In this document: positions 1 to 36,351 of the stretch, piece by piece | How the letters are laid out: each line of letters starts with the position of its first letter | Position numbering within the stretch: the first letter of the stretch is position 1 | Origin: Escherichia coli | GTDB lineage: Bacteria > Pseudomonadota > Gammaproteobacteria > Enterobacterales > Enterobacteriaceae | Length of the DNA: 36,351 nt | Reading direction: 5' to 3' (one strand) | Assembly (NCBI RefSeq): GCF_017348835.2 | Contig: NZ_CP072313.1 | Translations under genes and position numbers: made by a program | Notes under the pieces: model-generated | What the model was told of the DNA's origin: nothing | The model's database searches: none | Seen by the model: only the letters and a program-made list of their open reading frames with translations

Positions 1-79
1 AGTGAGTGGGCGAGGAAGCGGAAGACTGCCAGGCCTGAATTGCGCTTGTGAGAAGGGGCCACAAGCCCCTTCCCGTCTT

Positions 80-391
80 TCATGGTAAATCACCACAACC
101 GAGAGGACAGCAATCGCGATCAAAGCCGTGACAACAATAGCCATTGGCATAGCCGTTGCGTATCTCTTCAGCAATCTCTTTCGCAGAAAGATAATCAAAT
201 TCCTTGCGAGCCAGTTCAAACGCCTGGGCGTGTTGTTCTTCCGGCAATCTGGCGACAACTTTATCAATCGCAGCACTCAAACGACGTTGGTATAGCTCAA
301 AAACAAGACCACAACCAGGCATGATCTCTTTTGATAAAATATCCAGTTCTGAGAGAAATTTTTCACTATCAAAAGTATCCATCATCTTCAC
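80..391 (-). CDS. hypothetical protein (103 aa), Cys-rich C-terminus; first gene of the putative leading-region island
   Basis: ORF in the track, same orientation as the neighbouring small genes; no family recognised by eye. Confidence 0.45.
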   Translation of the reverse strand: MKMMDTFDSEKFLSELDILSKEIMPGCGLVFELYQRRLSAAIDKVVARLPEEQHAQAFELARKEFDYLSAKEIAEEIRNGYANGYCCHGFDRDCCPLGCGDLP

Positions 392-430
392 CTTCGTAAG
401 TTACCTGACATTATTTCTGCATCAGTTAAT

Positions 431-454
431 AACAGGGGCTATTAAGCCCCTGTT
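431..454. terminator. perfect hairpin AACAGGGGCT-ATTA-AGCCCCTGTT between two minus-strand genes (terminator or attenuator candidate)
   Basis: 10-bp inverted repeat read directly; flanked by A/T-rich sequence. Confidence 0.3.
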
Positions 455-458
455 ATAT

Positions 459-692
459 TTATTTTCCTTCTATAGCGATTCTTCTAAGCTCATGAAGGAT
501 ACAAGCCGTTTGATCTACCAGATTTTCGTCATGAATGATGTTTTCTGCTATTAACTCGTTAAACGCTACGACCAGAAAATATGACTCTCTATAAACGTCA
601 TCCTGATCAAATTCTGCCGCTCTATACTTTGAATAGATGATAATGCCGCGATCTTGAATTTTCTGAATTTGCTTAATCACTTCTGAAGTCAT
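459..692 (-). CDS. hypothetical protein (77 aa), first gene downstream of module A1 promoter
   Basis: ORF in the track; start codon preceded on the minus strand by the conserved GGACAGGAGA Shine-Dalgarno shared by all three modules. Confidence 0.5.
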   Translation of the reverse strand: MTSEVIKQIQKIQDRGIIIYSKYRAAEFDQDDVYRESYFLVVAFNELIAENIIHDENLVDQTACILHELRRIAIEGK

Positions 693-1123
693 TTTTAATC
701 TCCTGTCCGTTTGGACTTAAGAAGGAAAGGAGCCTGTCCCCTTTCGATGAAACAATAATACATCTATTTGGATGTATCATCAAGATTTCTGGCCTGAAAA
801 ACGGTAAATTATTTGGTGGTTGCACGCTTTTTATCCGCGCCAGCGGATGGAAGGGGCGAACGAAAAAACCAGGGGAGCACAAGAGCCACATCGCCCCGGG
901 GCGCGGCAACGCCGCTACTGTTATCAACCGGAACCAGGGATACCCTCCCGCCCTGCTAAGCCCGACTGACTCACAGACAACGATGACGCTGATTTGCGCC
1001 GCAGAATGCCGCAGTTAGCGCTCGCGCCAGCGAGTTTACGCCGTCCAGGGTTTACTTGGACGGGGCGCTGTACTGCGCGTGTGAGCGTCAGCGAGCTACG
1101 GGTGCAACACACCAGAAGTTAAA
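693..1123 (+). repeat. type-A module copy 1: conserved 5'UTR plus promoter plus about 300-bp GC-rich structured element
   Basis: aligns along its length with 2453-2866 and 4523-4950; GC-rich core also matches 21376-21657; contains hairpins ATCCGC-GCCA-GCGGAT and CCGTCCAGG-loop-CCTGGACGG. Confidence 0.8.
755..783 (-). promoter_or_regulatory. sigma70-type promoter of module A1 (-35 TTGATG, 17-bp spacer, -10 TATTAT on the minus strand)
   Basis: hexamers read on the reverse complement; near-identical promoter repeated at 2515-2543 and 4585-4613; A/T-rich UP-like sequence just upstream. Confidence 0.55.
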
Positions 1124-1409
1124 CCGCTCTTAATATGGTTTGCATTAAAATCTTTCTTGACGAATCCTCATTAATATCACACTTGAAGGAAATTATTTTT
1201 ATTGCTCTCTTTTTCAGAGCGCTTTTTATTTGAACTGTTGATAATAAATCCTTGTAAATCGGATGAAGATAAACCCCATATTTATCTTCAAAAGCTCTAT
1301 CAATTTTTGATGCATTCATAATAGCATCAAAACAATTATCATCATCCACAGGGCAAGCTGTCCAAAACATCATTTCAACAGCCATTTTCTTAGCTTCATT
1401 AATCATCAT
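1119..1409 (-). CDS. hypothetical protein (96 aa)
   Basis: ORF in the track; its stop codon lies inside the conserved 3' end of element A1 (CCAGAAGTTAA). Confidence 0.5.
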   Translation of the reverse strand: MMINEAKKMAVEMMFWTACPVDDDNCFDAIMNASKIDRAFEDKYGVYLHPIYKDLLSTVQIKSALKKRAIKIISFKCDINEDSSRKILMQTILRAV

Positions 1410-1470
1410 CCCCCCTTTTATTACTTAAGGCGACTATAGTTACATATAGCACTTTTGTCTCAATATATGA

Positions 1471-1497
1471 AGGGGCGGAAATGCCCCTTTTTATTTA
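1471..1497 (-). terminator. hairpin AGGGGC-GGAAAT-GCCCCT with adjacent T/A runs (terminator candidate, possibly bidirectional)
   Basis: inverted repeat read directly; followed by TTTTTATTT on the plus strand. Confidence 0.3.
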
Positions 1498-1632
1498 AAA
1501 CATTTCATACCCTTGCAAGTAGTTTAACCACCACCGAAATTGATCCCACTCACTAAACGTCATTGCTGGAATTCTGGTTTCCCAGCCTTTGACAAGAGAA
1601 TCAGCAAGCTGTACGATCTGCCGAGTTGACAT
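1495..1632 (-). CDS. small hypothetical ORF (45 aa, MSTRQIVQLADSLVKGWETRIPAMTFSEWDQFRWWLNYLQGYEMF), not in the ORF track
   Basis: ATG preceded by GAGG about 8 nt upstream on the minus strand; too short for the 60-aa track cut-off. Confidence 0.3.
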   Translation of the reverse strand: MSTRQIVQLADSLVKGWETRIPAMTFSEWDQFRWWLNYLQGYEMF

Positions 1633-1710
1633 TTAAAAACCTCATTATTCAGTTTTGATTGTCGATAACGTGATCAGGTTGGTGGAACAACCTGATCACA
1701 CCTTGAATAG

Positions 1711-2076
1711 TCAGTCATTACCCTCCTTCTTTTCTATAGTTACTGTGTATCCGTAAAGGGTCAAAATGCGATAAGCATCCAACGCCTCACGCTCACTTTT
1801 AAATGTTCTGACTTCGTGTAATCCATTACCTTTATCAAGGGATACACAAAACTCATAATCTTCTTCTACTTCTATCTTTTTAATTAATTTATCAAGTTCG
1901 GCTAATGTTCGTTTTGGCTCAAAAAGAAATGTGCATTGTACAATGGCGTTTAAACCTTCCCGATCAAGCTCTAACAGAGCATCATTATAAGCAGCTTTAA
2001 AACAGCGATTATTACGCAGATCAGATGCAAACTGCATTGCGGCTTGTTTTAACGTTTTCATGAATTTCCCTTGCAT
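1711..2076 (-). CDS. hypothetical protein (121 aa)
   Basis: ORF in the track; co-oriented with module genes; followed by a 12-bp inverted repeat (GTGATCAGGTTG...CAACCTGATCAC) at 1669-1697. Confidence 0.5.
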   Translation of the reverse strand: MQGKFMKTLKQAAMQFASDLRNNRCFKAAYNDALLELDREGLNAIVQCTFLFEPKRTLAELDKLIKKIEVEEDYEFCVSLDKGNGLHEVRTFKSEREALDAYRILTLYGYTVTIEKKEGND

Positions 2077-2152
2077 TGATGTTAATAGACAATTTCAGAA
2101 TCAATATTGAAATTTCCAGAAAATGCAGGGTTCCCCCCTGCATTTATAATGC

Positions 2153-2452
2153 TTAACGAAGGCACTCAATAAAATCTTTAAAACTCAAGCATTCATCGCC
2201 ATCTTTTAACGAATCAAAATATTTTTCATATTCGTCCCTATAGAAAAGGACTAAATCAACATCACTCTGCTTAAGTTCGCCAAACTGAGGAACAATTCCG
2301 GTTTTATAGTCACGAATTTTATTGTTATCAGTAAATATGACAACATACTGTTGTCCCGTATCTTTATGGATAAGGGCAATAGTGCAAAGTGTTACTCGTT
2401 CTAATGTGAAAACATAGTTTGTGGTTGAGGTAAAAACAGGTGAGCATTTCAT
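2153..2452 (-). CDS. hypothetical protein (99 aa), first gene downstream of module A2 promoter
   Basis: ORF in the track; preceded by the conserved 5'UTR and Shine-Dalgarno of the type-A module. Confidence 0.5.
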   Translation of the reverse strand: MKCSPVFTSTTNYVFTLERVTLCTIALIHKDTGQQYVVIFTDNNKIRDYKTGIVPQFGELKQSDVDLVLFYRDEYEKYFDSLKDGDECLSFKDFIECLR

Positions 2453-2866
2453 TTAAAATCTCCTGTCCGTTTGGACTTAAGAAGGAAAGGAGCCAATCCC
2501 CTTTCGATGAAACAATAATACATCTATTTAGATGTATTATCAAGATTTCTGGCCTGAAAAACGGTAAATTATTTGATGATTGCACGCTTTTTATCCGCGC
2601 CAGCGGATGGAAGGGGCGAACGAAAAAACCAGGGGAGCACAAGAGCCACATCGCCCCGGGGCGCGGCAACGCCGCTACTGCTATCGACCGGAACCTGGAC
2701 CACCTTCCCCGTCCTGCTAAGCCCGACTGACTCAAAGGCAACGATGGCGCTGATTTGCGCCGCAGAATGCCGCAGTTAGCGCTCGCGCCAGCGAGTTTAC
2801 GCCGTCCAGGAAAACCTGGACGGGGCGCTGTACTGCGCGTGTGAGCGTCAGCGAGCTACGGGCGCA
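2453..2866 (+). repeat. type-A module copy 2
   Basis: near-identical to 693-1123 and 4523-4950; hairpin loop variant CCGTCCAGG-AAAA-CCTGGACGG. Confidence 0.8.
2515..2543 (-). promoter_or_regulatory. sigma70-type promoter of module A2 (-35 TTGATA, 17-bp spacer, -10 TATTAT)
   Basis: same architecture and near-identical sequence as 755-783. Confidence 0.55.
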
Positions 2867-3113
2867 ATTGCTCATTGATTTCGTTGTGCGTCATGTTGCC
2901 CCTTTTACAAAGGACGTATTCAGGGTGTTCTCCAGCAAGCAATAACAGATACTCAAATTCACCTTTTGACAAATTTAATTGGTTGTGGGTTTTTGCTTCC
3001 TTTTTCTGCCATGTACTTAAGCCTACGCCAAAAATTTCACCGCATTCTGTCTGGGTAAGGCCAATTTTTTTACGTAATTTCTTTATGTTTTCCGGTGTAT
3101 TTTCAATAGTCAT
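2856..3113 (-). CDS. XRE-family helix-turn-helix DNA-binding protein (85 aa), possible antitoxin or regulator
   Basis: HTH signature IKKLRKKIGLTQTECGEIFGVGLSTWQKKE; start overlaps upstream gene by 4 nt; stop codon lies in the conserved end of element A2. Confidence 0.6.
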   Translation of the reverse strand: MTIENTPENIKKLRKKIGLTQTECGEIFGVGLSTWQKKEAKTHNQLNLSKGEFEYLLLLAGEHPEYVLCKRGNMTHNEINEQLRP

Positions 3114-3364
3114 GTTTCATTCTCCTTATATTCTTTCATCATGGTTAAAAGAATACTCTTATCAACAGGTTTTAAACCATTTTTTGTAAAATCTATTGCC
3201 CCAACTTCATTTTCATTAAAAACCAGTTCGCTTAACGTTCTCTTTGTCGTTTTAGTTTTTCCTTCTGTGTACACCTTTGAATAGCTGCTTATTTTTTTTA
3301 CAAAATGATATTTTTCATCAATCATTTCAAGATAATAAGTCAATCGCCCTTTGTTTTTTCTCAT
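3110..3364 (-). CDS. hypothetical protein (84 aa), translationally coupled to the HTH gene
   Basis: ORF in the track; 4-nt overlaps at both ends (3361-3364 and 3110-3113). Confidence 0.5.
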   Translation of the reverse strand: MRKNKGRLTYYLEMIDEKYHFVKKISSYSKVYTEGKTKTTKRTLSELVFNENEVGAIDFTKNGLKPVDKSILLTMMKEYKENET

Positions 3365-3903
3365 AACTGTTTCAAATATCCTGTAATTTTAACAAGTTGA
3401 TCTATGTTCAAGCCCCGAATCTGCAAATCATAACGCTCGCCCTGTTTGATGACTTTACCGTTCAATCCGTTTTCAACTTTAAAGCCTGTCAATGCCCCAT
3501 ACCAGCTTTCAAGCTGGACAAGTTGCGATAACATACCTTTCAGGATCAGAATTTCGTCCTTTTTTACCTCCTGGCTTTTCTCATACTCAATCGCCTGTAA
3601 CACCTCCTGCGAAGCATTTATCAGAATTTTTCGCTCGATATCGGCTGCTATATCAACGGGATTCCGCTTCCTAGATAACGTGCAAACATGATGCGGACTA
3701 CGCCAGGAACGACTGTCCACACTCCCCACAACAGAAAATCGCTCTTTTTCCATCCGAATATGCACGGAGTAATTTTTAAACTGCGGTGATGTCAGTTTTA
3801 TACGAGACGGACAATCATCAAGTTTGTTCACGCGCCAGCCGTTCCCCAAGATACGGCAGACAACTTCAAAGACAGGGTGATATTGTTCAAAAAAAGAGTT
3901 CAT
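3361..3903 (-). CDS. hypothetical protein (180 aa), first gene of a three-gene operon
   Basis: ORF in the track; no family recognised. Confidence 0.5.
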   Translation of the reverse strand: MNSFFEQYHPVFEVVCRILGNGWRVNKLDDCPSRIKLTSPQFKNYSVHIRMEKERFSVVGSVDSRSWRSPHHVCTLSRKRNPVDIAADIERKILINASQEVLQAIEYEKSQEVKKDEILILKGMLSQLVQLESWYGALTGFKVENGLNGKVIKQGERYDLQIRGLNIDQLVKITGYLKQL

Positions 3904-4006
3904 CTGTTTTCCTTTTTGCTACGTGGCAGCTGTTCCCGTCTTTTGGGGTTCGATGCCCTAAAAGACGAGCTGGTTATGATATCGGGGGCTTCTGCCCCCG
4001 TTCCGG

Positions 4007-4522
4007 TTACGCTCTGTTTTCCACGCGTTGCCACCCTGTCGCCCTGCGCTGTCCAGTCGTACCGTATTTTGCGCGGATTTCTTCTATCGTGTGTTCTTCA
4101 CGATTCCAGTAACGTTTATGTTCTTCTGGACGATAAAACCATTGTTTTTTCTTTGCCGCCCATTTACACCCGATTTCTTTTAAAGTTTCTTTATGTGTAA
4201 TGGTATCTCCACTAATCCAGACCCAGTTACCTATAACTTCAAATACCAGACCTGATAAACCAGAAAGAACGTTTAATACTTTTTCCAGGTCGTCACCGTA
4301 ATTATATCGAGAATGTTCATCAGTGCTCTGAAACTGATTAATTTTATCGATGTTAGCCATGAGAAAATCAAAAGCTGCATTTACCGCTTTCATCAGTTCA
4401 GCCCCTAAAGGATTACGATCTGGATGATATTTTAACGCAGCTTTTCTGTATGCTGCTTTGATATCTTTTTCGGTTAATTCACCGGATAACCCAAAAACAT
4501 TTAACGCTTCCTGGATATTCAT
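4007..4522 (-). CDS. J-domain (DnaJ-like) protein, 171 aa, first gene downstream of module A3 promoter
   Basis: N-terminal J-domain with the invariant HPD motif (AAYRKAALKYHPDRNP); C-terminal part unrecognised. Confidence 0.7.
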   Translation of the reverse strand: MNIQEALNVFGLSGELTEKDIKAAYRKAALKYHPDRNPLGAELMKAVNAAFDFLMANIDKINQFQSTDEHSRYNYGDDLEKVLNVLSGLSGLVFEVIGNWVWISGDTITHKETLKEIGCKWAAKKKQWFYRPEEHKRYWNREEHTIEEIRAKYGTTGQRRATGWQRVENRA

Positions 4523-4950
4523 TTCAAATCTCCTGTCCGTTTGGACTTAAGAAGGAAAGGAGCCAATCTCCTTTCGATGAAACAATAATACATCTATTTG
4601 GATGTATTATCAAGGTTTCTGATCTGAAAAACGGTAAATTATTTGATGATTGTCACGCTGTTATCCGCGCCAGCGGATGTAAGGGGCGAACGAAAGTTCC
4701 AGGGTAGCACAGGAGCCACATCGCCCCGAAGCGCGGCAACGCCGCTACTGTTATCAACCGGAACCAGGGAACACCCTCCCGCCCTGCTAAGCCCGACTGA
4801 CTCACAGACAACGATGACGCTGATTTGCGCCGCAGAATGCCGCAGTTAGCGCTCGCGCCAGCGAGTTTACGCCGTCCAGGGTTTCCCTGGACGGGGCGCT
4901 GTACTGCGCGTGTGAGCGTCAGCGAGCTACGGGCGCAACACGCCAGAAGT
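4523..4950 (+). repeat. type-A module copy 3
   Basis: near-identical to 693-1123 and 2453-2866. Confidence 0.8.
4585..4613 (-). promoter_or_regulatory. sigma70-type promoter of module A3 (-35 TTGATA, 17-bp spacer, -10 TATTAT)
   Basis: same as the promoters at 755-783 and 2515-2543. Confidence 0.55.
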
Positions 4951-5104
4951 TAAGCAGCCCTCATTGGCATCCCCACGACCTGAAGGACGTGGGGTTACGT
5001 CGCATTTGACAGGGATTCCCCATGTAAATCTTAAAGATTCCTGTTGAACATCTTAAATACTTCTGTAGTATACCTATAGTAATTACCTAACAGGGGAGAC
5101 AGTA

Positions 5105-5770
5105 ATGGCTATTTATGCAATATCAATATCAAAAGGTGGGGTGGGAAAAACCACATCTGCTGTACATATAATCGATGAAATAAAGCCTGACGTTGTTTTC
5201 GATCTGGATTTACACCACAGCCTGAGCATAATTAACAGACTGCGACCAGCTGAAAAAAAATGGTCAATAGTGACAGTTTCAGACAAAGCAGAATTGCTCA
5301 CATATCTGAAAAAAATAAATGACGAAGGAAAAACGGCAGTTATCGACTGCGGGGGGTTTGATGCTGATATTAACCGCATCGCTATAGCTGTTGCTGATGT
5401 GATCATCGTTCCGGCAAATGACGATGTTACTGAGCAGATCGGACTTGCCACCTTCGATGCCGTCCTCGCCGAAATATCCAGACAAACAGGCAGAAATATA
5501 CAGGCCCATGTTCTGATGTGTAAAACACAACCTAATCAGAAAAACTTCCCTGATATGGACGATACAATGAAAAAGGTTAAACATATGGCGCTACTGAACG
5601 CTCGCTTATCATATCGTAAAGGACGCTATGGTTTTACCGATTCTTTGCGTAAAGGAATGGGGATAACCCAAATTAAGCATGGTCGTAGTTCACAGGCAGG
5701 ACGAGAAGTTATAGAGCTTGTAAAAGAATTACGCGCTTTATCTTCAGATAACACAGGTTTTCCTGCATAA
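5105..5770 (+). CDS. parA: ParA-family partition ATPase (small ParF-like)
   Basis: deviant Walker A box KGGVGKTT near the N-terminus; followed by a small RHH-like gene; GGAG Shine-Dalgarno. Confidence 0.8.
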   Translation: MAIYAISISKGGVGKTTSAVHIIDEIKPDVVFDLDLHHSLSIINRLRPAEKKWSIVTVSDKAELLTYLKKINDEGKTAVIDCGGFDADINRIAIAVADVIIVPANDDVTEQIGLATFDAVLAEISRQTGRNIQAHVLMCKTQPNQKNFPDMDDTMKKVKHMALLNARLSYRKGRYGFTDSLRKGMGITQIKHGRSSQAGREVIELVKELRALSSDNTGFPA

Positions 5771-5842
5771 ACCCCAAGAGAACCTTAAAGAAACACAAAG
5801 GATTTACCATAGATATCTTAAGGATTCATAAAGGATTTCCGC

Positions 5843-6082
5843 ATGAAAAACAAGCAATCCATTTTTGATGCCGCTCTCAATATTGGTAACGAAGCGCCTT
5901 TACAGGTAAAAAACGAAACGCCAAAACAACGGACGGTCAGAACAAAAACACTAAAAGCCATACCGACAAGATATTTTGATGCACACCTGAAATTAAGAGA
6001 AACAAATAAAACGAATCTCGATTTTTCCAATTACATAATGGAAGCACTACGGGAAAAACTGGAAAAGGATGGCGGACTTTAA
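5843..6082 (+). CDS. ParG-like ribbon-helix-helix centromere-binding protein (79 aa)
   Basis: position directly after parA; basic N-terminal tail and C-terminal RHH-like segment (NLDFSNYIMEALREKLEK). Confidence 0.55.
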   Translation: MKNKQSIFDAALNIGNEAPLQVKNETPKQRTVRTKTLKAIPTRYFDAHLKLRETNKTNLDFSNYIMEALREKLEKDGGL

Positions 6083-6236
6083 ATCTAAAGGGAACACCCA
6101 GGAAACACTTAGGATATCTGACGGAACCCCCATGTATTTCCATAAGTGTTTTTCGGGGTGCAAGCATCGTTCTTGCATTACAGTATTTCATGAACTACAA
6201 TGTAGTAACATACCTACCAGTATTTGAGGCAAGAAT

Positions 6237-6491
6237 ATGAAGATTACAACTCTATCCAGTCGGGAACTGAATCAGGATGTAACCAGGGCCAAACGCGCCA
6301 CAAGTGATGGTCCCGTATTTATTACGGATCGGGGTAAAACCGCGCACGTACTTCTTAGTATCGAAGAATACAGGAAATTAACGCAACAACGGCGAACTCT
6401 TATTGACATCCTGGCTATGCCTGATGCTGATGATGTTGAATTTGAACCGCAGCGAATTAATGTTGGTTTAAAACCAGCGGAGTTTTTGTAG
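6237..6491 (+). CDS. vapB: type II antitoxin, Phd/YefM-VapB type
   Basis: N-terminal antitoxin fold pattern (VFITDRGKTAHVLLSIEEYRKL); start of the next gene abuts its stop. Confidence 0.8.
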   Translation: MKITTLSSRELNQDVTRAKRATSDGPVFITDRGKTAHVLLSIEEYRKLTQQRRTLIDILAMPDADDVEFEPQRINVGLKPAEFL

Positions 6492-6907
6492 TGTATATTC
6501 TTGATACAAATGTTATTTCTGAGCTACGAAAGGCCCGTACGGGACGTATAGATAATAATGTTGCAAAATGGGCATTGCATACAGACGCGGCAGATTTCTT
6601 TGTATCTGTTATTACCATAATGGAACTTGAACAGGGAATATTACAGGTTGAGCGTCGAGATATACGCCAGGGGATTATGTTACGTTCCTGGATGGACCAG
6701 CATGTGTTACCAGCGTTTTCTGATAAGATACTTCCTGTAGATACTGCGGTTGCCTTACGTTGTGCTCGGTTACATGTTCCCGACAGACGCAGTGAACGAG
6801 ACGCATTAATAGCGGCAACAGCTCTGGTTCATGGGATGACCGTTGTCACCAGAAATGTTGGTGATTTTGAATTAAGCGGAGTATCAATTATTAATCCCTG
6901 GGATTGA
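6491..6907 (+). CDS. vapC: PIN-domain toxin VapC
   Basis: N-terminal MYILDTNVISE PIN signature with conserved acidic residues; classic antitoxin-toxin arrangement. Confidence 0.85.
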   Translation: MYILDTNVISELRKARTGRIDNNVAKWALHTDAADFFVSVITIMELEQGILQVERRDIRQGIMLRSWMDQHVLPAFSDKILPVDTAVALRCARLHVPDRRSERDALIAATALVHGMTVVTRNVGDFELSGVSIINPWD

Positions 6908-7031
6908 TATACCTTCCCTTTTTTAGATGCTGCAAGATTACACAAAGAACACAAAAGGAATACAAAGGATTTCCATAAGACATCTATAGAATTCCTTTTA
7001 GGAATCCAATAAAAATCCCAGCGACGACACA

Positions 7032-7193
7032 TTAAATGCCAAGTTTGCGGCGTGGACTATACAGTGTGTGATTCACCACTATGAATCCTTTGTTGATCCA
7101 CTGTGTTACCTGCGCAGGTTGAACTCCGGTCAGCCTGGCGAACGATGCCTGATTCCCCCGATAGAACTTGTTGATGTATTCAATCAAAGGCAT
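7032..7193 (-). CDS. small Cro/CI-type HTH DNA-binding protein (53 aa, MPLIEYINKFYRGNQASFARLTGVQPAQVTQWINKG...), not in the ORF track
   Basis: ATG with GGAGA about 10 nt upstream on the minus strand; HTH-like QASFARLTGVQPAQVTQW. Confidence 0.5.
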   Translation of the reverse strand: MPLIEYINKFYRGNQASFARLTGVQPAQVTQWINKGFIVVNHTLYSPRRKLGI

Positions 7194-7300
7194 TTTTTAA
7201 TTCTCCGCAACAATACGAAATCATATAGTAATTTACTATATGATTTATCTTTGGCAAGTAATTAACTTATCTGATTTCTTCCATTGGTAAGGGGGCTTTT

Positions 7301-7554
7301 GATGTCGCGCCAGCGACATGTAAGGCGGTACGCTGTGGTTACATGTGGAACTGGAGTAAAACCGCCGAAGCCCGGCGTAAGCCGGTACTGATTGATAGAT
7401 TTCACCTTACCTATCCCCATCCTGCTAAGCCATACCCGCTTTCAGCCATGACGGAGTTTCTGTGCGCGGTCGGAGTGGTCCCGACAAGGGTTTACCCGAA
7501 GTCGGGGCGTATCTCCGCGTTAGCGGGCCGTTAGGGCCGCTTACGAGCGTGTAT
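7301..7554 (+). repeat. type-C structured element copy 1; inverted partner at 35981-36235
   Basis: about 95% identical to the reverse complement of 35981-36235; shares the 5' hairpin and CTGCTAAGCC core with types A and B. Confidence 0.8.
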
Positions 7555-7599
7555 TCGATACTTCCAGCCAGAGGACTGACAGCGACGATGACGCTTAGT

Positions 7600-8148
7600 T
7601 ACAACATCCATTATTAAAAGCGATGTTGTTCCCGCCCTTTGGGCGGGGGCGGCGGCGCTTTTCAGTGATGGGTTGGGCGCTGTGGCTGAGTATTTGCAGC
7701 GTTTTTTGTAGGAGGGTTGGAGGGGCTTTGTTTTTCATCGGGCAGAAGTTCATATGCCCGCCGCGAAGCGGTGGGAGGTACTTTTATATTCTGAGCGGCG
7801 CGGCTTTAGCCGCTGCAAGCGAAGGCATTTTTGTGATTATCCACAGTTGTTTCAAAGATAAATATTTTCCCTGCGGCGAAGCAACGCTGGGGATTAAAGA
7901 ACAGGGGTTAAGAATATATTGCAGGTTTGATCTTCTATGTTTGCTGCTTTCTGAAGTTATTCGTTTGCGGTTTTTTGTGAATAACCGAAGGCGGTTTAGC
8001 TCCGATACCCGATTGTGGCCATCAAAAAACTGTCAGAGCGGGACAAAATGAAAAACGGTCGTCAAAAATGAGGAATTTCATGAAATGCAGGCAACACGAA
8101 AAGCCCCGAAGGGGCTGAAGAGAGTGCCGATTGTATCAGGCAGCTAAA
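7600..8148. other. candidate replication origin region downstream of repA
   Basis: consensus DnaA box TTATCCACA at 7837-7845; GC-rich then A/T-rich blocks; position matches IncFII-type plasmids where the origin lies 3' of repA. Confidence 0.4.
8097..8118 (-). terminator. rho-independent terminator after repA
   Basis: minus-strand RNA forms GCCCC-UUC-GGGGC followed by UUUU, about 30 nt after the repA stop. Confidence 0.5.
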
Positions 8149-9204
8149 CTAGTGGGGTGGAGAAGCTGTCAGGGCCAGTTCAAGCTGACGTAGATCCCTG
8201 GCTACCAGTTGCTCTAATCTTTCTTTAGTGCACCAGTACGCTTCGTCCGGCGACATACGCTTCAGAATAAACCGTGCAATTTCGTTTCGCTGTTCATCAT
8301 ACGGCAGTTTTGCAAGGCGATTGGCACGTTTGCGCTTTGCTGCTTTCTCTCGTCGGAACTTGATGGCATCGAGAGAACGCTGCGCATACCAGCGTTTACG
8401 AGCCGAGTGAACAGAGATTTCCTCGCCCTCGCGGATAACGCCTTCTTTAATCAGTTGCAGACGGATTTCACTTTCTGCAAGGCGCTTACGTTGCTGTTCC
8501 TGAAGTTTCACCAGATCAACTCCCAGCATTTTCCAGCCAGTTTCGGTGATCCAGACGTATTTCGGCAGTCGCTGGCGGGATTCACGGTCCCATATCGTCT
8601 TTTCTGACGTTCCCAACGTGCCAAAGGAAACCTGCTCTGCCAGCAGACGGGAAAGGCGCGATACTGTGACTGCGGTTTCAGGAATAACGTTTCCCTTACT
8701 GTCTTTTGGGCTTATTTCTTCTGCCAGGCGGGAGACAGACATGCCGACAGTGTGCAATCCACGATCACAAAAACTCACAAGTACAACCCATATTGCGTCA
8801 AGCAGCCGCTGTTTCTCCGGTCGGAATTTATATTTGCGACCGACACTCTGACGTTTCAGTACATAAAATGGATGCAACGACATATGCATTCTGAGTGTGT
8901 ACTGACCAGTGACCGGGTCTTTTTTAACGAGACGATTGTAAGCGTGGCCCAACTGTCCGCCCAGCGCCTTATAGCTGTCGGGACGGAACCAGGCTGGATT
9001 CTCACACTTTGGCTTAGTGGAATGTTCACCACGGCGGCGCTTCGTGCTCCGTTTTTCCGGTTCAACCAGAAATGACGTGGCCCTGCCCGATTCGTAATCC
9101 TCCCAGAAAAGGATTTGCTCTTCGGGAGACAGTTCACTCCAGTGTAATGAAGGCCTGTTCAGGGAAGCCATAAGCAATCGCTTATGGCAGAGCTTGATTC
9201 GCAC
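8149..9204 (-). CDS. repA: plasmid replication initiator RepA (IncFII/IncI-complex RepA family)
   Basis: overall resemblance to RepA1/RepZ-type initiators; GTG start at 9204, alternative ATG at 9171; terminator and DnaA box downstream, antisense-RNA-like hairpin upstream. Confidence 0.7.
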   Translation of the reverse strand: MRIKLCHKRLLMASLNRPSLHWSELSPEEQILFWEDYESGRATSFLVEPEKRSTKRRRGEHSTKPKCENPAWFRPDSYKALGGQLGHAYNRLVKKDPVTGQYTLRMHMSLHPFYVLKRQSVGRKYKFRPEKQRLLDAIWVVLVSFCDRGLHTVGMSVSRLAEEISPKDSKGNVIPETAVTVSRLSRLLAEQVSFGTLGTSEKTIWDRESRQRLPKYVWITETGWKMLGVDLVKLQEQQRKRLAESEIRLQLIKEGVIREGEEISVHSARKRWYAQRSLDAIKFRREKAAKRKRANRLAKLPYDEQRNEIARFILKRMSPDEAYWCTKERLEQLVARDLRQLELALTASPPH

Positions 9205-9264
9205 AGTGCATTTTTACACCGGACGATATTGAATAATGAGGAAAGCATCATGTATACTGTCTTC

Positions 9265-9346
9265 CAAGGGATTTCCCCTGCCCCCATTAAACTTTGATCG
9301 GCCTCTGCCAAGAAACGGATGCAAAGTTAATGGGGGTTTGTTTTTT
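9265..9346 (+). ncRNA. candidate antisense copy-control RNA (CopA/Inc-RNA-like) in the repA leader
   Basis: plus-strand promoter -35 TTGAAT (9229-9234), 18-bp spacer, -10 TATACT (9253-9258); 15-bp stem (9281-9296 with 9322-9336) followed by T-run 9337-9346. Confidence 0.45.
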
Positions 9347-10061
9347 ATGGCTTCATGGAATCTTTCAACTCCTGCCATACACCTGAATGCCTTATGGCGC
9401 ATCCTACCTTTATCCCCTATGACGGGGACCAAATTTCTCAAATTTAAGCGAAGATCAAAAAGGATCAACACCGAATGCCGCTTAATATACCTGTAGCCCT
9501 CCGATTTGAAAAGTGTTTGTCGTGACGCTCATTCCACCAATCTCGCCAAATCAGCACATCCGGCACTGCCGATGAAACAATCAAAAAGTATTTTTTTTCG
9601 CCACTTCTTTAATTTTTAGAATATTAGATCGTGAATGATCTATTCAACGATCTATCATACCAATATAAAAGCTGATTTTAGAATTTTATACTTTTTATTT
9701 TGATTTATGCGGGATAATAGATCGCCTAAACCACCTTGAACGATCTATTGTACTGGTTTAAAGTCTCCATGTTGAAGTTTTCCGCTATCAGCAGAACGCC
9801 CGAACAAGGCGTTATTCGTACGCTCTTTAACACCCCTGGACAGCGGTAATTGCCTGAAGCCCTGGCATGAGGAGGATTAATTGTGTGCAAAAAACAGCAC
9901 TTGCTGACAATGTTCAGTGTGGGCTACGTATAGAGTGACGTGCCGCGCCATCTGACAGGTAACGACTCATTTTTACAATTTTCAACATAGTTAATTCCCT
10001 TTATCAAACTCGATTCCCTGAAAGGGGGATTAACTGTGTACGAAAAGTACAGGAGATAATA

Positions 10062-10244
10062 ATGAGAGATGATAATTATCTTGATGGATTAATTGCCGGA
10101 GGTACTGTTGCAATTTCTTTTGCGGGACTGATTCTGTTAATCGTGAGTAATTTGAAAAACGAAGCTGAGACAGAAAAAACTGCATTTTATGAATGGGCCG
10201 ATTCACACTGTGAAAAAATTGAAAAACATTTTAAATGTTACTGA
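10062..10244 (+). CDS. small membrane protein (60 aa)
   Basis: AGGAGA Shine-Dalgarno 6 nt upstream; one hydrophobic helix (GLIAGGTVAISFAGLILLIV). Confidence 0.45.
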   Translation: MRDDNYLDGLIAGGTVAISFAGLILLIVSNLKNEAETEKTAFYEWADSHCEKIEKHFKCY

Positions 10245-10315
10245 AAATTCGAAAACATTTAAGTGTGATGACGGAAAAATTTACACAATAAAATGGTGAA
10301 ATAGATTAACATGTT

Positions 10316-10600
10316 ATGTCACAAGCAAAAGCAAACCTGAAGAAATTACGTCATCACTGTTATATTCCACCAAAACAAAAAATATCCAGACTGTATTATG
10401 TTGAAAAAGCCTTAAGTTCTCCCTGGATATATCGTGAACGGCCTGCATACAGAGCAGAGTTGCTACTTACACATGACACACTGCTTGTTATTTATGGCCT
10501 GGCAAAATCCGGCCTGATTGACCGTTCTGAGGAATCACTCAACAGAGAAATCAAAGGGGTCCGAAAAGCGCTCGCAGCCGGACGTTTCCGTTGGTCGTGA
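10316..10600 (+). CDS. hypothetical protein (94 aa) upstream of the T4SS
   Basis: ORF in the track; stop codon immediately followed by element B1. Confidence 0.45.
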   Translation: MSQAKANLKKLRHHCYIPPKQKISRLYYVEKALSSPWIYRERPAYRAELLLTHDTLLVIYGLAKSGLIDRSEESLNREIKGVRKALAAGRFRWS

Positions 10601-10799
10601 GATGCCGCGCCAGCGGCATGTAAGGCGGCACTCTGTACTTAAATATGGCTTTGCGGGTTATCCGCCGAAGCCCCGCGCCAGCGGGTACTGTCTTCTATAT
10701 TCTCTGGAACTGCGCTCGCGCCCCCTGCTAAGCCCAAAACGCACGGAACCAACAGCTACACGGTTGTTTCTGGTCGAAGACCGACACTGCTGAAGCGAT
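10601..10799 (+). repeat. type-B structured element copy 1
   Basis: hairpin ATGCCGC-GCCA-GCGGCAT, then TAAGGCGG, CCGCCGAAGCC, CTGCTAAGCC, TTGTTTCTGGTCGAAGA; starts at the stop codon of the upstream gene. Confidence 0.8.
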
Positions 10800-11163
10800 A
10801 TTATTCGAAAGTTATCCTACTGCGCAATGCCCCTGTTTTATTTGAGGAAAATGGCATGAAGCATAAAAATTTTATTCCGAAATGGTATGATTCAACTCTT
10901 GAGTCAATTTCCCATCAAGATGTTAACACGATTCACAGTATCATTGATGAACACCACAAATTATGGAATATCCAGATGTGCAACAGGAACTATTTAACAG
11001 ACTGTTATCCGGTAAAAAACTGACGATTCATGATGAGCGAGAAATAATTGATATCTGCTCACGAAGGAGCGCAACATATCATTTAACCAGAAGTAATATC
11101 CCTAAGTAATCTGACGCTGCCAATAATCCGTTAAATTAAACTTTCATCGTTACCTGTCAAAAA

Positions 11164-11769
11164 ATGTCTATATCCGCAACTGTGCTTATGACACTGATCA
11201 GTCAGTGCGCACCTGGTGTTTCTCCTGAAACCATGCGTGCCATTATTATGACTGAATCCGGTGGGAATCCCTACGCTATAGCAAATGTCACCGACGGTGG
11301 CAGTAAATATTTTACCACTGAAGAGGAGGCTGTTAATCACGCAAAAAAACTGACTACAGATAAAAAAAATTTCAGTGCTGGCCTAGGGCAGATAAACAGC
11401 CGTAACTTCCAGACTTTAAATTTAACTCATGAATCCGTTTTTTCTCCCTGTGCGAATATTCGCGCTGCTGCGGCAGTGCTGAAAACGTGCTGGGATAAAT
11501 ACGAAACAAAAGGGGGGGACCAACAAAAGATACTACGTGACGCTATGAGTTGTTATTACTCCGGTAATAACAAACGGGGTTATGTGAAGGAAAGCAATGG
11601 CAAAAGTTATATCGATATAATTGAGGAAAAAGCCGGAATACATACTCATTATGATATTCCGGCAATAAAGTCATATTCAGAAACATCCAGCCATTTAATG
11701 GTATCCAGTGATAACCATGATAAATGGGATGTTTTTGGTGATTTCGGAATACAGGATTTTAAGGAGTAA
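11164..11769 (+). CDS. virB1: VirB1-like lytic transglycosylase
   Basis: lysozyme-like catalytic motif region (IMTESGGNPYA); first gene of the virB-type cluster. Confidence 0.85.
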   Translation: MSISATVLMTLISQCAPGVSPETMRAIIMTESGGNPYAIANVTDGGSKYFTTEEEAVNHAKKLTTDKKNFSAGLGQINSRNFQTLNLTHESVFSPCANIRAAAAVLKTCWDKYETKGGDQQKILRDAMSCYYSGNNKRGYVKESNGKSYIDIIEEKAGIHTHYDIPAIKSYSETSSHLMVSSDNHDKWDVFGDFGIQDFKE

Positions 11770-11850
11770 CACACAGCCATTAATTTAATTATTCCTACCA
11801 TCTTTAACTACAATCTAATTAATGTTATCTAATTATGTATGGAGATAATC

Positions 11851-12156
11851 GTGAATAAATCCATTGCATTATACAGAACGTTCTTTTTATTTTTACTTTG
11901 TAGCTTTATTGCTACAAATCCGGCTCTGGCAGCGGGTGTTGGTGGGCTTGATAAAGGCACAAACTTCATCGGTGAACTGCGCCTCTGGGCGTATGGTTTT
12001 GTTGGTGGTGTGGCCCTTTTACACATTCTCTGGAAAGTATTCCAGGCATACACGGAAATGGACTCCTGGGCTGGCGTTCTCAAATCACTGATGTATGCCG
12101 CAATTGCCGGTGGTTGTGTGGTAGCTGCTGAAGCCTGCTACCAGATTTTCAAATAA
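11851..12156 (+). CDS. virB2: VirB2-like pilin (start taken at GTG 11851; the ORF track extends to 11839)
   Basis: small hydrophobic protein with signal-like N-terminus and two hydrophobic segments; GGAG 7 nt before the GTG. Confidence 0.8.
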   Translation: MNKSIALYRTFFLFLLCSFIATNPALAAGVGGLDKGTNFIGELRLWAYGFVGGVALLHILWKVFQAYTEMDSWAGVLKSLMYAAIAGGCVVAAEACYQIFK

Positions 12157-12210
12157 TTACCTAATCACCGGAATACATGATGTATTCCGGTTCATCATGA
12201 GGATCAAAAG

Positions 12211-12534
12211 TTGGATAAAGAAGAAATTAAAGCAGCCGAAGAGCTTAAGGCAATCTTTCTTACCTACAATGGCCTGAATCGTCCTGCAATGATCAAAGGT
12301 ATGCCCATCATTCCTTTTATTCTGTGTCTGCTGGCTCTCATGGTTTCTTTTTTTGTTGGCATACTGACTATTGATTTTTACGGGCTTATTATTCCCTCCA
12401 TTATTATCGGCGTAATGATCGCCATCAAACAAATGTGTGCCGATGACCCGAACGCCATGTCTGCCAGGGCACTAAAATTTAAAGGTCTGTGCCTTAAGGG
12501 ATTTCGTTCGAATAACGTTCTGAAGGTTGAATAA
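12211..12534 (+). CDS. virB3: VirB3-like inner-membrane protein (TTG start)
   Basis: LNRPAMIKGMP motif typical of VirB3; overlaps the virB4 start; GAGGA 7 nt upstream. Confidence 0.8.
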   Translation: MDKEEIKAAEELKAIFLTYNGLNRPAMIKGMPIIPFILCLLALMVSFFVGILTIDFYGLIIPSIIIGVMIAIKQMCADDPNAMSARALKFKGLCLKGFRSNNVLKVE

Positions 12535-14965
12535 TATGTCGATAAAGAAAATAACTAATAATTTCATTCCTCCTTATCACTCACATATTCATGAAAATAT
12601 CATCTGGCTTGAAGATAAAAAACTACTGCTCACTTTTCTTATTGAAGGCATTCCCTATGAAAGCCTGACAGATGATATGATTCTGAACAACTTTAACGGA
12701 CAAAAAGAAACACTTCTTGGACTCTGTAAAAGTGAAAGAGTTTTTCTGTGGAAACATCTTGTAAAACGCGAATCACCTATGGATGCCAGATATAAATTTC
12801 CTGGCAATCCTTTTCTTCAGCGCTTAGGTGATTTCTACTGTGATACTTTTAACGGAGAAAGATCATTCAGAACAGATTATTTTCTCACAATAGGCATTCC
12901 TTATGATGATATCGATGCTGGCGAAAAAAAAGCTAAAGATATCATCCGGCAGATTGAAACAGGTTTTAAAGACTACAATATTTATACGCTTGGGATCAGT
13001 GACGGCGGTATTTCCGATATTTGTTCAAACTATCTGAATTATTTACTCAATCATGATTTTGAGAAAATACCGTTATCTGCAACGAAGATTTCAGAGAGTA
13101 TTAAGAACAGCAAATTCTATTTCAGCTTTGATACTCTTGAAATAAAAAATCGCACAGGACACGATAATAAATTTTGTTCCAATTATATCGTAAAAGATGT
13201 ACCCCGAGGCTCGCAGATTGGTCAGTGGAATTTTCTGTTATCCCTGCCATTTGAGTTTATCCTGACGCAATCCTTTATTCCCGATTCGCTATCAAAATCC
13301 AGCAAGAAAATTGAGCAACAGCTTAACAAACTCACTTCCGTAAAGGACGCTGGTAAGACGCAACACACCGAACTCCATATGGCCCAGGAAGCTATCATCA
13401 ACCAGGAAACCGTTTTTGGCTCCTGGCACAGCGTCCTTTCCGTCTTCGGAAACACACCTGATGAAGCCAGTGATAACGGTTCTGAAGTCGCGGCGGAATT
13501 TGTCACCAGTGGGCGGGGATTTCGTTTTGTTCGTGCAGCGTCTGAAGCACCTTATGCATGGTTCAGTCATCTGCCAGCCTCAAAACTGCGCCCCCTTGCC
13601 ACACAACGCACGCTCACTAATGTCTGCTGCCTGATGCCGCTTCATAATCACAGCTATGGCAAAAAATCAGGAAATCCAATTGGTGATGGCTCTGCCATAA
13701 TGCCGCTGAAAACCGTCACTGATGGTCTTTACTGGTTCAACACTCACTACAGCGCACCAGGGCGTAATGTAACAGGACAGATGATCGCGGGGCACGGAAT
13801 GCTGCTGGGTGCGACTGGTGCGGGAAAAACCACGTTTGAAATGATGGCCGCCGCGTTTATCCAGCGTTTTAACCCAGATATGTTCGTGATTGACTTCAAC
13901 CGCTCTACCGAACTGGCAATCAGAATGTTCGGTGGTCAGTATTTCTCTCTGTCTGAGGGTGTGTATTCCGGCCTGAACCCCTTCCAGATCGGAGACAATG
14001 ACGATCCTGAACTGATGGCATTCCTGAAAGAGTGGGTCAAACGTTGTGCTGTTAATAACGATGGCAGCGACTGTAGCGACAGTGAGGCTGAAGAGATTGA
14101 CCGCGCCGTTGAAATGGTGATGAAACTTGAACGTCGCCAGCGACGTTTCGCTCGTCTGCAATCCCGTATACAAAGCCCCGAACTGAACGTCCGTCTGTCT
14201 AAATGGTGGGATAATGGCGCTCTTGCCTGGGCTACTGACAGCGAAGAAAATAAATTCGATCCCAATCAATACAGCAAAATCGGTTTTGACACGACTGTAA
14301 TCCTGGAAACAGTTAATCAACGAGATCATCCTGCGTGTGAAGTCATTCTTTCTGTTCTGTTTTTCTACAAAAAACGAATGCAGAAAGGCGGTAAGCTCAT
14401 GCTCTCCATCGTTGAAGAGTTCTGGAAACCCTGTAACTACCCAATGACACAGGCTTTAATCAAGGCTTCGCTCAAGGCTGGTCGTATGAAGGGGGAAATG
14501 ATGTGGCTCACCAGTCAGTCACCGGAAGACGCGATTAACTGTCAAATTTTCGCGGCTCTCGTTCAGCAGACACCGACAAAAATCCTGCTCCCTAACCCTG
14601 ATGCCAAATACAGCGGCTATAAAGAGATTGGGCTGACAGAAAAAGAATTTCGCCAGCTTAAAAAGCTGAAACTCGAAAGCCGAACAATGCTGATTAAGCA
14701 AAGTGGCTCAAGTGTCTTTGCCAAAATGGACCTGGTGGGATTTGACGATTTTCTGCCTGTTATTTCCTGCTCAATGAAAGGGATTAAATTGTGCGAAAAA
14801 ATCAGGGAGGAAATAGGCTCTGACGATCCTGAACTCTGGTATCCCCCGTTTATCGAGGGGATTTATCAGATAGATGACGTTATACGGGAAGCTAACAGCG
14901 ATATCCCTGAAGTCTGGCTGCCCTTCATGATGAAACGGCTCAAAGACAAATTGCCGGAAAAATAA
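12527..14965 (+). CDS. virB4: VirB4 ATPase
   Basis: 812 aa; Walker A GATGAGKTT; conserved position after virB3. Confidence 0.9.
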   Translation: MNNMSIKKITNNFIPPYHSHIHENIIWLEDKKLLLTFLIEGIPYESLTDDMILNNFNGQKETLLGLCKSERVFLWKHLVKRESPMDARYKFPGNPFLQRLGDFYCDTFNGERSFRTDYFLTIGIPYDDIDAGEKKAKDIIRQIETGFKDYNIYTLGISDGGISDICSNYLNYLLNHDFEKIPLSATKISESIKNSKFYFSFDTLEIKNRTGHDNKFCSNYIVKDVPRGSQIGQWNFLLSLPFEFILTQSFIPDSLSKSSKKIEQQLNKLTSVKDAGKTQHTELHMAQEAIINQETVFGSWHSVLSVFGNTPDEASDNGSEVAAEFVTSGRGFRFVRAASEAPYAWFSHLPASKLRPLATQRTLTNVCCLMPLHNHSYGKKSGNPIGDGSAIMPLKTVTDGLYWFNTHYSAPGRNVTGQMIAGHGMLLGATGAGKTTFEMMAAAFIQRFNPDMFVIDFNRSTELAIRMFGGQYFSLSEGVYSGLNPFQIGDNDDPELMAFLKEWVKRCAVNNDGSDCSDSEAEEIDRAVEMVMKLERRQRRFARLQSRIQSPELNVRLSKWWDNGALAWATDSEENKFDPNQYSKIGFDTTVILETVNQRDHPACEVILSVLFFYKKRMQKGGKLMLSIVEEFWKPCNYPMTQALIKASLKAGRMKGEMMWLTSQSPEDAINCQIFAALVQQTPTKILLPNPDAKYSGYKEIGLTEKEFRQLKKLKLESRTMLIKQSGSSVFAKMDLVGFDDFLPVISCSMKGIKLCEKIREEIGSDDPELWYPPFIEGIYQIDDVIREANSDIPEVWLPFMMKRLKDKLPEK

Positions 14966-14974
14966 CTGTCTCTG

Positions 14975-15175
14975 TAGCATGCCGCACAAGCGGCATGTAA
15001 GGCGGCACTCTGTACTTTAATATGGCTTTGCGGGTTATCCGCCGAAGCCCCGCGCCAGCGGGTACTGTCTTCTATATTCTCTGGAACTGCGCTCGCGCCC
15101 CCTGCTAAGCCAAAACCGCACGAAACCAACAGCCACGCGGCTGTTTCTGGTCGAAGACTGACAATCTTAAAGCGA
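14975..15175 (+). repeat. type-B structured element copy 2
   Basis: hairpin ATGCCGC-ACAA-GCGGCAT and downstream conserved blocks; sits between virB4 and virB5. Confidence 0.8.
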
Positions 15176-15187
15176 GAGGAAAATTCA

Positions 15188-15856
15188 ATGAAAAAGACTC
15201 TGACAGCCCTGTTTCTGGGTGCCACCCTGACCGGATACAGTTCTGTGGCAAGTTCTGTAGGCGGTGTCATCGTTAAAGACCCTGGCAGCATAGCTAAAAC
15301 CGTCGAAGTAATTAAGAAGGCTGCCGATCAGATTGCTGAACTGAAAAAACAGGTTGATCTGGCAACCAGCCAGCTTGAAGCCTATAAGCAGGAAGTGCTG
15401 GATACCAAAAGACGACTGGAAGGTATAACCGATTATTCCGCCATTTTTGGCAGTGCTGAATCCTACATGAAAGACTTCTGGGAAGATATGAAGAAGGAAC
15501 TTACCGATGCTGATATTCGCAGTATGGCAACTAAATACGGCTTTGATACAAAAGAGTACGACCGGATCAAACGCCAGTACGAATCAAAGTTTGAGGAAAT
15601 CACGAAATACGAAGCGATGAGTAAGGACCTGGAGAAAAGCGCAGAAAAGATAAAGGCAACTCAAAAGGCTTTCAGTAAAGCCGATACGCCACAAAAACGC
15701 GAAGAGCTTCAGAATAACATTCTTCTCGAAACTGCCGCCATGCAGTTAAAAATTGCACAGAATGAGGCAGAAATCAATCGTATGGCCCGTGAACGTAAAT
15801 TACGTGAGGAAGCGGCACTGATAAAATATACAGAAGATAACTTTTCCTTTAACTGA
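15188..15856 (+). CDS. virB5: VirB5-like minor pilus component
   Basis: signal peptide followed by a coiled-coil-rich 220-aa protein in the VirB5 position. Confidence 0.8.
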   Translation: MKKTLTALFLGATLTGYSSVASSVGGVIVKDPGSIAKTVEVIKKAADQIAELKKQVDLATSQLEAYKQEVLDTKRRLEGITDYSAIFGSAESYMKDFWEDMKKELTDADIRSMATKYGFDTKEYDRIKRQYESKFEEITKYEAMSKDLEKSAEKIKATQKAFSKADTPQKREELQNNILLETAAMQLKIAQNEAEINRMARERKLREEAALIKYTEDNFSFN

Positions 15857-15948
15857 TAAGAAAGTCACAAATTCTCTCCTAATACATACACTTTTCCTGT
15901 ACTATTTGATAGCATATTTAATTAATATATGCTATCAGGAGGTAACTT

Positions 15949-16296
15949 ATGTTCAAAAAACTACTTGGCGGTTTTATCCTTGCCTTTGCTTTTTTATTAT
16001 CCGGTTGCGGTGGTGATAATGGTGAATTAGCCGGGACATATATAGAAAAAAATCCTGACTCTGGTGATGCACCTCAAAAATGGATTATCAAATACGACAA
16101 AAAGGATAATTACTACACTCAAATATGGATAGAAAAAGATAAGAAAGGTAATGAGCATAACGGAACAACCAACTCATTCCTTATTAGAGATGGAGACTGG
16201 CTTGCAGGAAAAGAAAAACATTTTATTCGAGTGATTGATAAAAACACGCTTCAGTTAAGAGATGATGAGAACGCTTTGTATATCCGTACAAACTGA
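15949..16296 (+). CDS. lipoprotein, probable entry-exclusion protein (Eex-like)
   Basis: lipobox LLSGC; location between virB5 and virB6 as in IncN/IncX-type clusters. Confidence 0.6.
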   Translation: MFKKLLGGFILAFAFLLSGCGGDNGELAGTYIEKNPDSGDAPQKWIIKYDKKDNYYTQIWIEKDKKGNEHNGTTNSFLIRDGDWLAGKEKHFIRVIDKNTLQLRDDENALYIRTN

Positions 16297-16316
16297 ATGC
16301 TCTCTGATTAACCCAC

Positions 16317-16350
16317 AACGCCTGTCCCTGTGACGGGCGTTTTCTTTTGC
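16317..16350 (+). terminator. intrinsic terminator or attenuator between the lipoprotein gene and virB6
   Basis: 10-bp stem (AACGCCTGTC / GACGGGCGTT) followed by TTCTTTTGC. Confidence 0.4.
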
Positions 16351-16361
16351 AGGTAATAACG

Positions 16362-26198: not shown

Positions 26199-26786
26199 AT
26201 GTACCTACATATTGTCCCTAAACTTTTTCATCGCATGGCGAACAAATGCACTCTAAAATCCATCTCCATACCTGAACTTGATTTAATAATTGATGGCGAA
26301 TCATTGTCTGTAGGGAGGCCGTGGCCTAACAAATGTTTGTGGGTTGGAATGCGGAAAAGCAGAAAGGCAGTTAATGGACTTCTTTTGCATACAGATAAAA
26401 AACTAAGATGGTTCACTACCAGATATACCTGGGATATTGAAGATATGGGATTAATTCATCATCAGGTTAATACTTATATTGAAGATAATGAATTTGATAT
26501 GGTATCACAGGAAATTCTCTTAAATGGTTCTTTTGATAAGTGGAGTGACAGGGTGCATTCAGCTTATGAAGGTAAGCCTCCAGCAATAATCCAGCCCAAA
26601 ATGGAATCATTTTTAAAAAGACCAGGTGAAGACAGTCATGATATGTGGGAGGAGTTCGAGTGGGGTAACTTCCTCATATCAAGAGAAGAAAGCCTTTTAC
26701 TTCACACTATTCAGTCTGAACGATTGAATACAGATTGTTCTTTATTCAAAAGACAACCGTCTATTGAAAGTGCATTAGTTATATAA
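26199..26786 (+). CDS. hypothetical protein (start taken at ATG 26199; the ORF track starts at TTG 26169)
   Basis: AGGAAA Shine-Dalgarno 8 nt before the ATG; no family recognised. Confidence 0.5.
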   Translation: MYLHIVPKLFHRMANKCTLKSISIPELDLIIDGESLSVGRPWPNKCLWVGMRKSRKAVNGLLLHTDKKLRWFTTRYTWDIEDMGLIHHQVNTYIEDNEFDMVSQEILLNGSFDKWSDRVHSAYEGKPPAIIQPKMESFLKRPGEDSHDMWEEFEWGNFLISREESLLLHTIQSERLNTDCSLFKRQPSIESALVI

Positions 26787-26810
26787 ATCAGATACTCTTT
26801 GGTGGTTATT

Positions 26811-27386
26811 ATGCAATATGCATTGTTTGATGGATTTGAACGAAAGTTTTTGCTGGATGCTCTTGAATTTGGTGTTCTGAAGGACTGGAAAAAAAATCCG
26901 GTAAAAGAACTTCCTGATATTGATGAATCTGTTCACCCCTTCCATGTCTGCTATGGTGGATATTTATTAAATCCTAGTGTTTCAGATTCTGATATTAGCA
27001 GAAAAATAAAAGACCAGACAGGATTCTGGCTGGCAGCTATTGATGACACCCGCATGGATTGTCATTCAATAGCTTATTATGATATTCACACACTCCCTAT
27101 GATTTCGTGTGGTCATCAGAAGATAGTTCCTTTTGCCGCGTTAATAAAAGCTGATGAATGCATCATTTCAAAAATTGCTTCGTATTCTGGTTTTGCTGTA
27201 ACAGCCTTTTTGAGAATTAAAGACTGGGATATTGCAACTAATATACTTAACCGTGAGGGAATTTTTGCCTTTAATGGCTGTGAGCGCAGATTCAAACAAC
27301 CTGTAAGTGAAGATAACTGGCAACAGGAAGTATCAGAAGAACGCGCTATCCGTTGTGCCAAAAGATTAATTCAATGTAAAGGATAA
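26811..27386 (+). CDS. hypothetical protein (start taken at ATG 26811; the ORF track starts at TTG 26799)
   Basis: GGTGG Shine-Dalgarno 5 nt before the ATG; ends 4 nt before topB. Confidence 0.5.
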   Translation: MQYALFDGFERKFLLDALEFGVLKDWKKNPVKELPDIDESVHPFHVCYGGYLLNPSVSDSDISRKIKDQTGFWLAAIDDTRMDCHSIAYYDIHTLPMISCGHQKIVPFAALIKADECIISKIASYSGFAVTAFLRIKDWDIATNILNREGIFAFNGCERRFKQPVSEDNWQQEVSEERAIRCAKRLIQCKG

Positions 27387-27390
27387 CAAA

Positions 27391-29553
27391 ATGAAACTTT
27401 TTATTGCAGAAAAACCCGCAGTAGCAAATGATATTGTTAAGGCTCTTGGGGGCAATTTCACCCGTCATGATGGCTGGTTTGAAAGTGATAATGCCATTGT
27501 GACTAACTGCTTTGGTCATATTATCGAATCACAGCCACCGGAAAACTATAATCCTGATTACAAAGCCTGGAAAGTTGAAACACTCCCTTTACGTCTTTAC
27601 CCCGTCAAATATCAGCCAGTAGAAAGTGCCGCAAAGCAGGTTAACACAATTCTTGAGCTTATCAGACGTGGAGACGTGACTGAAATTGTTCATGCTGGCG
27701 ACCCTGATGAAGAAGGTCAGCTACTTGTTGATGAAGTTCTGGAATATGCGGGGAACACAAAACCCGTTAAGCGCGTTCTGATTAACGACAACACGCTTCC
27801 GGCAGTGAAAAAGGCACTGGCAAATCTTAAAGATAATCGTGATTTCAAAGGGCTTTACCTTAAGGCGCTGGCGCGTTCAGTTGCTGATGCCGTCTATGGC
27901 TTCTCTATGACGCGTGCTTACACAATCCCGGCAAAAACTAAAGGCTATAAAGGTGTTTTGTCTGTCGGACGGGTCCAGACACCCGTGCTTGGCCTGATTG
28001 TGAATCGTACCCGCGCTAACCAGAACCATAAATCCAGTTTTTACTACACCATGACCGGAGTCTTTCAGCGTGGTGCTGATGTTATCAGGGCGAACTGGAA
28101 GCCAGGGGAATTTGCTCCGCTGACAGACCGTAAATTACTTGATAAAGCGTGGGCAGACGGAACGGCAGCATCCCTTGCAGGAAAACCGGCTACAGTTGAA
28201 GCGGCAGCAACTGATGATAAAAAAACGGCTGCGCCGTTGCCGTTTAACCTGGTCAGACTCCAGCAATACATGAACAAGAAGTTCAAAATGACGGCACAAA
28301 AAACGCTGGATATTACGCAACAACTACGCGAAAAATATAAAGCAATTACTTATAACCGCTCTGATTGCTCATATCTTTCTGATGAACAATTCAGCGAAGC
28401 GCCGCAGGTTATCGATGCCCTGAAATCAGTCTTTCCTCAGTCGCTGGATATTGATTCTGCACGTAAAAGCAAAGCGTTTAACAGTGCAAAGGTGACTGCG
28501 CATACTGCGATAATCCCGACCGCCAGTGTGCCTGATGTTAACGCACTCAGCACCGACGAGCGCAATGTTTACCTGGCGATCGCACAACACTATCTTGTTC
28601 AGTTCATGCCTGAAAAAGCATACCAGGAAGTATCGGTTGCCATTCAGTGTGGTGATGAGTCGTTCTATGCCCGTGCCAGAAAAACAACTGACAGCGGATT
28701 TGAGGCGTTTCTTGGCGCGGAAACCACAGACGAAGGTGAATCAGAAGATAATGATGATTCCGCTTTTGAACAGCTTTGCAAAATTCGCACTGGTGAAACA
28801 CTGACAACAAAAGAAGTTGTTGTTAATGAGAAGAAAACAACACCGCCGCCGTTATTCACCGAAGCCTCCTTGCTTGCTGCGCTTGTTCGTGTCGCGGATT
28901 TTGTCACTGATCCAGTGATTAAAAAATTACTGAAGGATAAGGATAAAGACAAAAAAGATGAACATGGCGGTATTGGTACGCCAGCTACACGCGCTGCCAT
29001 TCTGGAAGCGCTGAAGAAGAGAAATTATATCACGCTGGAAAAAGGGAAACTTATTCCGACGGATACCGGATGTGCGCTTATTGATGCCCTACCAGGTATA
29101 GCGGTTAATCCTGATATGACAGCATTATGGTCTGAAAAACAGTCTGCCATTGAAAATGGCGACCTGACGGTTGAACAGTTTATTAATGATCTGTACGGTG
29201 AACTGACAGGCATGATTTCTGATGTTGACCTGGGCGAAATGAAAATTGAACCCGCAGCGCCAGCCGGACAATCTCCACGCCTGAGTTCTCCCTGCCCTTC
29301 CTGTGGTAAAGCGATTATTATCAGACCAAAAGGTTATTTCTGTACAGGATGTGAATTTAAAATCTGGAAAAATTTTTCTGGTAAAGCATTATCCGATAAG
29401 CAAGTGGAAACACTTGTTACAAAAGGTATTACCGGAGAATTAAAAGGATTTGTTAGTTCAAAAACGAATAAGAATTTCTCGGCTAAGGTTAAACTTGTTG
29501 ATAAAACGGCCGGAAAGCTGGGATTTGAATTTACCCACAAAAAATCAATATAG
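27391..29553 (+). CDS. topB: DNA topoisomerase III (TopB)
   Basis: 720 aa; Toprim-type N-terminus MKLFIAEKP; C-terminal zinc-ribbon Cys pairs (CPSCGK...CTGCEFK). Confidence 0.9.
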   Translation: MKLFIAEKPAVANDIVKALGGNFTRHDGWFESDNAIVTNCFGHIIESQPPENYNPDYKAWKVETLPLRLYPVKYQPVESAAKQVNTILELIRRGDVTEIVHAGDPDEEGQLLVDEVLEYAGNTKPVKRVLINDNTLPAVKKALANLKDNRDFKGLYLKALARSVADAVYGFSMTRAYTIPAKTKGYKGVLSVGRVQTPVLGLIVNRTRANQNHKSSFYYTMTGVFQRGADVIRANWKPGEFAPLTDRKLLDKAWADGTAASLAGKPATVEAAATDDKKTAAPLPFNLVRLQQYMNKKFKMTAQKTLDITQQLREKYKAITYNRSDCSYLSDEQFSEAPQVIDALKSVFPQSLDIDSARKSKAFNSAKVTAHTAIIPTASVPDVNALSTDERNVYLAIAQHYLVQFMPEKAYQEVSVAIQCGDESFYARARKTTDSGFEAFLGAETTDEGESEDNDDSAFEQLCKIRTGETLTTKEVVVNEKKTTPPPLFTEASLLAALVRVADFVTDPVIKKLLKDKDKDKKDEHGGIGTPATRAAILEALKKRNYITLEKGKLIPTDTGCALIDALPGIAVNPDMTALWSEKQSAIENGDLTVEQFINDLYGELTGMISDVDLGEMKIEPAAPAGQSPRLSSPCPSCGKAIIIRPKGYFCTGCEFKIWKNFSGKALSDKQVETLVTKGITGELKGFVSSKTNKNFSAKVKLVDKTAGKLGFEFTHKKSI

Positions 29554-29684
29554 TATCTAATGACACGTCTGAAGTATCCGATTAACCAGGGGTGGTTTGT
29601 CGACTTTAGATTGTGCCATATATGGAGTTGTTAGAAGAAAAGGGACTTCCTCCGGTCGGAGCCACCAACTCAAGGCCGGAAAAC

Positions 29685-29716
29685 AAAAAAGCCCGATTAC
29701 CAGTCGGGCTTTTTTG
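29685..29716. terminator. bidirectional rho-independent terminator between convergent topB and relaxase genes
   Basis: AAAAAA-AGCCCGA-TTACCAG-TCGGGCT-TTTTTT; works on both strands. Confidence 0.6.
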
Positions 29717-29723
29717 TTTCTGA

Positions 29724-32700
29724 TTAACGGGACCGCGTGTTATCCCTGTTTCTTTCCCGTTCACGCTCATTTTTCAAAGCGTTGTCATAACTCACTATTT
29801 CACGCTTCACGGCCTCTACCGTTTCAGGTTTTTTCATTGCTGCCTTGAGATCGTTTACATCCTCAAAACGTATGAATTTGAGCGTATCTTTGACTGTTTG
29901 TTTGTCAATATTCATTTCCTTCGCCAGTTGCTTAGAAATTCGCTCAATTTCTCTTTCCATCGCTTTTTCACTATTGACAGTCCGCTTTTTCTTTTCTGTA
30001 GTATTCTCGTTTTTTTCCTCGACTGATTTAGCTTTTTTCTGCCCTTGTTGTTCCTCAAAGGCTTTAATCTGTTCATTAATCGTCTGAGCACGGGCCGAAA
30101 TACTGTTAACCCCTTTCGAAAGCAGATCAACCTCTTCTTTCGGCGCACCATTTTCTACAGCTTCATTCAGTAAACGCTGGGCTTCCTGGTGCTGGCTGGC
30201 AATAACTTTTGCCTCTTCCTGTAGCTGCTGTAGCGATGCGTTATTTTGCTGATGAGGATTTTCAGTGGCTAACGCGGATTTGCTTTGCTCATCTCCGGTC
30301 TGTTTATCCTGACCAGTAGTCACGTCTTTCTCTGTTACCGGCTTCTGTTGCTGCGCTTCTTGTGGCTGCTGCTCGCGTTCTTCAGAATGAGCCGAAACGT
30401 TCTGCTGCACAGACTCCTGTTTTTCCGCTTCCTGTACCACGGATGTTTCAGACGTGGATTTTTGAGAAACAGTTTCTGACTTAACAGGCTGTTCCGGCAC
30501 TGCATCACGCGATTTATCATCATTATGTACAGATTCCGCTACTTCGGGCGTTCTTTCCTTAGCCTGGGTGTCTTTCTCGACTGAATTAACCTGCTCTGCT
30601 CTCTTTTCCTGCTCCTGTTCTGGTTTCTGTCCGGCGACTTGTTGCTGACGCTCTGCCTCGACGCTGTTTTCATGTCCATGTTCAGCTTTCAGTTCCTGGA
30701 GGCGGACCTGCATCATTTCATGATATTTTTCAGGTCGCAGAATAACATTCATCCCCTTCTCGGCTGCCGCCATTGCACAGGCTACCTTAAATTCTTCCGA
30801 GCCATTGAGTTTCAGCATCCCACCAAATTTCTCTTTTGCATAAAGAAGGGCTGCTTCAGCTTTATCCTGGGTAATTTCACCATTTACACGAACATGATTT
30901 CCTTTATCAGTGAAAACAGTCTGTGTTGTCTTCGGATCAAGGTAACGCGTTTCTTTTGGGCTGACCTTATGAGGAACAAGATCGGTTAGTTCACGTTTTA
31001 CATAATCCTGAACTTGCTGGGATTGCTGTACTCGCTTAACTACGCTGAAAACTTCCTTTTCATTACCGGAAGAAATGCTGTTTCCATCAACCGGATTACG
31101 GATTATCTTTTTTAAAGAATCACCTAAAGCCATATCATATCTCCTGTCTGGATTCCAACGGTGATAGTATGAGTTTATTTCGCGAAAACATGCCTTTCGA
31201 ATTGAGTTTATTTCACTCTCTCTTTCCAGCTTTTTAAATATAATGTACCCTCTAGCAACCTCCCGTTCCTGCTTGTTTCTTATCGCCAGAAGCCCTCTGA
31301 GTTCTGCCCTGTAATTAGCTATATTATCATTATGCTTATATTTAATCTCATTATTTACCCAACCTTTATGTTCATTTAAACAAATAAATCTTTCTTTTGC
31401 CTGTTGACGCGTAAGATTTACACGGGTAATAACAGCATCAAAAGGTTTGTTATCTTTCTGATCCTGCCAGATATCAAGTAATACCTCTTTTGCCTCATCC
31501 CATTCAAGATTCAGATGTTTAGTTAAAAAATCACTGGCATTCATATTTCGATTGCCAACTCTGAAACGCGGAGATCCATCCTGTCCATAGGTGACAGTAT
31601 GCTTTGATGGATCTATGTTAAAGCGTGTTTGCAGATTGGACAAATAACGTTCAGCATTAATTTCTGTGCGAATTTGTTTCAAAAAAGGTAAATCATCACT
31701 GCGCTGAATCGCCGCTTTAATATTTGATTCAAGCGCTGACTGAACTACTCTTCTTCCTGCTCTATCCTGCAACCGTCGCACATATCGATCTGGATCGACT
31801 TTTTGTCGTCCAGCCGTTGATAAATAACCGTATTCATTTTGCTGCAATAACAACTGAGATTTATTAATGCTTTTCCCACCTGATCTTCCGTGAAGTCCGT
31901 AAACCAGTTTGCGTGCTGGCAGACGTGGCAATCCGATTGTCTTACCGGATACAAACTTTCCGGTATTGTATTTAATACCGGACTGGTCACTATTCTGTCG
32001 TCGGTCCTGTCTTTGAAGGTTGTGTTTTTCGTCATAACGATTAATTACCTTTTTCAGATACATTTGCTTATCTTCACCAGCAAGTGCTGCATATTCTTTA
32101 CGAATTTTTTGCCCTGCCGGATGAATATGTTTTATCTCATGACTGATCGAACTCTTCCAGTCTTTCAGATGACTCTCAATCTGCGTCTTTGTGGGTTTTA
32201 AAAGTGGTATAGTTCGATCAGAGATATACTGACGTGAAAATAAAGGGCTTTTGAGTCGAGTAAATTTAGAGTCTCCTTCGAGCTTCACACCAAAGTAGCG
32301 ATCAGACTTCCCCTTATTATACTCCTTTACCTCACCAAAACGGGAAAGATAATCAGAAAATTGTTTCTCTGTTCGGATATTCTCTGTATCCAGCGCATCA
32401 AAAACCGTGGTTTTAAACTCACTGTGCCGCTCACGGTAAAAATCGCCTTTAGCCCTGGATAATACATTAGCGTGGTTATGGTCACTGACTCTGACACCAT
32501 CTTTAGGAGAAACAAGATTGTATTTATTATTAATGTGCTCCTGTATGGCATCAAGATGTTTCAAATAATGGTTAATAACTCCCCCAGGATTTAGTTTATT
32601 TCCTGTCACCAGATTAACTTCAGGGATAACAATGTGAATGTGAGGCTTACGCTCAACCATTTCTCCTGTTTTATGATCAGGCATCTGTTTTATTTTTGGA

Positions 32701-33011
32701 AGATGCGCTTCCGCATAAAAATTATATTCATCTTCATGATAAGCGTTCATCATGAGAGACTTGTATTCCTGGACTACATCATGCAACTTTGATTCAGAAA
32801 CATCATCTTCAAAAAAGGATAACGTAATATGCATATAGCGCTCTTGACCATTATCAGGTATCGCGTCAATAACTGATTCAGTCAATGCCAGATCGCCATC
32901 CAGAACTAATCGATGGTCAATTTCATCTCGGGTATATTCCCTTCCTTGCTTATGACCTTTTTCAAGGTATTCGCATACCCCCTTATTGCCACCGCTGATT
33001 CTGACTAACAT
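29724..33011 (-). CDS. conjugative relaxase (TaxC/MOB-type) with long Q/E/K-rich C-terminal extension
   Basis: 1095 aa; histidine-triad motif HIHIVIPEVN in the N-terminal domain; adjacent to the accessory gene and putative oriT. Confidence 0.85.
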   Translation of the reverse strand: MLVRISGGNKGVCEYLEKGHKQGREYTRDEIDHRLVLDGDLALTESVIDAIPDNGQERYMHITLSFFEDDVSESKLHDVVQEYKSLMMNAYHEDEYNFYAEAHLPKIKQMPDHKTGEMVERKPHIHIVIPEVNLVTGNKLNPGGVINHYLKHLDAIQEHINNKYNLVSPKDGVRVSDHNHANVLSRAKGDFYRERHSEFKTTVFDALDTENIRTEKQFSDYLSRFGEVKEYNKGKSDRYFGVKLEGDSKFTRLKSPLFSRQYISDRTIPLLKPTKTQIESHLKDWKSSISHEIKHIHPAGQKIRKEYAALAGEDKQMYLKKVINRYDEKHNLQRQDRRQNSDQSGIKYNTGKFVSGKTIGLPRLPARKLVYGLHGRSGGKSINKSQLLLQQNEYGYLSTAGRQKVDPDRYVRRLQDRAGRRVVQSALESNIKAAIQRSDDLPFLKQIRTEINAERYLSNLQTRFNIDPSKHTVTYGQDGSPRFRVGNRNMNASDFLTKHLNLEWDEAKEVLLDIWQDQKDNKPFDAVITRVNLTRQQAKERFICLNEHKGWVNNEIKYKHNDNIANYRAELRGLLAIRNKQEREVARGYIIFKKLERESEINSIRKACFREINSYYHRWNPDRRYDMALGDSLKKIIRNPVDGNSISSGNEKEVFSVVKRVQQSQQVQDYVKRELTDLVPHKVSPKETRYLDPKTTQTVFTDKGNHVRVNGEITQDKAEAALLYAKEKFGGMLKLNGSEEFKVACAMAAAEKGMNVILRPEKYHEMMQVRLQELKAEHGHENSVEAERQQQVAGQKPEQEQEKRAEQVNSVEKDTQAKERTPEVAESVHNDDKSRDAVPEQPVKSETVSQKSTSETSVVQEAEKQESVQQNVSAHSEEREQQPQEAQQQKPVTEKDVTTGQDKQTGDEQSKSALATENPHQQNNASLQQLQEEAKVIASQHQEAQRLLNEAVENGAPKEEVDLLSKGVNSISARAQTINEQIKAFEEQQGQKKAKSVEEKNENTTEKKKRTVNSEKAMEREIERISKQLAKEMNIDKQTVKDTLKFIRFEDVNDLKAAMKKPETVEAVKREIVSYDNALKNERERERNRDNTRSR

Positions 33012-33409
33012 TTATTAATCCCTGCAACAAACGCATCACGAATATTAACAAGAACATTAAGATAGCGTAAATATGTACTTTCTGAAATAAAACCATTGCG
33101 ATATTCTGTGTTAATTTTTTTGGCTATCTGATTAATATTATTGCTTGACTTATTAAAAAGTCTGAGTAATTCTCTGTATTCAACTGGACGTTTTTGTTTC
33201 AAAGTCGGAATATCATCCAGACGATTCAGTATAACCATCCGAAAAAACTCACTACGACTGACTTCAAGAGATGTAAAATACTCATGAAATGACTGATATT
33301 CCTCATCAGTCAATCGCAGTGATATCACATGTTTTCTCTCCACCTTTGATGTGGAAGCTACAGCCTTTTTTCCTTTGTCTTGTTTTTTCATGGTTCGTAG
33401 AACCTCCAT
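33005..33409 (-). CDS. relaxosome accessory protein (TaxA-like, probable RHH DNA-binding)
   Basis: small basic protein immediately upstream of and overlapping the relaxase gene; start may be at ATG 33391. Confidence 0.6.
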   Translation of the reverse strand: MEVLRTMKKQDKGKKAVASTSKVERKHVISLRLTDEEYQSFHEYFTSLEVSRSEFFRMVILNRLDDIPTLKQKRPVEYRELLRLFNKSSNNINQIAKKINTEYRNGFISESTYLRYLNVLVNIRDAFVAGINKC

Positions 33410-33560
33410 ATAGCGACCTGGTTGTAGAGATATACTGGGGTATTAGGGGGAGATCCCCCTAAGCACGTCGATTATACCGGAATTTATTCCGTGTATACAT
33501 CGCTGTCGTGCCTGTGTCTTGTAGTAAGATCAATTGAACAAGTCACAAGCCCACATTACA
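33410..33560. other. putative origin of transfer (oriT)
   Basis: intergenic between divergent relaxase operon and stb-like genes; perfect inverted repeat TTAGGGGG-AGAT-CCCCCTAA at 33443-33462; second repeat CGGAAT-TTA-TTCCG nearby. Confidence 0.5.
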
Positions 33561-33700
33561 ACCTACACAACAACCCACACACAAAAGCATGAAGCCCACA
33601 AAACAACCCACACTTAAACCCACAAAAAAGACCACAAAACCTATTGACAACCCACACAACACCCCACATAATCACCCACACTAACGAAAAGCAAATTGAT
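33545..33700. repeat. array of about 9 CCCACA-containing direct repeats at about 10-12 bp spacing
   Basis: CCCACA recurs (agCCCACAtt, caaCCCACAcac, agCCCACAaaa, aaCCCACActt, aaCCCACAaaa, ...), upstream of the StbA-like gene. Confidence 0.6.
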
Positions 33701-33752
33701 TTAAATAAAGTACTGTGCCAATGTAGGAGGTATGAGAGAGGAAACATAACAA

Positions 33753-34154
33753 ATGAAAAAGATCGATAGTTTATTATCTCCAATATGCGAGACGATAAAA
33801 GAAACAAATTCAAAATCAAAACAGGCTGTCTTCAATATGTATTTATCGAACATACTTGAAGCAAAAAGTTATTATACATGGGAGCAAATAACAGATTACA
33901 TAAATAACAACACCAAGACAGAACTAGCCAAAAAGACTTATATGAACATGACAGAGAGAGCCAAAAAAAGGCAAAAATGCACTGAGCAAAAAGATCTAAG
34001 AAAAAGCACCAATATAATTGAAAAAAAAACAGATGAAGACAACAAACAAAGAGGGGGCGTAAAAGGATTTTTTTCAACAATCAGCGAGAACAAAAACGAA
34101 ATAGATCACGATCCAAGCGCAACCAATGAAAAATTTATAAACAAATATCTTTAA
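33753..34154 (+). CDS. basic Lys/Asn-rich protein, possible StbA-like DNA-binding protein
   Basis: position after the repeat array and before a ParA-like ATPase; GAGAGG Shine-Dalgarno. Confidence 0.45.
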   Translation: MKKIDSLLSPICETIKETNSKSKQAVFNMYLSNILEAKSYYTWEQITDYINNNTKTELAKKTYMNMTERAKKRQKCTEQKDLRKSTNIIEKKTDEDNKQRGGVKGFFSTISENKNEIDHDPSATNEKFINKYL

Positions 34155-34171
34155 GTAAAGGTGTATCATAA

Positions 34172-34927
34172 ATGAAAAACTCAATAAATTTTATCCTTCA
34201 AGGAAAAGGCGGTGTAGGAAAATCATTTACAACGGCAATACTAGCACAATACTTTATTGATGAAAAAAACATGGATAACGTCGTTGTAGGCGACACAGAT
34301 CCTGTAAATACAACTACAGTTAAAGTAAAAAGATTAAATGCTGATTTAATACAAATCACTGAAAACAGCAAAGTAGTCCAATCTAAATTCGATCCAATGT
34401 TCGAATCAATGCTAACTAATGGTCAAAATACATTTGTCATTGATAATGGTGCTTCTACATTTTTACCATTAATTCAGTATTTCAATGACAACTATGTAAT
34501 GGATATGTTTAACGAAGTTGAACAAGAAGTTTATATCCATACTATTATTGTTGGCGGTCAGGCACAAGCAGATACAATAGAAGGTTTTGAAGATCTTGTT
34601 AAACTAGTAAAAGGAACAAAAGTAAAAATAATAGTATGGATTAATGAATTTCAGGGTGCACCAGCACTTGAAAACATTCCTTTAATTAAAACTAAATTCA
34701 TTGAAAAAAATAAGGATGTCATCGCTGGAGTTGTGGTTATTCAGGACAGAAAAAGCGATGCCTTTGCTTCTGACATCAAAAATTTAACCGAAAAATCACT
34801 AACATTAAAAGAAGCCCTTGAATCAGAATATTTTGGATTAATGGCTAAATCTCGTCTCAAGCGAGTTTTTAACGATATATATGTGCAACTTGATTCAATC
34901 TATGACATGCAGCACACAGAAGCATAA
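34172..34927 (+). CDS. ParA/MinD-superfamily P-loop ATPase (StbB-like)
   Basis: deviant Walker A GKGGVGKS near the N-terminus; adjacent to putative oriT. Confidence 0.7.
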   Translation: MKNSINFILQGKGGVGKSFTTAILAQYFIDEKNMDNVVVGDTDPVNTTTVKVKRLNADLIQITENSKVVQSKFDPMFESMLTNGQNTFVIDNGASTFLPLIQYFNDNYVMDMFNEVEQEVYIHTIIVGGQAQADTIEGFEDLVKLVKGTKVKIIVWINEFQGAPALENIPLIKTKFIEKNKDVIAGVVVIQDRKSDAFASDIKNLTEKSLTLKEALESEYFGLMAKSRLKRVFNDIYVQLDSIYDMQHTEA

Positions 34928-34976
34928 GTGATTATATAACAGCCCTTATGGGCTGTTATATTCATGAGGACAAGTT

Positions 34977-35654
34977 ATGATTAATGATAAATCCTTTAAC
35001 ATTGAAAACATTATTTCTGATATTTTTAAAGAAACCAGATTAAAAATAAGTAAGGACGATCCTGTTTTAAGCATAGTACTAATGCATGAAAAAATACTCG
35101 AACATGCACTAACACAACTTAAAAACAGTAATCAAATAGCTACTGAAAGATTATCTCATGACATATCTTCAATAAGAGATGCAATCAACGCATTACCTGA
35201 AGCTATTGATGAAAAAACGTCAGAACTACAACATGCAGCAGTAGCACTTCATGACGAATTCCAGGAAAGCAAAGGAGAAATTAAAGGTTCTCTGGAAGAA
35301 GCACGAATTAATGCAACAGAGAAATTAGCAGAAAGTGCAAAAGAACTTCAATTAAACATTACAAAAGTTGCCGAAAAAACAACAGAAACAATAGACACAG
35401 TAAATAAAATAATAAGCAATATAGAAACCGAACTATATGACATAAATAAAAAAGCTCTACATGATTATGTAAAAGAGATTAAGTTAGTGGATGAAAAAAG
35501 AAAAAGTATAACAACTAACCTGGAAAGTGCAATTAATGACGCTTTCAAAAAAAGCGTAAAATCGTTTAAGTTTTATTGTAGCGCGGCATTAATTATTAGC
35601 ACTCTACTACAATTCACAATGTGGGGGTTCTTTCTATATAAGCTTCTGACCTGA
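34977..35654 (+). CDS. coiled-coil protein with C-terminal transmembrane anchor (225 aa)
   Basis: GAGGA Shine-Dalgarno; C-terminal hydrophobic segment AALIISTLLQFTMWGFFLY. Confidence 0.5.
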   Translation: MINDKSFNIENIISDIFKETRLKISKDDPVLSIVLMHEKILEHALTQLKNSNQIATERLSHDISSIRDAINALPEAIDEKTSELQHAAVALHDEFQESKGEIKGSLEEARINATEKLAESAKELQLNITKVAEKTTETIDTVNKIISNIETELYDINKKALHDYVKEIKLVDEKRKSITTNLESAINDAFKKSVKSFKFYCSAALIISTLLQFTMWGFFLYKLLT

Positions 35655-35860
35655 TGTTTTAAATGCCGCTTTAGCGGCATGGAAGGCGGCACTCTGTAGC
35701 TAAATGTGGTTTCGCTGGTTATCCGCCGAAGCCCCGCGCTAGCGGGTGCTGAATTCTATATTCTGAGGAACAGCGCTCGCGCCCCCTGCTAAGCCAAAAA
35801 CGCACGAAACCAACAGCCACTCGATTGTTTCTGGTCGAAGACTGACAATGTTAAAGCGAC
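35655..35860 (+). repeat. type-B structured element copy 4
   Basis: hairpin ATGCCGC-TTTA-GCGGCAT; starts at the stop of the upstream gene. Confidence 0.8.
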
Positions 35861-35980
35861 GTGACAAAAATATTTGAGCAACTACTCAAGAAAATTCGGT
35901 TTTGAAATTGAACAATGGTCTGATTTCACACCGACAATGCAATATTAATCTGCCGTTACAACGTCACTGAAACTCTGCTC

Positions 35981-36351: not shown

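What the first reader, a model, noticed from the sequence alone, without database searches (positions are those of the whole stretch)
80..4950. Three tandem promoter-plus-element modules driving small unknown genes (putative leading-region island)
Each module comprises a 300-bp GC-rich element, then a near-consensus sigma70 promoter (-35 TTGAT[G/A], 17 bp, -10 TATTAT), then an identical 5'UTR and Shine-Dalgarno, then one to three small minus-strand genes with no recognisable family. Reusing one strong promoter for unrelated small genes, all co-oriented, is the architecture of conjugative leading regions, where early genes such as anti-restriction, SOS-inhibition and ssDNA-binding are expressed on entry. 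Placement fits if the plasmid is circular: oriT lies at about 33.4 kb with the relaxase operon on the far side. The cargo genes are therefore candidates for new anti-defence or establishment functions.
Basis: partly seen in the sequence, partly recalled or inferred. Interest (0 to 1): 0.85.

Follow-up and report, generated by a model that had tools for sequence, protein, structure and literature searches.

The report
Leading-region promoter cassettes with priming sites
Three copies of a 440-bp cassette, related to the "CUP" repeats of IncN plasmids, drive small early genes beside the transfer origin of an IncI2-type plasmid, and their GC-rich half looks like a primase start signal that would make the incoming single strand double-stranded so that the promoter can fire.

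Summary
Three direct repeats of about 440 bp (88-100% identical) each end exactly at the ATG of a minus-strand operon. Each carries a near-consensus sigma-70 promoter and an almost identical leader.

The architecture is not new. The repeats are homologous over about 300 nt to the CUP (conserved upstream) repeats of the IncN plasmid R46/pKM101. The first cargo gene is a 53%-identical orthologue of ccgAII. This is therefore a CUP-type regulon in the leading region of an IncI2/IncX-like plasmid. It has no ArdK; the promoter carries a different palindromic operator.

The GC-rich element is not Frpo-like. Its 140-nt core occurs ten times in the plasmid, nine times on the inferred transferred strand. 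It shows compensatory changes in two helices. It recurs downstream of oriR in R100 and R64, where the IncFII "G site" lies (location recalled from memory). On the transferred strand its invariant motif reads CCTGCTAAGCC, the primer-start motif of the phage G4 and alpha3 complementary-strand origins.

My best explanation is a primase priming signal fused to a repressible duplex promoter.

Seven of the ten cargo proteins match no family. An anti-defence role is untested.

The parts
826..1130 (-). Module 1 GC-rich element (61% G+C). The 140-nt core is 826-968. On the + strand it carries the terminal hairpin ATCCGC-TGGC-GCGGAT at 833-848 and the motif CCTGCTAAGCC at 952-962. The CUP-specific extension is 969-1130.
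755..783 (-). Module 1 sigma-70 promoter TTGATG-17-TATTAT. The palindrome ATACATC-N6-GATGTAT (758-777) lies between the hexamers and is a putative operator. An AT-rich stretch (784-825) lies upstream.
693..748 (-). Module 1 leader with two conserved hairpins and the Shine-Dalgarno GGAG. It is near-identical in all three modules.
459..692 (-). Cargo gene 1a, 77 aa, acidic (pI 4.9), no family.
80..382 (-). Cargo gene 1b, an orthologue of CcgAII (a CUP-controlled gene) of R46, 53% identical, E 3e-36.
2586..2870 (-). Module 2 GC-rich element (core 2586-2729). The stop codon of the upstream HTH gene lies inside its distal end.
2515..2543 (-). Module 2 promoter TTGATA-17-TATTAT with palindrome 2518-2537. 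The leader is 2453-2508.
2153..2452 (-). Cargo gene 2a, 99 aa. The C-terminus matches phrog_2061 (unknown function, E 2.7e-10).
1711..2061 (-). Cargo gene 2b, 116 aa, no family.
1495..1632 (-). Possible 45-aa ORF 2c, not annotated in the reference plasmid, no family.
1119..1409 (-). Cargo gene 2d, 96 aa. It has no family match in NCBIfam or PHROGs, only weak PADLOC matches at E about 1e-3, and was not scanned against Pfam.
4659..4960 (-). Module 3 GC-rich element (core 4659-4799).
4585..4613 (-). Module 3 promoter TTGATA-17-TATTAT with palindrome 4588-4607. The leader is 4523-4578.
4007..4522 (-). Cargo gene 3a, 171 aa. It has an N-terminal J domain (residues about 5-60, HPD motif) and a C-terminal domain matching phrog_15863 (unknown function).
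3361..3903 (-). Cargo gene 3b, 180 aa. The family is confined to Enterobacterales plasmids. The AlphaFold model is confident (pLDDT 90.8), but no solved structure resembles it.
3110..3364 (-). Cargo gene 3c, 84 aa, basic, no family.
2856..3113 (-). Cargo gene 3d, 85 aa, an XRE-type helix-turn-helix protein. It is the candidate repressor of the cassette promoters.
21374..21658 (-). Fourth copy of the GC-rich element (core plus extension). It has no promoter or leader and lies between virB11 and the coupling-protein gene, which are on the + strand.
7297..7440 (-). Core copy 700-850 bp downstream of repA (8149-9204, minus strand). It is the counterpart of the element downstream of oriR in R100, R64 and IncI2, and is the presumed replicon G site (ssiA).
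10599..10742 (-). Promoter-less core copy (185-bp repeat family) between + strand T4SS genes.
14973..15121 (-). Promoter-less core copy between virB4 and the next T4SS gene.
23733..23859 (-). Promoter-less core copy downstream of the coupling-protein gene.
35657..35804 (-). Promoter-less core copy. [quoted passage not shown]
36094..36235 (+). The only core copy in the opposite orientation. It is the inverted duplicate (252 bp, 95% identical) of the replicon copy at 7.3 kb.
33409..33753 (+). oriT region. It contains inverted repeats (33443-33466, 33478-33500) followed by ACATCGCTG|TCGTG (about 33498-33512) on the + strand, a putative nick region resembling R64 ACATCCTG|TCCCG.
   Evidence: The R64 sequence is recalled from memory, so this is an inference.

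Best explanation
The three modules are CUP-type (conserved upstream repeat) cassettes of a leading-region regulon, relatives of the CUP elements of IncN pKM101/R46. Each cassette has three parts.

(1) A GC-rich, about 300-nt structured element. Its 140-nt core is a paralogue of the priming signal that lies downstream of oriR in IncFII/IncI replicons (G site/ssiA). On the transferred (+) strand the core presents stem-loops followed by an unpaired CCTGCTAAGCC, the primer-start motif of the phage G4/alpha3 complementary-strand origins. I infer that host primase (DnaG), acting on SSB-coated incoming DNA, starts a primer there. DNA polymerase III would then extend it toward the nick, that is, across the adjacent promoter and cargo genes, which entered just before it.

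(2) An ordinary duplex sigma-70 promoter (TTGAT[G/A]-17-TATTAT). It becomes active once this stretch is double-stranded. A palindrome between its hexamers (ATACATC-N6-GATGTAT) is probably the operator of a plasmid repressor. My candidate is the XRE protein encoded last in module 3. That would give a burst in the repressor-free recipient followed by shut-off (zygotic induction, as with ArdK at IncN CUPs).

(3) A conserved structured leader with a strong Shine-Dalgarno, fused to whatever gene follows.

Seven further core copies, six in the same orientation, would prime discontinuous synthesis along the rest of the transferred strand.

Shown here: the repeats, the homology to CUP and to the replicon element, helix covariation, motif identity with G4/alpha3, and the orientation bias.
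Inferred: priming by primase during conjugation, the identity of the repressor, and the order of events.
For: Repeats and promoter:
- Direct repeats, promoter and leader are confirmed.

CUP homology:
- A profile of the cassettes hits only the CUPs in 100 kb of R46 sequence. E values are 1.7e-5 to 4e-4, and 5.5e-8 to 2e-5 over about 300 nt reaching the -10.
- The ccgAII orthologue is 53% identical, E 3e-36.
- The position is beside oriT in this plasmid, IncI2 and IncX4.

Core copies:
- A profile built only from other plasmids finds exactly ten copies in the window, with E from 6e-32 to 2e-6. Nine are in one orientation, and a reversed-sequence control finds none.
- CCTGCTAAGCC, or the variant CCTGCCAGGCC, occurs nine times on the + strand and once on the - strand.

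Structure:
- The terminal hairpin has six perfectly paired variants among 32 copies from 14 sources.
- The long-range helix appears as GGCGG/CCGCC, GGGGC/GCCCC, GGCGA/TCGCC and GGCTG/CAGCC.
- ssDNA folds of the + strand leave the motif unpaired, 3' of the stem-loops, as in G4.

Link to priming signals:
- The same element lies downstream of repA/oriR in R100 and R64, in IncI2 and here at 7.3 kb.
- G4 has CTGCAAAGCC at its annotated primer start. IncI2 and IncX4 cassettes carry exactly this version.
- Alpha3 has CTGCTAAGCC in its G-H intergenic region, preceded by the hairpin GGAAGGCG...CGCCTTCC.
- The best hit of the core profile in each phage genome falls on that site (E 0.0018 in alpha3, 1.5 in G4).

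Operator:
- The palindrome occurs only in the three promoters (0.09 expected).
- IncX4 has symmetric changes in both half-sites (ATACGAC/GTCGTAT), together with substitutions in the HTH helices of its XRE orthologue, including S to R.

Precedent:
- ArdK binding to CUP promoters is documented in PMC6289460 and PMC5371602.
Against: - There is no experimental evidence for priming or for repression.
- That the R100 element is the mapped G site, about 400 bp downstream of oriR, rests on my memory of Masai & Arai 1989 and Nomura et al. 1991. Those papers could not be read here.
- Similarity to the phage origins is limited to two short motifs, and the start motif is about 100 nt from the GGAAGGCGG helix rather than adjacent to it.
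- ssDNA folding energies of the cassette cores are no better than shuffles (z of 0.01, 0.26 and -0.67).
- Wobble asymmetry does not single out the + strand. One C.A pair favours it, but the first hairpin of R100, R64, L024 and L008 has G.T on the other strand. RNA-parameter folding favours the other strand too.
- One copy is inverted.
- IncX4 has only two cores, both inside cassettes, so dispersal around the plasmid is not general.
- The same-orientation bias of promoter-less copies (5 of 5 outside the replicon pair) could reflect avoidance of effects on T4SS transcripts.
- The nick position is inferred, not mapped.
Confidence: 0.55

Rival explanations
1. The GC-rich element is an Frpo-like single-stranded-DNA promoter. 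The transferred strand would fold so that RNA polymerase transcribes the cargo, and makes a primer, before the complementary strand exists, as for F Frpo1/2 and ColIb ssi1-3.
For: The element is long, GC-rich and structured. It lies upstream of leading-region genes whose template is the transferred strand. Several unrelated classes of ssDNA promoter are now known (PMC12672017), so lack of similarity does not exclude a new class.
Against: There is no similarity to Frpo1 or Frpo2 (blastn and nhmmer). No -35/-10 pair lies on the + strand inside any GC-rich element. In the predicted fold the real promoter region forms its own small hairpin and is not paired with a distal arm that could supply a non-template strand. 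The promoter is a complete, near-consensus duplex promoter. Promoter-less copies exist where there is nothing to transcribe.
Confidence: 0.1
2. The GC-rich element has no role in conjugative priming. It would be a duplicated piece of replicon DNA that serves mainly as a portable homology block, so that recombination between cassettes shuffles, gains and loses cargo. Only the duplex promoter and its repressor would matter for expression.
For: Module 1 is present in only 2 of 1296 matching plasmid records, while modules 2-3 are shared at about 87% identity with IncX4-type plasmids. Loss of CUP regions by recombination between repeats is proposed for IncN2 plasmids (PMC3490853, PMC5371602). In R46 the cassette cores are nearly identical to the replicon-adjacent copy, as gene conversion would give.
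Against: Two helices are maintained by compensatory changes across diverged subfamilies, and one 11-nt motif is invariant. This indicates selection on the element itself. Nine of ten copies share one orientation. Recombination and priming roles are not mutually exclusive.
Confidence: 0.22
3. The element works as RNA on the cargo-sense strand. It could be a structured 3' end, a processing or stabilising element for the upstream operon, an insulator, or a small RNA.
For: With RNA parameters the cargo-sense strand folds better than its complement in 20 of 26 copies (mean 4 kcal/mol, Wilcoxon p 0.0025). G.T pairs in the first hairpin of R100, R64, L024 and L008 lie on that strand. Each element sits directly after the last gene of the upstream module.
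Against: No Rfam family matches even at E up to 5. No terminator-like site coincides with the element. The promoter-less copies are antisense to the T4SS genes with no promoter in view. The replicon copies in R100 and R64 lie in a region with no known transcript (from memory). The strand difference vanishes with DNA parameters and is confounded by G/T content.
Confidence: 0.08

Closest known systems
[quoted passage not shown]
   Same: Both have several direct repeats of a 0.4-kb element in the leading region. Each repeat carries a GC-rich part, a strong sigma-70 promoter with a palindromic operator, and the ribosome-binding site up to the ATG of unrelated small genes. All are co-oriented toward oriT. 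Sequence homology extends over about 300 nt, and ccgAII is shared.
   Different: There are no ardA, ardB, ardR or ardK genes. The operator differs: ATACATC-N6-GATGTAT, not the ArdK site. The putative regulator is an XRE protein inside one of the cassettes. The cargo differs, being a conserved operon of J-domain protein, 180-aa protein, 84-aa protein and HTH protein. The backbone is IncI2/IncX-like with a MOBP relaxase, not MOBF.
G4-type, primase-dependent single-strand initiation signals: the complementary-strand origins of phages G4 and alpha3, and the G site/ssiA downstream of oriR in IncFII plasmids R1/R100
   Same: The element is strand-specific, with stem-loops followed by an unpaired CTGC[A/T]AAGCC on the template strand. 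The same 140-nt element lies downstream of oriR in R100 and R64 and downstream of repA here, oriented so that the primer runs away from repA.
   Different: It is multiplied to ten copies, three of them fused to promoters in the leading region. The start motif is separated from the GGAAGGCGG helix by two extra hairpins. Priming activity was not tested for any of these copies.
Frpo/ssi single-stranded-DNA promoters of F and ColIb-P9 (Masai & Arai 1997; PMC9849209; PMC12672017)
   Same: Both are repeated, structured non-coding elements upstream of leading-region operons whose template is the transferred strand. Both are linked to early expression and to complementary-strand synthesis.
   Different: There is no sequence similarity and no promoter boxes on the transferred strand. 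Here the promoter is a normal duplex promoter, and the structured part resembles a primase signal rather than an RNA polymerase signal. In F the ssDNA promoter delays conversion of the leading region (bioRxiv 10.64898/2026.01.09.698686). The model here implies the opposite, namely prompt local conversion.
Leading-region anti-defence islands (Samuel et al. 2024, PMC11541004)
   Same: The genes lie within a few kb of oriT, are encoded so that the transferred strand is the template, and many are small uncharacterised ORFs.
   Different: No known anti-restriction, anti-CRISPR, PsiB, SSB or methyltransferase gene was found among the ten proteins.

Membership tests
CUP-controlled regulon (IncN pKM101/R46) | Several co-oriented direct repeats of a few hundred bp, each immediately upstream of an operon and extending to its start codon | tested here: met
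   Three repeats of about 440 bp end at ATG 692, 2452 and 4522.
CUP-controlled regulon (IncN pKM101/R46) | The repeat carries a sigma-70 promoter and ribosome-binding site | tested here: met
   TTGAT[G/A]-17-TATTAT is found in all three. A promoter is retained at the same place in IncX4 and R46 copies.
CUP-controlled regulon (IncN pKM101/R46) | Sequence homology to the R46 CUP elements | tested here: met
   nhmmer hits fall only on R46 CUPs, with E from 5.5e-8 to 2e-5 over about 300 nt.
CUP-controlled regulon (IncN pKM101/R46) | CUP-controlled genes (ccg, ard) downstream | tested here: inconclusive
   The ccgAII orthologue is 53% identical. There is no ardA, ardB, ardR, ccgAI, ccgC or ccgD (tblastn).
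CUP-controlled regulon (IncN pKM101/R46) | Repression by ArdK at an ArdK-binding site in the promoter | tested here: not met
   There is no ArdK homologue in the window. The promoter carries a different palindrome.
CUP-controlled regulon (IncN pKM101/R46) | Location in the leading region next to oriT | tested here: met
   The relaxase operon and oriT lie at 29.7-33.75 kb, and the cassettes lie 3.7-7.5 kb from the putative nick in the direction of entry. The nick itself is inferred.
Frpo/ssi class 1 ssDNA promoters (F, ColIb-P9) | Sequence similarity to Frpo1/Frpo2 | tested here: not met
   blastn and nhmmer found nothing significant.
Frpo/ssi class 1 ssDNA promoters (F, ColIb-P9) | -35 and -10 boxes reconstituted in a stem of the folded transferred strand | tested here: not met
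   No promoter-like hexamer pair lies on the + strand within the GC-rich parts. In the predicted fold the promoter region is a separate small hairpin.
Frpo/ssi class 1 ssDNA promoters (F, ColIb-P9) | Transcription from single-stranded DNA, inactive when duplex | not testable with these tools
   This needs in vitro transcription or transconjugant RNA analysis.
G4-type primase-dependent ssi / IncFII G site | Start motif containing CTG on the template strand, as at the G4 and alpha3 origins | tested here: met
   CCTGCTAAGCC occurs in all cores. G4 has CTGCAAAGCC at its annotated primer start, and alpha3 has CTGCTAAGCC in its G-H intergenic region. The best profile hits in both phage genomes fall there.
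G4-type primase-dependent ssi / IncFII G site | Stable stem-loops 5' of the start site on the template strand | tested here: inconclusive
   Two helices are kept by compensatory changes, and the motif is unpaired in + strand folds. However, folding energies are not better than shuffles for the cassette cores, and wobble pairs do not identify the strand.
G4-type primase-dependent ssi / IncFII G site | Homology to the element downstream of oriR in IncFII/IncI replicons | tested here: met
   The same 140-nt element is found in R100 (L043 10377-10531), R64 (L042 2187-2341), IncI2 (L005 15285-15429) and window 7297-7440. That this element is the mapped G site is recalled from memory, not verified.
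G4-type primase-dependent ssi / IncFII G site | Primer synthesis by DnaG with SSB alone, independent of RNA polymerase and PriA | not testable with these tools
   This needs an M13-delta-ori or in vitro assay.
Leading-region anti-defence island | Presence of known anti-defence, SOS-inhibition or SSB genes | tested here: not met
   NCBIfam, PHROGs and PADLOC were run on all ten proteins, Pfam on six, and tblastn with R46 leading-region proteins. None was found.

The most novel reading that the evidence does not exclude
CUP cassettes are composite 'prime-then-transcribe' units. A G4-type primase signal would be fused upstream of a repressible duplex promoter, so that each leading-region module is converted to duplex and expressed within moments of entry. 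Further copies of the signal spaced along the transferred strand would act as programmed Okazaki-type start sites. This would be a second, primase-based route to zygotic induction and strand conversion, distinct from the RNA-polymerase-based Frpo route of IncF/IncI1. It would operate in IncN, IncI2 and IncX4 plasmids, including the main mcr-1 vectors.
Probability: 0.4. Interest if true: 0.75.

Novelty: new variant of a known kind. Interest (0 to 1): 0.55.

Why it matters
IncI2 and IncX4 plasmids are the main carriers of mcr-1, and IncN plasmids spread carbapenemases. How they establish in a new cell is poorly known, and they lack Frpo elements.

If the cassette cores are primase signals, two open questions become directly testable. 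The first is how the incoming strand of primase-less plasmids is primed. The second is how leading genes are switched on early without an ssDNA promoter.

The analysis also gives a precise, searchable signature for such sites: GGCTTAGCAGG, then about 100 nt, then CCGCCTTCCAT plus a hairpin. It defines a conserved four-gene early operon (J-domain protein, 180-aa protein of unknown fold family, 84-aa protein, XRE regulator) as a target for functional work.

If priming is not confirmed, the finding reduces to a further family of CUP-type promoter cassettes, which is useful for annotation but ordinary.

Tried and rejected
- Frpo homology: blastn and nhmmer against F Frpo1/2 found nothing.
- Rfam at gathering score and at E up to 5 gave no family for the element.
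- An ArdK/ArdR/ArdA/ArdB search by tblastn found none.
- BLAST of the G4 origin against plasmids gave only chance hits, and against phages only G4 relatives of at least 90% identity. The phage link therefore rests on motifs and profile hits.
- The genome-contig scan with a two-motif pattern returned 35 loci. About 30 are chance matches, close to the number I estimated would arise by chance. Only Arsenophonus, Xenorhabdus and Pseudocitrobacter, plus three MAG contigs that look like enterobacterial plasmids, are real.
- RNAalifold on the MAFFT alignment recovered almost no structure, because helices of different length are misaligned. I replaced it with an anchored helix count.
- The strand-of-folding test by minimum free energy was significant with RNA parameters and null with DNA parameters. 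It is confounded by base composition, so it is not decisive.
- The YATCCTGY nick consensus is absent from the oriT intergenic region. Its excess in the window (10 found, 3.1 expected) includes two matches inside core copies, at 7418 and 36109.
- Papers on the R1 G site, the eleven ssi signals and the original CUP paper are not in the library. No accessible paper links CUP with ssi.
- Cargo gene 3b has no solved structural relative (best Foldseek E 0.046). AlphaFold DB neighbours are all uncharacterised, one labelled DUF1436.
- R6K could not be fetched.

Full report
**1. The observation**

The window holds three direct repeats at about 689-1130, 2449-2870 and 4519-4960. Blocks of 261, 103 and 53 nt are 88-100% identical, and the aligned cassettes have 93% mean column identity. 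Read on the minus strand, each has the following parts:
- a GC-rich stretch of about 300 nt (61-63% G+C, against 35-40% in the cargo and 43% in the plasmid);
- an AT-rich stretch;
- a promoter, TTGATG/TTGATA-17-TATTAT;
- a leader of about 55 nt, identical but for a few positions;
- GGAG and the ATG of the first gene (692, 2452, 4522).

The modules carry two genes, three annotated genes plus a possible 45-aa ORF, and four genes. Promoter-like sites as a class are not enriched in the region (12 found, 10.6 expected). The evidence for these three is their fixed place in the repeat and their retention in diverged copies.

**2. What the replicon is**

The window is, within a few bases, a whole circular plasmid.
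- It is 99.9% identical and colinear with pMB9635_3 (NZ_CP103482.1, circular). That record bridges the window end and start.
- It has an IncI2-type RepA and a VirB-type T4SS on the + strand.
- A MOBP relaxase (LPD7 domain) and a small relaxosome protein lie on the minus strand at 29724-33409. A TraL-like gene lies on the other side of the 33409-33753 intergenic region.
- That intergenic region contains inverted repeats followed, on the + strand, by ACATCGCTGTCGTG. This resembles the R64 nick region ACATCCTG|TCCCG, which I recall from memory.

Together with the rule that the relaxase operon enters last, this makes the + strand the transferred strand. It would enter in the direction of increasing coordinates. 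The cassettes then lie 3.7-7.5 kb from the nick, and their genes use the transferred strand as template. IncI2 and IncX4 plasmids have the same arrangement.

**3. The cassettes are CUP elements**

- The reference record annotates the first gene as CcgAII, a 'CUP-controlled gene'. It is 53% identical (E 3e-36) to R46 CcgAII.
- R46 has its own direct repeats upstream of ccgAI, ardA, ccgD and ardB.
- A profile of the three window cassettes, searched against both strands of 50 kb of R46 (100 kb searched), hits only those repeats. The hits are in the same orientation and register (E 1.7e-5 to 4e-4).
- A broader profile including IncI2 and IncX4 copies aligns about 300 nt, from the distal GC-rich part to the -10 (E 5.5e-8, 7.8e-7, 2.1e-5).

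CUP repeats, each with a promoter and an ArdK-binding site heading an operon of the leading region, are described for IncN and IncN2 plasmids (PMC5371602, PMC6289460, PMC3490853, citing Delver & Belogurov 1997). The architecture is therefore known.

The differences are these:
- There is no ArdK, ArdR, ArdA or ArdB here.
- A palindrome ATACATC-N6-GATGTAT sits between the promoter hexamers. It occurs only at the three promoters (0.09 expected).
- In IncX4 both half-sites change symmetrically (ATACGAC/GTCGTAT).
- The XRE protein encoded last in module 3 is identical in its helix-turn-helix between this plasmid and IncI2, which share the palindrome. In IncX4 it differs at several helix positions, including S to R.

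This fits, without proving, that the XRE protein is the repressor. The leader has two hairpins that keep pairing through changes in IncX4 (GTCC-AAAC-GGAC versus GCCC-AGCA-GGGC).

The element is widespread. 1173 plasmid records match the cassette, mostly conjugative Escherichia plasmids of IncI2 and IncX4 size. Module 1 occurs in only two records, consistent with cassette gain by recombination.

**4. The GC-rich element is not Frpo-like**

- It shows no similarity to F Frpo1 or Frpo2.
- No -35/-10 pair lies on the + strand within it.
- In the predicted fold of the + strand the true promoter region forms a small hairpin of its own.
- No Rfam family matches.

**5. A dispersed, structured core**

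Comparing the window with the reference plasmid revealed further repeats:
- a fourth, promoter-less copy of the GC-rich element between virB11 and the coupling-protein gene;
- a four-copy 185-bp repeat;
- a 252-bp inverted pair.

All share a 140-nt core with the cassettes: GGCTTAGCAGG, a variable hairpin, YCGGCGG, a variable stretch, CCGCCTTCCAT and a terminal hairpin.

A profile built only from copies in other plasmids finds exactly ten copies in the window (E 6e-32 to 2e-6). Nine are in one orientation, and there are no hits in the reversed sequence.

Among 32 copies from 14 sources the terminal hairpin has six different, perfectly complementary arm pairs. A long-range 5-bp helix appears in four complementary versions at the same anchored positions. 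This is good evidence for a selected secondary structure. RNAalifold on the sequence alignment missed it because helix lengths differ.

**6. The link to priming signals**

On the + strand the invariant block reads CCTGCTAAGCC. In IncI2 and IncX4 cassettes it reads CCTGCAAAGCC.
- Phage G4 has CCCTACTGCAAAGCC exactly at its annotated primer start, directly after a stem-loop.
- Phage alpha3 belongs to another genus, with its origin in a different intergenic region. It has CTGCTAAGCC on the viral strand, directly after the hairpin GGAAGGCG-TTAGC-CGCCTTCC. The plasmid core has TGGAAGGCGG on the same strand.
- The best hit of the core profile in each phage genome falls on that site, in the orientation that makes the window + strand the template (E 0.0018 for alpha3, 1.5 for G4).

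The same 140-nt element lies downstream of repA and its DnaA box in IncFII R100 (L043 about 10377-10531) and IncI1 R64 (L042 about 2187-2341). It also lies 700-850 bp downstream of repA in IncI2 and here at 7297-7440. It is oriented so that a primer would run away from repA.

From memory, this is where the R1/R100 G site (ssiA) was mapped. That site is a G4-type signal used by primase alone, about 400 bp downstream of oriR (Masai & Arai 1989; Nomura et al. 1991). The papers are not in the library. An ssiA next to oriR1 is mentioned in PMC10989972.

Predicted ssDNA folds of the + strand give a series of stem-loops with the motif unpaired at the 3' side, as in G4.

**7. The proposed mechanism**

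The transferred strand enters 5' end first, so its complement must be made discontinuously, toward the nick.
- A primase signal on that strand, placed just after a promoter and its genes in the order of entry, would convert exactly that module to duplex.
- The duplex promoter could then fire in a cell that has no repressor yet.
- Later synthesis of the XRE protein would shut it off.
- The other same-strand copies, spaced 1.8-6.4 kb apart from 35.7 kb round to 23.8 kb, would prime the rest.

This contrasts with F, where an ssDNA promoter is transcribed before conversion and even delays it (PMC9849209; bioRxiv 10.64898/2026.01.09.698686).

The caveats are these:
- Nothing here tests priming.
- Cassette-core folds are no more stable than shuffles.
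- Wobble pairs and RNA-parameter energies lean, if anything, to the other strand.
- The motif is further from the GGAAGGCGG helix than in the phages.
- One copy is inverted.
- IncX4 has cores only in its two cassettes.

**8. The cargo**

| Gene | Length (aa) | Result |
|---|---|---|
| 1a | 77 | no match in NCBIfam, PHROGs, PADLOC or Pfam |
| 1b | 100 | orthologue of CcgAII, a protein of unknown function |
| 2a | 99 | PHROG of unknown function (phrog_2061) |
| 2b | 116 | no match in NCBIfam, PHROGs, PADLOC or Pfam |
| 2c | 45 | no match (not scanned against Pfam) |
| 2d | 96 | no match (not scanned against Pfam) |
| 3a | 171 | N-terminal J domain with HPD; C-terminal domain is a PHROG of unknown function |
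| 3b | 180 | no match; see below |
| 3c | 84 | no match in NCBIfam, PHROGs, PADLOC or Pfam |
| 3d | 85 | XRE helix-turn-helix |

The 3b family is confined to Enterobacterales plasmids. It gives a confident model (pLDDT 90.8) with no solved relative (best E 0.046) and only uncharacterised neighbours in the AlphaFold database.

Several cargo proteins are acidic (pI 4.6-5.3). None matches housekeeping families, and none matches known anti-defence families. The anti-defence reading stays open.

**9. Verdict**

The finding is real and correctly placed, but its architecture is a variant of the CUP regulon known since 1997. What may be new is the relation of the CUP GC-rich core to G4-type priming signals and its dispersal on the transferred strand. 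The accessible literature does not mention it, but I could not read the original papers.

Noticed in passing
window 7302-7553 and 35981-36232: A 252-bp inverted repeat pair (95% identical), each arm containing a core copy. The pair brackets the whole 7.4-kb segment that holds the three cassettes, parA and the Phd/VapC pair. Recombination between the arms would invert the leading-region island relative to the transferred strand.
   Followed up: partly
window 10602-10786, 14979-15163, 23722-23907, 35663-35848: A four-copy 185-bp direct repeat (87-95% identical), three copies sitting between + strand T4SS genes. These are promoter-less copies of the same core as in the cassettes, all antisense to the surrounding genes.
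   Followed up: yes
window 29631-29716 (+) and about 29.3 kb: An Rfam AgrB antisense RNA match (61.9 bits, E 2.7e-8) lies next to the position where the reference plasmid annotates a DinQ-like type I toxin DqlB. This is probably a type I toxin-antitoxin pair beside the relaxase gene.
   Followed up: no
window 9184-9341 (-): A sub-threshold match to the repZ regulatory pseudoknot (RF01087, 30.6 bits against a gathering score of 44, E 0.006) lies just upstream of repA. This fits IncI/IncB-type antisense control of the initiator.
   Followed up: no
window 5779-5827, 6080-6128, 6946-6994: Three 49-nt direct repeats (61-73% identical) flank the parA-like gene (5105-5770), a 79-aa ORF and the Phd/VapC pair. 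They may be partition-site or operator repeats.
   Followed up: no
window 3110-3364 and 2856-3113 (-): The 84-aa basic protein and the following XRE protein overlap by 4 nt. The HTH matches the MqsA-family antitoxin model (E 4e-7, below cut-off). The pair could be a toxin-antitoxin-like module rather than, or as well as, a regulator.
   Followed up: partly
window 24753-29648 versus L001: The window differs from pMB9635_3 only here. A 3.2-kb stretch (26175-29384, topoisomerase/Hha/H-NS side) is 93.9% identical and the flanks are rearranged, suggesting a recombinant segment from a related plasmid.
   Followed up: no
L003 (R46) 32967-33091 (+): R46 has a fifth core copy, about 500 bp downstream of its repA and in the opposite orientation to the four CUP copies. 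It is nearly identical to the CUP cores, so within R46 the replicon-adjacent copy and the cassette copies evolve in concert.
   Followed up: partly
L016 (Xenorhabdus yunnanensis) about 3940-4080: Directly after a core copy lies a sequence that looks like an R64-type oriT (GGGGTGTCGGGGCGTTGCCCTGACC, then an inverted repeat, then ACATCTGG). In that element a core copy would sit right beside the nick region.
   Followed up: no
window 36335-36351 versus 1-17: The last bases of the window partly repeat the first ones (AGTGAGTG...) and then diverge. This is probably an assembly overlap at the circularisation point.
   Followed up: partly

Follow-up and report, generated by a model that had tools for sequence, protein, structure and literature searches.

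The leading region of a conjugative plasmid decides its establishment in a new host, and IncI2 and IncX4 plasmids are the main vehicles of mcr-1. The closest described counterpart of the repeats reported here is the CUP of IncN plasmids, a conserved upstream repeat in the leading region of pKM101/R46 (Delver & Belogurov 1997, as cited in PMC3490853, PMC5371602 and PMC6289460). According to these accounts, the promoter-proximal part of CUP carries the promoter together with a site for the repressor ArdK, and modules are lost, inverted or rearranged when copies recombine (PMC3490853, PMC5371602). In this work, repeated elements were analysed in a 36,351-nt stretch of Escherichia coli plasmid DNA (the window) and in related plasmids. 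Taken as a whole, they are best explained as the IncI2/IncX counterpart of the IncN CUP, a composite "establishment unit", a reading to which we give slightly better than even chances.

Three full direct repeats of about 415 bases were found at the heads of early-entry operons: A1 (693-1107), A2 (2453-2867) and A3 (4523-4938). They lie on the plus strand in one orientation, less than about 8 kb from the presumed oriT and directly upstream of the minus-strand ATGs at 692, 2452 and 4522. The same placement at operon heads was observed in IncI2, IncX1/4/6 and one IncFII plasmid. Read along the plus strand, the element consists of a leader with its RBS at the ATG, a sigma-70-like promoter with a palindromic candidate operator, and two domains, D1 and D2. 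The A1 leader and RBS (693-754, minus strand) are fused to the ATG (690-692) of a 77-aa gene, and the A1 promoter TTGATG-17-TATTAT (755-783, minus strand) holds a palindrome (755-764/771-780) in its spacer. D1 of A1 spans 833-962 and D2, the "conserved 3' end", spans 994-1107, both on the plus strand, and D2 is closed by TTGCGCC (994-1000) and GGTGCAA (1101-1107). The corresponding parts are the leader 2453-2514, promoter 2515-2543 (minus), D1 2593-2723 and D2 2755-2867 in A2, and the leader 4523-4584, promoter 4585-4613 (minus), D1 4663-4793 and D2 4825-4938 in A3. Moreover, A1 and A3 have a common 23-nt tail (plus strand, 1108-1130 and 4939-4961). A fourth copy, A4 (21383-21657, plus strand), is core-only (D1 and D2), has no promoter or downstream gene, and lies between virB11 and the coupling-protein gene; it occupies the same DNA strand as A1-A3, although its flanking genes are on the plus strand. 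No Rfam family matched the elements at the gathering or E-value thresholds, and our literature searches did not find these repeats described in IncI2/IncX plasmids. A 17-mer scan of genome contigs gave mostly chance matches; the real ones were L011, L089, L090 and L102, and the scan yielded the Erwinia dacicola copies.

In eight plasmids, at least six unrelated genes have the same leader, 56-59 nt ahead of their ATG, and a hairpin before the SD sequence of this leader shows compensatory variants (GTCCaaacGGAC, GCCCagcaGGGC and GCCGctcaGCGGC). A TTGATA/G-17-TATTAT promoter with a palindrome in the spacer was present in every copy except the core-only A4. The -35 and -10 boxes were conserved across lineages, while the palindrome varied together with an HTH protein: five lineages carried five different palindromes between the conserved boxes and five different HTH variants. 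This covariation suggests that the product of the last gene of the A3 operon, an 85-aa XRE-type HTH protein (2856-3113, minus strand) and the candidate repressor, probably binds the palindromic operators. There is no ArdK homologue, and the HTH protein is unrelated to ArdK. In R6K, the same promoter and the same gene order were found without any core.

The structure predicted for the core contains 65 pairs, with 99.2% of cells paired and 10 pairs showing compensatory change. None of 500 shuffles reached this value, and slid controls were 28-45% paired. Covariation was seen in the H1 hairpin of D1, and H1 of A4 carries three compensatory pairs (GTCTGC/GCAGAC). D2 alone, folded as DNA, gave a dG of -37.7 kcal/mol (z -4.1). 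It is predicted to be an almost invariant multi-hairpin domain of 114 nt; it is the best-conserved part of the element and contains the stop codons discussed below. Neither Rfam nor a covariance model gave a relative of D2 outside the element family; the covariance model returned nothing in F, R6K or Tatumella and just GC-rich hairpins at E 0.1 in R46. The folding strand was not decided by energy (alifold -80.6 for the minus-sense RNA vs -86.7 for the plus strand). Within helices, G.T cells outnumbered A.C cells by 40 to 4, a count skewed by the prediction of the structure on the plus strand. Two further candidates were rejected: coding ORFs across D2 (e.g. 924-1112, minus strand), whose frame is broken by 4-nt loop indels in other lineages, and a long-range helix "H0" between the variable tails past GCGCAA and the region beside the -35 box, in which cognate duplexes had no energy advantage over non-cognate ones.

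The window also carries repeats of the ssiE/G-site type (family 2), located at 10600-10788, 14978-15165, 23720-23908 and 35661-35849 (about 2 kb after the presumed oriT), all on the plus strand, and at 36056-36234, the sole opposite-strand copy (minus; E 3.8e-48). A further G-site/ssiE-type element (7300-7478, plus) is found downstream of the repA of this plasmid (8149-9204, minus), at a distance of about 670-850 nt, on the template of synthesis leading away from the origin. The family-2 repeats are clear homologues of F ssiE (E 1.1e-11; reference from Nomura et al. 1991, D90180). In more than 5000 plasmids, they also match a site that follows the IncFII repA by 761 nt (z 23-25). By its position, this IncFII site is probably the published "G site" of R1/R100 (Masai & Arai 1989). 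Compared with phages by blastn, family 2 gave no match, and its local alignment with the G4 oric was not significant (z<=2.6), the hairpin plus CTACTG being all that the two have in common.

D1 and the ssiE/G-site family gave reciprocal profile matches in colinear blocks (E 6e-5 to 1.3e-3), a marginal resemblance that BLAST does not find. Both have an H1 hairpin, GGAAGG(G/C)G, a second hairpin followed by TACTG, and CCCTGCTAAGCC; in A1 these are seen as H1 at 833-848, the hairpin with TACTG at 901-920 and CCCTGCTAAGCC at 951-962. The string GCGCGGCaacGCCGC-TACTG occurs at 901-920, 2661-2680, 4731-4750 and 21451-21470, and the hairpin with TACTG is invariant in all D1 copies. Phage G4 has GGACGGCGaaaGCCGCCGTCC-CTACTG at stem-loop I, where the T of CTG at 3997 is the first base of the annotated primer. 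The D1 copies thus possess a trait of G4-type ssi signals, the primase start trinucleotide CTG after a stable hairpin. These likenesses point to D1 as a diverged member of the ssiE/IncFII G-site family, in which a GC hairpin is followed by TACTG as at the complementary-strand origin of phage G4.

The D1 profile also matched three CUP repeats of R46, again marginally (E 4e-4 to 1.3e-3), through the colinear blocks ATGCCCgtcaGGGCAT, GGAAGGCG, ATCGCC and CCCTGCTAAGCC. By blastn, no match of the elements to the R46 CUP was obtained at E<=0.01, and BLAST searches with R46, R6K, the F leading region and published Frpo/ssi sequences were equally negative; the D1 links come from profile searches alone. 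Read in this way, CUP elements would be tied to the classical ssi/G-site signals, a link between two literatures that we did not find in the papers searched.

The presumed oriT region (33410-33752) lies between a relaxase accessory gene (33005-33409, minus) and the first leading-side gene, an arrangement that mirrors IncI2. From the relaxase orientation, rather than from a mapped nic site, we inferred that the plus strand is the transferred strand (T-strand). Nine of the ten elements, both families included, are on the plus strand, with neighbouring genes on the minus strand (A1-A3) or on the plus strand (A4, in the T4SS region).

The cargo of the three operons, all on the minus strand, consists of small genes. 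The A1 operon (80-692) comprises the 77-aa gene (459-692) and a CcgAII homologue (80-391), which is 53% identical to R46 CcgAII (E 2e-36). The A2 operon carries a 99-aa gene (2153-2452), a 121-aa gene (1711-2076) and a 45-aa ORF (1495-1632), together spanning 1495-2452, and ends with a 96-aa gene (1119-1409). In the A3 operon, the HTH gene is preceded by genes for a J-domain protein (4007-4522), a 180-aa protein (3361-3903) and an 84-aa protein (3110-3364), which make up 3110-4522.

An earlier note on this DNA had reported that the stop codons of the genes at 1119-1409 and 2856-3113 fall within conserved element ends. At A2 this is correct: the TAG (2856-2858) lies within GAGCTACGGGCGCAA (2853-2867), 12 nt inside the family-wide conserved end, whose last base is 2867, and the last three codons plus TAG of the HTH gene (2856-2867) are part of the D2 closing helix. 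This end is invariant or nearly so in 22 of 22 copies examined in eight plasmids. At A1, the TAA (1119-1121, minus strand) does sit in sequence common to A1 and A3, namely the 23-nt tail, and lies 12 nt past the family-wide boundary at 1107. The tail, CAC(A/G)CCAGAAGTTAA(A/G)C(C/A)GC(T/C)CT, is identical between A1 and A3 at 19 of 23 positions. Its conservation is limited to a subtype, although IncX4-type copies also show the first 10 nt (CRCRCCAGAA). A3 carries the same tail with no ORF attached, as had been stated, and the next gene there is parA at 5105 on the plus strand. Past the tail, homology of the A3 flank with the 96-aa gene was not significant (146 of 300 shuffles equal). Homologues of the 96-aa protein end in ...LRRIEN*, two residues longer, and none of them adjoins an element. 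The tail types are regarded as co-duplicated flank.

In the predicted fold, the boundary ...GCGCAA forms the 3' strand of helix 216-222/327-333, and the sharp distal end coincides with the final pair of the helix that closes the 114-nt D2 domain; it would be sharp because this helix ends there. Entered from the upstream side, the element stops frame 0 with a TAG at +9 and frame 2 with a TGA at +17; frame 1 is open for at least 133 nt. An ORF without its own stop is therefore halted in two of the three frames, within 12 nt in one and 20 nt in the other. Such chance stops leave the direct abutment of ORFs on the boundary unexplained. The upstream genes would be packed tightly against the D2 closing helix, and this packing, together with the stops met within 20 nt in two of three frames, may account for stop codons inside the conserved end. 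Three divergent lineages (the window, IncX6 and Erwinia) have this internal TAG as the stop of the HTH gene, and in four other plasmids the stop of the gene falls 35-183 nt short of the element. The overlap is probably old, and its presence in three divergent lineages argues against a fresh recombination scar. The stop-codon observation is a minor consequence of tight packing.

The proposal that the repeats border exchangeable modules was borne out by comparison of related plasmids. Different cargo was found at the same elements, with precise junctions both on the ATG side, where the one leader serves its unrelated genes, and on the ...GCGCAA side, where the distal end is joined to at least five unrelated flank types; identity switched at the elements. 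Element copies were 91-99.8% identical within a plasmid vs 73-90% between plasmids. Against IncX4 mcr-1 plasmids, the identity of the window was 97-100% over 1666-2365, 63-80% in A2 and 45-77% over 2900-3396. Furthermore, plasmid L007 is the same as the IncI2 plasmid L005 as far as about 4591, where, inside the element, it changes to window-type, and plasmid L009 has a conversion patch at 2618-2876. As direct repeats of about 415 bp, the units would undergo gene conversion, which may explain their homogeneity within a plasmid. They would also act as homologous crossover points that move operon modules among IncI2, IncX and even IncFII backbones. Cargo modules thus appear to be exchanged through homologous recombination and gene conversion within the repeats, as already described for CUP; such exchange would make copies more alike within than between plasmids, with identity profiles switching inside or at the elements.

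The earlier note had placed this exchange at the element ends, as in a cassette. In its strict form, with site-specific or transpositional breakage at the ends (attC- or mobile-element-like) and stops marking the crossover, this model can claim the precise distal boundary with its many flank types, the precise junction at the ATG of at least six genes, an element that folds as a single strand like attC sites, and R6K, whose same gene order minus the core resembles an "empty" site. We nevertheless consider it very improbable. No integrase or transposase was consistently adjacent to the elements in eight plasmids, and no dedicated recombinase is linked to them; there are no terminal inverted repeats, target duplications or core sites common to both ends. 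The crossovers fall within the repeats; further breakpoints, at 1435 and 1704/2169, are intergenic and away from any element. The boundary itself is the end of a helix under purifying selection, and the HTH overlap recurs in three divergent lineages. Exchange through the repeats by homologous recombination, as set out above, fits these observations better.

As an establishment unit, each full element would combine four parts: a template of the 58-nt leader and RBS, fused to the ATG of the first gene; a sigma-70 promoter whose 17-bp spacer is the palindromic operator, probably bound by the XRE-type HTH protein of the A3 operon; D1 as an ssiE/G-site-like single-strand initiation signal; and D2. 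When the T-strand enters the recipient, host primase would start a primer at the element, and DNA synthesis would continue across the promoter and operon next to it, which would become double-stranded early. The promoter, free of repressor, would then fire, and the HTH protein would later silence all copies. A further reading, which we put forward with the odds against it, is that early gene expression in IncI2/IncX plasmids follows a "prime-to-express" design and is not Frpo-driven: a primase-type signal (D1), together with the ultra-conserved D2, would lie 3' on the template of each repressor-controlled duplex promoter, the IncN CUP would work alike, and D2 would be a new sequence-specific ssDNA signal. 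If this is true, the promoter and operon would be the first DNA made double-stranded in the recipient, and D2 could serve, e.g., as another site of priming or of primosome loading, or as a barrier that sets the timing of conversion.

A different account of the same position is an ssDNA promoter of the Frpo type, in which the GC-rich core folds in the T-strand and is recognised by RNA polymerase, turning the operon on before conversion and perhaps blocking conversion. The location at the heads of leading-region operons, the orientation with genes templated by the T-strand, and the strong fold would all suit it, and folding of the operator palindrome would give single-stranded DNA a duplex -10 box. 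It also draws support from the new ssDNA-promoter classes of IncI1 without similarity to Frpo (PMC12672017), from the ssDNA promoter of F that is a roadblock to conversion (bioRxiv 10.64898/2026.01.09.698686), and from the treatment of ssiE alongside Frpo by Samuel et al. (PMC11541004). However, the core shows no similarity to F ssiD or ColIb Frpo1-3 (best blastn 9-14 nt, E>0.5), no -35/-10 pair is rebuilt in its long stems, and it has no AT-rich -10-like segment. The near-consensus -35/17 bp/-10 promoter is conserved across lineages outside the core in ordinary duplex geometry, and the two parts occur separately, as a promoter without core in R6K and a core without promoter or downstream gene in A4. 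We consider an Frpo-type promoter unlikely here. Alternatively, the role of the core might lie in the minus-sense mRNA, where it would give the upstream operon a structured 3' UTR, a stabiliser, an insulator or a terminator, and the stop codons running into it would then be explained. Each upstream operon does have it at the 3' end, in three lineages the HTH ORF ends inside it, and the minus-sense RNA folds as well as the plus strand by the alifold energies given above. Yet none of the hairpins is followed by a U-tract, and the cores gave no call of a terminator-like site; A4 and the family-2 copies are opposite relative to local transcription but keep the same DNA strand; helix variation is G.T on the plus strand, hence A.C in mRNA; and the relatives of D1 are DNA priming signals. 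A role at the RNA level is quite improbable in our view.

With these elements, the leading regions of IncI2 and IncX4 plasmids would gain a defined grammar: a priming-like fold, an ultra-conserved domain, and a repressible promoter whose standard leader accepts unrelated small genes. This would explain how early-gene modules pass between incompatibility groups, e.g. the 97-100% segment in common with IncX4 mcr-1 plasmids. Three testable predictions follow, concerning primer start sites, transcription start sites and operator-repressor pairs.

Compared with known systems, the elements differ from integron attC sites, which are short imperfect palindromic sites at the 3' ends of cassettes with a linked integrase, whereas the elements are about 415 nt long, bear promoters, lie upstream of genes and have no linked integrase nearby in eight plasmids. 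Unlike the replicon G site and ssiE, D1 is fused to D2 and a promoter. The Frpo/ssi elements of F and ColIb-P9 (Masai & Arai 1997; PMC11541004; PMC9849209; PMC12672017) are likewise repeated, strongly folded and on the T-strand, upstream of leading-region operons templated by it; they have no sequence similarity to the elements, which carry a conventional promoter beside the fold, not within it. CUP belongs to IncN, while the elements occur in IncI2, IncX1/X4/X6 and one IncFII plasmid; their regulator is an XRE-type HTH protein instead of ArdK, their operator is different, and D2 has no clear counterpart in CUP, just the GC-rich hairpin (E 0.1) at the equivalent place. On the other hand, the two resemble each other as direct repeats some 0.4 kb long, placed in a single orientation at the 5' ends of several operons of the leading region. 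In the promoter-proximal part, CUP holds a promoter and a repressor site, and the elements a promoter with a palindromic candidate operator. In both, recombination between copies appears to reshape the regulon, seen here as conversion patches and identity switches inside the elements, and a ccgAII homologue is among the cargo.

Four copies of the element, a repeat of about 415 bases, were located in the window. A1 (693-1107), A2 (2453-2867) and A3 (4523-4938) are direct repeats lying directly upstream of operons with their ATG at 692, 2452 and 4522, respectively, and all genes around them are on the minus strand. A fourth copy, A4 (21383-21657), is partial and separates virB11 from the coupling-protein gene. 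The window is a complete plasmid of about 36.4 kb, or closes into one, and was about 99.9% identical to E. coli pMB9635_3 across most of its length. pMB9635_3 carries an IncI2-type replicon and encodes a MOBP relaxase and a VirB-type T4SS. The sole diverging stretch was the topoisomerase region at 24753-29648 (93.9% identity with gaps, compared with 99.7-100% elsewhere), which is the source of a 533-nt length difference. A Phd/VapC-type toxin-antitoxin pair at 6237-6907(+), adjoining parA (5105-5770), is ordinary plasmid maintenance cargo. AgrB (RF02891) at 29631-29716(+) was the sole Rfam family above gathering score in the window (61.9 bits); a near-identical record has the DinQ-like type I toxin gene dqlB annotated near the matching position, and the locus is a plasmid-borne agrB/dinQ-type toxin-antitoxin. 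The leading region of the IncFII (MOBF) plasmid AP027895.1 (L007) holds five element copies together with the J-domain operon; an IS110-family insertion interrupts one of these copies (16074-16238 and 17406-17663).

The consensus fold of the element core was obtained from an alignment of 13 diverse cores, with 500 shuffles and slid alignments as controls. It contained 65 pairs, with 99.2% of cells paired and compensatory change at ten pairs; none of the 500 shuffles reached these values, and the slid controls were paired at 28-45%. Of the two folded domains, D1 (833-962 in A1) comprises the hairpin H1, a second hairpin followed by TACTG, and the block CCCTGCTAAGCC, while D2 (994-1107 in A1) is a near-invariant multi-hairpin domain of 114 nt, closed by a helix in which TTGCGCC is paired with GG(C/T)GCAA. 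The predicted dG of D2 as single-stranded DNA was -37.7 kcal/mol (z -4.1). In the folding model, the "conserved 3' end" is the 3' strand of this closing helix, and conservation is lost abruptly at ...GCGCAA because the helix ends there. A4 consists of the core alone, with H1 preserved through three compensatory changes. In the Erwinia dacicola copies, D2 is the only core part in common with the window and the promoter-leader is related, and in one IncI2 plasmid the core is coupled to another promoter type. In IncI2 pAH65-1 (L005), the element copy upstream of the J-domain gene (5637-5894) has an internal deletion that fuses ...GAAGCGCGGCG to CTGTACTGCG..., from a D1 hairpin to TACTG of D2, which suggests that it arose between two short "GC hairpin + TACTG" motifs.

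The stop codons of the flanking genes had been described in the earlier note as lying inside the conserved element ends. This held at the true family-wide end for ORF 2856-3113, whose TAG (2856-2858) lies within GAGCTACGGGCGCAA (2853-2867), invariant or nearly so in all copies found (eight plasmids). The TAA of ORF 1119-1409 (1119-1121) is past the family-wide boundary (1107) and belongs only to a subtype-level tail of 23 nt, which A1 and A3 have in common at 19 of 23 positions and after which the similarity is gone. In A3, as that note had stated, the tail occurs without an attached ORF. The TAA of ORF 1119-1409, the 96-aa gene, is at the gene/tail junction, and its homologues (about 65% identity) end in ...LRRIEN-stop, two residues later, with no element after them; the tail is either part of the element subtype or a co-duplicated remnant of the 3' end of this gene. 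An ORF entering the element from upstream meets a stop in two of the three frames, TAG at +9 or TGA at +17, and the remaining frame is open for at least 133 nt, so that an ORF without its own stop ends within the element edge two times out of three. In the HTH family, the conserved core terminates in ...EHP(E/D)Y(V/I)LCKR. In Erwinia dacicola (...CKRETLRP-stop) and an IncX6 plasmid (...CKREALHP-stop) it is followed by two codons, after which the D2 closing helix contributes the last three codons and TAG of the gene. The window HTH gene reaches the same end via a different, longer in-frame spacer (...CKRGNMTHNEINEQLRP-stop); IncX1/X4 and IncI2 plasmids have an HTH gene with its own stop, then a spacer of 35-183 nt. 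Since the D2-supplied end also occurs in Erwinia dacicola and IncX6, the overlap is a recurrent compaction, probably an ancestral one, and not the scar of a recent exchange.

The element leader and its RBS are joined to the ATG, 56-59 nt from a fixed motif, and a hairpin ahead of the SD shows compensatory variants. The expectation that the same element would front different cargo in related plasmids was borne out: at least six unrelated genes come first after the leader, encoding a J-domain protein, a 99/97-aa family, and 77-aa, 90-aa, 109-aa and 107-aa proteins. The minus-strand promoter is sigma-70-like (TTGATA/G-17-TATTAT), with hexamers kept across lineages, and its spacer is a palindrome that varies by lineage (ATACATC/GATGTAT, ATACGAC/GTCGTAT, TAGGTCA/TGACCTA, ATACCTCA/TGAGGTAT, and TACCATCA/TGATGGTA in R6K). 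These differences track the sequence of a small XRE-type HTH protein, the product of the last gene in the A3-type operon. Such covariation is expected of an operator and its repressor, and we consider the two a candidate pair. R6K (L134 23891-23985) has a compact 96-nt promoter-palindrome-leader (TTGTAA, TACCATCAtaTGATGGTA, TATACT) directly past the HTH stop, with no GC-rich core between them, which is likely the simpler ancestral state of the element. Judging from the sequences of R6K, A4, Erwinia dacicola and the one IncI2 plasmid, the element parts are separable.

The element copies were 91-99.8% identical within a plasmid, compared with 73-90% for positional counterparts between plasmids, even where the flanking genes were 91-98% identical. 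This pattern indicates concerted evolution of the copies. The exchange of element-bounded cassettes by recombination at element ends, which the earlier note had proposed, was upheld in part: several findings favour the swapping of modules that the elements delimit. Window 1666-2365 (121-aa and 99-aa genes) was 97-100% identical to the IncX4 mcr-1 plasmids L004 and L009, compared with 63-80% in A2 and 45-77% in the HTH and 84-aa genes, which resemble IncI2; this contrast points to a recent exchange with IncX4. Moreover, L007 matches the IncI2 plasmid L005 exactly as far as the promoter-proximal part of the element that fronts the J-domain gene, and from there, still within the element, it is window-type. 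L009 and L004 differ solely by a patch in one element, in its right half. A dedicated cassette mechanism is argued against, since other breakpoints (about 1435 and 1704/2169, between genes) lie outside any element and no recombinase was found travelling with the elements; nor does the switch in L007 fall at an element end. It is plausible that homogenisation is selected because every operon needs the operator of the resident repressor, as A2 has a window-type operator despite its IncX4-like cargo.

The plus strand carries nine of the ten ssi-like elements, though transcription runs to the left at A1-A3 and to the right at A4 and in the T4SS region. From the placement of the relaxase and accessory gene (29724-33409, minus strand), and by analogy with IncI2 and other systems, oriT would lie near 33410-33752, the plus strand would be the transferred strand, and A1-A3 would be within the first 8 kb entering. 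The plus-strand helices had 40 G.T cells versus 4 A.C cells, the structure itself being predicted on that strand, and the minus-sense RNA of the core folded about as well. A function at the DNA level, on the T-strand, is supported but not proven. On the T-strand as it enters, the host primase would start at the element, and DNA synthesis would head for the 5' end of that strand, directly through the adjoining promoter and operon. The promoter would turn duplex early and fire in the repressor-free recipient, and the HTH protein would build up and then repress every copy. D2 could be a second priming signal, since it too has a hairpin followed by ...CTGTACTG, or else it could load the primosome or act as a barrier setting the time of conversion. 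An Frpo-like single-strand promoter in the core remains a rival, weakened by stems that rebuild no promoter boxes, by the conventional, conserved promoter beside the fold, and by R6K and A4, which have the promoter part and the core part separately. The "prime-to-express" proposal is open to experimental test.

BLAST comparison of the elements with published Frpo/ssi sequences, and with R46, R6K and the F leading region, gave no match, and no Rfam family matched them. The second repeat family of the window (family 2) has plus-strand copies at 7300-7478, 10600-10788, 14978-15165, 23720-23908 and 35661-35849 and a minus-strand copy of the repA-proximal "G-site" subtype at 36056-36234. The copies at 35661-35849 and 36056-36234 point towards each other, separated by about 200 nt, and lie about 2-2.8 kb past the presumed oriT. 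Family 2 is clearly homologous (nhmmer E 1.1e-11) to ssiE of F, a single-strand initiation sequence that was isolated experimentally (Supplementary Table 2, PMC11541004). It also matches a site adjoining oriT on the T-strand of F, one R6K site, and a site found 761 nt past repA in over 5000 plasmids, mostly IncF. By its position, the last may be the "G site" that R1/R100 carry and that depends on primase (Masai & Arai 1989). The window copy at 7300-7478 lies at an equivalent distance from the plasmid's own repA. A1-A4 and family 2 give ten ssi-like elements per 36-kb plasmid, a proliferation peculiar to this plasmid type, since typical IncI2 (L005) has only the repA-proximal family-2 copy and IncX4 (L004) has none.

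D1 and family 2 have colinear blocks in common, with profile matches in both directions (E 6e-5 to 1.3e-3). A GC hairpin followed directly by TACTG is common to both and to the complementary-strand origin of phage G4, where templating of the annotated primer starts at the T of CTG (3997); the likeness to G4 is confined to this motif, and no overall sequence similarity was found. The D1 profile also matches three conserved upstream repeats (CUPs) of R46 (IncN) at E 4e-4 to 1.3e-3 through the same conserved blocks, and the A1 cargo includes a homologue (53% identity) of CcgAII, a "CUP-controlled gene". In R46, a D1-like segment and a CUP-type GC-rich hairpin (32971-33090 and 32857-32924, both minus) also follow the IncN repA at a distance of about 0.5 kb, on the strand opposite to it, and may be the replicon's own priming signal. 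Homologous recombination between CUP repeats leads to deletion, inversion and rearrangement (PMC3490853, PMC5371602), which matches the behaviour of the window-type elements. Because of the profile match and the CcgAII-type cargo, the elements are best filed as the IncI2/IncX counterpart of the IncN CUPs, and the GC-rich part of both appears related to ssiE/G-site-type priming signals. We conclude that they are CUP-like leading-region repeats with an ssi-like domain, a known kind in a new variant form.

Follow-up and report, generated by a model that had tools for sequence, protein, structure and literature searches.

The gene at 4007..4522 (minus strand) of an Escherichia coli plasmid of 36,351 nt, called the window below because the whole of this stretch was analysed, encodes a protein of 171 aa that is, going by its domain content, a class-C (type III) J protein. 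In proteobacteria this J gene is, to judge from the loci surveyed, nearly always paired with a gene for a partner protein of ~180 aa. We consider it quite possible, if short of probable, that the J protein is made early in the recipient cell and steers DnaK to a dedicated client, probably via this partner. The window is a complete circle, since the near-identical plasmid NZ_CP103482.1 runs unbroken over its end/start junction; that twin carries the same coding sequence, and the initial annotation was thus right to describe the gene as plasmid-borne.

A predicted class-C J protein

The reading frame 4007..4522 appears in the ORF list, is matched by Pfam and coincides with a PGAP coding sequence in the same frame. 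Its ATG start lies eight bases 3′ of an AGGAG motif, and its product has 100% identity to WP_048267080.1, which PGAP names “J domain-containing protein” on the E. coli plasmid NZ_CP103482.1. Deep conservation together with the agreeing PGAP call rules out a spurious ORF, and on these two grounds we treat the frame as a true gene.

J domains dock on DnaK via their HPD motif, which leads to ATP hydrolysis, and it is the J-domain proteins that choose the targets of Hsp70. The J domain of the plasmid protein occupies residues 1-65 (4328..4522, minus strand). Pfam DnaJ (PF00226) matches residues 9-56 with an E-value of 1.6e-10, a phmmer search with the whole protein matched ~60 J domains in the PDB (best E 2e-9), and the protein has the helical fold of ~70 residues that defines J-domain proteins of PF00226. 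The HPD motif is formed by residues 33-35 (nt 4418-4426; coding-strand codons CAT CCA GAT); among 76 aligned relatives with 29-60% identity, H33 and D35 never vary and P34 is kept in 98%. The canonical N-terminal J domain with HPD described in the initial annotation is therefore well founded. Beyond this domain the protein departs from the better known J proteins. No G/F region, zinc finger, DnaJ_C or DnaJ_CXXCXGXG domain was found in the 171 residues with Pfam and NCBIfam, and the NCBIfam models of full-length J proteins align with nothing but the J domain and score far under their thresholds (DnaJ 36.7 bits, cut-off 377; CbpA 17.4, cut-off 403; DjlA 23, cut-off 162; ActJ 23, cut-off 150). 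A class A or B protein of the DnaJ or CbpA type was rejected on this basis, and the assignment to class C follows from the lack of a G/F region, a zinc finger and a DnaJ C-terminal domain.

The C-terminal domain (CTD; residues 72-171, 4010..4309, minus strand) has the secondary structure alpha-beta-beta-alpha-beta-beta-alpha-beta and, in the predicted structure, folds confidently as an alpha/beta domain. Its conserved motif can be written E..G.W.W..G.T...K..LK..G..W...KK.W ... I R..YG S, with conserved positions E95, G98, W100, W102, G105, T107, K125, W128, I149, R150, and G154. Family-wide it is basic (median pI 9.4, vs 6.5 for the part that contains the J domain). A profile built from 62 CTDs found no relative in the PDB and no significant match in Pfam, so the earlier description of this domain as unrecognised holds, now with a confident fold that matches no solved structure. 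The nearest candidate was DUF5710 (PF18974), which matched none of the 62 CTDs at E ≤ 0.001 and eight of them weakly, at E 0.002-0.1, below significance; with 2e-3 as the best value, membership in that family was not accepted. TopB of the same plasmid has a Toprim_Crpt repeat, and kinship of the CTD with this repeat was likewise rejected (hhalign probability 0.6%, unrelated). Neither profile nor structure comparison recognised a DNA-binding fold in the CTD. One relative of the CTD in AFDB bears the label “HU domain-containing protein (Fragment).”

When the CTD profile was used alone, the search returned almost exclusively proteins of ~165 aa that also carry PF00226, and 321 of 330 relatives with a near-full CTD keep HPD, the exceptions being mostly truncated entries. 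The J domain and the CTD can on these two grounds be regarded as a fixed evolutionary unit, and the pattern of conservation argues for a CTD that gives specificity to a working J domain.

Family size and spread

In a HMMER search of 1.84 billion representatives of 50%-identity clusters, 1,041 passed E ≤ 1e-10; of the 150 listed, most are ~165 aa long and match over both domains. PHROG 15863, of unknown function, also matches, with an E-value of 9e-38. Full-length copies are rare in isolated phages (tblastn, 50,697 phage records), and the matches to the large Klebsiella and Aeromonas phages (170-255 kb), which presumably include relatives of RB43, are confined to residues 1-54.

Plasmids carry the family widely. 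With tblastn it was found in 2,576 of 72,556 PLSDB plasmids (~3.5%), of which 2,139 (83%) are predicted to be conjugative. Identity to the window protein is 96% both on 33-kb IncX4 and on 60-kb IncI2 plasmids and 83% on 46-kb IncX3 plasmids, and it falls to 65% in Aeromonas, 47% in Glaesserella, 36% in Piscirickettsia, 34-37% in Acinetobacter baumannii, and 27% in Enterococcus faecalis. The family is also present in chromosomal islands, where no transfer genes are visible in the 3-8 kb that flank the copies of the J cassette; because of these islands, the role of the cassette may not be specific to conjugation.

A conserved partner gene

The J gene opens a module of four minus-strand genes. 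Directly downstream lies the gene of the 180-aa basic partner (3361..3903, pI 9.2), followed by an 84-aa ORF (3110..3364) taken from the ORF list, whose start overlaps the stop of the partner gene by 4 nt, and by the last gene of the module (2856..3113), which encodes an 85-aa helix-turn-helix (HTH) protein of Xre/MqsA type; overlaps of 4 nt join these last three genes. The 84-aa ORF follows the partner gene in IncX4 and F-like plasmids as well. The HTH protein matches phrog_7950, “transcriptional repressor,” at E 1.7e-8 and the HTH region of TIGR03830 at E 4e-7.

The partner was surveyed with an iterative HMM over all ORFs of 42 GTDB loci that carry the J protein, and in annotated plasmids. 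In 28 proteobacterial loci the J gene has a partner homologue beside it or close by on the same strand; these loci come from Enterobacterales, Pasteurellaceae, Vibrio, Shewanella, and Pseudovibrio. In most cases the homologue begins 30-100 nt past the stop codon of the J gene or overlaps it; at three loci it is found 1-3 kb away, still on the same strand. Distant homologues of the partner align pairwise and co-linearly to the C-terminus (BLASTP, E 2e-4). The link also appears when the search is turned around: starting from three partner homologues that have no BLAST-detectable identity to the partner protein of the window, a PF00226 gene of ~170 aa was found just upstream in all three cases, and all three loci are chromosomal islands. 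A partner gene was not detected beside the J genes of Acinetobacter, Piscirickettsia, Firmicutes, Bacteroidetes, or an archaeal MAG of Methanobrevibacter, and for this reason the partner is not a universal client of the family.

Searches of PHROGs, NCBIfam, PADLOC, Pfam, and the PDB returned no match to the partner, and its 99 homologues include no fusion and no informative name. With no invariant residue in the family and a median pI of 9.2, it has the look of a binding protein and not of an enzyme. Encoded in the same module and apparently co-transcribed, this protein of ~180 aa is most likely the client or the adaptor of the J protein.

Pairs of a J protein and a small dedicated partner, which may be a modulator or a client, are known from CbpA-CbpM and AtcJ-AtcABC, and the plasmid pair is alike in this respect. 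CbpM is encoded downstream of cbpA and inhibits CbpA. The short J protein AtcJ binds a partner from its own operon through its C-terminal extension (PMC6715715). The plasmid proteins nevertheless have no sequence kinship with these systems past the J domain, and the family of the ~180-aa partner is unrelated to their partners.

Position in the leading region

The plasmid has an IncFII-type RepA replicon. Its relaxase (1095 aa; Pfam Relaxase E 0.0012, and LPD7) and a 134-aa VirD1-like accessory protein are encoded at 29724..33409 on the minus strand, pointing away from the putative oriT, and the twin plasmid is typed MOBP by MOB-suite. The putative oriT (33410..33752, plus strand) is placed by its flanking genes, by inverted repeats at 33447-33460 and 33474-33498, and by the nick-like sequence CCTG|T which follows them near 33510-33514 on the plus strand. 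Beyond this 340-nt gap the plus strand encodes a 133-aa ORF, an ATPase that resembles TraL (NF010461, E 8.5e-53), and an ORF of 225 aa. IncP plasmids have the map traJ/traI - oriT - traK/L/M “leader operon,” and the window shows the same order. We take CCTG|T as the probable nick site and, because it sits on the plus strand, the plus strand as the one transferred, which would give the order of entry 33.5 kb, 36.35 kb, 1, 5 kb.

On this map the J gene lies on the leading side, ~7.4 kb from the putative nick, and is transcribed toward oriT, with the presumed transferred strand as its template. The proposal that the gene belongs to the leading region is borne out to this extent, and the same orientation, with the transferred strand as template, has been reported for leading-region genes (PMC11541004).

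In seven other plasmids the J gene is found beside transfer genes or among establishment and anti-defence genes. On IncX3 and IncX4 plasmids the relaxase genes (taxA/taxC in the latter) are downstream of it, and it is directed toward them. An F-like IncFII/MOBF plasmid has it in the classical leading region, past traM, oriT, and the transglycosylase gene and co-directional with DUF932 and the tra operon, and an F-like plasmid of Glaesserella is arranged in the same way. Relative to the relaxase or traM, the gene is thus on the leading side and directed toward oriT in the window and in these IncX3, IncX4, F-like IncFII, and Glaesserella plasmids alike. On an Acinetobacter MOBF plasmid it is upstream of the relaxase gene and in the same direction, on a Piscirickettsia MOBF plasmid ~2.5 kb separate it from the traI end, the two genes being on opposite strands, and in E. 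faecalis it adjoins genes for ssb, thermonuclease, AcrIIA9, and PcfJ.

A repeated element upstream of the module

Three direct repeats of ~415-440 nt, 88-100% identical (direct repeat families D1-D4), each stop exactly where a minus-strand module begins, at the Shine-Dalgarno sequence and ATG of its first gene. All three are on the minus strand: the copy at 697..1130 heads a module that includes a CcgAII-like ORF (80..391), the copy at 2453..2867 heads a module at 2452..1119, and the copy at 4523..4961 heads the J-gene module, the third module of the leading region. In an alignment of the three copies, conservation runs through AGGAG and ATG.

The repeat appears to be made of two parts. The 3′ part holds the promoter, a palindrome, and the Shine-Dalgarno sequence. 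A promoter scan of the third copy gave a sigma-70-type promoter, TTGATA-17 nt-TATTAT (4585..4613, minus strand), with 10 of 12 matches to the consensus. Since this predicted promoter lies within a repeat that ends at the ATG of the J gene, the earlier statement that the gene stands under a module promoter is upheld at the level of sequence. An operator-like palindrome with 10-bp arms, ATAATACATC-N6-GATGTATTAT (4585-4610), overlaps the promoter; it is restricted to the three repeat copies, with 0 occurrences expected by chance. The 85-aa HTH protein encoded at the end of the module is a candidate for the repressor that would act at this palindrome.

Upstream of the promoter part, ~280-300 nt of each repeat are GC-rich and structured. 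IncI2, IncX4, and F-like plasmids carry this GC-rich part too, at about 75-84% identity. As single-stranded DNA the third copy folds with z = −5.4, and the plus strand of its GC-rich part is predicted to form an imperfect hairpin of ~110 nt with strand-specific G-T pairs, in which compensatory change is seen at three pairs only. The promoter lies outside the hairpin, ~170 nt downstream in the transcript sense. A fourth copy, consisting of the GC-rich part only, is found at 21384-21658 in the same orientation, among the T4SS genes, where no gene follows that it could drive. The lone copy and the strand-specific fold hint that the GC-rich part may be an ssDNA element akin to ssi or Frpo, strand-specific and able to stand apart from the promoter.

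The likeness to the Frpo and ssi elements of F and ColIb-P9 includes a place in the leading region upstream of early genes, a single orientation, and an imperfect hairpin predicted on the presumed T-strand. In Frpo and ssi promoters the long hairpin of the transferred strand itself carries the −35 and −10 hexamers. The repeat differs from them in that recognisable −35 and −10 hexamers fall outside the hairpin here, and that among the records listed the repeat is not found across IncF or IncI1 plasmids at large. The repeat has no family in Rfam. A blastn search in distant mode matched the GC-rich element in only ~1,170 plasmid records, and those listed are mostly plasmids of IncI2-, IncX4-, or F-like size (30-68 kb) that carry these modules. 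Because of this restricted distribution among plasmid records, homology of the repeat to the Frpo of F or IncI1 is unlikely.

The repeat as a whole resembles, by analogy of arrangement, the CUP elements of IncN plasmids. The “ccg” genes belong to the leading region of the IncN plasmid pKM101, and the ORF at 80-391 in the first module of the window is named “CcgAII protein” by PGAP; to our knowledge pKM101 has no J-domain gene. The leading region of pKM101/R46 contains repeated CUP elements with ArdK-regulated promoters, in the account of Delver and Belogurov (1997) as cited in PMC6289460. As with those elements, the repeats of the window stand in the leading region immediately upstream of genes or modules and combine a predicted promoter with an operator-like palindrome, and the J gene follows directly behind one of them, a likeness of arrangement. 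The two systems may differ in the regulator, which is ArdK in IncN and, as the candidate here, the 85-aa Xre-type protein.

Possible functions of the J protein

In the mechanism we propose, the plasmid would enter a cell that lacks the repressor of the module, and the module would then be expressed from the CUP-like element until the HTH protein, presumably, turns it off. The J domain would engage the DnaK of the recipient through HPD and fire its ATPase, while the basic CTD would pick the target, most likely the co-transcribed partner or else a nucleoprotein target together with the partner. The remodelling activity of DnaK would thereby be devoted to one establishment task and not to general folding. 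We infer that the protein interacts with DnaK, when it is expressed, which client it serves, and how the plasmid gains from it. A little more tentatively, the CTD-bearing J protein and its ~180-aa partner may form a dedicated two-gene “Hsp70-hijacking” cassette, widespread on conjugative elements, switched on at entry and directing DnaK to a single establishment or anti-defence task.

The closest precedent that we found is Rki, the product of gene 057w of the T4-like phage RB43. Rki is a mobile-element class-C J protein made early; a short linker joins its HPD-bearing J domain at the N-terminus to a CTD that is uncharacterised, and the two domains act jointly on the DnaK of the host (PMC3486835). 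The plasmid protein shares this architecture. The two differ in that Rki has 237 aa, is phage-borne, and has been demonstrated to stabilise sigma-32, whereas the plasmid protein is known from sequence alone. Rki also has no known obligate partner, though its RB16 version is a fusion with the ORF that follows. Homology of the plasmid CTD to that of Rki-like phage J proteins was rejected from the matches to the large Klebsiella and Aeromonas phages, which are limited to residues 1-54. A second precedent is HerB (YfjB) of F, a zygotically induced leading-region protein that reprograms the host (PMC13370423). It is alike, on the mechanism proposed here, in being a leading-region product that targets the physiology of the host and not the processing of plasmid DNA (PMC13370423), and unlike in being a ParB-like, CTP-binding DNA clamp with no link to chaperones and no homology to the J protein.

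The precedent of Rki raises the question of whether a plasmid client is needed at all. The J protein could simply titrate DnaK and so free or stabilise sigma-32, and the transient heat-shock response that follows, with more GroEL, DnaK, and proteases in the new transconjugant, would ease the cost of the plasmid. RB43 Rki, an early class-C protein, does bind DnaK and stabilise sigma-32, and its action requires both HPD and CTD (PMC3486835); the architecture of the plasmid protein, a J domain followed by a short linker and a CTD of unrecognised family, is the same. We still regard this reading as unlikely: the large phages show no homology in the CTD, and simple titration leaves a strongly conserved partner gene unexplained. 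In another reading, the CTD and the partner would recognise a host defence or stress protein and deliver it to DnaK for unfolding or inactivation, or a DnaK-dependent abortive response set off by incoming ssDNA would be blocked. Leading regions are enriched in anti-defence genes (PMC11541004), and the neighbours of the J gene are of a fitting kind, namely ssb, AcrIIA9, and PcfJ in E. faecalis, LPD11 and DUF932 arrays elsewhere, and toxin-antitoxin pairs, MmeI, GmrSD, and SNF2/PLD genes in chromosomal islands. Such context is guilt by association, however, and neither PADLOC nor any known anti-defence family gave a match. The supplement of Samuel et al. contains just one “DnaJ domain-containing” family, with five members, and the word “chaperone” is absent from their main text (PMC11541004). 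An anti-defence or anti-stress effector thus seems improbable to us, to about the same degree as titration.

Two further readings tie the J protein to the plasmid's own machinery. The basic character of both the CTD and the partner (median pI 9.4 and 9.2) would suit a donor-side or DNA-processing role in which the two bind DNA or the relaxosome and DnaK remodels the relaxase or T4SS substrates; in a variant, the relaxase would be refolded in the recipient or stripped from the T-strand. DUF5710 accompanies plasmid primases and Toprim proteins, and the eight weak matches among the 62 CTDs point the same way, as does the AFDB relative labelled “HU domain-containing protein (Fragment).” These matches fall short of significance, though, no DNA-binding fold was recognised in the CTD, and the family occurs with the unrelated relaxases MOBP, MOBF, and MOBC as well as in islands where no transfer genes were seen, all of which makes such a role distinctly unlikely. 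The activation of Rep initiators, put forward in the initial annotation, fares worst. Here the J protein would bring DnaK to Rep and convert inactive dimers to active monomers in the new host. The pi protein of R6K is among the initiators activated by chaperones, and IncX plasmids do carry the J gene. P1 RepA and F RepE are monomerised by DnaK with DnaJ (reviewed in PMC8215388). Against this, J proteins that are 83-96% identical serve an IncFII-type RepA as well as IncX3 and IncX4 replicons, and the family also accompanies F-like and Pasteurellaceae plasmids, replicons of Acinetobacter and Enterococcus that MOB-suite types as rep_cluster, and chromosomal islands with no rep gene nearby. One conserved CTD is unlikely to recognise so many initiators, and because the family goes with unrelated replicons and with islands, we disfavour this role and regard it as very unlikely.

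Significance

A search of the full-text literature found no functional study of the plasmid J gene, nor any paper that treats it as part of a leading region. Many plasmid papers draw it on maps as “dnaJ,” in passing only (eg, PMC12750680), and reduced read abundance over “dnaJ” was observed during experimental evolution (PMC12750680). The gene is already annotated, yet uncharacterised, and the CTD, the partner family, and the linkage between them appear to be undescribed in the searchable literature. The CTD, the partner family, and the CUP-like repeat with its apparently separable ssDNA-structured part are new objects that are open to cheap genetics.

If a dedicated cassette of J protein and partner does steer DnaK as we propose, viral J proteins such as Rki and the T antigens of polyomaviruses would have an equivalent on plasmids, and the cassette would be the first co-chaperone system described as plasmid-encoded. 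A J protein that enters early would mean that plasmids seize the chaperone of the host at entry, like some phages and animal viruses. The carriers of the cassette include IncX3-NDM, IncX4-mcr-1, and IncI2-mcr-1 plasmids, and since IncX3, IncX4, and IncI2 backbones spread NDM-5 and mcr-1, any part that the gene plays in establishment would be a widely shared stage of this spread of resistance, and perhaps one that could be targeted.

Structured and promoter parts of the leading-region repeat

The leading-region repeat, copies of which head three minus-strand gene modules of this plasmid, is predicted to fold into an imperfect hairpin of ~110 nt on the plus strand, the inferred transferred strand (positions 4664-4939 in the copy upstream of the J-domain protein gene; 833-1108 and 2593-2867 in the other two). 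This prediction is a consensus computed from 10 copies representing three plasmid types; it includes G-T pairs, which are impossible on the opposite strand, and shows two compensatory changes in the apex hairpin CCGTCCAGG..CTGGACGG. No Rfam family matches the hairpin, which might serve for priming, as ssi sites do, or represent an element of the Frpo type.

A fourth, orphan copy of the repeat, 93% identical and oriented like the three module-heading copies, is found at 21384-21658. It comprises the GC-rich part only, without the promoter and operator part, and lies among the T4SS genes, where no gene on the minus strand follows it. The orphan copy suggests that the leading-region repeat consists of two separable elements, namely a structured single-stranded DNA part and a promoter part.

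Mosaic backbone

The plus-strand gene at 27391-29553 encodes a topoisomerase III-like protein (Toprim, Topoisom_bac, and a Toprim_Crpt repeat), and IncX backbones likewise carry such a gene. Since this IncX-type gene is found alongside a RepA replicon gene of IncFII/IncI2 type (8149-9204), its backbone combines IncX-like, IncP-like, and IncI2-like parts in a mosaic. A plus-strand match to AgrB RNA was identified at 29631-29716 (Rfam RF02891; 61.9 bits, E = 2.7e-8), in the interval that separates the topoisomerase gene from the relaxase gene's 3′ end. AgrB is the antisense RNA that belongs to the type I toxin system dinQ, and the match may mark a dinQ/agrB-like toxin-antitoxin locus on this plasmid.

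The J gene and its partner

Directly past the stop codon of the J gene, within the 104-nt gap ahead of the partner gene, a GC hairpin (GGGGGC-TTCT-GCCCCC) occupies 3984-3999. Lacking an adjoining T-run, it does not qualify as a canonical terminator, but it might determine how much J protein is made relative to the partner.

In one chromosomal island (L057), a DUF3768 gene at 2604-2921 separates the J gene and its partner. In two metagenomic contigs (L010 and L011), the J-family gene has no Pfam DnaJ call and lies within long arrays of small genes, all on one strand, that include LPD11, DUF932, and DUF5659; integrative conjugative elements typically carry their anti-defence or establishment genes in such a layout. 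One Pantoea stewartii genome carries several truncated J gene copies on separate contigs (L028, L029, and L030), which retain only the first 67-90 residues, are 87-93% identical, and may be pseudogenes or reflect assembly breaks at repeats.

Other repeat-headed modules

The other two modules headed by the repeat contain small minus-strand ORFs at 2153-2452, 1711-2076, 1119-1409, 459-692, and 80-391. Apart from one PHROG of unknown function, no family match was obtained for them; one is labelled 'CcgAII' by PGAP. These uncharacterised ORFs are further candidates for a role in establishment, and they share the promoter and operator of the J module.

Follow-up and report, generated by a model that had tools for sequence, protein, structure and literature searches.

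Phased repeat arrays bound a putative type Ib partition cassette on an Escherichia coli IncI2 plasmid

Introduction

A short repeated motif surrounds a parA gene, the small gene that follows it and a toxin-antitoxin (TA) pair on an Escherichia coli IncI2 plasmid, raising the question of what these repeats are and which protein might bind them. An earlier note on this DNA had described them as dispersed copies of a 20-25 bp motif and had interpreted them as a centromere or operator bound by a small ribbon-helix-helix (RHH) protein. Here we analyse the repeats and the genes they flank in the window, the complete stretch of 36,351 nucleotides. The relevant features are:

4941..7030, + strand: maintenance cassette of 2.09 kb, comprising array A, parA, array B, the 79-aa gene, array C, phd-vapC and array D
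5013..5078, no strand: array A, 5-6 units in 11-nt phase with a dominant 22-nt period, overlapping the putative parA promoter
5044..5071, + strand: putative parA promoter, read from the sequence, with TTGAAC (5044-5049), a 16-nt spacer and TAGTAT (5066-5071)
5105..5770, + strand: parA, encoding a small Walker-type ATPase of 221 aa whose Walker A motif is deviant and which lacks an N-terminal HTH extension
5789..5843, no strand: array B, 5 units between parA and the 79-aa gene
5843..6082, + strand: gene for a 79-aa putative centromere-binding protein
6090..6144, no strand: array C, 5 units directly 3' of the 79-aa gene, the weakest block
6160..6922, + strand: phd/yefM-vapC(PIN) toxin-antitoxin cassette (Pfam PhdYeFM and PIN), with its own promoter (TTGCAT at 6173-6178, a 17-nt spacer and TACAAT at 6196-6201)
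6237-6491, + strand: phd
6491-6907, + strand: vapC
6934..7021, no strand: array D, which closes the cassette, ~8 units with a 1-nt slip in phase

Results

Autocorrelation analysis outlined a repeat unit of 11 bp, rather than the 20-25 bp previously described: each of the four blocks peaks at lags 11 and 22, and none does so at lag 7/14. The copies cited in the earlier note are all present at 5795-5817 (ACAAAGGATTTACCATAGATATC), 5826-5843 (TCATAAAGGATTTCCGCA) and 6962-6984 (ACAAAGGATTTCCATAAGACATC), as are the half-site-like variants at 5010-5045, 6085-6150 and 6990-7010; instead of being dispersed, the repeats form four arrays of phase-locked units. The unit is degenerate and carries an 8-bp pseudo-palindromic core approximating GGAwwTCC.

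In the whole 36 kb, only blocks A (0.54), B (0.53) and D (0.56, the highest in the window) presented a periodicity score of at least 0.50, with a maximum of 0.52 among 30 locally shuffled control windows, and block C alone is weak and not significant (0.443, a score reached by 0.4% of windows). A phased 5-unit core model scored 33, 35, 32 and 35 on arrays A to D, against a next-best score of 28 and a background mean of 15.7 (sd 3.1), magnitudes that are partly circular because the model was built from the blocks and their relatives. Allowing for up to two mismatches, ACAAAGGATTTMC yielded seven matches versus 2.6 expected, five of which fall within 5751-7093, and four copies of AAGGATT were found in 505 nt of intergenic DNA, versus 0.18 expected. 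Furthermore, a 49-nt block is present in three copies (5779, 6080 and 6946), a 28-nt block repeats at 22-nt spacing, and Tandem Repeats Finder detected part of array D only, with period 11. Across the window, single exact matches to the core RGAWWYCC show no enrichment (23 versus 19 expected), and the signal is hence the phased clustering and not the word itself. The arrays are thus real, phased and non-random, and no other arrays examined are as degenerate. In the rest of the plasmid, the phased core model identified no further array of this motif, such as would point to a regulon, and a lone, isolated motif site lies upstream of repA (9264-9276). Other 11-nt periodic spots in the window, at 3989, 10215, 29983, 33596 and 33963, are unrelated sequences.

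The units of array A include GGATTCCC, GTAAATCT, AGATTCCT, GAACATCT and ATACTTCT. Array B consists of AGAAACAC, GGATTTAC, AGATATCT, GGATTCAT and GGATTTCC, the last of which provides the AAGGA Shine-Dalgarno sequence of the 79-aa gene. In a repeat comparison, array C (GGGAACAC, GGAAACAC, GGATATCT, GGAACCCC and GTATTTCC) is a 61% copy of the array B reference block; its end marks the start of the homology of the TA cassette, and an array is also found at this position in relatives L003, L005, L006, L008, L010 and L012. No gene starts beyond array D (AGATTACA, AGAACACA, GGAATACA, GGATTTCC, AGACATCT, AGAATTCC, GGAATCC and AAAATCC), where only the 3' end of a convergently oriented gene lies.

The comparison with the canonical IncI2 plasmid NZ_CP055102 revealed that homology ends at 4940 and restarts at 7031, so that arrays A and D coincide with the boundaries of the cassette. 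Array D, listed in the earlier note among the related copies, is therefore the outer limit of a swapped segment rather than a stray copy. The cassette stands in place of the canonical IncI2 segment encoding ParA, a 94-aa ORF, proQ-finO and hok, and its identity as the canonical IncI2 partition module is ruled out by all three components: the two ParA proteins are 21% identical, the small ORF presents only a 21-residue local match to the 79-aa protein, and the canonical repeats are of the TGTAAAG type, the motif of the cassette being absent there. The whole cassette was detected in only four PLSDB records, all of them IncI2, and a search around it for flanking repeats marking a mobile element found none. 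The cassette is a swappable unit within the IncI2 backbone, and this arrangement shows that partition cassettes are exchanged whole, TA passenger included, within that backbone. Relative to the sister plasmid RCS93_pII, 8 of 10 substitutions lie inside the arrays, indicating that individual units are weakly constrained. In CP044026, the 14-nt length difference comes down to single-base deletions, most of them in short runs of the same base; these were read as probable assembly errors and not as the gain or loss of a repeat unit.

ParA presents the deviant Walker A motif SKGGVGKTT at residues 9-17, matches the Pfam families AAA_31/MipZ/CbiA and aligns over its full length with NCBIfam ParA_partition (E=7e-20, under the curated equivalog cut-off). 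Its matches to PDB sequences (MipZ, ParF and TP228 ParA) are weak, with ParF among the closest solved relatives at an E-value of only 8e-4. Type Ib partition ATPases are likewise small proteins (~200-300 aa) that lack an N-terminal HTH domain and have KGGxGK[ST] as a deviant Walker A motif, and these same properties indicate that the ParA of the cassette is not the specific DNA binder. The putative parA promoter fits 8 of 12 consensus positions and was consequently not listed by a consensus scan. Its spacer holds one repeat unit, and a TTGAAY/TTGCAT-16/17-TAnTAT sequence likewise lies inside array A of relatives L003, L005, L006, L008 and L012.

The 79-aa ORF begins 72 nt past parA. The N-terminal tail of its product (MKNKxS[IL]FD...ApLQ) is conserved and is joined through a variable linker to a K-T-L-K-A-I-P strand, after which come two helices. 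Neither Pfam, with ParG and Omega_Repress included, nor NCBIfam holds a model that covers it, no known fold was identified with Pfam, NCBIfam or PDB phmmer searches, nor with PDB profile searches based on 16 and 49 sequences, and relatives are named "chaperonin", "GroEL" or "hypothetical" in the databases. An hhalign comparison with a ParG sequence revealed nothing and carries no weight, because that sequence is unverified. An AF2 monomer model submitted to Foldseek was uninformative, and Foldseek was likewise negative for a fused-dimer model; the three best-scoring known ribbon-helix-helix hits of the latter were Arc, TraY and VirC2, at ranks 1, 3 and 10, and the matched entries are the single-chain RHH dimers of the PDB.

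Hits to ParA (1,351) and to the 79-aa protein (1,325) in PLSDB place the pair in ~1,330 plasmid records. The two genes adjoin in every locus fetched, and a small, co-inherited putative binder gene directly 3' of parA is a further type Ib feature. The pair occurs, with arrays alongside, on IncI2, IncI1/K, IncF, pKPC_UVA01-type, Vibrio and Aeromonas plasmids; its IncI1 members are yefA/yegA, and pKPC_UVA01 itself carries it. Literature searches on yefA/yegA and on partition in IncI1 plasmids and pKPC_UVA01 yielded no characterisation, and this appears to be a widespread partition family that has never been characterised. In 15 of 16 relatives examined, 11-nt periodic arrays were found upstream of parA, in the gap between parA and the small gene and, usually, after the small gene; the remaining relative presents a 20-nt array, repeated seven times. 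The arrays are syntenic in all relatives examined, with position and period kept while the sequence diverges, and the repeat core changes along with the putative beta-strand of the small protein, its putative DNA-reading strand:

Strand KTLKAIP, core GGAwwTCC: window, L003, L006, L007, L012
Strand KNLKAIP, core GGrTATCC: L004, L010, L014
Strand KSLAAVP, core AGATATCT: L008
Strand KLLNAMP, core AAATATTT: L009
Strand KNLQIP, core ATGTACAT: L013

The TA pair, lodged exactly between arrays C and D, had been labelled vapBC, but its antitoxin is of the Phd/YefM type (Pfam) and the pair is hence phd-vapC. A TA cassette 88.8% identical to this one is found in IncF plasmids with neither parA nor arrays nearby: phd-vapC is independent cargo in the C-D slot. 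Its insertion into a once-contiguous array (C plus D) is unsupported, since relatives L003, L005, L008 and L012 hold a different small gene at this position, which fits the idea of a cargo slot better than that of a split array. In Pfam scans, the cargo genes that arrays flank in the relatives matched nothing.

Discussion

The anatomy of the locus suggests that the 4941-7030 region is probably a self-contained type Ib (type-I RHH-ParB) partition cassette, with the arrays as its centromere and operator. The centromere/operator interpretation put forward in the earlier note thus gains support from several lines of comparative evidence: the arrays accompany the pair formed by ParA and the 79-aa protein across unrelated replicons, their positions are kept in relatives while the core tracks the putative strand of the small protein, and array A holds the conserved putative TTGAAY-16/17-TAnTAT promoter of parA. 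Iterated short repeats located by the operon and overlapping a putative promoter also match, as sequence anatomy only, what is seen in type Ib systems.

The 79-aa protein would most likely dimerise via a C-terminal ribbon-helix-helix-like domain, with one dimer reading one 8-bp pseudo-palindromic core (~GGAwwTCC). Given that the cores are 11 bp apart, about one helical turn, the dimers would align on nearly one face of the DNA, and 5-8 of them could bind each of the four arrays cooperatively. By binding to array A, with the putative parA promoter inside it, the protein would regulate its own operon, and the protein-coated arrays together would constitute the partition complex (centromere). The conserved N-terminal tails could in turn stimulate the ATPase activity of ParA, leading to the positioning of plasmid copies over the nucleoid. 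We infer that the 79-aa protein binds the arrays, represses the parA promoter, stimulates the ATPase and stabilises the plasmid, with indirect support from the joint change of core and protein sequence.

The overlap of array A with the putative parA promoter would also be expected if the arrays were purely transcriptional operators, with the 79-aa protein regulating parA, its own gene and the neighbouring cargo in the manner of omega or KorA, and at most one array being centromeric. Arrays in relatives do precede several small genes (~6 arrays in successive gaps in L007; an array upstream of an anti-restriction gene in L003), and RHH partition proteins are known to double as repressors (PMC5016525, PMC9499535). 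We nonetheless regard this explanation as unlikely. An operator role cannot explain array D, which precedes no gene and has nothing to regulate, and the small protein is always paired with a ParA ATPase. Furthermore, known type Ib systems use the same DNA as operator and centromere, and an operator-only role is therefore a partition-less subset of the centromere/operator reading and not a true alternative to it.

It is very unlikely that the repeats are bound by another factor, be it ParA, a host nucleoid protein (IHF, Fis, H-NS) or the product of a 53-aa HTH-like ORF (7032-7193). The core differs among relatives in the same hosts and tracks the sequence of the small protein, which is not what a host factor would produce, even if the arrays are AT-rich and helix-phased, as bent or nucleoid-protein sites often are. 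ParA lacks a specific DNA-binding domain (Pfam), and the 53-aa ORF, whose upstream palindrome is tied to the parA leader by a 15-nt match (7224-7238 against 5075-5089), is part of the IncI2 backbone, outside the cassette and absent from the loci of the relatives. Lastly, the location of repA 1.1 kb away, the lack of window-wide enrichment of individual cores and the degeneracy of units that gather substitutions could point to replication iterons or to functionless repeats (duplication debris, or chance in AT-rich intergenic DNA), but this is hardly credible, given that RepA is of the IncFII_repA type (Pfam), that the arrays go with the par pair on unrelated replicons (IncI2, IncI1/K, IncF and others), that the canonical IncI2 plasmid lacks the motif despite 94% nucleotide identity in the repA region, that the phasing of blocks A, B and D beats all shuffles, and that position and period are conserved in spite of sequence divergence.

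Building on the partition cassette interpretation, we tentatively propose a broader and rather more doubtful role, in which the arrays would delimit interchangeable cargo slots and omega would have an enterobacterial counterpart in the 79-aa protein, a single factor linking partition to its own dosage and to the expression or insulation of the maintenance genes that arrays flank. Further arrays in relatives precede anti-restriction and other leading-region genes. If this were the case, the one-faced, 11-bp-phased filament would represent an architecture unlike the helical wrap of omega on heptads, and the fast turnover of the core and the swap of whole cassettes would reflect selection to escape partition incompatibility.

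The pair of ParA and the small protein is present in ~1.8% of PLSDB plasmids (~1,330 of 72,556), including most IncI1-type resistance plasmids (yefA/yegA) and the KPC carrier pKPC_UVA01. Its probable sites, with an 11-bp phased unit, an 8-bp palindromic core and lineage-specific variants, are targets for work on plasmid stability, partition-mediated incompatibility and curing strategies, and the family, in which proteins and sites of differing specificity are naturally paired, could serve to examine how DNA is read by RHH strands.

Among known systems, delta/omega/parS of pSM19035 (Streptococcus; type-I RHH-ParB) resembles the window in combining a small ParA with a small RHH-type protein with a flexible N-terminal tail (PMC9499535, PMC5016525), the RHH assignment being putative in the window. 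Its short iterated sites likewise fall into several separate arrays, each of 7-10 sites, that lie over promoters, and a TA pair (epsilon/zeta) is found directly downstream of the binder gene. A single protein is both centromere binder and regulator in pSM19035 (PMC9499535, PMC5016525), a dual role that the 79-aa protein may share. Omega binds 7-10 heptads overlapping promoters, and at least four contiguous repeats are needed (PMC9499535). Unlike the sites of the window, these are contiguous, non-palindromic 7-bp heptads (WATCACW), on which the dimers consequently spiral around the DNA, whereas 11-bp units with an 8-bp pseudo-palindrome are nearly in phase with the helix. In the window, moreover, parA and the binder gene are adjacent and in one orientation, the TA pair has its own promoter and there is no sequence similarity to pSM19035. 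Membership in the delta/omega family was rejected, given the lack of an Omega_Repress match and a period of 11, not 7.

The ParF/ParG/parH system of TP228 (E. coli; type Ib) likewise presents a parA-like gene followed by a small RHH gene, and its centromere/operator is formed by short, degenerate boxes that precede the operon (PMC3130281). In parH, tetramer boxes and AT-rich spacers make up one upstream region of ~100 bp, whereas the window has four arrays, one of them between both genes and two downstream. Membership in this family was discarded because the 79-aa protein has no ParG match (Pfam) and the 11-bp unit has a GGAwwTCC core, not ACTC-type tetramers with 4-bp AT spacers. The par2 locus of pB171, also on an E. 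coli plasmid, encodes a small ParA and a small RHH-type ParB, the RHH nature being again putative in the window, with arrays upstream of parA and downstream of parB (parC1 and parC2; PMC4270457). It differs in its short TTCACA-like repeat words, and the gap from parA to parB holds no array. With the double par locus of pO86A1, of the pB171 type, as a proxy, membership was rejected: the ParA proteins are 21% identical (E=2e-4), and for ParB BLAST gave no alignment and hhalign a probability of 0.7%.

In the ParA/ParB system of pCXC100 (Leifsonia; type Ib), the RHH binder is, as in the window, not predictable from sequence; nine tandem short repeats form the centromere, to which dimers bind successively and cooperatively, and Lys and Thr residues in beta1 read the bases, for which the K-T-L-K strand of the window is comparable (PMC3074162). 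Its 9-bp repeats are unspaced, non-palindromic and arranged in a single array, and the system, from a Gram-positive host, has no homology to the window. Arc, Mnt, CopG, MetJ and F TraY, of the RHH superfamily, are unlike the window in being plain repressors or relaxosome factors that have 2-5 sites and lack both a ParA partner and an ATPase-activating N-terminal tail.

An 11-bp phased repeat around the partition and toxin-antitoxin genes

The earlier note had described a dispersed 20-25 bp motif around the partition and vapBC genes, and all the copies it listed were found in the sequence. Its long motif, with up to two mismatches, returned seven matches against 2.6 expected, five of them within 5751-7093, and unbiased word counts placed four copies of AAGGATT in the intergenic DNA, whose 505 nt should hold 0.18 at the frequency seen in the window as a whole. 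A repeat search outlined a 49-nt block in three copies (5779, 6080 and 6946) and a 28-nt block recurring at 22-nt spacing. The proposed unit length was not borne out: base autocorrelation peaked at lags 11 and 22, and not at neighbouring lags, in all four intergenic blocks (0.38-0.51; background approximately 0.25-0.30), revealing a true unit of 11 bp.

Features of the region
3361-3903, minus: 180-aa ORF
4007-4522, minus: neighbouring plasmid-borne DnaJ (J-domain) protein gene, 171 aa
5013-5078: array A
5105-5770: parA
5789-5843: array B
5843-6082: 79-aa ORF
6090-6144: array C
6237-6491: Phd/YefM-family antitoxin
6491-6907: PIN/VapC toxin
6934-7021: array D
7032-7193, minus, convergent: 53-aa HTH-like ORF of the IncI2 backbone, weakly YdaS/DicC-like
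8149-9204: repA

The combined lag-11/22 score reached 0.50 or more at only three places in 36 kb, corresponding to arrays A (0.54), B (0.53) and D (0.56), and never exceeded 0.52 in 30 locally shuffled windows; array C (0.44) was not significant by itself. In the 11-nt register, each of the about 23 units has a pseudo-palindromic core of 8 bp that approximates GGAwwTCC. The four arrays ranked first to fourth in the window on a five-unit phased score (35, 35, 33 and 32; next 28; window mean 15.7, sd 3.1), which detected no further array of this motif elsewhere on the plasmid. Weight matrices built leaving one block out yielded 2.4-6.9 matches per 100 nt in the block withheld, compared with 0.5-0.7 in other parts of the sequence. 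Single exact cores showed no window-wide enrichment, and the defining feature is phased clustering rather than a single core word.

Eight of the ten substitutions separating the window from the 99.5% identical plasmid RCS93_pII fall inside arrays (window 5018, 5021, 5801, 5816, 5829, 6096, 6148 and 6981) and only two in coding DNA, which suggests fast turnover of individual units. Several shift a unit towards the palindromic consensus, as in AGACATCT to AGATATCT at 6981.

Two other periodic stretches, both unrelated to the par motif, were observed. Positions 33590-33690, containing only short overlapping ORFs, hold phased CCCACA-containing units (cccacaaaacaa cccacacttaaa cccacaaaaaag accacaaaacc ... 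cccacacaacac cccacataatca cccacacta), probably a binding array of another plasmid protein. Approximately 1 kb beyond the repA start, 10205-10290 presents GAAAAAnnTT / AAACATTT words with 11-nt periodicity.

Conservation of the arrays and of the 79-aa protein

By tblastn, 1,325 plasmid records match the 79-aa protein and 1,351 match this ParA. The 79-aa protein is 83% identical in pKPC_UVA01-type plasmids and approximately 53% identical to yegA, which adjoins yefA in IncI1/IncK and some IncF plasmids; more diverged copies are carried by Klebsiella, Erwinia, Salmonella, Vibrio and Aeromonas plasmids and are also present in metagenomes. An exhaustive profile search of 1.84 billion proteins yielded only 59 clusters at 50% identity, which marks the family as small and coherent. 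Of the 16 relatives read, 15 have arrays with an 11-nt period upstream of parA and in the gap between parA and the small gene, and usually again behind the small gene and behind the gene(s) that follow it. The sixteenth, a distant metagenomic relative (L021, 453-600), instead has a 20-nt repeat, tatgaatgcatgactatcgg, in seven near-perfect copies downstream of its small gene.

The array core varies by lineage and, in a locus-by-locus comparison that ignores kinship among lineages, tracks a short segment preceding two helices in the small protein.

Putative strand segment, array core and comparison loci
KTLKAIP; GGAwwTCC; window, L003, L006, L007, L012
KNLKAIP; GGrTATCC; L004, L010, L014
KSLAAVP; AGATATCT; L008
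KLLNAMP; AAATATTT; L009
KEIRNMP; TAATAyyA; L011
KNLQIP; ATGTACAT; L013

Since parA and the small ORF are the only locus genes common to these plasmids, and ParA is a short ATPase without a specific DNA-binding domain, the repeats are likely to be read by the small protein.

Databases name this protein chaperonin, GroEL or hypothetical, and Pfam, NCBIfam and PDB searches (sequence and profile) returned no match. In its AF2 monomer (pLDDT 66), helices 43-54 and 61-76 come after a segment in extended conformation. A single-chain dimer model (two C-terminal domains, 20-residue linker, 16-sequence alignment; pTM 0.63) has confident helices and N-terminal strands with pLDDT below 50; Foldseek found nothing with the monomer or fused-dimer model. 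Given these absent matches and low-confidence strands, the RHH fold is regarded as likely rather than established. The family's conserved N-terminus, MKNKxS[IL]FD...ApLQ, would be consistent with the tail through which known RHH-ParBs activate ParA (PMC5016525).

A swapped maintenance cassette

The E. coli plasmid pDETEC35 is 100% identical over 4950-7050 and three further plasmids are 99-100% identical, all four typed IncI2. Homology between the window and the canonical IncI2 plasmid NZ_CP055102 runs up to 4940 and resumes at 7031; in between, that plasmid carries a different ParA, at 21% identity, together with a 94-aa ORF, repeats of the TGTAAAG type, proQ/finO and hok. These breaks in homology indicate that 4941-7030 is a swapped maintenance cassette with arrays A and D as its outer elements, an arrangement that speaks for array D being part of the partition module. 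The toxin-antitoxin pair and its promoter (approximately 6160-6922) have 88.8% identical counterparts in IncF plasmids without parA nearby, and the limits of this homology are only a few bases from where array C ends and array D starts. Relatives have other, uncharacterised small genes in the C-D slot.

Directly bordering the cassette on its left is a GC-rich (62-64%) non-coding element of approximately 280 nt (4659-4940), present twice in NZ_CP055102 (locus L018, 585-862 and 1483-1769; approximately 79-80% identity), which may be a recombination site for cassette exchange. It had no Rfam match; the sole match within the window was the antisense RNA family AgrB (RF02891; 29631-29716, plus strand; 61.9 bits, gathering score 40). 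Also just left of the cassette, the DnaJ gene and the 180-aa ORF, the latter without family match, are both conserved in other IncI2-like plasmids. In NZ_CP055102, TGTAAAG/CTTTACA words (L018, 1800-1930 and 2600-2660) surround the 21% identical ParA and the 94-aa ORF has an RHH-like C-terminus; this looks like a parallel system, also apparently uncharacterised.

A putative parA promoter lies inside array A (TTGAAC 5044-5049, 16-nt spacer containing one unit, TAGTAT 5066-5071), and the same arrangement occurs in array A of L003, L005, L006, L008 and L012. A simple promoter scan omitted it because only 8 of 12 consensus positions are matched. The toxin-antitoxin cassette carries a promoter of its own (TTGCAT 6173-6178, 17-nt spacer, TACAAT 6196-6201). 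A perfect 14-nt inverted repeat, AAATCATATAGTAA/TTACTATATGATTT, occupies 7218-7246 in the promoter region of the 53-aa ORF; its 15-nt near-copy in the parA leader (TATAGTAATTACCTA, 5075-5089) could reflect cross-regulation or chance.

Comparison with known partition systems

The comparative evidence supports the earlier reading of these repeats as a partition site (centromere or operator). In the most likely mechanism, which we consider quite probable, RHH-like dimers would cooperatively bind the 11-bp-phased cores on one face of the DNA, and the coated arrays would form an autoregulated partition complex.

The anatomy appears to match the type Ib / RHH-ParB class. In pSM19035, the arrays bound by omega consist of 7-10 heptads and overlap several promoters, with at least four contiguous repeats needed, and a toxin-antitoxin pair follows omega (PMC9499535; PMC5016525). 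Degenerate tetramer boxes make up the arrays bound by TP228 ParG (PMC3130281), pCXC100 ParB binds nine 9-bp repeats (PMC3074162), and pB171 par2 has centromeres either side of parAB (PMC4270457). The module does not belong to the omega, ParG, pCXC100 or pB171 families specifically, and no ParG or omega domain was found in the 79-aa protein. The literature search brought up no published characterisation of yefA/yegA or of the par genes of pKPC_UVA01, which is weak evidence, as subscription journals lay largely outside the search.

In the IncI1-K and IncF loci L004 and L014, the yefA/yegA pair lies directly upstream of type II ParM/ParR in the same orientation, a tandem double par locus, in contrast to double loci of the pB171/pO86A1 type, which are divergent (L023, 42998-45508).

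The module is a new, apparently uncharacterised representative of a known type of system, prevalent on IncI1 and KPC plasmids, misannotated and open to clear experiments. Its repeat period is 11 rather than 7 or 8, and in comparison with the pB171-type locus of pO86A1, ParA is 21% identical and ParB shares no similarity.

Follow-up and report, generated by a model that had tools for sequence, protein, structure and literature searches.

A solo Aca5-family gene in a conserved promoter-operator-gene cassette of IncI2 plasmids, with a putative second class of Aca5 operator

The stretch of DNA analyzed here (36,351 nt of Escherichia coli DNA, below called the window) is an IncI2-type plasmid, whose nearest relatives are E. 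coli plasmids of 35-38 kb, such as NZ_CP116127 and NZ_CP103482. The colistin-resistance gene mcr-1 is carried mainly by IncI2 plasmids. Between the origin region with repA (9204..8149, − strand) on the upstream side and the convergent gene vapC (6491..6907, + strand), the preliminary description had pointed to a minus-strand ORF of 53 aa at 7032-7193 with a good Shine-Dalgarno sequence. We found the ORF exactly there. It runs from an ATG at 7193 to a TAA at 7032 (53 codons plus the stop codon), its product is MPLIEYINKFYRGNQASFARLTGVQPAQVTQWINKGFIVVNHTLYSPRRKLGI, and a GGAG lies at 7206-7203. The features of the locus are as follows.

7032..7193, − strand: aca5-like gene encoding the putatively Cro-like HTH protein WP_001128311.1 (from the ORF, purifying selection, AlphaFold2, the Aca5 profile match and Supplementary Data 9 of PMC7648647)
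7203..7206, − strand: Shine-Dalgarno sequence GGAG, 9 nt before the ATG (read from the sequence; invariant between the two IncI2 lineages)
7230..7257, − strand: predicted sigma-70 promoter, with −35 TTGCCA at 7257-7252, a 16-nt spacer and −10 TAAATT at 7235-7230 (consensus scan, 9/12 matches)
7218..7246, no strand: perfect 14-1-14 palindrome AAATCATATAGTAA-A-TTACTATATGATTT, the predicted binding site of the 53-aa protein (inverted repeat, 100% complementary)
7223-7241, within the palindrome 7218-7246: core operator ATATAGTA-N3-TACTATAT
7031..7279, − strand: promoter-operator-gene cassette common to the window lineage and the canonical 58-64 kb IncI2 plasmids (pairwise alignment, megablast)

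A stretch of 4.5 kb contains, as a chance background, 47 ORFs of at least 30 aa, so the size of this ORF alone is no evidence of a gene. The proof comes instead from the pattern of conservation and substitution. Between the window lineage and the canonical IncI2 plasmids, six synonymous and no non-synonymous differences were observed in the ORF. Comparison with the prophage copies of Pectobacterium and Salmonella gave dN/dS values of 0.03-0.05, with dS saturated. At least 520 PLSDB plasmids encode the 53-aa protein with 100% identity, and it was found on more than 1000 contigs. Among 5426 complete E. coli genomes, 316 have the cassette, and it is plasmid-borne every time. An exhaustive HMMER scan (E ≤ 1e-3) revealed relatives that form 245 clusters at 50% identity. 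The ORF is a genuine gene under strong purifying selection. A chance ORF or a decaying remnant without function might be suspected from its shortness, the frequent lack of a PGAP annotation and the lack of a cargo gene. However, the substitution pattern refutes this explanation, and the size of the family and the perfectly conserved operator also argue against it; we regard it as hardly conceivable.

The aca5-like gene is part of the conserved IncI2 backbone, yet it is often omitted by genome annotation. The RefSeq annotation is uneven. The statement that the gene is unannotated holds for many RefSeq rows, which have no feature under the match, but some records list it as the 'hypothetical protein' WP_001128311.1. 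A Pfam-based search for regulators of the IncI2 plasmid pHNSHP45 listed three other genes, without this ORF (PMC8053102).

The AlphaFold2 model of the 53-aa protein (pLDDT 97) has helices at residues 3-11, 15-22 and 26-34, followed by a hairpin of two strands (38-40 and 43-45). In every case, the fold matches of the model were HTH proteins. The HTH-like nature that had been read from the sequence was therefore confirmed at the level of the predicted structure. Searches of Pfam, NCBIfam and the sequences of solved structures gave sub-threshold HTH matches only, and a search of PHROGs gave a strong match to a family of unknown function.

Homologues of the gene occur in the phages PSTNGR2lys of Providencia, fHe-Yen8-01 of Yersinia, phiEt88 of Erwinia and ENT47670 of Cronobacter, each time as the conserved downstream gene of a small cassette, in which aca5 is preceded by variable, mostly acidic small proteins. 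In ENT47670 and phiEt88, which are both lambdoid, and apparently in PSTNGR2lys, the cassette lies on the opposite strand between a late-gene regulator and the lysis genes; in fHe-Yen8-01 it adjoins a DNA primase gene. The gene upstream of the ENT47670 copy is a homologue of AcrIE8 that was listed in PMC7648647. A conserved HTH gene after variable acidic small genes is the acr-aca architecture, and a link to Aca5 was therefore tested.

Aca5 (anti-CRISPR-associated protein 5) proteins normally switch off anti-CRISPR genes. Marino et al. 2018 is reportedly a source paper for this family. The supplement of Shehreen et al. 2022 (PMC9410906) provided the Aca5 family sequences for comparison. With the Aca5 reference WP_039494319.1 from Pectobacterium, the 53-aa protein shared 46% identity over 39 aa (BLASTP E = 4e-12), and with an Aca5 of Yersinia 49% over 51 aa (BLASTP E = 4e-17). 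In a profile-profile comparison using hhalign, the alignment of our family matched the published Aca5 over its full length (57 columns, 99.8% probability, E = 5.4e-30). Moreover, Pinilla-Redondo et al. 2020 (PMC7648647) list the exact sequence WP_001128311.1 among their Aca5 homologues obtained by PSI-BLAST (Supplementary Data 9). The protein is thus already among the published Aca5 homologues, where it stands without comment. Judged from these matches, the ORF product is a solo Aca5-family homologue on IncI2 plasmids, and the homology links a gene of the plasmid backbone to anti-CRISPR regulation. The earlier label of a Cro/CI-like small regulator was right in spirit, in that the protein is probably a small, Cro-like HTH regulator, but it was imprecise as to the family.

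That label would suggest a switch between lysis and lysogeny of the Cro/CI type, or else a component of a YdaS-type toxin-antitoxin system. Sequence similarity to the Cro proteins of Pfl6, Xfaso1, P22 and N15 was not significant (E = 0.07-0.4). Unlike lambda Cro and this Cro family, the gene lacks a CI partner, an OR1-3 array and a lysis-lysogeny context. No ORF for a divergent CI-type repressor was found upstream, where the origin region and repA lie, and there is a single operator instead of a tripartite one. The comparison with the YdaS family that the preliminary description had proposed turned out negative. The Pfam family PF15943 reached 17.1 bits against a gathering cut-off of 30 and covered residues 13-35 only, no YdaT-like partner is present, and the full-length match to Aca5 is much stronger. 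Both versions of this explanation are very improbable.

The palindrome at 7218-7246 overlaps the predicted −35 and −10 elements of the ORF's own promoter. It is 100% conserved between the two IncI2 lineages in pairwise alignment, whereas its flanks diverge. A distance of 48 nt, free of any ORF, separates the operator from the ATG. In the whole window, one full operator site was found, namely that in the gene's own promoter. A search for a second one yielded a single site with one mismatch at 11951, which is inside an ORF and at chance level (0.54 expected), and no operator site was found near repA in the window.

In acr-aca5 promoters, Shehreen et al. described ATAatCaa-N3-TtGatTAT, a nearly perfect inverted repeat that lies between the −35 and −10 elements (PMC9410906). 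This published Aca5 operator is ATAATCAA-N3-TTGATTAT, and a second copy is sometimes found upstream (PMC9410906). Reporter assays in that study demonstrated that cognate Aca proteins repress such promoters through the inverted repeats, and repression of its own promoter was shown for an Aca5 of Pectobacterium (PMC9410906). The gene in the window resembles these systems in several respects. Its product falls in the same size class (53 aa, compared with 51-88 aa in PMC9410906) and has a single HTH domain. Its inverted repeat likewise follows the 8-N3-8 geometry and is situated, as theirs is, in the core promoter of its own transcription unit. Among its relatives, a second operator copy is sometimes present upstream, as in the published acr-aca5 promoters, and relatives also lie downstream of variable acr genes, e.g. 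AcrIE8 in phage ENT47670. However, the inner operator bases differ (ATA-TAGT-A in the window and ATA-ATCA-A in the published motif), and with them the recognition helix differs, which has Q where the published proteins have K or other residues (VTQW as against VTKW or VNKW). When up to two mismatches were allowed, the published operator had no match in the window. In addition, the gene in the window is solo, with no acr or other gene in its transcription unit, and it is located next to the origin of a plasmid and not within the accessory region of a prophage.

The core operator can be generalized as ATAWAG-N7-CTWTAT, which recurs upstream of the relatives in otherwise unrelated DNA. In the solo copies at the ends of P2/HP1-like prophages of Pectobacterium and Salmonella, its position is −44 to −49 relative to the ATG. 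In loci with one variable gene separating the HTH gene from the promoter, the motif is located at −150 to −555 and is often paired, with a distance of 21 or 26-27 bp. All 31 examined loci with a [VI]TQW recognition helix had the motif within 600 bp upstream. Its density was 46 matches per 20 kb upstream of the [VI]TQW loci versus four per 233 kb elsewhere, an enrichment of about 119-fold. In our sample, the type of operator follows the recognition helix, with ATAWAG-N7-CTWTAT beside [VI]TQW proteins. The sample includes three VTKW relatives: the published motif precedes the gene in L005 (phage fHe-Yen8-01) and in L015 (a Salmonella plasmid), and neither motif was found upstream in L007. In the recognition region, GVQPAQVTQW, the IncI2 protein does not differ from the operon-type relatives L027, L028 and L039, which have the same operator in their promoters. 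These sequence patterns suggest that ATAWAG-N7-CTWTAT represents a second operator class of the Aca5 family, which would be incrementally new. It could also bear on the remark of Shehreen et al. that the Aca5 motif is 'not frequently found' for standalone aca5 (PMC9410906): the standalone copies in our sample are of a clade that has another operator, which is one possible explanation of the rarity.

The homology of the cassette stops 1-2 nt past the stop codon (in megablast it starts at query position 832, i.e. window position 7031), and on the upstream side it is broken by an indel of about 93 bp in the alignment with canonical IncI2. As the palindrome is 100% conserved and the homology is limited on both sides, the promoter, operator and gene form a discrete conserved cassette. 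The conserved place of this solo cassette in the IncI2 backbone is incrementally new.

The flanks of the cassette showed several other features. The segment of about 93 bp, which includes a GC-rich hairpin (GCCCCCCAATGACGGGGGG), lies between the origin region and the cassette in canonical IncI2 (L003) and is absent from 7262-7300 of the window. The window keeps a truncated version of it, with a terminator-like hairpin predicted at 7278-7295 (+ strand). On the other side, canonical IncI2 (L003:1902-2809) has the aca5 cassette and then, on the same strand, hok and the copy-number regulator pcnR of the ProQ/FinO family; phd/vapC replaces this hok/pcnR segment in the window. The spacer between vapC and aca5 (6908-7031) is unrelated to canonical IncI2 and contains imperfect inverted repeats rich in GGAAT/ATTCC (6953-6973 with 6979-6999, and 6895-6910 with 7009-7024). 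The repeats near 6895-7024 may be the 'vapBC motif repeats' that the preliminary description mentioned. No Rfam family was found to overlap the ORF at 7193..7032. The only Rfam match, just upstream of repA at 9184-9341 (− strand), is to PK-repZ and is sub-threshold (30.6 bits, with a gathering score of 44; E = 8e-4); it is consistent with an I-complex-type pseudoknot and antisense replication control.

We consider it likely that the ORF encodes a solo Aca5-family repressor, which forms a self-contained promoter-operator-gene cassette by the IncI2 origin, binds the palindrome and represses its own transcription. The co-occurrence of the gene and the palindrome across unrelated replicons, and the position of the operator inside the predicted promoter, were directly observed. 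The binding, dimerization and repression by the 53-aa protein itself are inferred. The protein, presumably as a dimer, would bind ATATAGTA-N3-TACTATAT, overlapping its own core promoter, and once bound it would repress its own transcription, as other Aca5 proteins do on their own operators. In a tblastn search of the window for the phage partner gene (phrog_11282) or the phage downstream genes as remnants, the best E value was 0.1. As there is no ORF between the operator and the ATG and no trace of phage partner genes, the only target in cis is the gene itself.

The location of the cassette raises the alternative of a housekeeping regulator tied to the replicon, with a role in copy-number, origin or stability control. 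Such a role would fit the position of the cassette, which in the two IncI2 lineages is fixed just downstream of the origin and repA while both of its flanks differ, and the homology that stops directly past the stop codon, as well as the presence of same-strand hok and the copy-number regulator pcnR next to the cassette in canonical IncI2 (PMC8053102). However, apart from the one in the gene's own promoter, the 36-kb window has no full operator, the one-mismatch site at 11951 is at chance level, and there is none near repA. The same gene and operator are also found without the replicon, at prophage ends and in phage acr loci, and in the window the hok/pcnR region is replaced by the convergent vapBC. 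It is improbable that the gene is a housekeeping regulator.

Self-repression, the reading that we prefer, can be extended without being excluded. Because an autoregulated protein should stay at a steady level, it might act as well on operons that arrive with phages or plasmids and have the same operator, and repress them. As such an 'anti-anti-defence' repressor in trans, it would shut off ATAWAG-N7-CTWTAT anti-CRISPR or anti-defence operons on entry and so protect the host and hence the plasmid. A trans role is possible because the operon-type relatives L027, L028 and L039 share the GVQPAQVTQW region and the operator. In addition, the solo copies and their operators are under purifying selection both at prophage ends (Pectobacterium, Salmonella and Klebsiella) and on IncI2. 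Solo copies of aca form a recognized category, and they have been proposed to be repressors of foreign acr operons (discussion of PMC9410906). Anti-anti-CRISPR function has been demonstrated for the regulators AcrIIA1-NTD and AcrVIA1, in systems other than Aca5 (cited in PMC9410906). Like the gene in the window, the solo Aca and AcrIIA1-NTD 'anti-anti-CRISPR' repressors are standalone, autoregulatory aca-like genes kept by a resident element; such a gene might in principle act on incoming operons with an identical operator and repress them. However, no E. coli phage or plasmid target was found, all E. coli copies of the cassette being the plasmid's own, and most genes upstream of the relatives are putative anti-defence genes only. 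We therefore put the trans role forward tentatively.

A wider version of this idea seems doubtful to us: that IncI2 plasmids, including the carriers of mcr-1, and many enterobacterial prophages keep a solo Aca5 of a previously unreported operator class as a standing trans-repressor, which silences the anti-CRISPR or anti-defence operons of rival phages and plasmids that enter with this operator. If true, mobile elements would encode an 'anti-anti-defence' that works as competitor exclusion, and the variable genes upstream (phrog_11282 and several acidic proteins of 55-116 aa) would be a pool of undiscovered anti-defence proteins.

The combination of a VTQW-type Aca5 with ATAWAG-N7-CTWTAT provides a way to find candidate anti-defence genes upstream in phages. 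The gene most frequently found between an ATAWAG-type operator and aca5 in phages is phrog_11282 (L004:3022-3501, L005:3011-3499, L006:907-1365, L028:1747-2247, L030:2522-3001, L036 and L039:2568-3011). It encodes an acidic protein of about 150-165 aa, with N-termini such as MKLFHGS or MIITHAS and a C-terminal LGYD motif, and it was not among the Acrs tested in PMC7648647. We consider it a candidate anti-defence protein. The similar length and pI suggested AcrIF21, but this identification was rejected: the published AcrIF21 starts with MTSIKTIEYKGN and is unrelated. On viral contigs, the place of acr before a VTQW-type Aca5 is also taken by other small ORFs, at least six of them and unrelated, which encode mostly acidic products of 55-116 aa (L027:460-627, L029:2744-2992, L031:1059-1301, L032:2722-2982, L037:2725-2988, L044:2633-2983 and L045:2711-2983). 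They are candidate anti-CRISPR or anti-defence genes.

A solo aca5 with its operator was also observed at the extreme end of P2/HP1-like prophages (L008-L013, at about 5001-5162, and L016-L026). In Pectobacterium, Salmonella and Klebsiella, these copies lie beside tail-fibre genes and abut host genes (the pflB, asnB and rpoD/ung regions). Many viral contigs end inside or just before the aca5 gene. In L014:4001-4450 (p75 of Serratia plymuthica), L040 and P0077, the Aca5-like domain makes up the N-terminal part of a protein of 149 aa, which overlaps the beginning of a tyrosine recombinase gene and is preceded by two ATAWAG-type operators in tandem, at about −92 and −66. The position at prophage ends and the neighbouring recombinase in Serratia p75 prompted us to consider a role as an excisionase or recombination directionality factor, which is unsupported in the window, as no recombinase is adjacent there. 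The Aca5-like domain was also seen duplicated in tandem, and it forms the C-terminal part of some proteins of about 150 aa whose N-termini are unrelated, one being HNH-like (P0051, P0052, P0073, P0075, P0080 and P0112). These proteins could be Acr-Aca fusions or merges made in gene calling.

Follow-up and report, generated by a model that had tools for sequence, protein, structure and literature searches.

Gene content and relatives of the repA locus

The DNA analyzed here, referred to as the window, is a stretch of 36,351 bp that carries a gene for a replication initiator, repA, on its minus strand (ORF 8149-9204, with the stop codon at 8149-8151). Because repA lies on the minus strand, "downstream" means toward decreasing coordinates. 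The start of the gene at position 9171 is the RefSeq repA start transferred from plasmid pDETEC35, which is 99.9% identical. Positions 7200-9700 of the window share 99.5 to 99.9% identity with four IncI2-typed Escherichia coli plasmids of 31 to 38 kb and about 96% with a few further IncI2-typed plasmids. Across the body of repA and the DNA that follows it, the classical IncI2 plasmids (57 to 63 kb) show 95.7% identity. The elements of the locus are listed below in repA orientation, with offsets (+) counted from the first base past the repA stop codon.

8149-9171, minus strand: repA, replication initiator of 340 aa, a RepZ-type I-complex protein (ORF and RefSeq repA of pDETEC35)
8095-8116, minus strand: hairpin terminator after the repA stop, +33 to +54; stem-loop 8102-8116 followed by TTTCGTG
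7985-8148, minus strand: CIS-like spacer of 164 bp from the repA stop to the origin core (delimited by the offset of the proximal DnaA box)
7976-7984, minus strand: proximal DnaA box TTATTCACA, +165; fits TTWTNCACA, one mismatch to the perfect box
7965-7973, minus strand: putative RepA box 1 AAACCGCAA, +176; GCAA kept in 7/7 plasmids
7941-7949, minus strand: putative RepA box 2 AAGCAGCAA, +200; identical in 5/5 IncI2 sequences
7919-7927, minus strand: putative RepA box 3 AACCTGCAA, +222; pairs with CTGCAA in R64, pEC7 and pCTX-M3
7908-7913, minus strand: TCTTAA hexamer beside the last RepA box, +236
7850-7869, no strand assigned: AT-rich stretch (17/20 A/T) adjoining the distal DnaA box, about +280 to +299; the least stable 20-mer of the segment
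7837-7845, plus strand: distal DnaA box, perfect TTATCCACA, inverted relative to repA (motif search)
7757-7775, plus strand: GC hairpin CCCGCCGCGAAGCGGTGGG followed by a T-run (terminator scan)
7616-7662, no strand assigned: nested hairpin AAAAGCG...CCCGCCC TTT GGGCGGG...CGCTTTT beside Ter (sequence reading)
7592-7614, minus strand: putative Tus-Ter site, core GGATGTTGTAACTA at 7596-7609
7296-7590, plus strand: conserved hairpin-rich block, nearly identical across Inc groups

In BLASTP comparisons, RepA showed 75% identity to RepZ of R64 (IncI1), 74% to RepA of pEC7 (IncI-gamma/K1), 70% to the initiator of a Klebsiella plasmid typed IncFII, and 42% to RepA of pCTX-M3 (IncL/M), with no significant match to RepA1 of R100. 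The Pfam IncFII_repA model scored 28.7 bits, narrowly above its cut-off. Owing to the RepZ-like identities, the missing match to RepA1, and the marginal Pfam score, we assign the replicon by protein sequence to the I-complex branch of the RepA superfamily, IncI2, rather than to IncFII proper. In the I-complex replicon, RepA binds a downstream oriV (PMC10286972).

Upstream of repA, the region 9140-9720 with the promoter, leader, and antisense RNA is common to only 12 plasmids in PLSDB. The match to classical IncI2 plasmids ends at about 9144, and the N terminus of RepA (MASLNRPSLHW...) is unlike the start of the protein in R721 and pHNSHP45. Rfam searches at gathering thresholds gave no match in the replicon. 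At a relaxed threshold, a sub-threshold match to PK-repZ appeared upstream of repA at 9184-9341 (minus strand); CopA gave no match at its gathering threshold and none at E ≤ 1. The region 9140-9720 looks like part of a hybrid replicon, which may have an incompatibility behavior of its own. A natural case of exchange between control-region and initiator/origin modules is found in the plasmid of E. coli 55989 (L004), where, within positions 236-2338, control genes of the IncFII type (for a CopB-like regulator, plus a short fragment of repA) precede and are joined to a repA and origin of the I-complex type.

Past the hairpin-rich block, the window continues with a 53-aa ORF (7032-7193, minus strand) and a Phd/VapC toxin-antitoxin pair (6237-6907, plus strand); in two classical IncI2 records, hok and a ProQ/FinO (PcnR-type) gene directly follow the block. 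Elsewhere in the window, about ten irregular copies of a 12-mer with CCCACA (consensus ACAACCCACACA) occupy the intergenic stretch 33545-33681, flanked on one side by a minus-strand operon whose last ORF has 1095 aa and on the other by plus-strand genes. These may be transfer-origin or regulator-binding repeats. The sole Rfam match above the gathering score in the window, AgrB (RF02891; 61.9 bits), lies at 29631-29716 on the plus strand and adjoins the end of the 1095-aa ORF. AgrB is the antisense RNA of a DinQ-type toxin system.

Conserved motifs and structures downstream of repA

A preliminary description of this DNA had proposed a candidate origin with a perfect DnaA box at 7837-7845, about 300 bp past the repA stop and its terminator. 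Box and spacing were both borne out: a search of both strands of the window (36,351 bp) gave TTATCCACA on the plus strand as the sole perfect DnaA box, and it starts 304 nt after the repA stop, with the hairpin 8102-8116 in between. The chance expectation for a perfect 9-mer is about 0.28 per whole window and about 0.004 per 549-bp segment such as 7600-8148. A second box, TTATTCACA on the repA-proximal side of the core, was not mentioned in the preliminary description. The relaxed consensus TTWTNCACA fits just eight sites in the window, including this facing pair, whose members are separated by 139 bp. All five IncI2 sequences aligned have a perfect distal box, an invariance that by itself is weak evidence in a group only 3 to 8% diverged in this region. 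The proximal box is the perfect TTATCCACA in three of the five and TTATTAACA in one; TTATTCACA is found in the window and its near-identical relatives.

We aligned seven plasmids from the repA stop onward, i.e., the IncI2 window, R64, pEC7 (IncI-gamma/K1), the 55989 plasmid, the Klebsiella plasmid, pCTX-M3, and R100. The replicon of pCTX-M3 is 96% identical to that of pMU604 (IncL/M) and was hence used as its proxy (PMC8125031). Element order was the same in all seven and spacing nearly so. At the column of the proximal DnaA box, TTATCCACA was found in R64, pEC7, the IncFII-typed Klebsiella plasmid, and R100, and CTATCCACA in pCTX-M3, at offsets of +165 in the window, +167 in R64 and pEC7, +156 in pCTX-M3, and +176 in R100. 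The column of the distal box is box-like in all seven plasmids, with GTG.A kept in 7/7; it reads TAATCCACA in pCTX-M3, CTGTCCACA in R100, and TTGTTCACA in R64. According to this alignment, the R1/R100 oriR box corresponds to the weaker box at 7976-7984, and the perfect box stands at the distal edge of the core. Work on IncL/M from 2003 reportedly found the proximal DnaA box dispensable provided that the distal box was intact. By analogy, this precedent would explain why the proximal box has drifted in IncI2 beside an ever-perfect distal box.

The three putative RepA boxes, 9-mers of the NANCYGCAA type, are dispersed at intervals of 24 and 22 bp. This motif is the IncL/M consensus, and it fits all three boxes of pCTX-M3. 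In box 2, an A stands at the Y position of the IncL/M consensus, as in all IncI2 sequences, and boxes 1 and 3 vary at one base among the five IncI2 sequences. The corresponding offsets are +178, +202, and +224 in R64 and +167, +191, and +213 in pCTX-M3. For R721 and pHNSHP45, a comparative study of 66 I-complex plasmids reported three iterons as putative RepZ-binding sites, 176 to 301 bp downstream of repZ; its Table S1 gives them as AAACCCGCAA, AAAGCAGCAA, and AAACCCGCAA for iterons 1, 2, and 3 (PMC6361801). The three RepA boxes of the window are the same sites as these IncI2 iterons, and box 2 matches iteron 2, AAAGCAGCAA. Tandem Repeats Finder detected no tandem iteron array in or near the segment. 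The earlier remark that no obvious iteron array is present thus holds for tandem arrays but passes over the three dispersed, putatively initiator-binding repeats. Tandem iterons of 17 to 22 bp next to AT-rich DNA, as in origins of the F, P1, pSC101, and R6K style, were not found; only dispersed 9- to 10-mers are present.

The TCTTAA hexamer is in register in five of the seven plasmids (+236 in the window, +238 in R64 and pEC7, +233 in the Klebsiella plasmid, and +227 in pCTX-M3) and falls inside a low-stability 20-mer at 7909-7928 in a nearest-neighbor scan. By analogy, it is the likely site of first strand opening; the opening role of TCTTAA is reportedly known from work on IncB plasmid pMU720. 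The core as a whole is only moderately AT-rich (GC 0.37 to 0.45), which counts against the origin model.

In a BLASTN search with 7600-8148 as the query, the roughly 160 bp of spacer next to repA matched IncI2 records only, among the matches listed. The terminator scan identified a terminator-like hairpin at 8116-8102 (minus strand), AGCCCCTTCGGGGCT followed by TTTCGTGTTG, and in the seven-plasmid alignment the I-complex and Klebsiella plasmids keep the hairpin CAGCCCCTYCGGGGCTTT. Beyond the distal end of the core, the block ACCTCCCACCGC...GCGGCGGG is kept in I-complex, Klebsiella, and R100 sequences, and the hairpin at 7757-7775 could stop transcription coming into the origin from that side. 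A variable spacer separates it from the nested hairpin at 7616-7662, which is kept in 6/7 aligned plasmids. The last ~70 bp of the BLASTN query were matched in every listed row, the weakest included.

The Ter core consensus GNRNGTTGTAAYKA is matched just once in the window, by GGATGTTGTAACTA, whose G6 is base 7609. This site is located at +544 (+541 in R64), and ATGTTGTAACTA is invariant in all seven aligned plasmids. In R1, oriR is separated from the leading-strand start by two ter sites, of which terRL stops the counter-clockwise fork and terRR the clockwise fork after a full circuit; at an arrested fork, the C at position 6 belongs to the strand that serves as leading-strand template (PMC10331603). 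When the C6 rule from this review is applied to the site in the window, its polarity is such that it should, by analogy with terRR, arrest forks heading from repA and the origin toward lower coordinates. As in R100, Ter stands between the core and the presumed priming site, and the need for the first helicase to pass a site that blocks forks leaving the origin is a point against the model.

The hairpin-rich block at 7296-7590 matches the repA4/ter/priming region of R100, downstream of oriR, in which the leading strand starts. Folding of its plus strand was better than in 200 of 200 shuffled sequences (z = -2.57; minus strand, z = -1.07), and eight predicted pairs show compensatory changes. For a fork that moves from the origin toward lower coordinates, the plus strand would serve as the leading-strand template. 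From sequence and predicted structure, the block is probably a single-strand priming signal. In a transposon screen, the repA4/ter/priming region and oriV were both needed for maintenance of an R100-like replicon (PMC4398462). A BLASTN search of the block against phage genomes, in which similarity to the phage G4 origin was sought, gave no match.

A part of the block recurs in the window as a direct repeat of 101 nt with 74% identity (7301-7401 and 10601-10701, same orientation). The repeat unit is the outer hairpin module of the block, whose hairpins show compensatory changes across Inc groups, and the second copy lies just upstream of VirB-type secretion genes. This copy may be a second single-strand initiation or single-strand promoter element.

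Proposed initiation at the origin and alternative readings

Region ~7296-8148 (minus strand) is, with high confidence, the vegetative origin of an IncI2 (I-complex) plasmid together with its flanking cis-acting sequences. The grounds are sequence homology, element order, spacing, and conservation, from which we infer the binding, melting, priming, and arrest events. The earlier suggestion of a candidate origin is right because the segment is homologous to origins directly downstream of repA or repZ, with the same order and spacing. In sensitive BLASTN searches, 7600-7989 aligned over 390 bp at about 78% identity with IncI-gamma/K1 DNA just downstream of repA and at 67 to 69% with IncFII-typed Klebsiella plasmids. 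GC skew at a 2-kb scale followed gene orientation and gave no origin mark. Literature searches found no experiment on this plasmid and no experimentally mapped IncI2 origin, only the comparative assignment of putative iterons and a study of IncI2 copy control in NAR in 2021, of which origin mapping was not a part.

The elements suggest the following course of initiation. Transcription of repA would terminate at the CIS hairpin (8102-8116), so that newly made RepA is kept acting in cis. RepA would then fill its three boxes, about two helical turns apart, in a cooperative manner, with host DnaA occupying the two facing boxes that flank them, the weaker TTATTCACA at 7976-7984 and the perfect TTATCCACA at 7837-7845. 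RepA, with help from DnaA, might open about one helical turn of DNA just past box 3, at TCTTAA (7908-7913), with the opening extending up to 7850-7869, and DnaB would be loaded after melting. Unwinding toward lower coordinates would expose 7296-7590 on the plus strand, where primase could begin the leading strand. A single, unidirectional fork would circle the plasmid and be arrested by Tus at 7592-7614, just before its own start. These steps are modeled on characterized relatives, in part on IncB pMU720, IncL/M pMU604, and R1.

The preliminary description had called the arrangement IncFII-type. The layout downstream of repA is indeed shared, and one might go further and regard the perfect box as the direct counterpart of the R1/R100 oriR box, in an IncFII-proper origin about 300 bp past repA: a TTATCCACA also lies downstream of repA in R100, the origin DNA of R100 can be aligned with the window, and RepA exceeds the Pfam IncFII_repA cut-off. 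We consider this very unlikely. The R100 box (+176) aligns with TTATTCACA (+165), and the inverted perfect box aligns with CTGTCCACA at the far end of oriR, so that the two perfect boxes are not equivalent. Moreover, RepA is of the I-complex type and has no BLASTP similarity to R100 RepA1, the Rfam searches gave no CopA and only the weak PK-repZ match, and one of the paired ter sites of R100 is missing.

Two further readings deny the box a role in initiation at this place. It could be a chance occurrence or a regulatory site, serving a local promoter or DnaA titration, with the true origin elsewhere, for example at ~9570-9720. A weak promoter-like match does overlap the box (7855-7827, minus strand), one perfect 9-mer in a window of 36 kb is not improbable, and 9570-9720 is the most AT-rich DNA near repA (GC 0.22 to 0.28). 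Yet the box sits at a conserved column across at least four Inc groups, with fixed spacing to the RepA boxes and Ter, and the arrays reported by Tandem Repeats Finder (30341-30369 and 33545-33681 only) are both far from repA. In pHNSHP45, the DNA upstream of repA comprises a promoter, a leader peptide, and an antisense RNA but no origin (NAR 2021 study). We rejected 9570-9720 as an origin, as it contains no TTWTNCACA site and the origin homology lies downstream of repA; a chance or regulatory box is even less probable than an IncFII-proper origin. Least credible of all is that the segment is protein-coding and the DnaA box incidental. The ORF at 7623-8051 (plus strand, 142 aa) is uninterrupted, and the corresponding CDS is annotated as "hypothetical protein" in CP088385; however, it has no Pfam match, the region is unannotated in RefSeq pDETEC35, conservation sits in short DNA motifs and hairpins, and indels between relatives are not multiples of three. 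The ORF, which spans the entire origin core, is probably a spurious gene call.

With the region read as an I-complex origin, its layout is one already described in the literature; the finding is correct but not new. The present map places the origin, RepA boxes, DnaA boxes, Ter, and priming block where public plasmid records lack annotation, with a spacing that is common, nearly base for base, to IncI2, IncI1, IncK, IncL/M, and IncFII plasmids. It is of use for replicon typing, mini-replicon design, and removal of the spurious ORF call. With IncI2 plasmids being major mcr-1 carriers, a precise origin map has some practical use, new biology not being implied. As a tentative and rather doubtful idea, the lineage of 31 to 45 kb could be a hybrid that combines the C-terminal part of an IncI2 RepA and its origin with a rare control region and a decayed proximal box, DnaA acting mainly via the distal box. 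In that case, these plasmids might form a subgroup that is compatible with IncI2 and has a shifted DnaA dependence.

Comparison with known plasmid origins

The closest known systems are the classical IncI2 plasmids R721 and pHNSHP45, in which the C-terminal part of repA and the origin are 95.7 to 97.5% identical to the window. They share the positions of the elements, the perfect distal DnaA box, and iteron 2 (AAAGCAGCAA). Iterons 1 and 3 differ by one base each (AAAACCGCAA and AAACCTGCAA here versus AAACCCGCAA), and the proximal box is TTATCCACA there versus TTATTCACA here. The 5' end of repA and the entire upstream control region are different.

The IncI1, IncB, and IncK replicons (ColIb-P9, R64, and pMU720) likewise have a cis-acting RepZ or RepA (74 to 75% identical to RepA of the window) with CIS and ori, and the CIS hairpin, DnaA box, three GCAA boxes, TCTTAA, Ter, and priming block keep within a register of 2 to 3 bp. 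In contrast, the 160 bp of CIS beside repA are unalignable, R64 and pEC7 have a degenerate distal box (TTGTTCACA) in place of the perfect one here, and no pseudoknot-type control region can be recognized in the window at the Rfam threshold (30.6 versus 44 bits). IncL/M plasmid pCTX-M3 shares the DnaA box, three NANCYGCAA boxes, TCTTAA, and the inverted distal box (TAATCCACA, at +291 versus +304). Its RepA, however, is just 42% identical, the DNA can be aligned at the motifs only, and an additional box-like site is present at +129.

In common with IncFII plasmids R1 and R100, the window has a DnaA box about 170 nt past the repA stop, the core, ter, and a nearly identical priming block. Unlike the window with its three GCAA boxes, R100 has one in register. 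Its two opposed ter sites are GTTACAAC at +409 and GTTGTAAC at +547, of which the latter alone has a counterpart in the window and in the I-complex plasmids. The IncFII initiator lacks BLASTP similarity to RepA, and control of the CopA/CopB type is not present here.

The sequence features that characterize I-complex and IncL/M origins were found, namely, a RepZ/RepA-type initiator, a CIS of about 160 bp with a terminator, three putative RepA boxes right after a DnaA box, and TCTTAA. From the IncFII oriR set, the DnaA box at about 170 nt was found, but a RepA1 with CopA/CopB/Tap and paired ter sites were not. The block at 7296-7590, highly similar to R100 at the corresponding place, is a candidate for the primase-dependent priming site (G site) of this set. 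By every sequence criterion testable, the segment classifies as an origin of the I-complex/IncL/M type, which appears to share ancestry and working mode with IncFII oriR while lacking two of the features that define IncFII.

Follow-up and report, generated by a model that had tools for sequence, protein, structure and literature searches.

How is copy number controlled in the replicon carried by the 36,351-nucleotide stretch of Escherichia coli DNA analysed here (the window), and to which group of plasmid replicons does its control region belong? A preliminary description of this DNA had suggested control by a countertranscript, as in IncFII and IncI-complex replicons. Its core idea, a plus-strand countertranscript combined with a translationally coupled leader peptide, is supported by homology, by the Rfam family PK-repZ and by covariation, and positions 9159-9512 very probably hold a repA copy-number control module of the I-complex type (ColIb-P9 repY-repZ / pMU720 repBA type). 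As judged from the sequence, this region is predicted to bring together a small antisense RNA, a leader peptide of 30 codons and a pseudoknot in the RNA, and appears to be a divergent relative of the IncI1/IncB system joined to an IncI2-type initiator gene. The mechanism itself is already known; the region adds another member and no new mechanism. Since repA is the only replication gene annotated on a near-identical plasmid of 36.9 kb, the control region is expected to be in use.

The initiator gene and its leader peptide are placed as follows:
8149-9171, minus strand: repA, replication initiator of 340 aa, start ATG at 9171-9169 (PGAP and homology)
9159-9251, minus strand: leader peptide ORF, a RepY/RepB homologue of 30 aa, MMLSSLFNIVRCKNALCESSSAISDCLWLP, with ATG at 9251 and TGA stop at 9161-9159

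Both assignments differ from those made earlier, in which repA began at GTG 9204 and was preceded by a minus-strand leader ORF ending at 9214. PGAP starts repA at ATG 9171 in the near-identical plasmid pDETEC35, and this ATG occupies the position homologous to the GUG start of IncI1; GTG 9204 is ruled out as the start by this annotation and homology. The 85-aa minus-strand ORF (9214-9471) was likewise rejected as the leader peptide: it reads through stem-loop I of the mRNA, is interrupted in L003, L004 and L006, and its frame is open for just 23, 20 and 36 codons in relatives with 90-93% identical leaders. Mechanically, both this ORF and GTG 9204 do exist. The leader ORF listed above lies in another frame, which survives a 3-nt deletion in the lineage member L004, and its TGA ends 13 nt beyond the initial base of the repA start codon, as in IncI1. 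The RepY peptide of IncI1 (MKPYQRFNPVQCINTRHNRSAISDSLWQV, 29 aa) belongs to the same length class and has its stop position and C-terminal half, with the tail ...SAISD.LW..., in common with the peptide of the window.

On the opposite strand, the antisense gene comprises two elements:
9229-9258, plus strand: antisense (Inc RNA / RNAI-like) promoter, -35 TTGAAT at 9229-9234, 18-bp spacer, -10 TATACT at 9253-9258 (consensus scan and homology)
9265-9346, plus strand: predicted antisense RNA of about 77-83 nt, with a short 5' hairpin, a main stem-loop at 9281-9336 and a U-run at 9337-9346, its ends predicted from the fold and the IncI1 geometry

The promoter given in the preliminary description is present, and matches 9 of 12 consensus positions. 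Promoter-like sites in the region are, by themselves, not above chance (three found vs 1.6 +/- 1.2 in shuffles). The candidate gains weight because the homologous site of the IncI1/B/O leaders holds the same two hexamers (TTGAAT-17-TATACT), at positions conserved in alignment A3. Its -10 adjoins the ATG of the leader peptide on the opposite strand. The hairpin with a T-run noticed earlier does lie antisense to the repA leader, as its position confirms, and its 15-bp stem is formed by the arms 9281-9296 and 9322-9336 with one bulged A; the 25 nt described as its loop are not open, but fold on to form an upper stem capped by a small loop. We read the U-run (TTTGTTTTTT, 9337-9346) as an intrinsic terminator. 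Folded as an 88-nt plus-strand RNA, the sequence reaches -33.7 kcal/mol (z = -4.5), which none of 200 shuffles equalled. The Inc RNA gene of IncI1 lies some 100 bp upstream of the rep start, a geometry that matches the window (PMC4705826).

The leader of the repA mRNA appears to contain three stem-loops, together with a candidate promoter and a conserved block further upstream:
9281-9336, minus strand: stem-loop I, predicted target of the antisense RNA, with the apex CUUGGCAGAG (folds and RNAalifold)
9240-9265, minus strand: stem-loop II, in which GGAAG (9265-9261) pairs with CUUUCC and the loop holds the leader ATG (MFE fold)
9167-9188, minus strand: stem-loop III, GCCAUAAGC-GAUU-GCUUAUGGC, in which the repA AUG and one half of the distal strand of the pseudoknot are buried (folds)
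9484-9512, minus strand: candidate promoter of the repA mRNA, TTTTCA-17-TATATT (consensus scan and invariant -10 block)
9372-9414, minus strand: most conserved 5' leader block, AUGCGCCAUAAGGCAUUCAGG...AUGGCA (alignment)

All three stem-loops are recovered by RNAalifold and, independently, by single-sequence folds. The hairpin of stem-loop I occurs in the folds of 12 of 12 replicons with differing stem sequences. Stem-loop II (columns 88-114 of alignment A4) has pairs changed on both sides relative to IncI1/KZ, and its GGAAG is likely the Shine-Dalgarno sequence of the leader peptide. Nine pairs of stem-loop III are retained in all six sequences of A4; where the first base of the start codon is paired, the window has U-A and IncI1/KZ has U.G. 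Variable alignment columns make up 63% at the top of stem-loop I, 30% at the distal site and 5-10% in the flanks and elsewhere; such a focus of variation on the loop region and its partner is the pattern expected of a specificity determinant. Upstream, the -10 block GGTATATT is invariant in the window, in L004, in IncI1/B/O and in a K/Z-type leader. Plasmids of about 55-115 kb match the 9372-9414 block at 90.9% identity; of these, two were examined, and both have an I-complex leader of the K/Z type, one being typed IncK2/Z.

The remaining element is a pseudoknot, whose two strands are:
9303-9310, minus strand: 5' strand, in the loop of stem-loop I, UGGCAGAG; also the predicted kissing site of the antisense RNA (complementarity and covariation)
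9185-9192, minus strand: 3' (distal) strand, CUCUGCCA, directly 5' of and overlapping stem-loop III

The preliminary description had missed this pseudoknot, the defining feature of such control. Read 9310-9303 and 9192-9185, the two strands are complementary over 8 bp. In an alignment of 13 replicons (A2), hand-anchored on conserved flanking motifs and including several closely related sequences, 91.3% of cells are paired vs 32-50% when the partner is slid by 1-3 columns. Four of the eight pseudoknot pairs are changed on both sides in these replicons, and the covariation score of 0.325 was reached by none of 500 shuffles (0.125 +/- 0.03). Within the lineage, UGGCAG/CUGCCA is replaced by UGACGG/CCGUCA in L004, indicating two double changes. 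Moreover, the loop-distal duplex of the window (-15.1 kcal/mol) is the best pairing in its own row of a cross-pairing energy matrix, in which the window, L004 and IncL/M are set apart from non-self partners; the UUGGCG types are not separable from each other in this matrix, because G.U pairs are tolerated. A search for further loop variants gave matches in 11 of 5426 complete E. coli genomes, with none beyond the four from PLSDB, while a metagenome scan gave five contigs, adding two single-nucleotide-deletion variants (L017 and L018), and a scan of GTDB genome contigs gave one contig; with so few loop variants, the covariation within the lineage rests on few independent sequences. The conserved 9372-9414 block (GCGCCAUAAGGC) was rejected as an alternative partner of the loop: no column of it varies in A1 or A3, alignments in which the loop of stem-loop I does change.

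The whole leader is collinear in alignment with the IncI1/B/O and K/Z-type leaders, from the -10 of the repA promoter through the stop of the leader peptide. PK-repZ (RF01087) is the sole significant Rfam match (9184-9341, minus strand, full model, E = 8.2e-5), with a score of 30.6 bits that does not reach the gathering threshold of the family (44 bits); L004 passes it with 55 bits, L003 and L006 score about 35.5, and IncI1/B/O scores 194.5 bits. Feature by feature, the region resembles the I-complex in a predicted antisense gene that carries its own promoter and an intrinsic terminator and is fully complementary to the rep leader some 100 nt upstream of the start of rep, a stem-loop I loop complementary to a site directly 5' of the rep initiation region, a short leader ORF that begins just 3' of stem-loop I and stops a few nucleotides inside rep, and a stable hairpin III that hides the start codon of rep along with part of the distal strand of the pseudoknot. 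The downstream initiator is of the RepZ/RepA family (74% aa identity to IncI1/B/O RepA over 343 aa). The elements themselves, their homology to IncI1 and K/Z, the structures and the covariation of the pseudoknot are the directly supported part of this explanation.

Two I-complex features are replaced. The loop hexanucleotide UUGGCG, which pairs as GGCG/CGCC, is UUGGCA in the window and UUGACG in L004, and the GUG start is an ATG in six of six members of the lineage, while GTG occupies the corresponding place in each of the seven other pseudoknot-type leaders examined. We treat the hexamer as a marker of the IncI1/B/K/Z subgroup and not as a requirement of the mechanism, because IncL/M, which is accepted as pseudoknot-type, deviates as well (UUGGCC). 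The element is left outside the IncI1, B, K and Z assignments. Despite the change of hexamer, the loop retains a U-turn-like UUGR start.

How such a module may work can be taken from Asano's 2014 review (PMC4705826) and reference lists; that the region is transcribed, where exactly the antisense RNA begins and ends, that translation is coupled and how regulation turns out are all inferred from the literature on ColIb-P9 and pMU720. The repA mRNA would start near 9477 on the minus strand, with a leader of about 306 nt in which stem-loop III would bury the repA AUG (9171). Ribosomes translating the RepY-like ORF (9251-9159) would terminate 13 nt inside repA, and their passage would melt stem-loop III and free CUCUGCCA (9192-9185). 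The freed strand could then pair with UGGCAGAG in the loop of stem-loop I (9310-9303), forming the pseudoknot, which would hold the repA start site open so that the terminating ribosome initiates repA. The antisense RNA, a plus-strand transcript of about 80 nt from about 9265-9346, is proposed to be made constitutively and to kiss the same loop in competition with the pseudoknot, and the extended antisense duplex would also block the ribosome-binding site of the leader peptide; RepA synthesis would therefore drop with rising copy number. The specificity of incompatibility would be set by the loop and the upper stem. In ColIb-P9, mutants with GUG changed to AUG depend less on the pseudoknot and are less repressed by Inc RNA (PMC4705826), so that control in the window could differ quantitatively or leak more.

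The initiator behind this leader has a different affinity, as RepA is 96% identical to IncI2 RepA and 74% to IncI1/B/O RepA. Nucleotide comparison with canonical IncI2 places a mosaic junction near the start of the gene:
9140-9148, strand not assigned: mosaic junction at repA codon 10 (CACTGG)

Below the junction, the RepA body and the origin region that follows it share 96.7% nucleotide identity with canonical IncI2, and above position 9144 no nucleotide similarity to the IncI2 leader is detectable. It is at this point, too, that L004 departs from the window. Codon 10 is where one and the same cassette joins three distinct RepA bodies, namely an IncI2-like one, a clade only 72% identical to the IncI2-like one, and an unrelated 292-aa RepA of the IncFII family. 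We tentatively suggest, as a possibility of rather less than even chance, that the region is an exchangeable, self-contained specificity cassette, made up of the promoter, the antisense RNA, RepY, the pseudoknot and repA codons 1-10, and that it was recombined at a fixed CACTGG junction onto at least three RepA bodies, with its AUG possibly compensated. The literature on ColIb-P9 treats the GUG start and the UUGGCG loop as important, and the cassette is naturally without both. The change of U.G to U-A in stem-loop III that comes with the AUG start could act as compensation, keeping a strong start codon repressible.

Other explanations of the locus have to be weighed against the I-complex type. 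Control of the IncFII type (R1/R100), in which a CopA-like RNA blocks a Tap-like leader by simple coupling and without an activating pseudoknot, would fit the occurrence of the same RepA family behind genuine CopA/Tap/CopB leaders (L009, L012 and L013) and a leader ORF overlapping the repA start, which both systems possess; the natural AUG could also lower the dependence on a pseudoknot. However, CopA (RF00042) is absent from 9100-9600 at E <= 10 where PK-repZ matches, and the same model does detect CopA in L009. The upstream region is without a copB/repA2-like ORF or annotation, the antisense RNA has one main stem-loop and not two, the leader peptide is RepY-like rather than Tap-like, and the covariation of the loop-distal pairing would be unexpected if it had no function. 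We consider control of this type unlikely; of the two replicon groups originally named together, the I-complex is supported by homology, the PK-repZ match and covariation, while IncFII is not supported, given the lack of a CopA match or copB and the single main stem-loop.

It is even less probable, to a degree that makes it very remote, that the window follows canonical IncI2 (pHNSHP45), which has no pseudoknot and uses an antisense RNA of about 108 nt, a 19-aa RepR leader peptide and PcnR, a ProQ/FinO protein that binds a hairpin where the leader begins. MOB-suite types near-identical plasmids as IncI2, the RepA body and downstream origin region are 96.7% identical to IncI2, and one PcnR protein accession is common to pS19_141-b, a member of the lineage, and the IncI2 plasmid; yet the similarity ends at 9144, the IncI2 leader gives no PK-repZ match at E <= 10, tblastn shows no homologue of PcnR in the window (best E = 0.86), and the annotation of the near-identical plasmid has no ProQ/FinO gene. 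The IncI2 leader is reported to be without a pseudoknot (PMC8053102), and IncI2 to be without an RNAI homologue (PMC10286972). Similarly, there is very little chance that hairpin, promoter and ORFs arose by chance or are a decayed relic, or that the plus-strand 86-aa ORF (9236-9496) is a real gene. The counts of promoter-like sites alone are not above shuffles and both long ORFs do exist mechanically, but the fold (z = -4.5), the homology of the elements to the I-complex, the covarying pairing and the status of repA as the sole annotated replication gene of the near-identical plasmid all speak against chance or decay; the plus-strand ORF, which we rejected as a gene, is reduced in relatives to 17 aa, 30 aa or, with a frameshift, 68 aa.

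The I-complex assignment bears on how such plasmids are typed. Replicon tools look at RepA or at known RNAI amplicons, and for this reason call the 35-45 kb plasmids of this type IncI2 or assign them no type. With an incompatibility and copy-number determinant that is a divergent PK-repZ-type module, the predicted compatibility therefore differs from the IncI2 label. Literature searches on the plasmid names and the RepA accession gave no match, and a search on 'UUGGCG' returned irrelevant papers only. The lineage offers natural compensatory variants of the pseudoknot (A-U for G-C; UGACGG/CCGUCA) as well as a natural AUG, which bear on the requirements of the ColIb-P9 switch. If the cassette suggestion is true, nature has in this lineage put to the test which elements of the pseudoknot switch are essential, and one or more untyped incompatibility specificities lie under the 'IncI2' label. 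For annotation, the start of repA should be placed at 9171 and the leader peptide at 9251-9159.

Among known systems, ColIb-P9 / R64 (IncI1, PK-repZ) has the same order and spacing of elements, from promoter -10 through leader block, stem-loop I, antisense promoter and leader peptide to stem-loop III, and its distal site is homologous to that of the window (C(U/C)C(U/C)GCCAUAAGCGA..GCUU(A/G)UGGC). The window differs in its loop (UUGGCAGAG vs UUGGCGGA in IncI1, with a matching distal U, so that A-U replaces G-C), its start codon (AUG vs GUG, with U-A vs U.G in stem-loop III), the spacer of its antisense promoter (18 bp vs 17), the length of its leader peptide (30 aa vs 29) and the upper stem of stem-loop I, whose sequence is unrelated. 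IncB pMU720, IncK and IncZ (RNAI - repB - repA) belong to the same mechanism class, and the 44-nt leader block is 90.9% identical in plasmids with K/Z-type leaders. These keep UUGGCG and GUG, and differ from the window in the specificity loop and upper stem; K/Z-type leaders also precede RepA bodies of the IncFII family (L022), paralleling the mosaicism of the window.

IncL/M pMU604 / pOXA-48 (PK-repBA, RF01089) relies on pseudoknot-dependent coupling like that proposed here, and its loop also departs from UUGGCG, with UUGGCCGG pairing CCGGCCAA at a compensating distal site. Its RepA is just 43% identical to that of the window, a repC gene lies upstream, and its leader, a separate Rfam family, can be aligned with the window only at the base of stem-loop I. 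Canonical IncI2 (pHNSHP45, R721; RepR - antisense RNA - PcnR) likewise has an antisense RNA and a coupled leader peptide, but its leader is unrelated in sequence, lacks a pseudoknot and uses PcnR, whereas the window has a PK-repZ-type leader without PcnR. IncFII R1 (CopA / CopT - tap - repA) also employs an antisense RNA, its repA translation requires a leader peptide, and its rep superfamily is related; in contrast, R1 has no activating pseudoknot, and its two-stem-loop CopA and CopB repressor gene find no match in the window.

The preliminary description proposed an antisense RNA and a leader ORF controlling repA; the finding is real and its general interpretation right, but it placed the leader ORF and the start codon wrongly and overlooked the pseudoknot that defines this type of control. 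We regard the module in the window as a new, rare and sub-threshold member of the PK-repZ (RF01087, the Rfam family of the IncI1-type pseudoknot) / I-complex control family. Its main features are as follows.

8149-9204, minus strand: mechanical repA ORF, from GTG
About 9144, repA codon 10 (CACTGG): mosaic junction, the end of IncI2 similarity
9251 (ATG) to 9159 (TGA), minus strand: leader peptide ORF, MMLSSLFNIVRCKNALCESSSAISDCLWLP, 30 aa, in the same relative frame as IncI1 RepY
9188-9167, minus strand: stem-loop III, GCCAUAAGC-GAUU-GCUUAUGGC, predicted to bury the AUG together with half the distal strand
9229-9234 and 9253-9258, plus strand: antisense promoter, TTGAAT and TATACT with an 18-bp spacer, 9/12 consensus matches
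9281-9296 and 9322-9336, plus strand: arms of the antisense hairpin, 15 bp with one bulged A
9337-9346, plus strand: TTTGTTTTTT run, 3' of the hairpin

Both the promoter-like site and the hairpin with its T-run are present as described, antisense to the repA leader, and the nominal loop of the hairpin is predicted to fold further. Promoter-like sites by themselves are not above chance (3 observed against 1.6 +/- 1.2 expected); the fold of the 88-nt RNA (-33.7 kcal/mol, z = -4.5) was equalled by none of 200 shuffles. We also found that five of the eight TAGATCR sites of the 36-kb window lie within 123 bp (9625-9747, both orientations), in an AT-rich cluster directly upstream of the candidate repA promoter, and that the corresponding part of canonical IncI2 is rich in GATCTA; these are possibly Dam/SeqA sites or regulator-binding sites. 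A 24-nt direct repeat of 83% identity (AGGAGGATTAATTGTGTGCAAAAA / AGGGGGATTAACTGTGTACGAAAA) occurs at 9870-9893 and 10023-10046 (plus strand), each copy resembling a ribosome-binding site with a GTG, the second 5' of a 60-aa ORF (10062-10244).

The GTG at 9204 was earlier taken as the repA start, but PGAP starts repA of the near-identical plasmid pDETEC35 at the equivalent of ATG 9171, giving 340 aa. Likewise, there is a minus-strand ORF with its end at 9214, but as a leader peptide it fails, its frame being broken in relatives: this 85-aa ORF reads through stem-loop I (the repA mRNA hairpin at 9281-9336), and the frame is open for 23, 20 and 36 codons in the divergent lineage relatives L003, L004 and L006, respectively. 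Nor was conservation seen for a plus-strand 86-aa ORF. The stop of the 30-aa ORF ends at +13 relative to ATG 9171, as in IncI1, where that of RepY (MKPYQRFNPVQCINTRHNRSAISDSLWQV, 29 aa) ends 13 nt beyond the first base of the rep GUG, and a 3-nt deletion in L004 leaves its frame intact.

In alignment, the window leader is collinear throughout with IncI1/B/O (L007) and K/Z-type (L022) leaders, sharing the repA promoter -10 (GGTATATT), a conserved leader block, the stem-loop I base (AAACCCCC...GGGGG), the antisense promoter (hexamers identical; TTGAAT-17-TATACT in IncI1), the leader-peptide ATG, the distal site with stem-loop III (C(U/C)C(U/C)GCCAUAAGCGA..GCUU(A/G)UGGC) and the leader-peptide stop. 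PK-repZ is the sole significant Rfam match in 9100-9600 by E-value, aligning over the full model to minus-strand 9184-9341 with 30.6 bits (gathering score 44; E = 8.2e-5); IncI1/B/O scores 194.5 bits, L004 55, over threshold, and L003 and L006 about 35.5. No PK-repZ match was found in the canonical IncI2 leader at E <= 10, and the CopA model, which does detect its target in an IncFII-type leader, gave no match in the window. Of the countertranscript control suggested earlier, the IncI-complex part is supported by the PK-repZ match, the collinear leader and the pseudoknot covariation; the IncFII part, with CopA unmatched, is not supported. The best-conserved block of the leader, 9372-9414 on the minus strand (44 nt), is 90.9% identical to plasmids of about 55-115 kb; both of the two examined have an I-complex K/Z-type leader, and one is typed IncK2/Z. 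The block holds GCGCCAUAAGGC, resembling the IncI1 distal pseudoknot site CGCCAUAAGCG, but it is invariant while the loop of stem-loop I varies and hence is not the partner of that loop.

That partner seems to be the distal site at 9192-9185. Nearly all differences among four leader variants of the window lineage, which are 90-93% identical, sit in the stem-loop I top (63% of columns variable) and in the distal site with stem-loop III (30%), against only 5-10% in the rest, and the loop and distal-site changes are coordinated.

Pairing of the stem-loop I loop with the distal site in the four variants
Window: loop UGGCAGAG, distal CUCUGCCA, 8 bp
L006: loop UGGCAGAA, distal UUCUGCCA, final pair A-U, not G-C
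L003: loop UGGCAGAG, distal UUCUGCCA, final pair G.U
L004: loop UGACGG, distal CCGUCA, two double changes

Moreover, the best partner of the window loop is its own distal site (-15.1 kcal/mol). Among 13 replicons, aligned by their conserved UUG(G/A)C and CA(U/A)A motifs (including IncI1/B/O, the K/Z type, two IncL/M, Salmonella, Enterobacter and Pantoea relatives, and two metagenomic variants), 91.3% of cells are paired in the 8-pair helix, versus 32-50% with the 3' partner slid by 1-3 columns. Double-sided changes occur in four of the eight pairs, and the covariation score of 0.325 was reached by none of 500 shuffles (0.125 +/- 0.03). RNAalifold on six sequences independently recovered four hairpins, namely stem-loop I, stem-loop II around the leader-peptide start, one within the leader ORF, and stem-loop III.

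The leader is rare: of 5426 complete E. coli genomes only 11 have it, plasmid-borne every time, and it is present in five metagenome contigs and one GTDB contig. About eight E. coli plasmids of 32-45 kb match the 1.7-kb region at 97-100% identity; MOB-suite labels these plasmids IncI2 or gives them no type. The RepA protein shares 96% identity with canonical IncI2 RepA, 74% with IncI1/B/O and 43% with IncL/M. Nucleotide similarity to IncI2 (96.7%) spans at least 8000 to 9144 and ends there abruptly; none was found in the leader, even at word size 7. One control cassette precedes three different RepA bodies, with an identical junction at codon 10 each time. In the window the body is IncI2-like, in L003 and L006 it shares only 72% identity with that of the window, and in L004/L028 (lineage plasmid pS19_141-b) it is an unrelated 292-aa IncFII-family RepA. 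Similar mosaicism is seen elsewhere in the set, for instance in L022 (K/Z-type leader on an IncFII-family RepA) and L009 (CopA/Tap leader on an I-complex RepA), and has long been known in IncZ. Where the body is of the IncFII family, the plasmid has hok/sok as well, and its PcnR shares a protein accession with that of IncI2 plasmids. Within the block common to the window and IncI2, a terminator-like hairpin (AGCCCC-UUC-GGGGCU, then UUUU; 8098-8116, minus strand) lies about 35 nt past the repA stop, a position reminiscent of the CIS-region terminator that follows repZ in ColIb-P9.

With L027 (NZ_CP103482.1) as a guide, the backbone encodes a VirB-type T4SS, a type IA topoisomerase, Hha, H-NS, ParA and a PHD/VapC toxin-antitoxin pair, a set that resembles IncX plasmids; the replicon, of the I-complex/IncI2 family, is the sole rep gene annotated. 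The window's only gathering-level Rfam match is AgrB (RF02891; 29631-29716, plus strand, 61.9 bits), an antisense regulator of DinQ-like type I toxins, and the DinQ-like toxin gene dqlB is annotated in its neighbourhood in the near-identical pMB9635_3.

In ColIb-P9, ribosomes that translate the leader peptide and terminate uncover the stretch lying 5' of the rep start, the pseudoknot keeps the initiation site open for re-initiation, and Inc RNA kisses the same loop, quickly blocking the pseudoknot and later the leader-peptide Shine-Dalgarno (Asano, PMC4705826). By predicted structure, homology and covariation, the window elements are those of this model, and we infer transcription, coupling and repression at its repA by analogy. 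Leader-peptide translation and termination would expose the sequence 5' of the repA start, the pseudoknot would hold the initiation site open for re-initiation, and the antisense RNA would kiss the stem-loop I loop, blocking the pseudoknot and later the leader-peptide Shine-Dalgarno.

Canonical IncI2, which has a RepA body like that of the window, is reported to use an antisense RNA of about 108 nt, a 19-aa RepR leader and the ProQ/FinO protein PcnR, without a pseudoknot (PMC8053102) or an RNAI homologue (PMC10286972). PcnR, in contrast, was found neither in the window nor in the annotation of a near-identical plasmid. The canonical IncI2 leader (L002, 3680-3725, minus strand) has a AAAACCCCC...GGGGG hairpin at the equivalent relative position, its loop containing GGCAG, the core of the window's loop, although the published description of IncI2 gives it no RNAI homologue; around the L002 repA start, no distal site complementary to this loop was seen. 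The module resides on a plasmid labelled IncI2 and shows a few instructive natural variations, with no new mechanism. The loop reads UUGGCA in the window and UUGACG in L004, unlike 5'-rUUGGCG-3', the motif named in the ColIb-P9 work, and the distal strand compensates for the departure. The repA start is AUG in all six lineage members and GUG in the seven other pseudoknot-type leaders examined; in ColIb-P9, GUG-to-AUG mutants have weaker pseudoknot dependence and weaker repression by Inc RNA (PMC4705826). In stem-loop III, the window A forms a U-A pair where IncI1 and K/Z have U.G, which could, speculatively, offset the stronger AUG start.

Follow-up and report, generated by a model that had tools for sequence, protein, structure and literature searches.

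A conserved, dyad-symmetric GATC array upstream of repA in I-complex plasmids as a candidate Lrp-bound, Dam-methylation-sensitive regulatory element

Lrp, Dam methylation and SeqA act at several well-described regulatory regions. SeqA imposes a refractory period at oriC, at the dnaA promoter and at P1 oriR, and the Lrp upstream activating region of ilvIH carries multiple phased Lrp sites at roughly -260 to -40. In the pap operon the Lrp sites are about three helical turns apart and have GATCs inside them. For the Salmonella virulence plasmid pSLT, Camacho and Casadesus reportedly found in 2005 that Lrp and strand-specific Dam hemimethylation in the region upstream of traJ couple expression to replication. 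The pap operon is a Lrp/Dam-controlled switch that operates by competition between Lrp and Dam, and SeqA binds pairs of hemimethylated GATCs (PMC13076061). For E. coli Lrp, the SELEX consensus yAGhAwATTwTdCTr and a second published consensus, AGAATwwwATTCT, are available (quoted in PMC5554404).

Plasmids of the I-complex (IncI1, IncI-gamma, IncB/O, IncK, IncZ and IncI2) are major carriers of ESBL, AmpC and mcr-1 genes, and rank with the principal vehicles of resistance to cephalosporins and colistin in Enterobacteriaceae. Control of their replication is taught as purely post-transcriptional, exerted through an antisense RNA, a leader peptide and a pseudoknot. Here we describe an array of GATC-bearing sites upstream of the replication initiator gene repA in a 36,351-nucleotide stretch of Escherichia coli DNA (NZ_CP072313.1), the whole of which is referred to below as the window. 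In the open-access literature we found no paper that ties I-complex repA to Dam, SeqA or Lrp, although an earlier description is possible.

The window is a circularly permuted 36-38 kb E. coli plasmid with an identity of 99.7-100% to pDETEC35 (NZ_CP116127) across the shared parts. The plasmid carries a VirB-type T4SS and a MOBP relaxase, and its replicon type is IncI2. Its replication module (Table 1) has the components of an I-complex (IncI/B/K/Z) replicon: an IncFII-family RepA, a translationally coupled leader peptide whose stop codon overlaps the repA ATG, a stem-loop/pseudoknot target, and a downstream origin. The Rfam PK-repZ match in the repA leader has a score of 30.6 bits (E = 6e-4), which is under the gathering score. 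The origin region contains three copies of AANCNGCAA at 7919, 7941 and 7965, spaced 22-24 bp, which we take from the IncB literature to be RepA-type repeats, together with a DnaA box TTATCCACA at 7837-7845 and a Ter-like (Tus-type) sequence GGATGTTGTAACTAAG with its core GTTGTAAC at 7597-7604. Since these features are all downstream of repA, the origin is placed on that side. The published I-complex layout has the same leader/antisense control arrangement and an origin downstream of repA (PMC10286972). The origin region of the window holds one GATC (7929).

The replicon is a mosaic. Over the body of repA (8100-9144), identity to canonical IncI2 plasmids of 58-61 kb is 96.5%, and BLAST similarity to these plasmids ends upstream of approximately 9145. 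From that point upstream, the first repA codons, the leader and the antisense target are I-complex pseudoknot-type sequence. The plasmid is typed as IncI2, yet its antisense (incompatibility) specificity is probably different.

The original prediction placed a cluster of five GATCs within GATCTAT-type repeats upstream of repA. All five start positions are exact (Table 1), and the repeat copies are borne out, with GATCTAT at 9637, 9649 and 9742, ATAGATC at 9717, and TAGATC at 9625. The cluster does lie upstream of repA, 456-575 bp 5' of the ATG of this minus-strand gene. It is the densest GATC grouping in the window (P ~0.036 window-wide for five GATCs within 120 bp under uniform placement) and occupies the locally most A/T-rich stretch (24-28% GC). 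Local composition (29% GC) predicts 0.47 GATCs where five are observed, an excess of about tenfold (P = 1.3e-4); in the window as a whole, GATC is slightly rarer than predicted (106 observed versus 129 expected).

Only twelve PLSDB plasmids carry the window's own version of this stretch, two of which are diverged (80% and 73% identity). In a four-way alignment of positions 9600-9765, comprising the window and three diverged relatives, 18 of the 20 GATC columns are invariant compared with 70 of the 146 other columns (Fisher P = 2.5e-4). In the relative CP146509, GATC 4 is not lost: it has moved by 9 bp and occupies the other edge of the 15-bp site in which it lies. A Dam-methylation- or SeqA-sensitive promoter had been proposed for this region. 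The retention of the GATCs while their flanks diverge, and the recurrence of the cluster at the same distance from repA in every I-complex lineage sampled, lend indirect support to a sensitive element. The cluster is not the repA promoter (see below).

Table 1. Features of the array and of the repA control region, in window coordinates
Feature	Position	Strand	Description
Site F	9586-9600	plus	AAGTATTTTTTTTCG; Lrp-like 15-mer without GATC; 11/15 to YAGHAWATTWTDCTR; 93 bp from axis, on the repA side
Site A	9617-9631	plus	TAGAATATTAGATCG; 12/15 to Lrp consensus; GATC at positions 11-14; 62 bp from axis
Site B	9648-9662	minus	plus-strand CGATCTATCATACCA; GATC at positions 2-5; 31 bp from axis; mirrors site D
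Site C, central palindrome	9679-9693		TAGAATTTTATACTT; 13/15 to YAGHAWATTWTDCTR; without GATC
Site D	9710-9724	plus	CGGGATAATAGATCG; centre 31 bp from axis
Site E	9741-9755	minus	plus-strand CGATCTATTGTACTG; centre 62 bp from axis; mirrors site A
GATC 1	9627-9630		in site A; invariant in four-way family alignment
GATC 2	9637-9640		extra, between sites A and B; 47.5 bp from dyad axis, on the repA side
GATC 3	9649-9652		in site B; four-way alignment
GATC 4	9720-9723		in site D; four-way alignment
GATC 5	9742-9745		in site E; best-conserved box across lineages, AATAGATCGTT in repA sense
Two further conserved GATCs	9453, 9463 (to 9466)		about +11 and +21 from predicted repA start; GATCAAAAAGGATC; 10 bp apart
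Predicted repA mRNA promoter	9484-9512	minus	-35 TTTTCA 9512-9507; 17-bp spacer; -10 TATATT 9489-9484
Second promoter-like element toward repA	9747-9775	minus	-35 TCAACA 9775-9770; -10 TACAAT 9752-9747
repA, replication initiator, 340 aa	8149-9171	minus	Pfam IncFII_repA; RefSeq annotation of 100% identical pDETEC35 stretch
repA leader with pseudoknot-type control region, antisense RNA target	9184-9341	minus	Rfam PK-repZ
Stem-loop I in repA leader	9281-9336	minus	inverted repeat I1
Leader peptide ORF, 30 aa (MMLSSLFNIV...)	9159-9251	minus	read directly from sequence
Origin region, downstream of repA	7597-7973	minus	repeats, DnaA box, Ter-like core

The structure of the array consists of five 15-bp sites (A to E) that are spaced at exactly 31 bp, or three helical turns, and are mirror-symmetric about a single dyad axis at 9686. 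The central site lacks a GATC, and each of the flanking sites A, B, D and E has one at its edge, at positions 2-5 or 11-14. Two GATC pairs are exactly symmetric about 9686, with GATCs 1 and 5 lying 57.5 bp, and GATCs 3 and 4 lying 35.5 bp, to either side; the probability that two of five random sites pair about a given centre is 4.8e-4. The core of the central site, AGAATTTTATACT (9680-9692), agrees with AGAATWWWATTCT, a published Lrp consensus of E. coli, at 12 of 13 positions. At one mismatch or fewer, AGAATWWWATTCT has only three matches in the window, 9680-9692 among them, versus 0.47 expected. The window's own central site is imperfect against both consensus forms (13/15 and 12/13). Sites A to E score 10-13/15 against the Lrp consensus, the centre 13/15 and the flanking sites 9-12/15, each flanking score being the best of several registers; the background mean is 6.0 and 3% of 15-mers reach 10 or more, figures to be read with the degeneracy and A/T-richness of this consensus and the 24-29% GC of the array region itself in mind. 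The earlier suggestion of a protein-binding array is supported by this arrangement and can be sharpened to one of dyad-symmetric, 31-bp-spaced sites around a palindrome that resembles the Lrp consensus. No known RNA family was found in the array in an Rfam scan of 7500-11200.

We oriented eighteen loci on repA for GATC mapping, aligned nine lineages and fetched 20 loci for the consensus search. In every I-complex replicon sampled, four to seven GATCs fall between about -440 and -610 relative to the repA start codon, or between -595 and -729 in the case of one Salmonella plasmid. Cluster-bearing loci come from the window's own family, canonical IncI2, IncK2/Z, IncI-gamma/K1 and IncI1-like plasmids, and in each lineage GATC is 8-15 times more frequent than composition predicts. 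At the equivalent position, the cluster is absent from the IncL/M (repC) and IncFII-type (copB) relatives. At least 1,319 plasmids in PLSDB have 80% or more of the IncI1-type version of the array, and no annotated feature coincides with it in any of the 30 PLSDB matches listed.

The central palindrome is an exact Lrp consensus in relatives of the window: IncK2/Z and IncI1-like loci read CAGAATATTATTCTG, and IncI2 reads CAGAATAATATTCTG. In all, the homologous centre is an exact consensus in seven loci (IncI2, IncK2/Z, IncI1-like and family), both forms being exact in L002, L006, L008 and L010, AGAATWWWATTCT alone in L003 and L004, and YAGHAWATTWTDCTR alone in L009. Outside the homologous position, no exact Lrp consensus occurs in the 20 loci fetched. 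Variants of the palindrome alter degenerate consensus positions only, and do so symmetrically, as where AGAAT/ATTCT becomes AGCAT/ATGCT in L009 and L012.

Sites were scored relative to the axis in eight lineages (the window, L003, L004, L006, L008, L010, L012 and L002), with the cluster-bearing locus L011 left out. In each of the eight, a GATC-bearing 15-mer is present 31 bp from the axis in both directions and 62 bp from it toward repA. At 62 bp in the other direction, such a 15-mer is present in every lineage except L006 and L002. The position of site F matches the Lrp consensus at 12-13 of 15 bases in L008 and L010 (IncI1-like) and in L012. The 52 GATC offsets across lineages have a peak period of 10.5 bp (Rayleigh R = 0.74); because the lineages share ancestry, neither these counts nor the periodicity test represent independent samples. 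The extended motif TAGATCGT is exact in 14 of the 52 GATC sites. The anatomy, the conservation and the consensus matches of the array are direct results of computation.

On the far side of the cluster the genes vary by lineage, with a P-type T4SS in the window and traA or a NusG-like gene elsewhere, which indicates that the cluster travels with repA. We considered a partition (centromere) site for the ParA system (5105-5770) and rejected it, as the array follows repA in plasmids with unrelated partition systems.

We tentatively propose, at a little under an even chance, that the cluster is a conserved, Lrp-bound, Dam-methylation-sensitive cis-regulatory array upstream of repA in I-complex replication modules. 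From the sequence we infer Lrp as the probable binder, an effect of methylation, repA as the presumed target, and the direction of the effect. A Lrp multimer would bind the phased sites cooperatively, and the nucleoprotein complex so formed upstream would modulate transcription of repA. In a pap-like manner, Lrp occupancy would change when the edge GATCs are methylated, and Dam may conversely be blocked where Lrp is bound. Passage of the replication fork would leave the sites hemimethylated, at which point Lrp occupancy could change. SeqA may act on the same GATCs after replication, since the in-phase pairs (10, 12 and 22 bp apart) could also bind it when hemimethylated. The net effect would be that expression of the initiator follows both the nutritional state of the host, through Lrp, and recent replication of the plasmid, through Dam state. 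A bolder form of this proposal is that all I-complex plasmids carry a host-operated epigenetic switch, in which a Lrp complex set by the Dam pattern of four to seven phased GATCs makes repA transcription replication-coupled or even bistable, with heritable high and low states; we regard it as doubtful.

The in-phase GATCs also fit a reading in which only SeqA acts. SeqA bound to the GATCs while they are hemimethylated after fork passage would then transiently silence or sequester the repA promoter region and impose a refractory period, and the palindrome would be incidental or belong to another factor. GATC itself is the most conserved feature of the array, its density (five in 119 bp) is comparable to that of oriC, and the predicted repA start is closely followed by two more conserved GATCs. 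Selection on in-phase GATCs could be explained by SeqA alone, and the spacings of 10, 12 and 22 bp with 10.5-bp phasing fit binding to hemimethylated GATC pairs (PMC13076061). However, SeqA needs just GATC, and its action leaves the TAGATCGT motif, the 31-bp spacing, the dyad symmetry and the conserved, symmetrically varying palindrome unexplained, so that we consider SeqA as the sole factor unlikely.

The palindrome and the symmetric half-sites indicate that a dimeric or multimeric protein binds, but do not identify it. The array might bind a dimeric protein of another kind, be it a different host factor or a plasmid product so far unrecognised, or might mainly control transcription directed away from repA, into transfer genes, with GATC being no more than a part of the recognition sequence of that protein. 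In favour of another target, some plasmids of the IncK2/Z and related types have a divergent NusG-like gene that starts only 140-220 bp away from the array, and in IncI1 pESBL a nearby yet distinct upstream region, Hft, controls both transfer and copy number (PMC4288162). Hft is not the same element: it is located at 35394-35663 in pESBL, where repZ starts at 36525, and thus extends from -1131 to -862, whereas the IncI1-type array is at approximately -454 to -612. The distance between the array and repA is fixed, whereas that to the divergent genes ranges from 140 to more than 900 bp. Furthermore, repA is the sole protein-coding gene common to the array-bearing plasmids, which points to a host factor. 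Lrp is favoured over other proteins by the exact matches to both published consensus forms in the relatives; by-eye comparison with OxyR (ATAG-N7-CTAT), ArgR (5+4+5 palindrome) and XerCD/cer-like sites gave spacings that do not fit, and these candidates were rejected. Another protein or another target is, in our judgement, rather improbable.

The conserved block of the predicted repA promoter, cTTTTCAAA...gGTATATT, is kept in all non-IncI2 I-complex lineages aligned, and the predicted start is near 9477. The array is about 110-270 bp upstream of this promoter and start and does not overlap them; the cluster as the repA promoter itself was rejected, as the conserved promoter is about 110 bp nearer repA. 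The repA -10 element is 196 bp away from the axis in the window family and 218-219 bp away in IncK/Z and IncI1-like plasmids, a difference of 22 bp or about two helical turns. At a place similar to that of the two GATCs downstream of the predicted start, IncK2/Z plasmids have two to three GATCs (-276 to -308), and IncI1-like plasmids have one slightly further upstream (-349, -361). In the IncI2 plasmid pHNSHP45, a repA-lacZ fusion that starts at -497 and is without the central palindrome is still active (PMC8053102), and the array is thus at most modulatory. The published IncI2 transcription start is -253 (PMC8053102). No obvious promoter fitting this start was found in the alignment row of the IncI2 locus L002, and the start in the window was placed independently.

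The second promoter-like element (Table 1) overlaps site E and GATC 5. The distal boxes could be part of a second, methylation-sensitive repA promoter with GATC 5 at its start site (near 9740), by analogy with the IS10 transposase promoter, which is Dam-sensitive, or with the upstream copB promoter of IncFII. A promoter scan gives a 9/12 match, and the -35 and a TAnAAT-like -10 are retained in three family relatives despite local divergence. However, the element is conserved only in the window's own plasmid family and is unrecognisable in the array-bearing IncK/Z, IncI1-like and IncI2 lineages, and it would explain only one of the five GATCs. We hold such a promoter to be quite unlikely as an account of the array.

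The original prediction also saw a resemblance to the 13-mers of oriC and raised the possibility of a DNA-unwinding element. Such an element, or another origin component, would fit the locally most A/T-rich stretch and the two boxes that begin with GATCTAT. However, the likeness is weak and at background level: only two of the five sites match GATCTNTTNTTTT at two or fewer mismatches, and the window has 43 such matches versus 28 expected. Tandem GATCTnTTnTTTT 13-mers beside initiator boxes are lacking, and the array itself contains neither a DnaA box nor a RepA-type repeat. Because the 13-mers are at background and the origin features lie beyond repA, in agreement with the published I-complex layout (PMC10286972), this reading fails, and we give it hardly any credence. 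An array of RepA binding sites was likewise rejected, with AANCNGCAA occurring three times in the origin and being absent from the array.

Further features of the window are described here as observations in their own right. Just past the array is a 150-bp non-coding block (9822-9971) that is nearly invariant in the plasmid family, shares about 80% identity with over 500 IncI2 plasmids, and can be folded into one long hairpin. It contains a promoter-like CTGACA-16-TACAAT at 9952-9979 that is aimed at the T4SS genes. The block might serve as a 5' leader or as a hairpin of the single-strand promoter or priming type, and covariation analysis of it was uninformative. A 24-nucleotide direct repeat (AGGAGGATTAATTGTGTGCAAAAA / AGGGGGATTAACTGTGTACGAAAA; 9870-9893 and 10023-10046) and a hairpin with 18-bp arms (9985-10039) are directly upstream of a small ORF at 10062. 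Rfam gives a weak Mu-gpT-DE match (E = 0.13) at 10016-10064.

Elsewhere, a non-coding direct repeat of about 420 bp is present in three copies that are 88-100% identical (689-1130, 2449-2867 and 4519-4961) and sit between small maintenance/accessory genes, with a partial fourth copy at approximately 21378-21658 close to where the T4SS cluster ends. From multiple BLAST placements on pDETEC35 we inferred an intergenic repeat family of about 185 bp (10602-10786, 14979-15163, 23722-23907 and 35663-35848) and a 252-bp inverted repeat pair (7302-7553 versus 35981-36232), one arm of which is just past the Ter-like site. Between its topoisomerase and relaxase genes pDETEC35 (25098-25756) has hha and an H-NS-family gene. 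Around 29384-29648 of the window there is an unmatched gap in both sequences, and the window appears to be without these genes, an absence that may be relevant to an A/T-rich regulatory region such as the array.

If the proposed control by Lrp and Dam is correct, it would constitute a third, hitherto unrecognised layer of copy-number control over the antisense RNA and leader-peptide coupling, and one that is transcriptional and epigenetic. Nutrient state (feast/famine) and the replication cycle could then set copy number, the dosage of resistance genes and fitness cost.

Among the systems with which the array can be compared, IncFII CopB/PrepA and IncL/M RepC have auxiliary control at the same position in the replicon, just upstream of the repA leader. 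However, copB and repC are genes for plasmid-encoded repressors, whereas the array is non-coding and presumably based on a host protein. The SeqA-sequestered clusters of oriC, the dnaA promoter and P1 oriR are similar to the array in GATC density (here five in 119 bp), in close, in-phase pairs (spacings of 10, 12 and 22 bp, under a limit of about 31 bp, with 10.5-bp phasing), and in their association with initiation control. The array is outside the origin and appears to be off the initiator promoter, being 110-270 bp upstream of the predicted start with only the separate GATCs at 9453 and 9463 near it, and its extended motifs and symmetry go beyond what SeqA requires. The ilvIH-type region shares multiple phased sites with the array, but its sites have no GATC component; the ilvIH-derived consensus AGAATTTTATTCT is one base off the central site of the window. 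Like the predicted sites of the array, the Lrp sites of the pSLT traJ region are borne on a plasmid, precede a promoter and enclose a GATC; there, however, one GATC accompanies two Lrp sites, and the process under control is transfer, not replication.

The closest parallel is pap. The papI-papB region that we fetched contains the boxes AAACGATCTTTTAA and GCATAAAAGATCGTCTAAAT, and an IncK2/Z box, GCATAAAAGATCGTTTGTGA, is similar. The I-complex box consensus TAGATCGTT / AACGATCTA resembles the pap boxes; in extended form, AAAAGATCGT and ACGATCTTTT of pap are like TAGATCGTT and ACGATCTAT of the I-complex, and one IncK2/Z box has 14 consecutive bases in common with the distal box of pap. At the sequence level the array has 31-bp-phased Lrp-like sites with GATCs inside them, and ACGATC, the pap-type box, is present in three of the five boxes of the window. 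In both systems inverted boxes are about 100 bp apart. However, pap has two GATC boxes at a distance of 102 bp, whereas the window has five GATCs, with inverted pairs that are 22, 71, 93, 105 and 115 bp apart. Across lineages the array has four to seven GATCs and a strong, GATC-free central consensus palindrome, compared with two GATCs in pap. The array also differs from pap in lying upstream of the promoter without overlapping it, and in being next to a replication-initiator gene rather than a pilus operon. A tblastn search of the window with the co-regulator PapI gave nothing better than E = 1.8, and no PapI/FaeA-family gene is annotated on the near-identical pDETEC35. The 102-bp spacing and the PapI gene thus set the array apart from the pap class, and what it shares with pap, as read from sequence, is its logic and its box sequence. 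If the proposal is correct, this pap-type Lrp/Dam logic would reach from the phase variation of surface structures to the replication of plasmids.

Follow-up and report, generated by a model that had tools for sequence, protein, structure and literature searches.

The two short overlapping ORFs upstream of virB1 in the window (the whole 36,351-nt stretch of Escherichia coli DNA analyzed here) are very probably the two ends of one 163-codon gene broken by an internal 238-bp deletion, that is, an ordinary inherited pseudogene and a null allele. In the ORF listing of the window, ORF1 encodes MKHKNFIPKWYDSTLESISHQDVNTIHSIIDEHHKLWNIQMCNRNYLTDCYPVKN and ORF2 encodes MEYPDVQQELFNRLLSGKKLTIHDEREIIDICSRRSATYHLTRSNIPK; they overlap by 61 nt (10963-11023), with ORF2 in the -1 frame relative to ORF1 (Table 1). 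A preliminary description of this DNA had recorded two overlapping ORFs in different frames and positioned the first correctly, but placed the second at 10964-11110. Its placement of the pair upstream of virB1 agrees with our annotation. The gene that follows is the first recognizable gene of a type IV secretion system (T4SS), and 3′ of it lie virB2-, virB3- and virB4-like genes, continuing through virB11 and virD4; all of the virB and virD4 ORFs are intact in the window. No terminator was found between the gene remnant and virB1. The window looks like a complete, rotated plasmid. It is 99.7-100% identical to pDETEC35 (NZ_CP116127) across most of its length, and the plasmid is of a ~36-kb conjugative type found in E. 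coli and Shigella, with an IncFII-family RepA, a virB1-virB11/virD4 T4SS and a MOBP relaxase. The PGAP annotation of pDETEC35 leaves the gene remnant unannotated.

Positions 10700-11250 (551 bp) were used as a megablast query against PLSDB, which returned 12 E. coli plasmids of 32-45 kb. Four were colinear with the query, while four others matched in two pieces that spanned 786-789 bp as against the 551 bp of the query. Alignment of the window with NZ_LT985310 (locus L001) showed one clean gap of 238 columns in the window, with a single substitution in the flanks of the gap (codon 19, TCC in the window versus CCC). L001 has one annotated CDS here, 492 nt long and directly upstream of a virB1-like lytic transglycosylase gene, which encodes a protein of 163 aa (WP_159373159.1). 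Residues 1-37 of ORF1 are the native N-terminus of this protein and residues 3-48 of ORF2 are its native residues 118-163; by tblastn, the two parts are 97.7-98.8% identical to the intact protein of sister plasmids. The 163-aa CDS is intact, with identical flanks, in LT985310, CP062881, CP056572 and CP146686. The segment missing from the window corresponds to nt 114-351 of the intact gene and to residues 38-117. Since 238 is 3 × 79 + 1 (79 codons plus 1 nt), the 3′ remnant falls in the -1 frame, and this is why two overlapping ORFs are seen. The preliminary description was thus right to read the ORFs as one gene, since both match one intact protein, and the search for intact homologs that it proposed returned proteins matching both ORFs rather than one ORF only or neither. 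Its attribution of the split to a frameshift and its joined product of 85 aa have to be replaced by an internal deletion and a native product of 163 aa.

Table 1. Positions of the features discussed, numbered along the window except in the last row, where each position refers to the locus named.
Feature	Position	Strand	Remarks
Shine-Dalgarno-like GAGGA	10844-10848	+	7 nt 5′ of the ORF1 ATG; same in intact and deleted alleles
ORF1	10856-11023	+	55 aa: 37 native residues, then 18 that are out of frame (NIQMCNRNYLTDCYPVKN), ending at TGA
Retained 5′ part of the ancestral gene	10856-10968	+	nt 1-113 (codons 1-37 plus 2 nt); alignment to the 492-nt CDS of NZ_LT985310
ORF2	10963-11109	+	48 aa
ORF2 start	10963	+	fortuitous out-of-frame ATG within native Leu-Trp codons
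Deletion junction	10968-10969	+	GGAA/TATCCAGATG; alignment to the intact gene
Retained 3′ part of the ancestral gene	10969-11109	+	codons 118-163 plus stop (YPDVQQELFNRLLSGKKLT...); now in the -1 frame relative to ORF1
Surviving ATCCAGA copy	10970-10976	+	repeated 7-mer listing
A_AAA_AAC heptamer	11014-11020	+	in register with ORF1; adjoins the ORF1 stop (11021-11023)
virB1-like lytic transglycosylase gene	11164-11769	+	Pfam SLT, E=3.8e-12; PGAP annotation of the identical plasmid region
115-aa ORF	15949-16296		between virB5 and virB6; signal peptide, lipobox LLSGC; no Pfam match
GC-rich intergenic repeat, six copies, ~190-250 nt	10602-10798; 7301-7553; 14979-15175; 23723-23919; 35663-35859; 35981-36232		last copy inverted
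Second direct intergenic repeat family, four copies, ~290-430 nt	689-1113; 2449-2873; 4519-4944; 21378-21663		88-94% identical; gapped blastn
AgrB antisense RNA match	29631-29716		Rfam RF02891, 61.9 bits
Remote homologs of the intact protein	L005 3510-3983; L006 3273-3686 and 3679-4152; L019 3262-3795; L020 2201-2710		

Intact orthologs of 162-163 aa and 158 aa occupy the same position in the diverged sister plasmids CP075642, CP146509 and CP101957. The dN/dS values of the diverged orthologs relative to L001 were 0.23-0.44, which indicates a real, constrained protein. These values, the intact orthologs in sister plasmids and the existence of remote homologs with the same architecture together identify the long form as ancestral. 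The ancestral gene upstream of virB1 would encode a 163-aa inner-membrane protein composed of a cytoplasmic N-terminal helix (IIDEHHKLW), a two-helix transmembrane (TM) hairpin and a C-terminal domain, helical and likewise cytoplasmic, with the motif PDVxQELxNRLLSGKKLT that is invariant in the family. Both termini are predicted to be cytoplasmic by the positive-inside rule, given K35, K38, R41 and R44 before TM1 and an inter-helix loop of five residues. Among the near-identical intact alleles (L001, L010, L011 and L012), the 1-5 differences between any two are without exception nonsynonymous, although the numbers are small. Several nonsynonymous changes, including the deletion of one codon, fall in the N-terminal 21 residues of the intact alleles; the window's private change is P19S.

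The retained 5′ part codes for the cytoplasmic helix of the native N-terminus, with its IIDEHHKLW motif. Both hydrophobic segments of the protein, at about residues 41-61 and 66-92, are predicted to be transmembrane and fall within the deleted residues 38-117. In an AF2 model of the intact protein (mean pLDDT 77), the helices formed by residues 20-60, 67-92 and 105-115 overlap the deleted part. The last of these (DRETIQFLI / LSRQxLLxLM) is conserved family-wide and is removed by the deletion. With both hydrophobic segments and this conserved helix gone, the deletion allele should be null. The deletion leaves the Shine-Dalgarno-like sequence and the start codon of ORF1 untouched, so that its translation, into 37 native and 18 nonsense residues, probably continues. 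ORF2 is probably not translated. No Shine-Dalgarno-like sequence is present upstream of its ATG in the window sequence, and in a collection of 15 billion proteins it was never called as a gene by any gene caller. A pseudogene, one of the explanations offered in the preliminary description, is therefore the one we retain: the deletion breaks the frame and takes out both TM helices, and an intact ortholog is found in close relatives.

In the intact gene the 7-bp sequence ATCCAGA occurs as a direct repeat, one copy starting at nt 115 and the other at nt 353, a spacing of exactly 238 nt. Deletions between short direct repeats by slipped-strand mispairing are a classic class of lacI deletions. Since the spacing of the repeats equals the length of the deletion and one copy is kept, the 238 bp may have been lost by slipped-strand or microhomology-mediated misalignment between the ATCCAGA repeats. 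In both respects the deletion resembles those of the lacI type. It differs from them in that its junction is shifted 1 nt leftward from the perfect repeat, at an adjacent base that is T in the window and G in the intact alleles. Simple slippage within ATCCAGA does not give this exact junction, and an ancestral T or extension from a mismatch is required in addition. The deletion allele was found on two virB1 haplotypes that differ at five linked sites (window 11224-11383 region), which implies that sister plasmids later recombined or that the deletion arose more than once.

The deletion allele is real and in circulation, as shown by an identical junction in independent plasmids and by the number of contigs that carry its product. 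In the aligned records the junction was identical in the window, CP103482, CP146674 and CP044026, and a shortfall of 238 bp, judged by span, was also observed in CP116127, JBMIQB02, AP042482 and AP042550. The same junction or shortfall is thus present in at least seven other complete plasmids that were sequenced independently, from different laboratories, hosts and countries. Of the 5,426 complete E. coli genomes in RefSeq, 11 have the locus, five in the long form and six with the 238-bp shortfall. The isolation sources of carriers of the locus include human blood, an oral swab from an ICU, and pig and bovine faeces. The ORF1 peptide was called on 113 public contigs, 40 of them with S19 as in the window, 72 with P19 and one as an L10 variant; the P19 form occurs also in Shigella flexneri. 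Since the deletion allele is common, we infer that the ancestral function is dispensable for plasmid survival.

The same frequency can be read differently. If loss of the hairpin were tolerated or even favored, a soluble N-terminal fragment, C-terminal fragment or both might remain active, and the deletion allele would not be null. The source of such a fragment could be internal initiation at the ATG at 10963, occasional slippage, or a revertant with one additional T. The allele is indeed frequent, at 113 contigs compared with at least ~270 across the listed members of the cluster that has the intact allele. Moreover, contig JALZSN010000106.1 (GCA_026281385.1; L015, 1501-1755) carries the 238-bp deletion allele together with an extra T at window position 10950/10951, and over 3,255 bp it departs from the window in nothing else. 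This T restores the frame and yields an 84-aa fusion of the N- and C-terminal parts (P0022); it sits at the 5′ edge of a 70-nt stretch in which a +1 insertion can fuse the two frames, so that the single change found is a frame-restoring one at the 5′-most permissive position. A second deletion also bears on the question. Within the subfamily of 148- and 158-aa proteins, comparison of P0019 (85 aa, L016-L018) with P0011 (148 aa, L021) revealed an independent, in-frame deletion of 189 bp in the TM region, present on seven contigs (NCBI, ENA and Logan). On the right, this deletion and the one in the window end at the same nucleotide, before TATCCAGATG.

Against residual function stand the lack of a Shine-Dalgarno sequence for ORF2 and its absence from all gene calls, as well as the loss of the conserved helix 105-115 along with the hairpin. 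In addition, the variant with the extra T is a single contig that came from a protein-level search and is subject to ascertainment bias. Many other members of the family are truncated or frameshifted, as fits a gene that decays often. We consider an active fragment improbable. It is likewise improbable that loss of the TM hairpin is recurrent in the family of YafA/'YfiA'-like proteins through a deletion hotspot or selection, as opposed to random decay. If it were, conjugative plasmids would repeatedly make an accessory protein that is anchored in the membrane soluble or null, for instance as a way out of a cost or of a conflict with co-resident plasmids.

The preliminary description had also put forward a programmed frameshift, which here would be a -1 shift at A_AAA_AAC that fuses ORF1 to the frame of ORF2 and gives 84 aa. 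A search for slippery heptamers, as suggested at that time, did find this one, the sole in-register heptamer within the overlap of ORF1 and ORF2. It has the X_XXY_YYZ register with ORF1, a stop codon follows directly, and ORF2 lies in the -1 frame. In its run of A residues in this register and the -1 frame of the downstream ORF it resembles the sites of dnaX (A_AAA_AAG) and of IS-element transposases. In contrast to those sites, there is no stem-loop or pseudoknot downstream, and the two-frame layout is unconserved and made by the deletion. The 90 nt that follow the heptamer (11021-11110) had a minimum free energy of -11.3 kcal/mol, no better than the mean of shuffled sequences (-11.7 kcal/mol, z=0.16), so that no stimulatory RNA structure was detected there. 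The two frames occur only in the recent deletion allele, and every full-length homolog consists of one ORF. This run of six A residues (A6) codes, in the intact gene, for the Gly-Lys-Lys of the SGKKLT motif; because these residues are invariant in intact homologs, the run was not selected as a slip site. The predicted -1 product of 84 aa would contain 16 nonsense residues and would lack both PDVQQELFNRLLSG and the conserved PDVxQELxNRLLSG motif of the family. In E. coli, A_AAA_AAC is a weaker shifter than A_AAA_AAG. With the heptamer present but neither a structure nor conservation of two frames to go with it, we regard programmed frameshifting as very improbable and reject it. Some unprogrammed, low-level slippage at this heptamer is possible, and the junction peptide ...CYPVKKLTIHDE would be diagnostic of it.

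A sequencing or assembly error, in which one wrong base call, such as one in the A6 run within the ORF overlap, splits an intact small gene, is so improbable that we dismiss it: although the related record CP044026 does show extra homopolymer indels of the kind produced by read errors, unlike the shared 238-bp gap, the change of frame comes from that gap and not from a homopolymer, the A6 run is the same in intact and deleted alleles, and the length difference, far from being private to one record, recurs in independent ones.

We also examined the protein family to which the intact gene belongs. Searches of the intact protein against Pfam, NCBIfam, PHROGs and PADLOC yielded nothing beyond noise below the thresholds, a sequence profile search of the PDB gave nothing below E=0.17, and a fold search gave no informative match. 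By tblastn, relatives with ~30-37% identity and E-values down to 6e-9 were found on ~1,600 conjugative plasmids, and a search that started from an F-like member matched 2,546 plasmids. A profile search of 1.84 billion representative proteins returned 74 clusters only, all of them enterobacterial and many of them fragments; the YafA and F-like 'yfiA' proteins were among those recovered. On F-like plasmids the homolog is flanked by traR and traC, in some cases in tandem paralogous copies, and is occasionally labeled 'yfiA'. On IncI plasmids it is yafA, immediately 3′ of the FinO-domain gene yafB/fopA. Nothing specific was found in the literature on the ORFs between traR and traC; the only statement found concerns yafA, which is listed as a gene of unknown function (PMC7491321). 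The paper on PixR was set aside, as it deals with an unrelated HTH regulator.

The members share an architecture made up of an N-terminal I-x-x-I-I-D-E-H helix, a variable TM hairpin and a near-invariant RLLSGKxLTGRDE. In the window, residues 26-34 of ORF1 (IHSIIDEHH) fit the motif of the N-terminal helix. The TM hairpin, present in the intact ortholog, is absent through the deletion, and ORF2 retains PDVxQELxNRLLSGKxLT, out of frame (-1) with the N-terminus. The intact ortholog resembles YafA of IncI1 plasmids (pColIb-P9/R64-type) and the F-like 'yfiA' product in its length of ~150-165 aa, its I-x-x-I-(I/L)-D-E-H helix, its two hydrophobic helices and its near-invariant RLLSGKxLTGRDE, and all are plasmid-borne in Enterobacteriaceae. 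It differs from them in sequence, with an identity of only ~25-37%, and in location, since the gene here lies upstream of virB1, whereas theirs lie after traR (F-like) or after yafB/fopA near the replicon (IncI). The F-like and IncI members also have an extra C-terminal helix, unlike the intact ortholog. The copy in the window is a deletion remnant and not a functional member of the family. With low confidence, we suggest that the intact protein serves conjugative plasmids as an accessory factor anchored in the membrane, and that its C-terminal motif binds a conserved partner of the host or plasmid. In NZ_CP075642 (L003 1624-1920), and also in the L014 lineage, ~500 bp of extra DNA lie between the upstream repeat and the 162-aa gene. 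This DNA holds a 98-aa hydrophobic ORF whose stop codon overlaps the start of the 162-aa gene (ATGA); in NZ_CP075642 the ORF had no Pfam or NCBIfam match.

A role in entry exclusion was considered as well. In P-type T4SSs, Eex is a small lipoprotein encoded between virB5 and virB6 (pKM101/R388). Judged by its position, the 115-aa ORF of the window probably encodes an entry-exclusion lipoprotein. No lipobox is present in the 163-aa protein, whose gene lies upstream of virB1, and with a lipoprotein already in the canonical slot an Eex role for it is unlikely. In position the gene is similar to cds9/eex of the IncX4 plasmid pHNSHP23 (PMC8725589), an example from another P-type T4SS operon, both being small genes immediately upstream of virB1/pilX1; the present plasmid differs in already having the LLSGC lipoprotein in the canonical Eex position.

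Several other elements were observed on the plasmid. The copy of the GC-rich intergenic repeat nearest to the gene remnant ends 58 nt upstream of ORF1. The 5′ ~90 nt of this repeat fold into three hairpins that are conserved, base changes in one copy being compensated in another (CG to UA and CG to GC), and no Rfam match was obtained for the repeat, even at E≤1. The 90-nt hairpin module matches >5,000 F-like and IncI plasmids at 75-82% identity. It is located ~760 nt 3′ of repA in an IncFII replicon, and the copy at 7301 is placed likewise relative to the IncFII-family repA of the window. In position and shape the module fits the G4-type single-strand initiation 'G-site' of R1/R100; it would be unusual for such a site to have five further copies spread over the T4SS region. 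In the second repeat family, three copies lie among minus-strand accessory genes and one between virB11 and virD4. At the point of the AgrB match, pDETEC35 has a further ~2.2 kb that is absent from the window. In that plasmid PGAP annotates a gene for a DinQ-like type I toxin (dqlB) just upstream of a relaxase-like LPD7 gene. The AgrB match in the window holds the same pre-relaxase position as dqlB in pDETEC35.

On the reading we judge very probable, the 588 bp upstream of virB1 for which PGAP gives no annotation in these plasmids should be labeled as a pseudogene of a 163-aa membrane protein, and neither as two small genes nor as a recoding site. The family to which this protein belongs, for which there is no Pfam or NCBIfam model, is carried by >2,500 sequenced conjugative plasmids of enterobacteria, of the F-like, IncI and virB types. 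Its invariant RLLSGKxLT and the common natural knockouts offer a starting point for determining the role of this accessory gene in plasmid biology.
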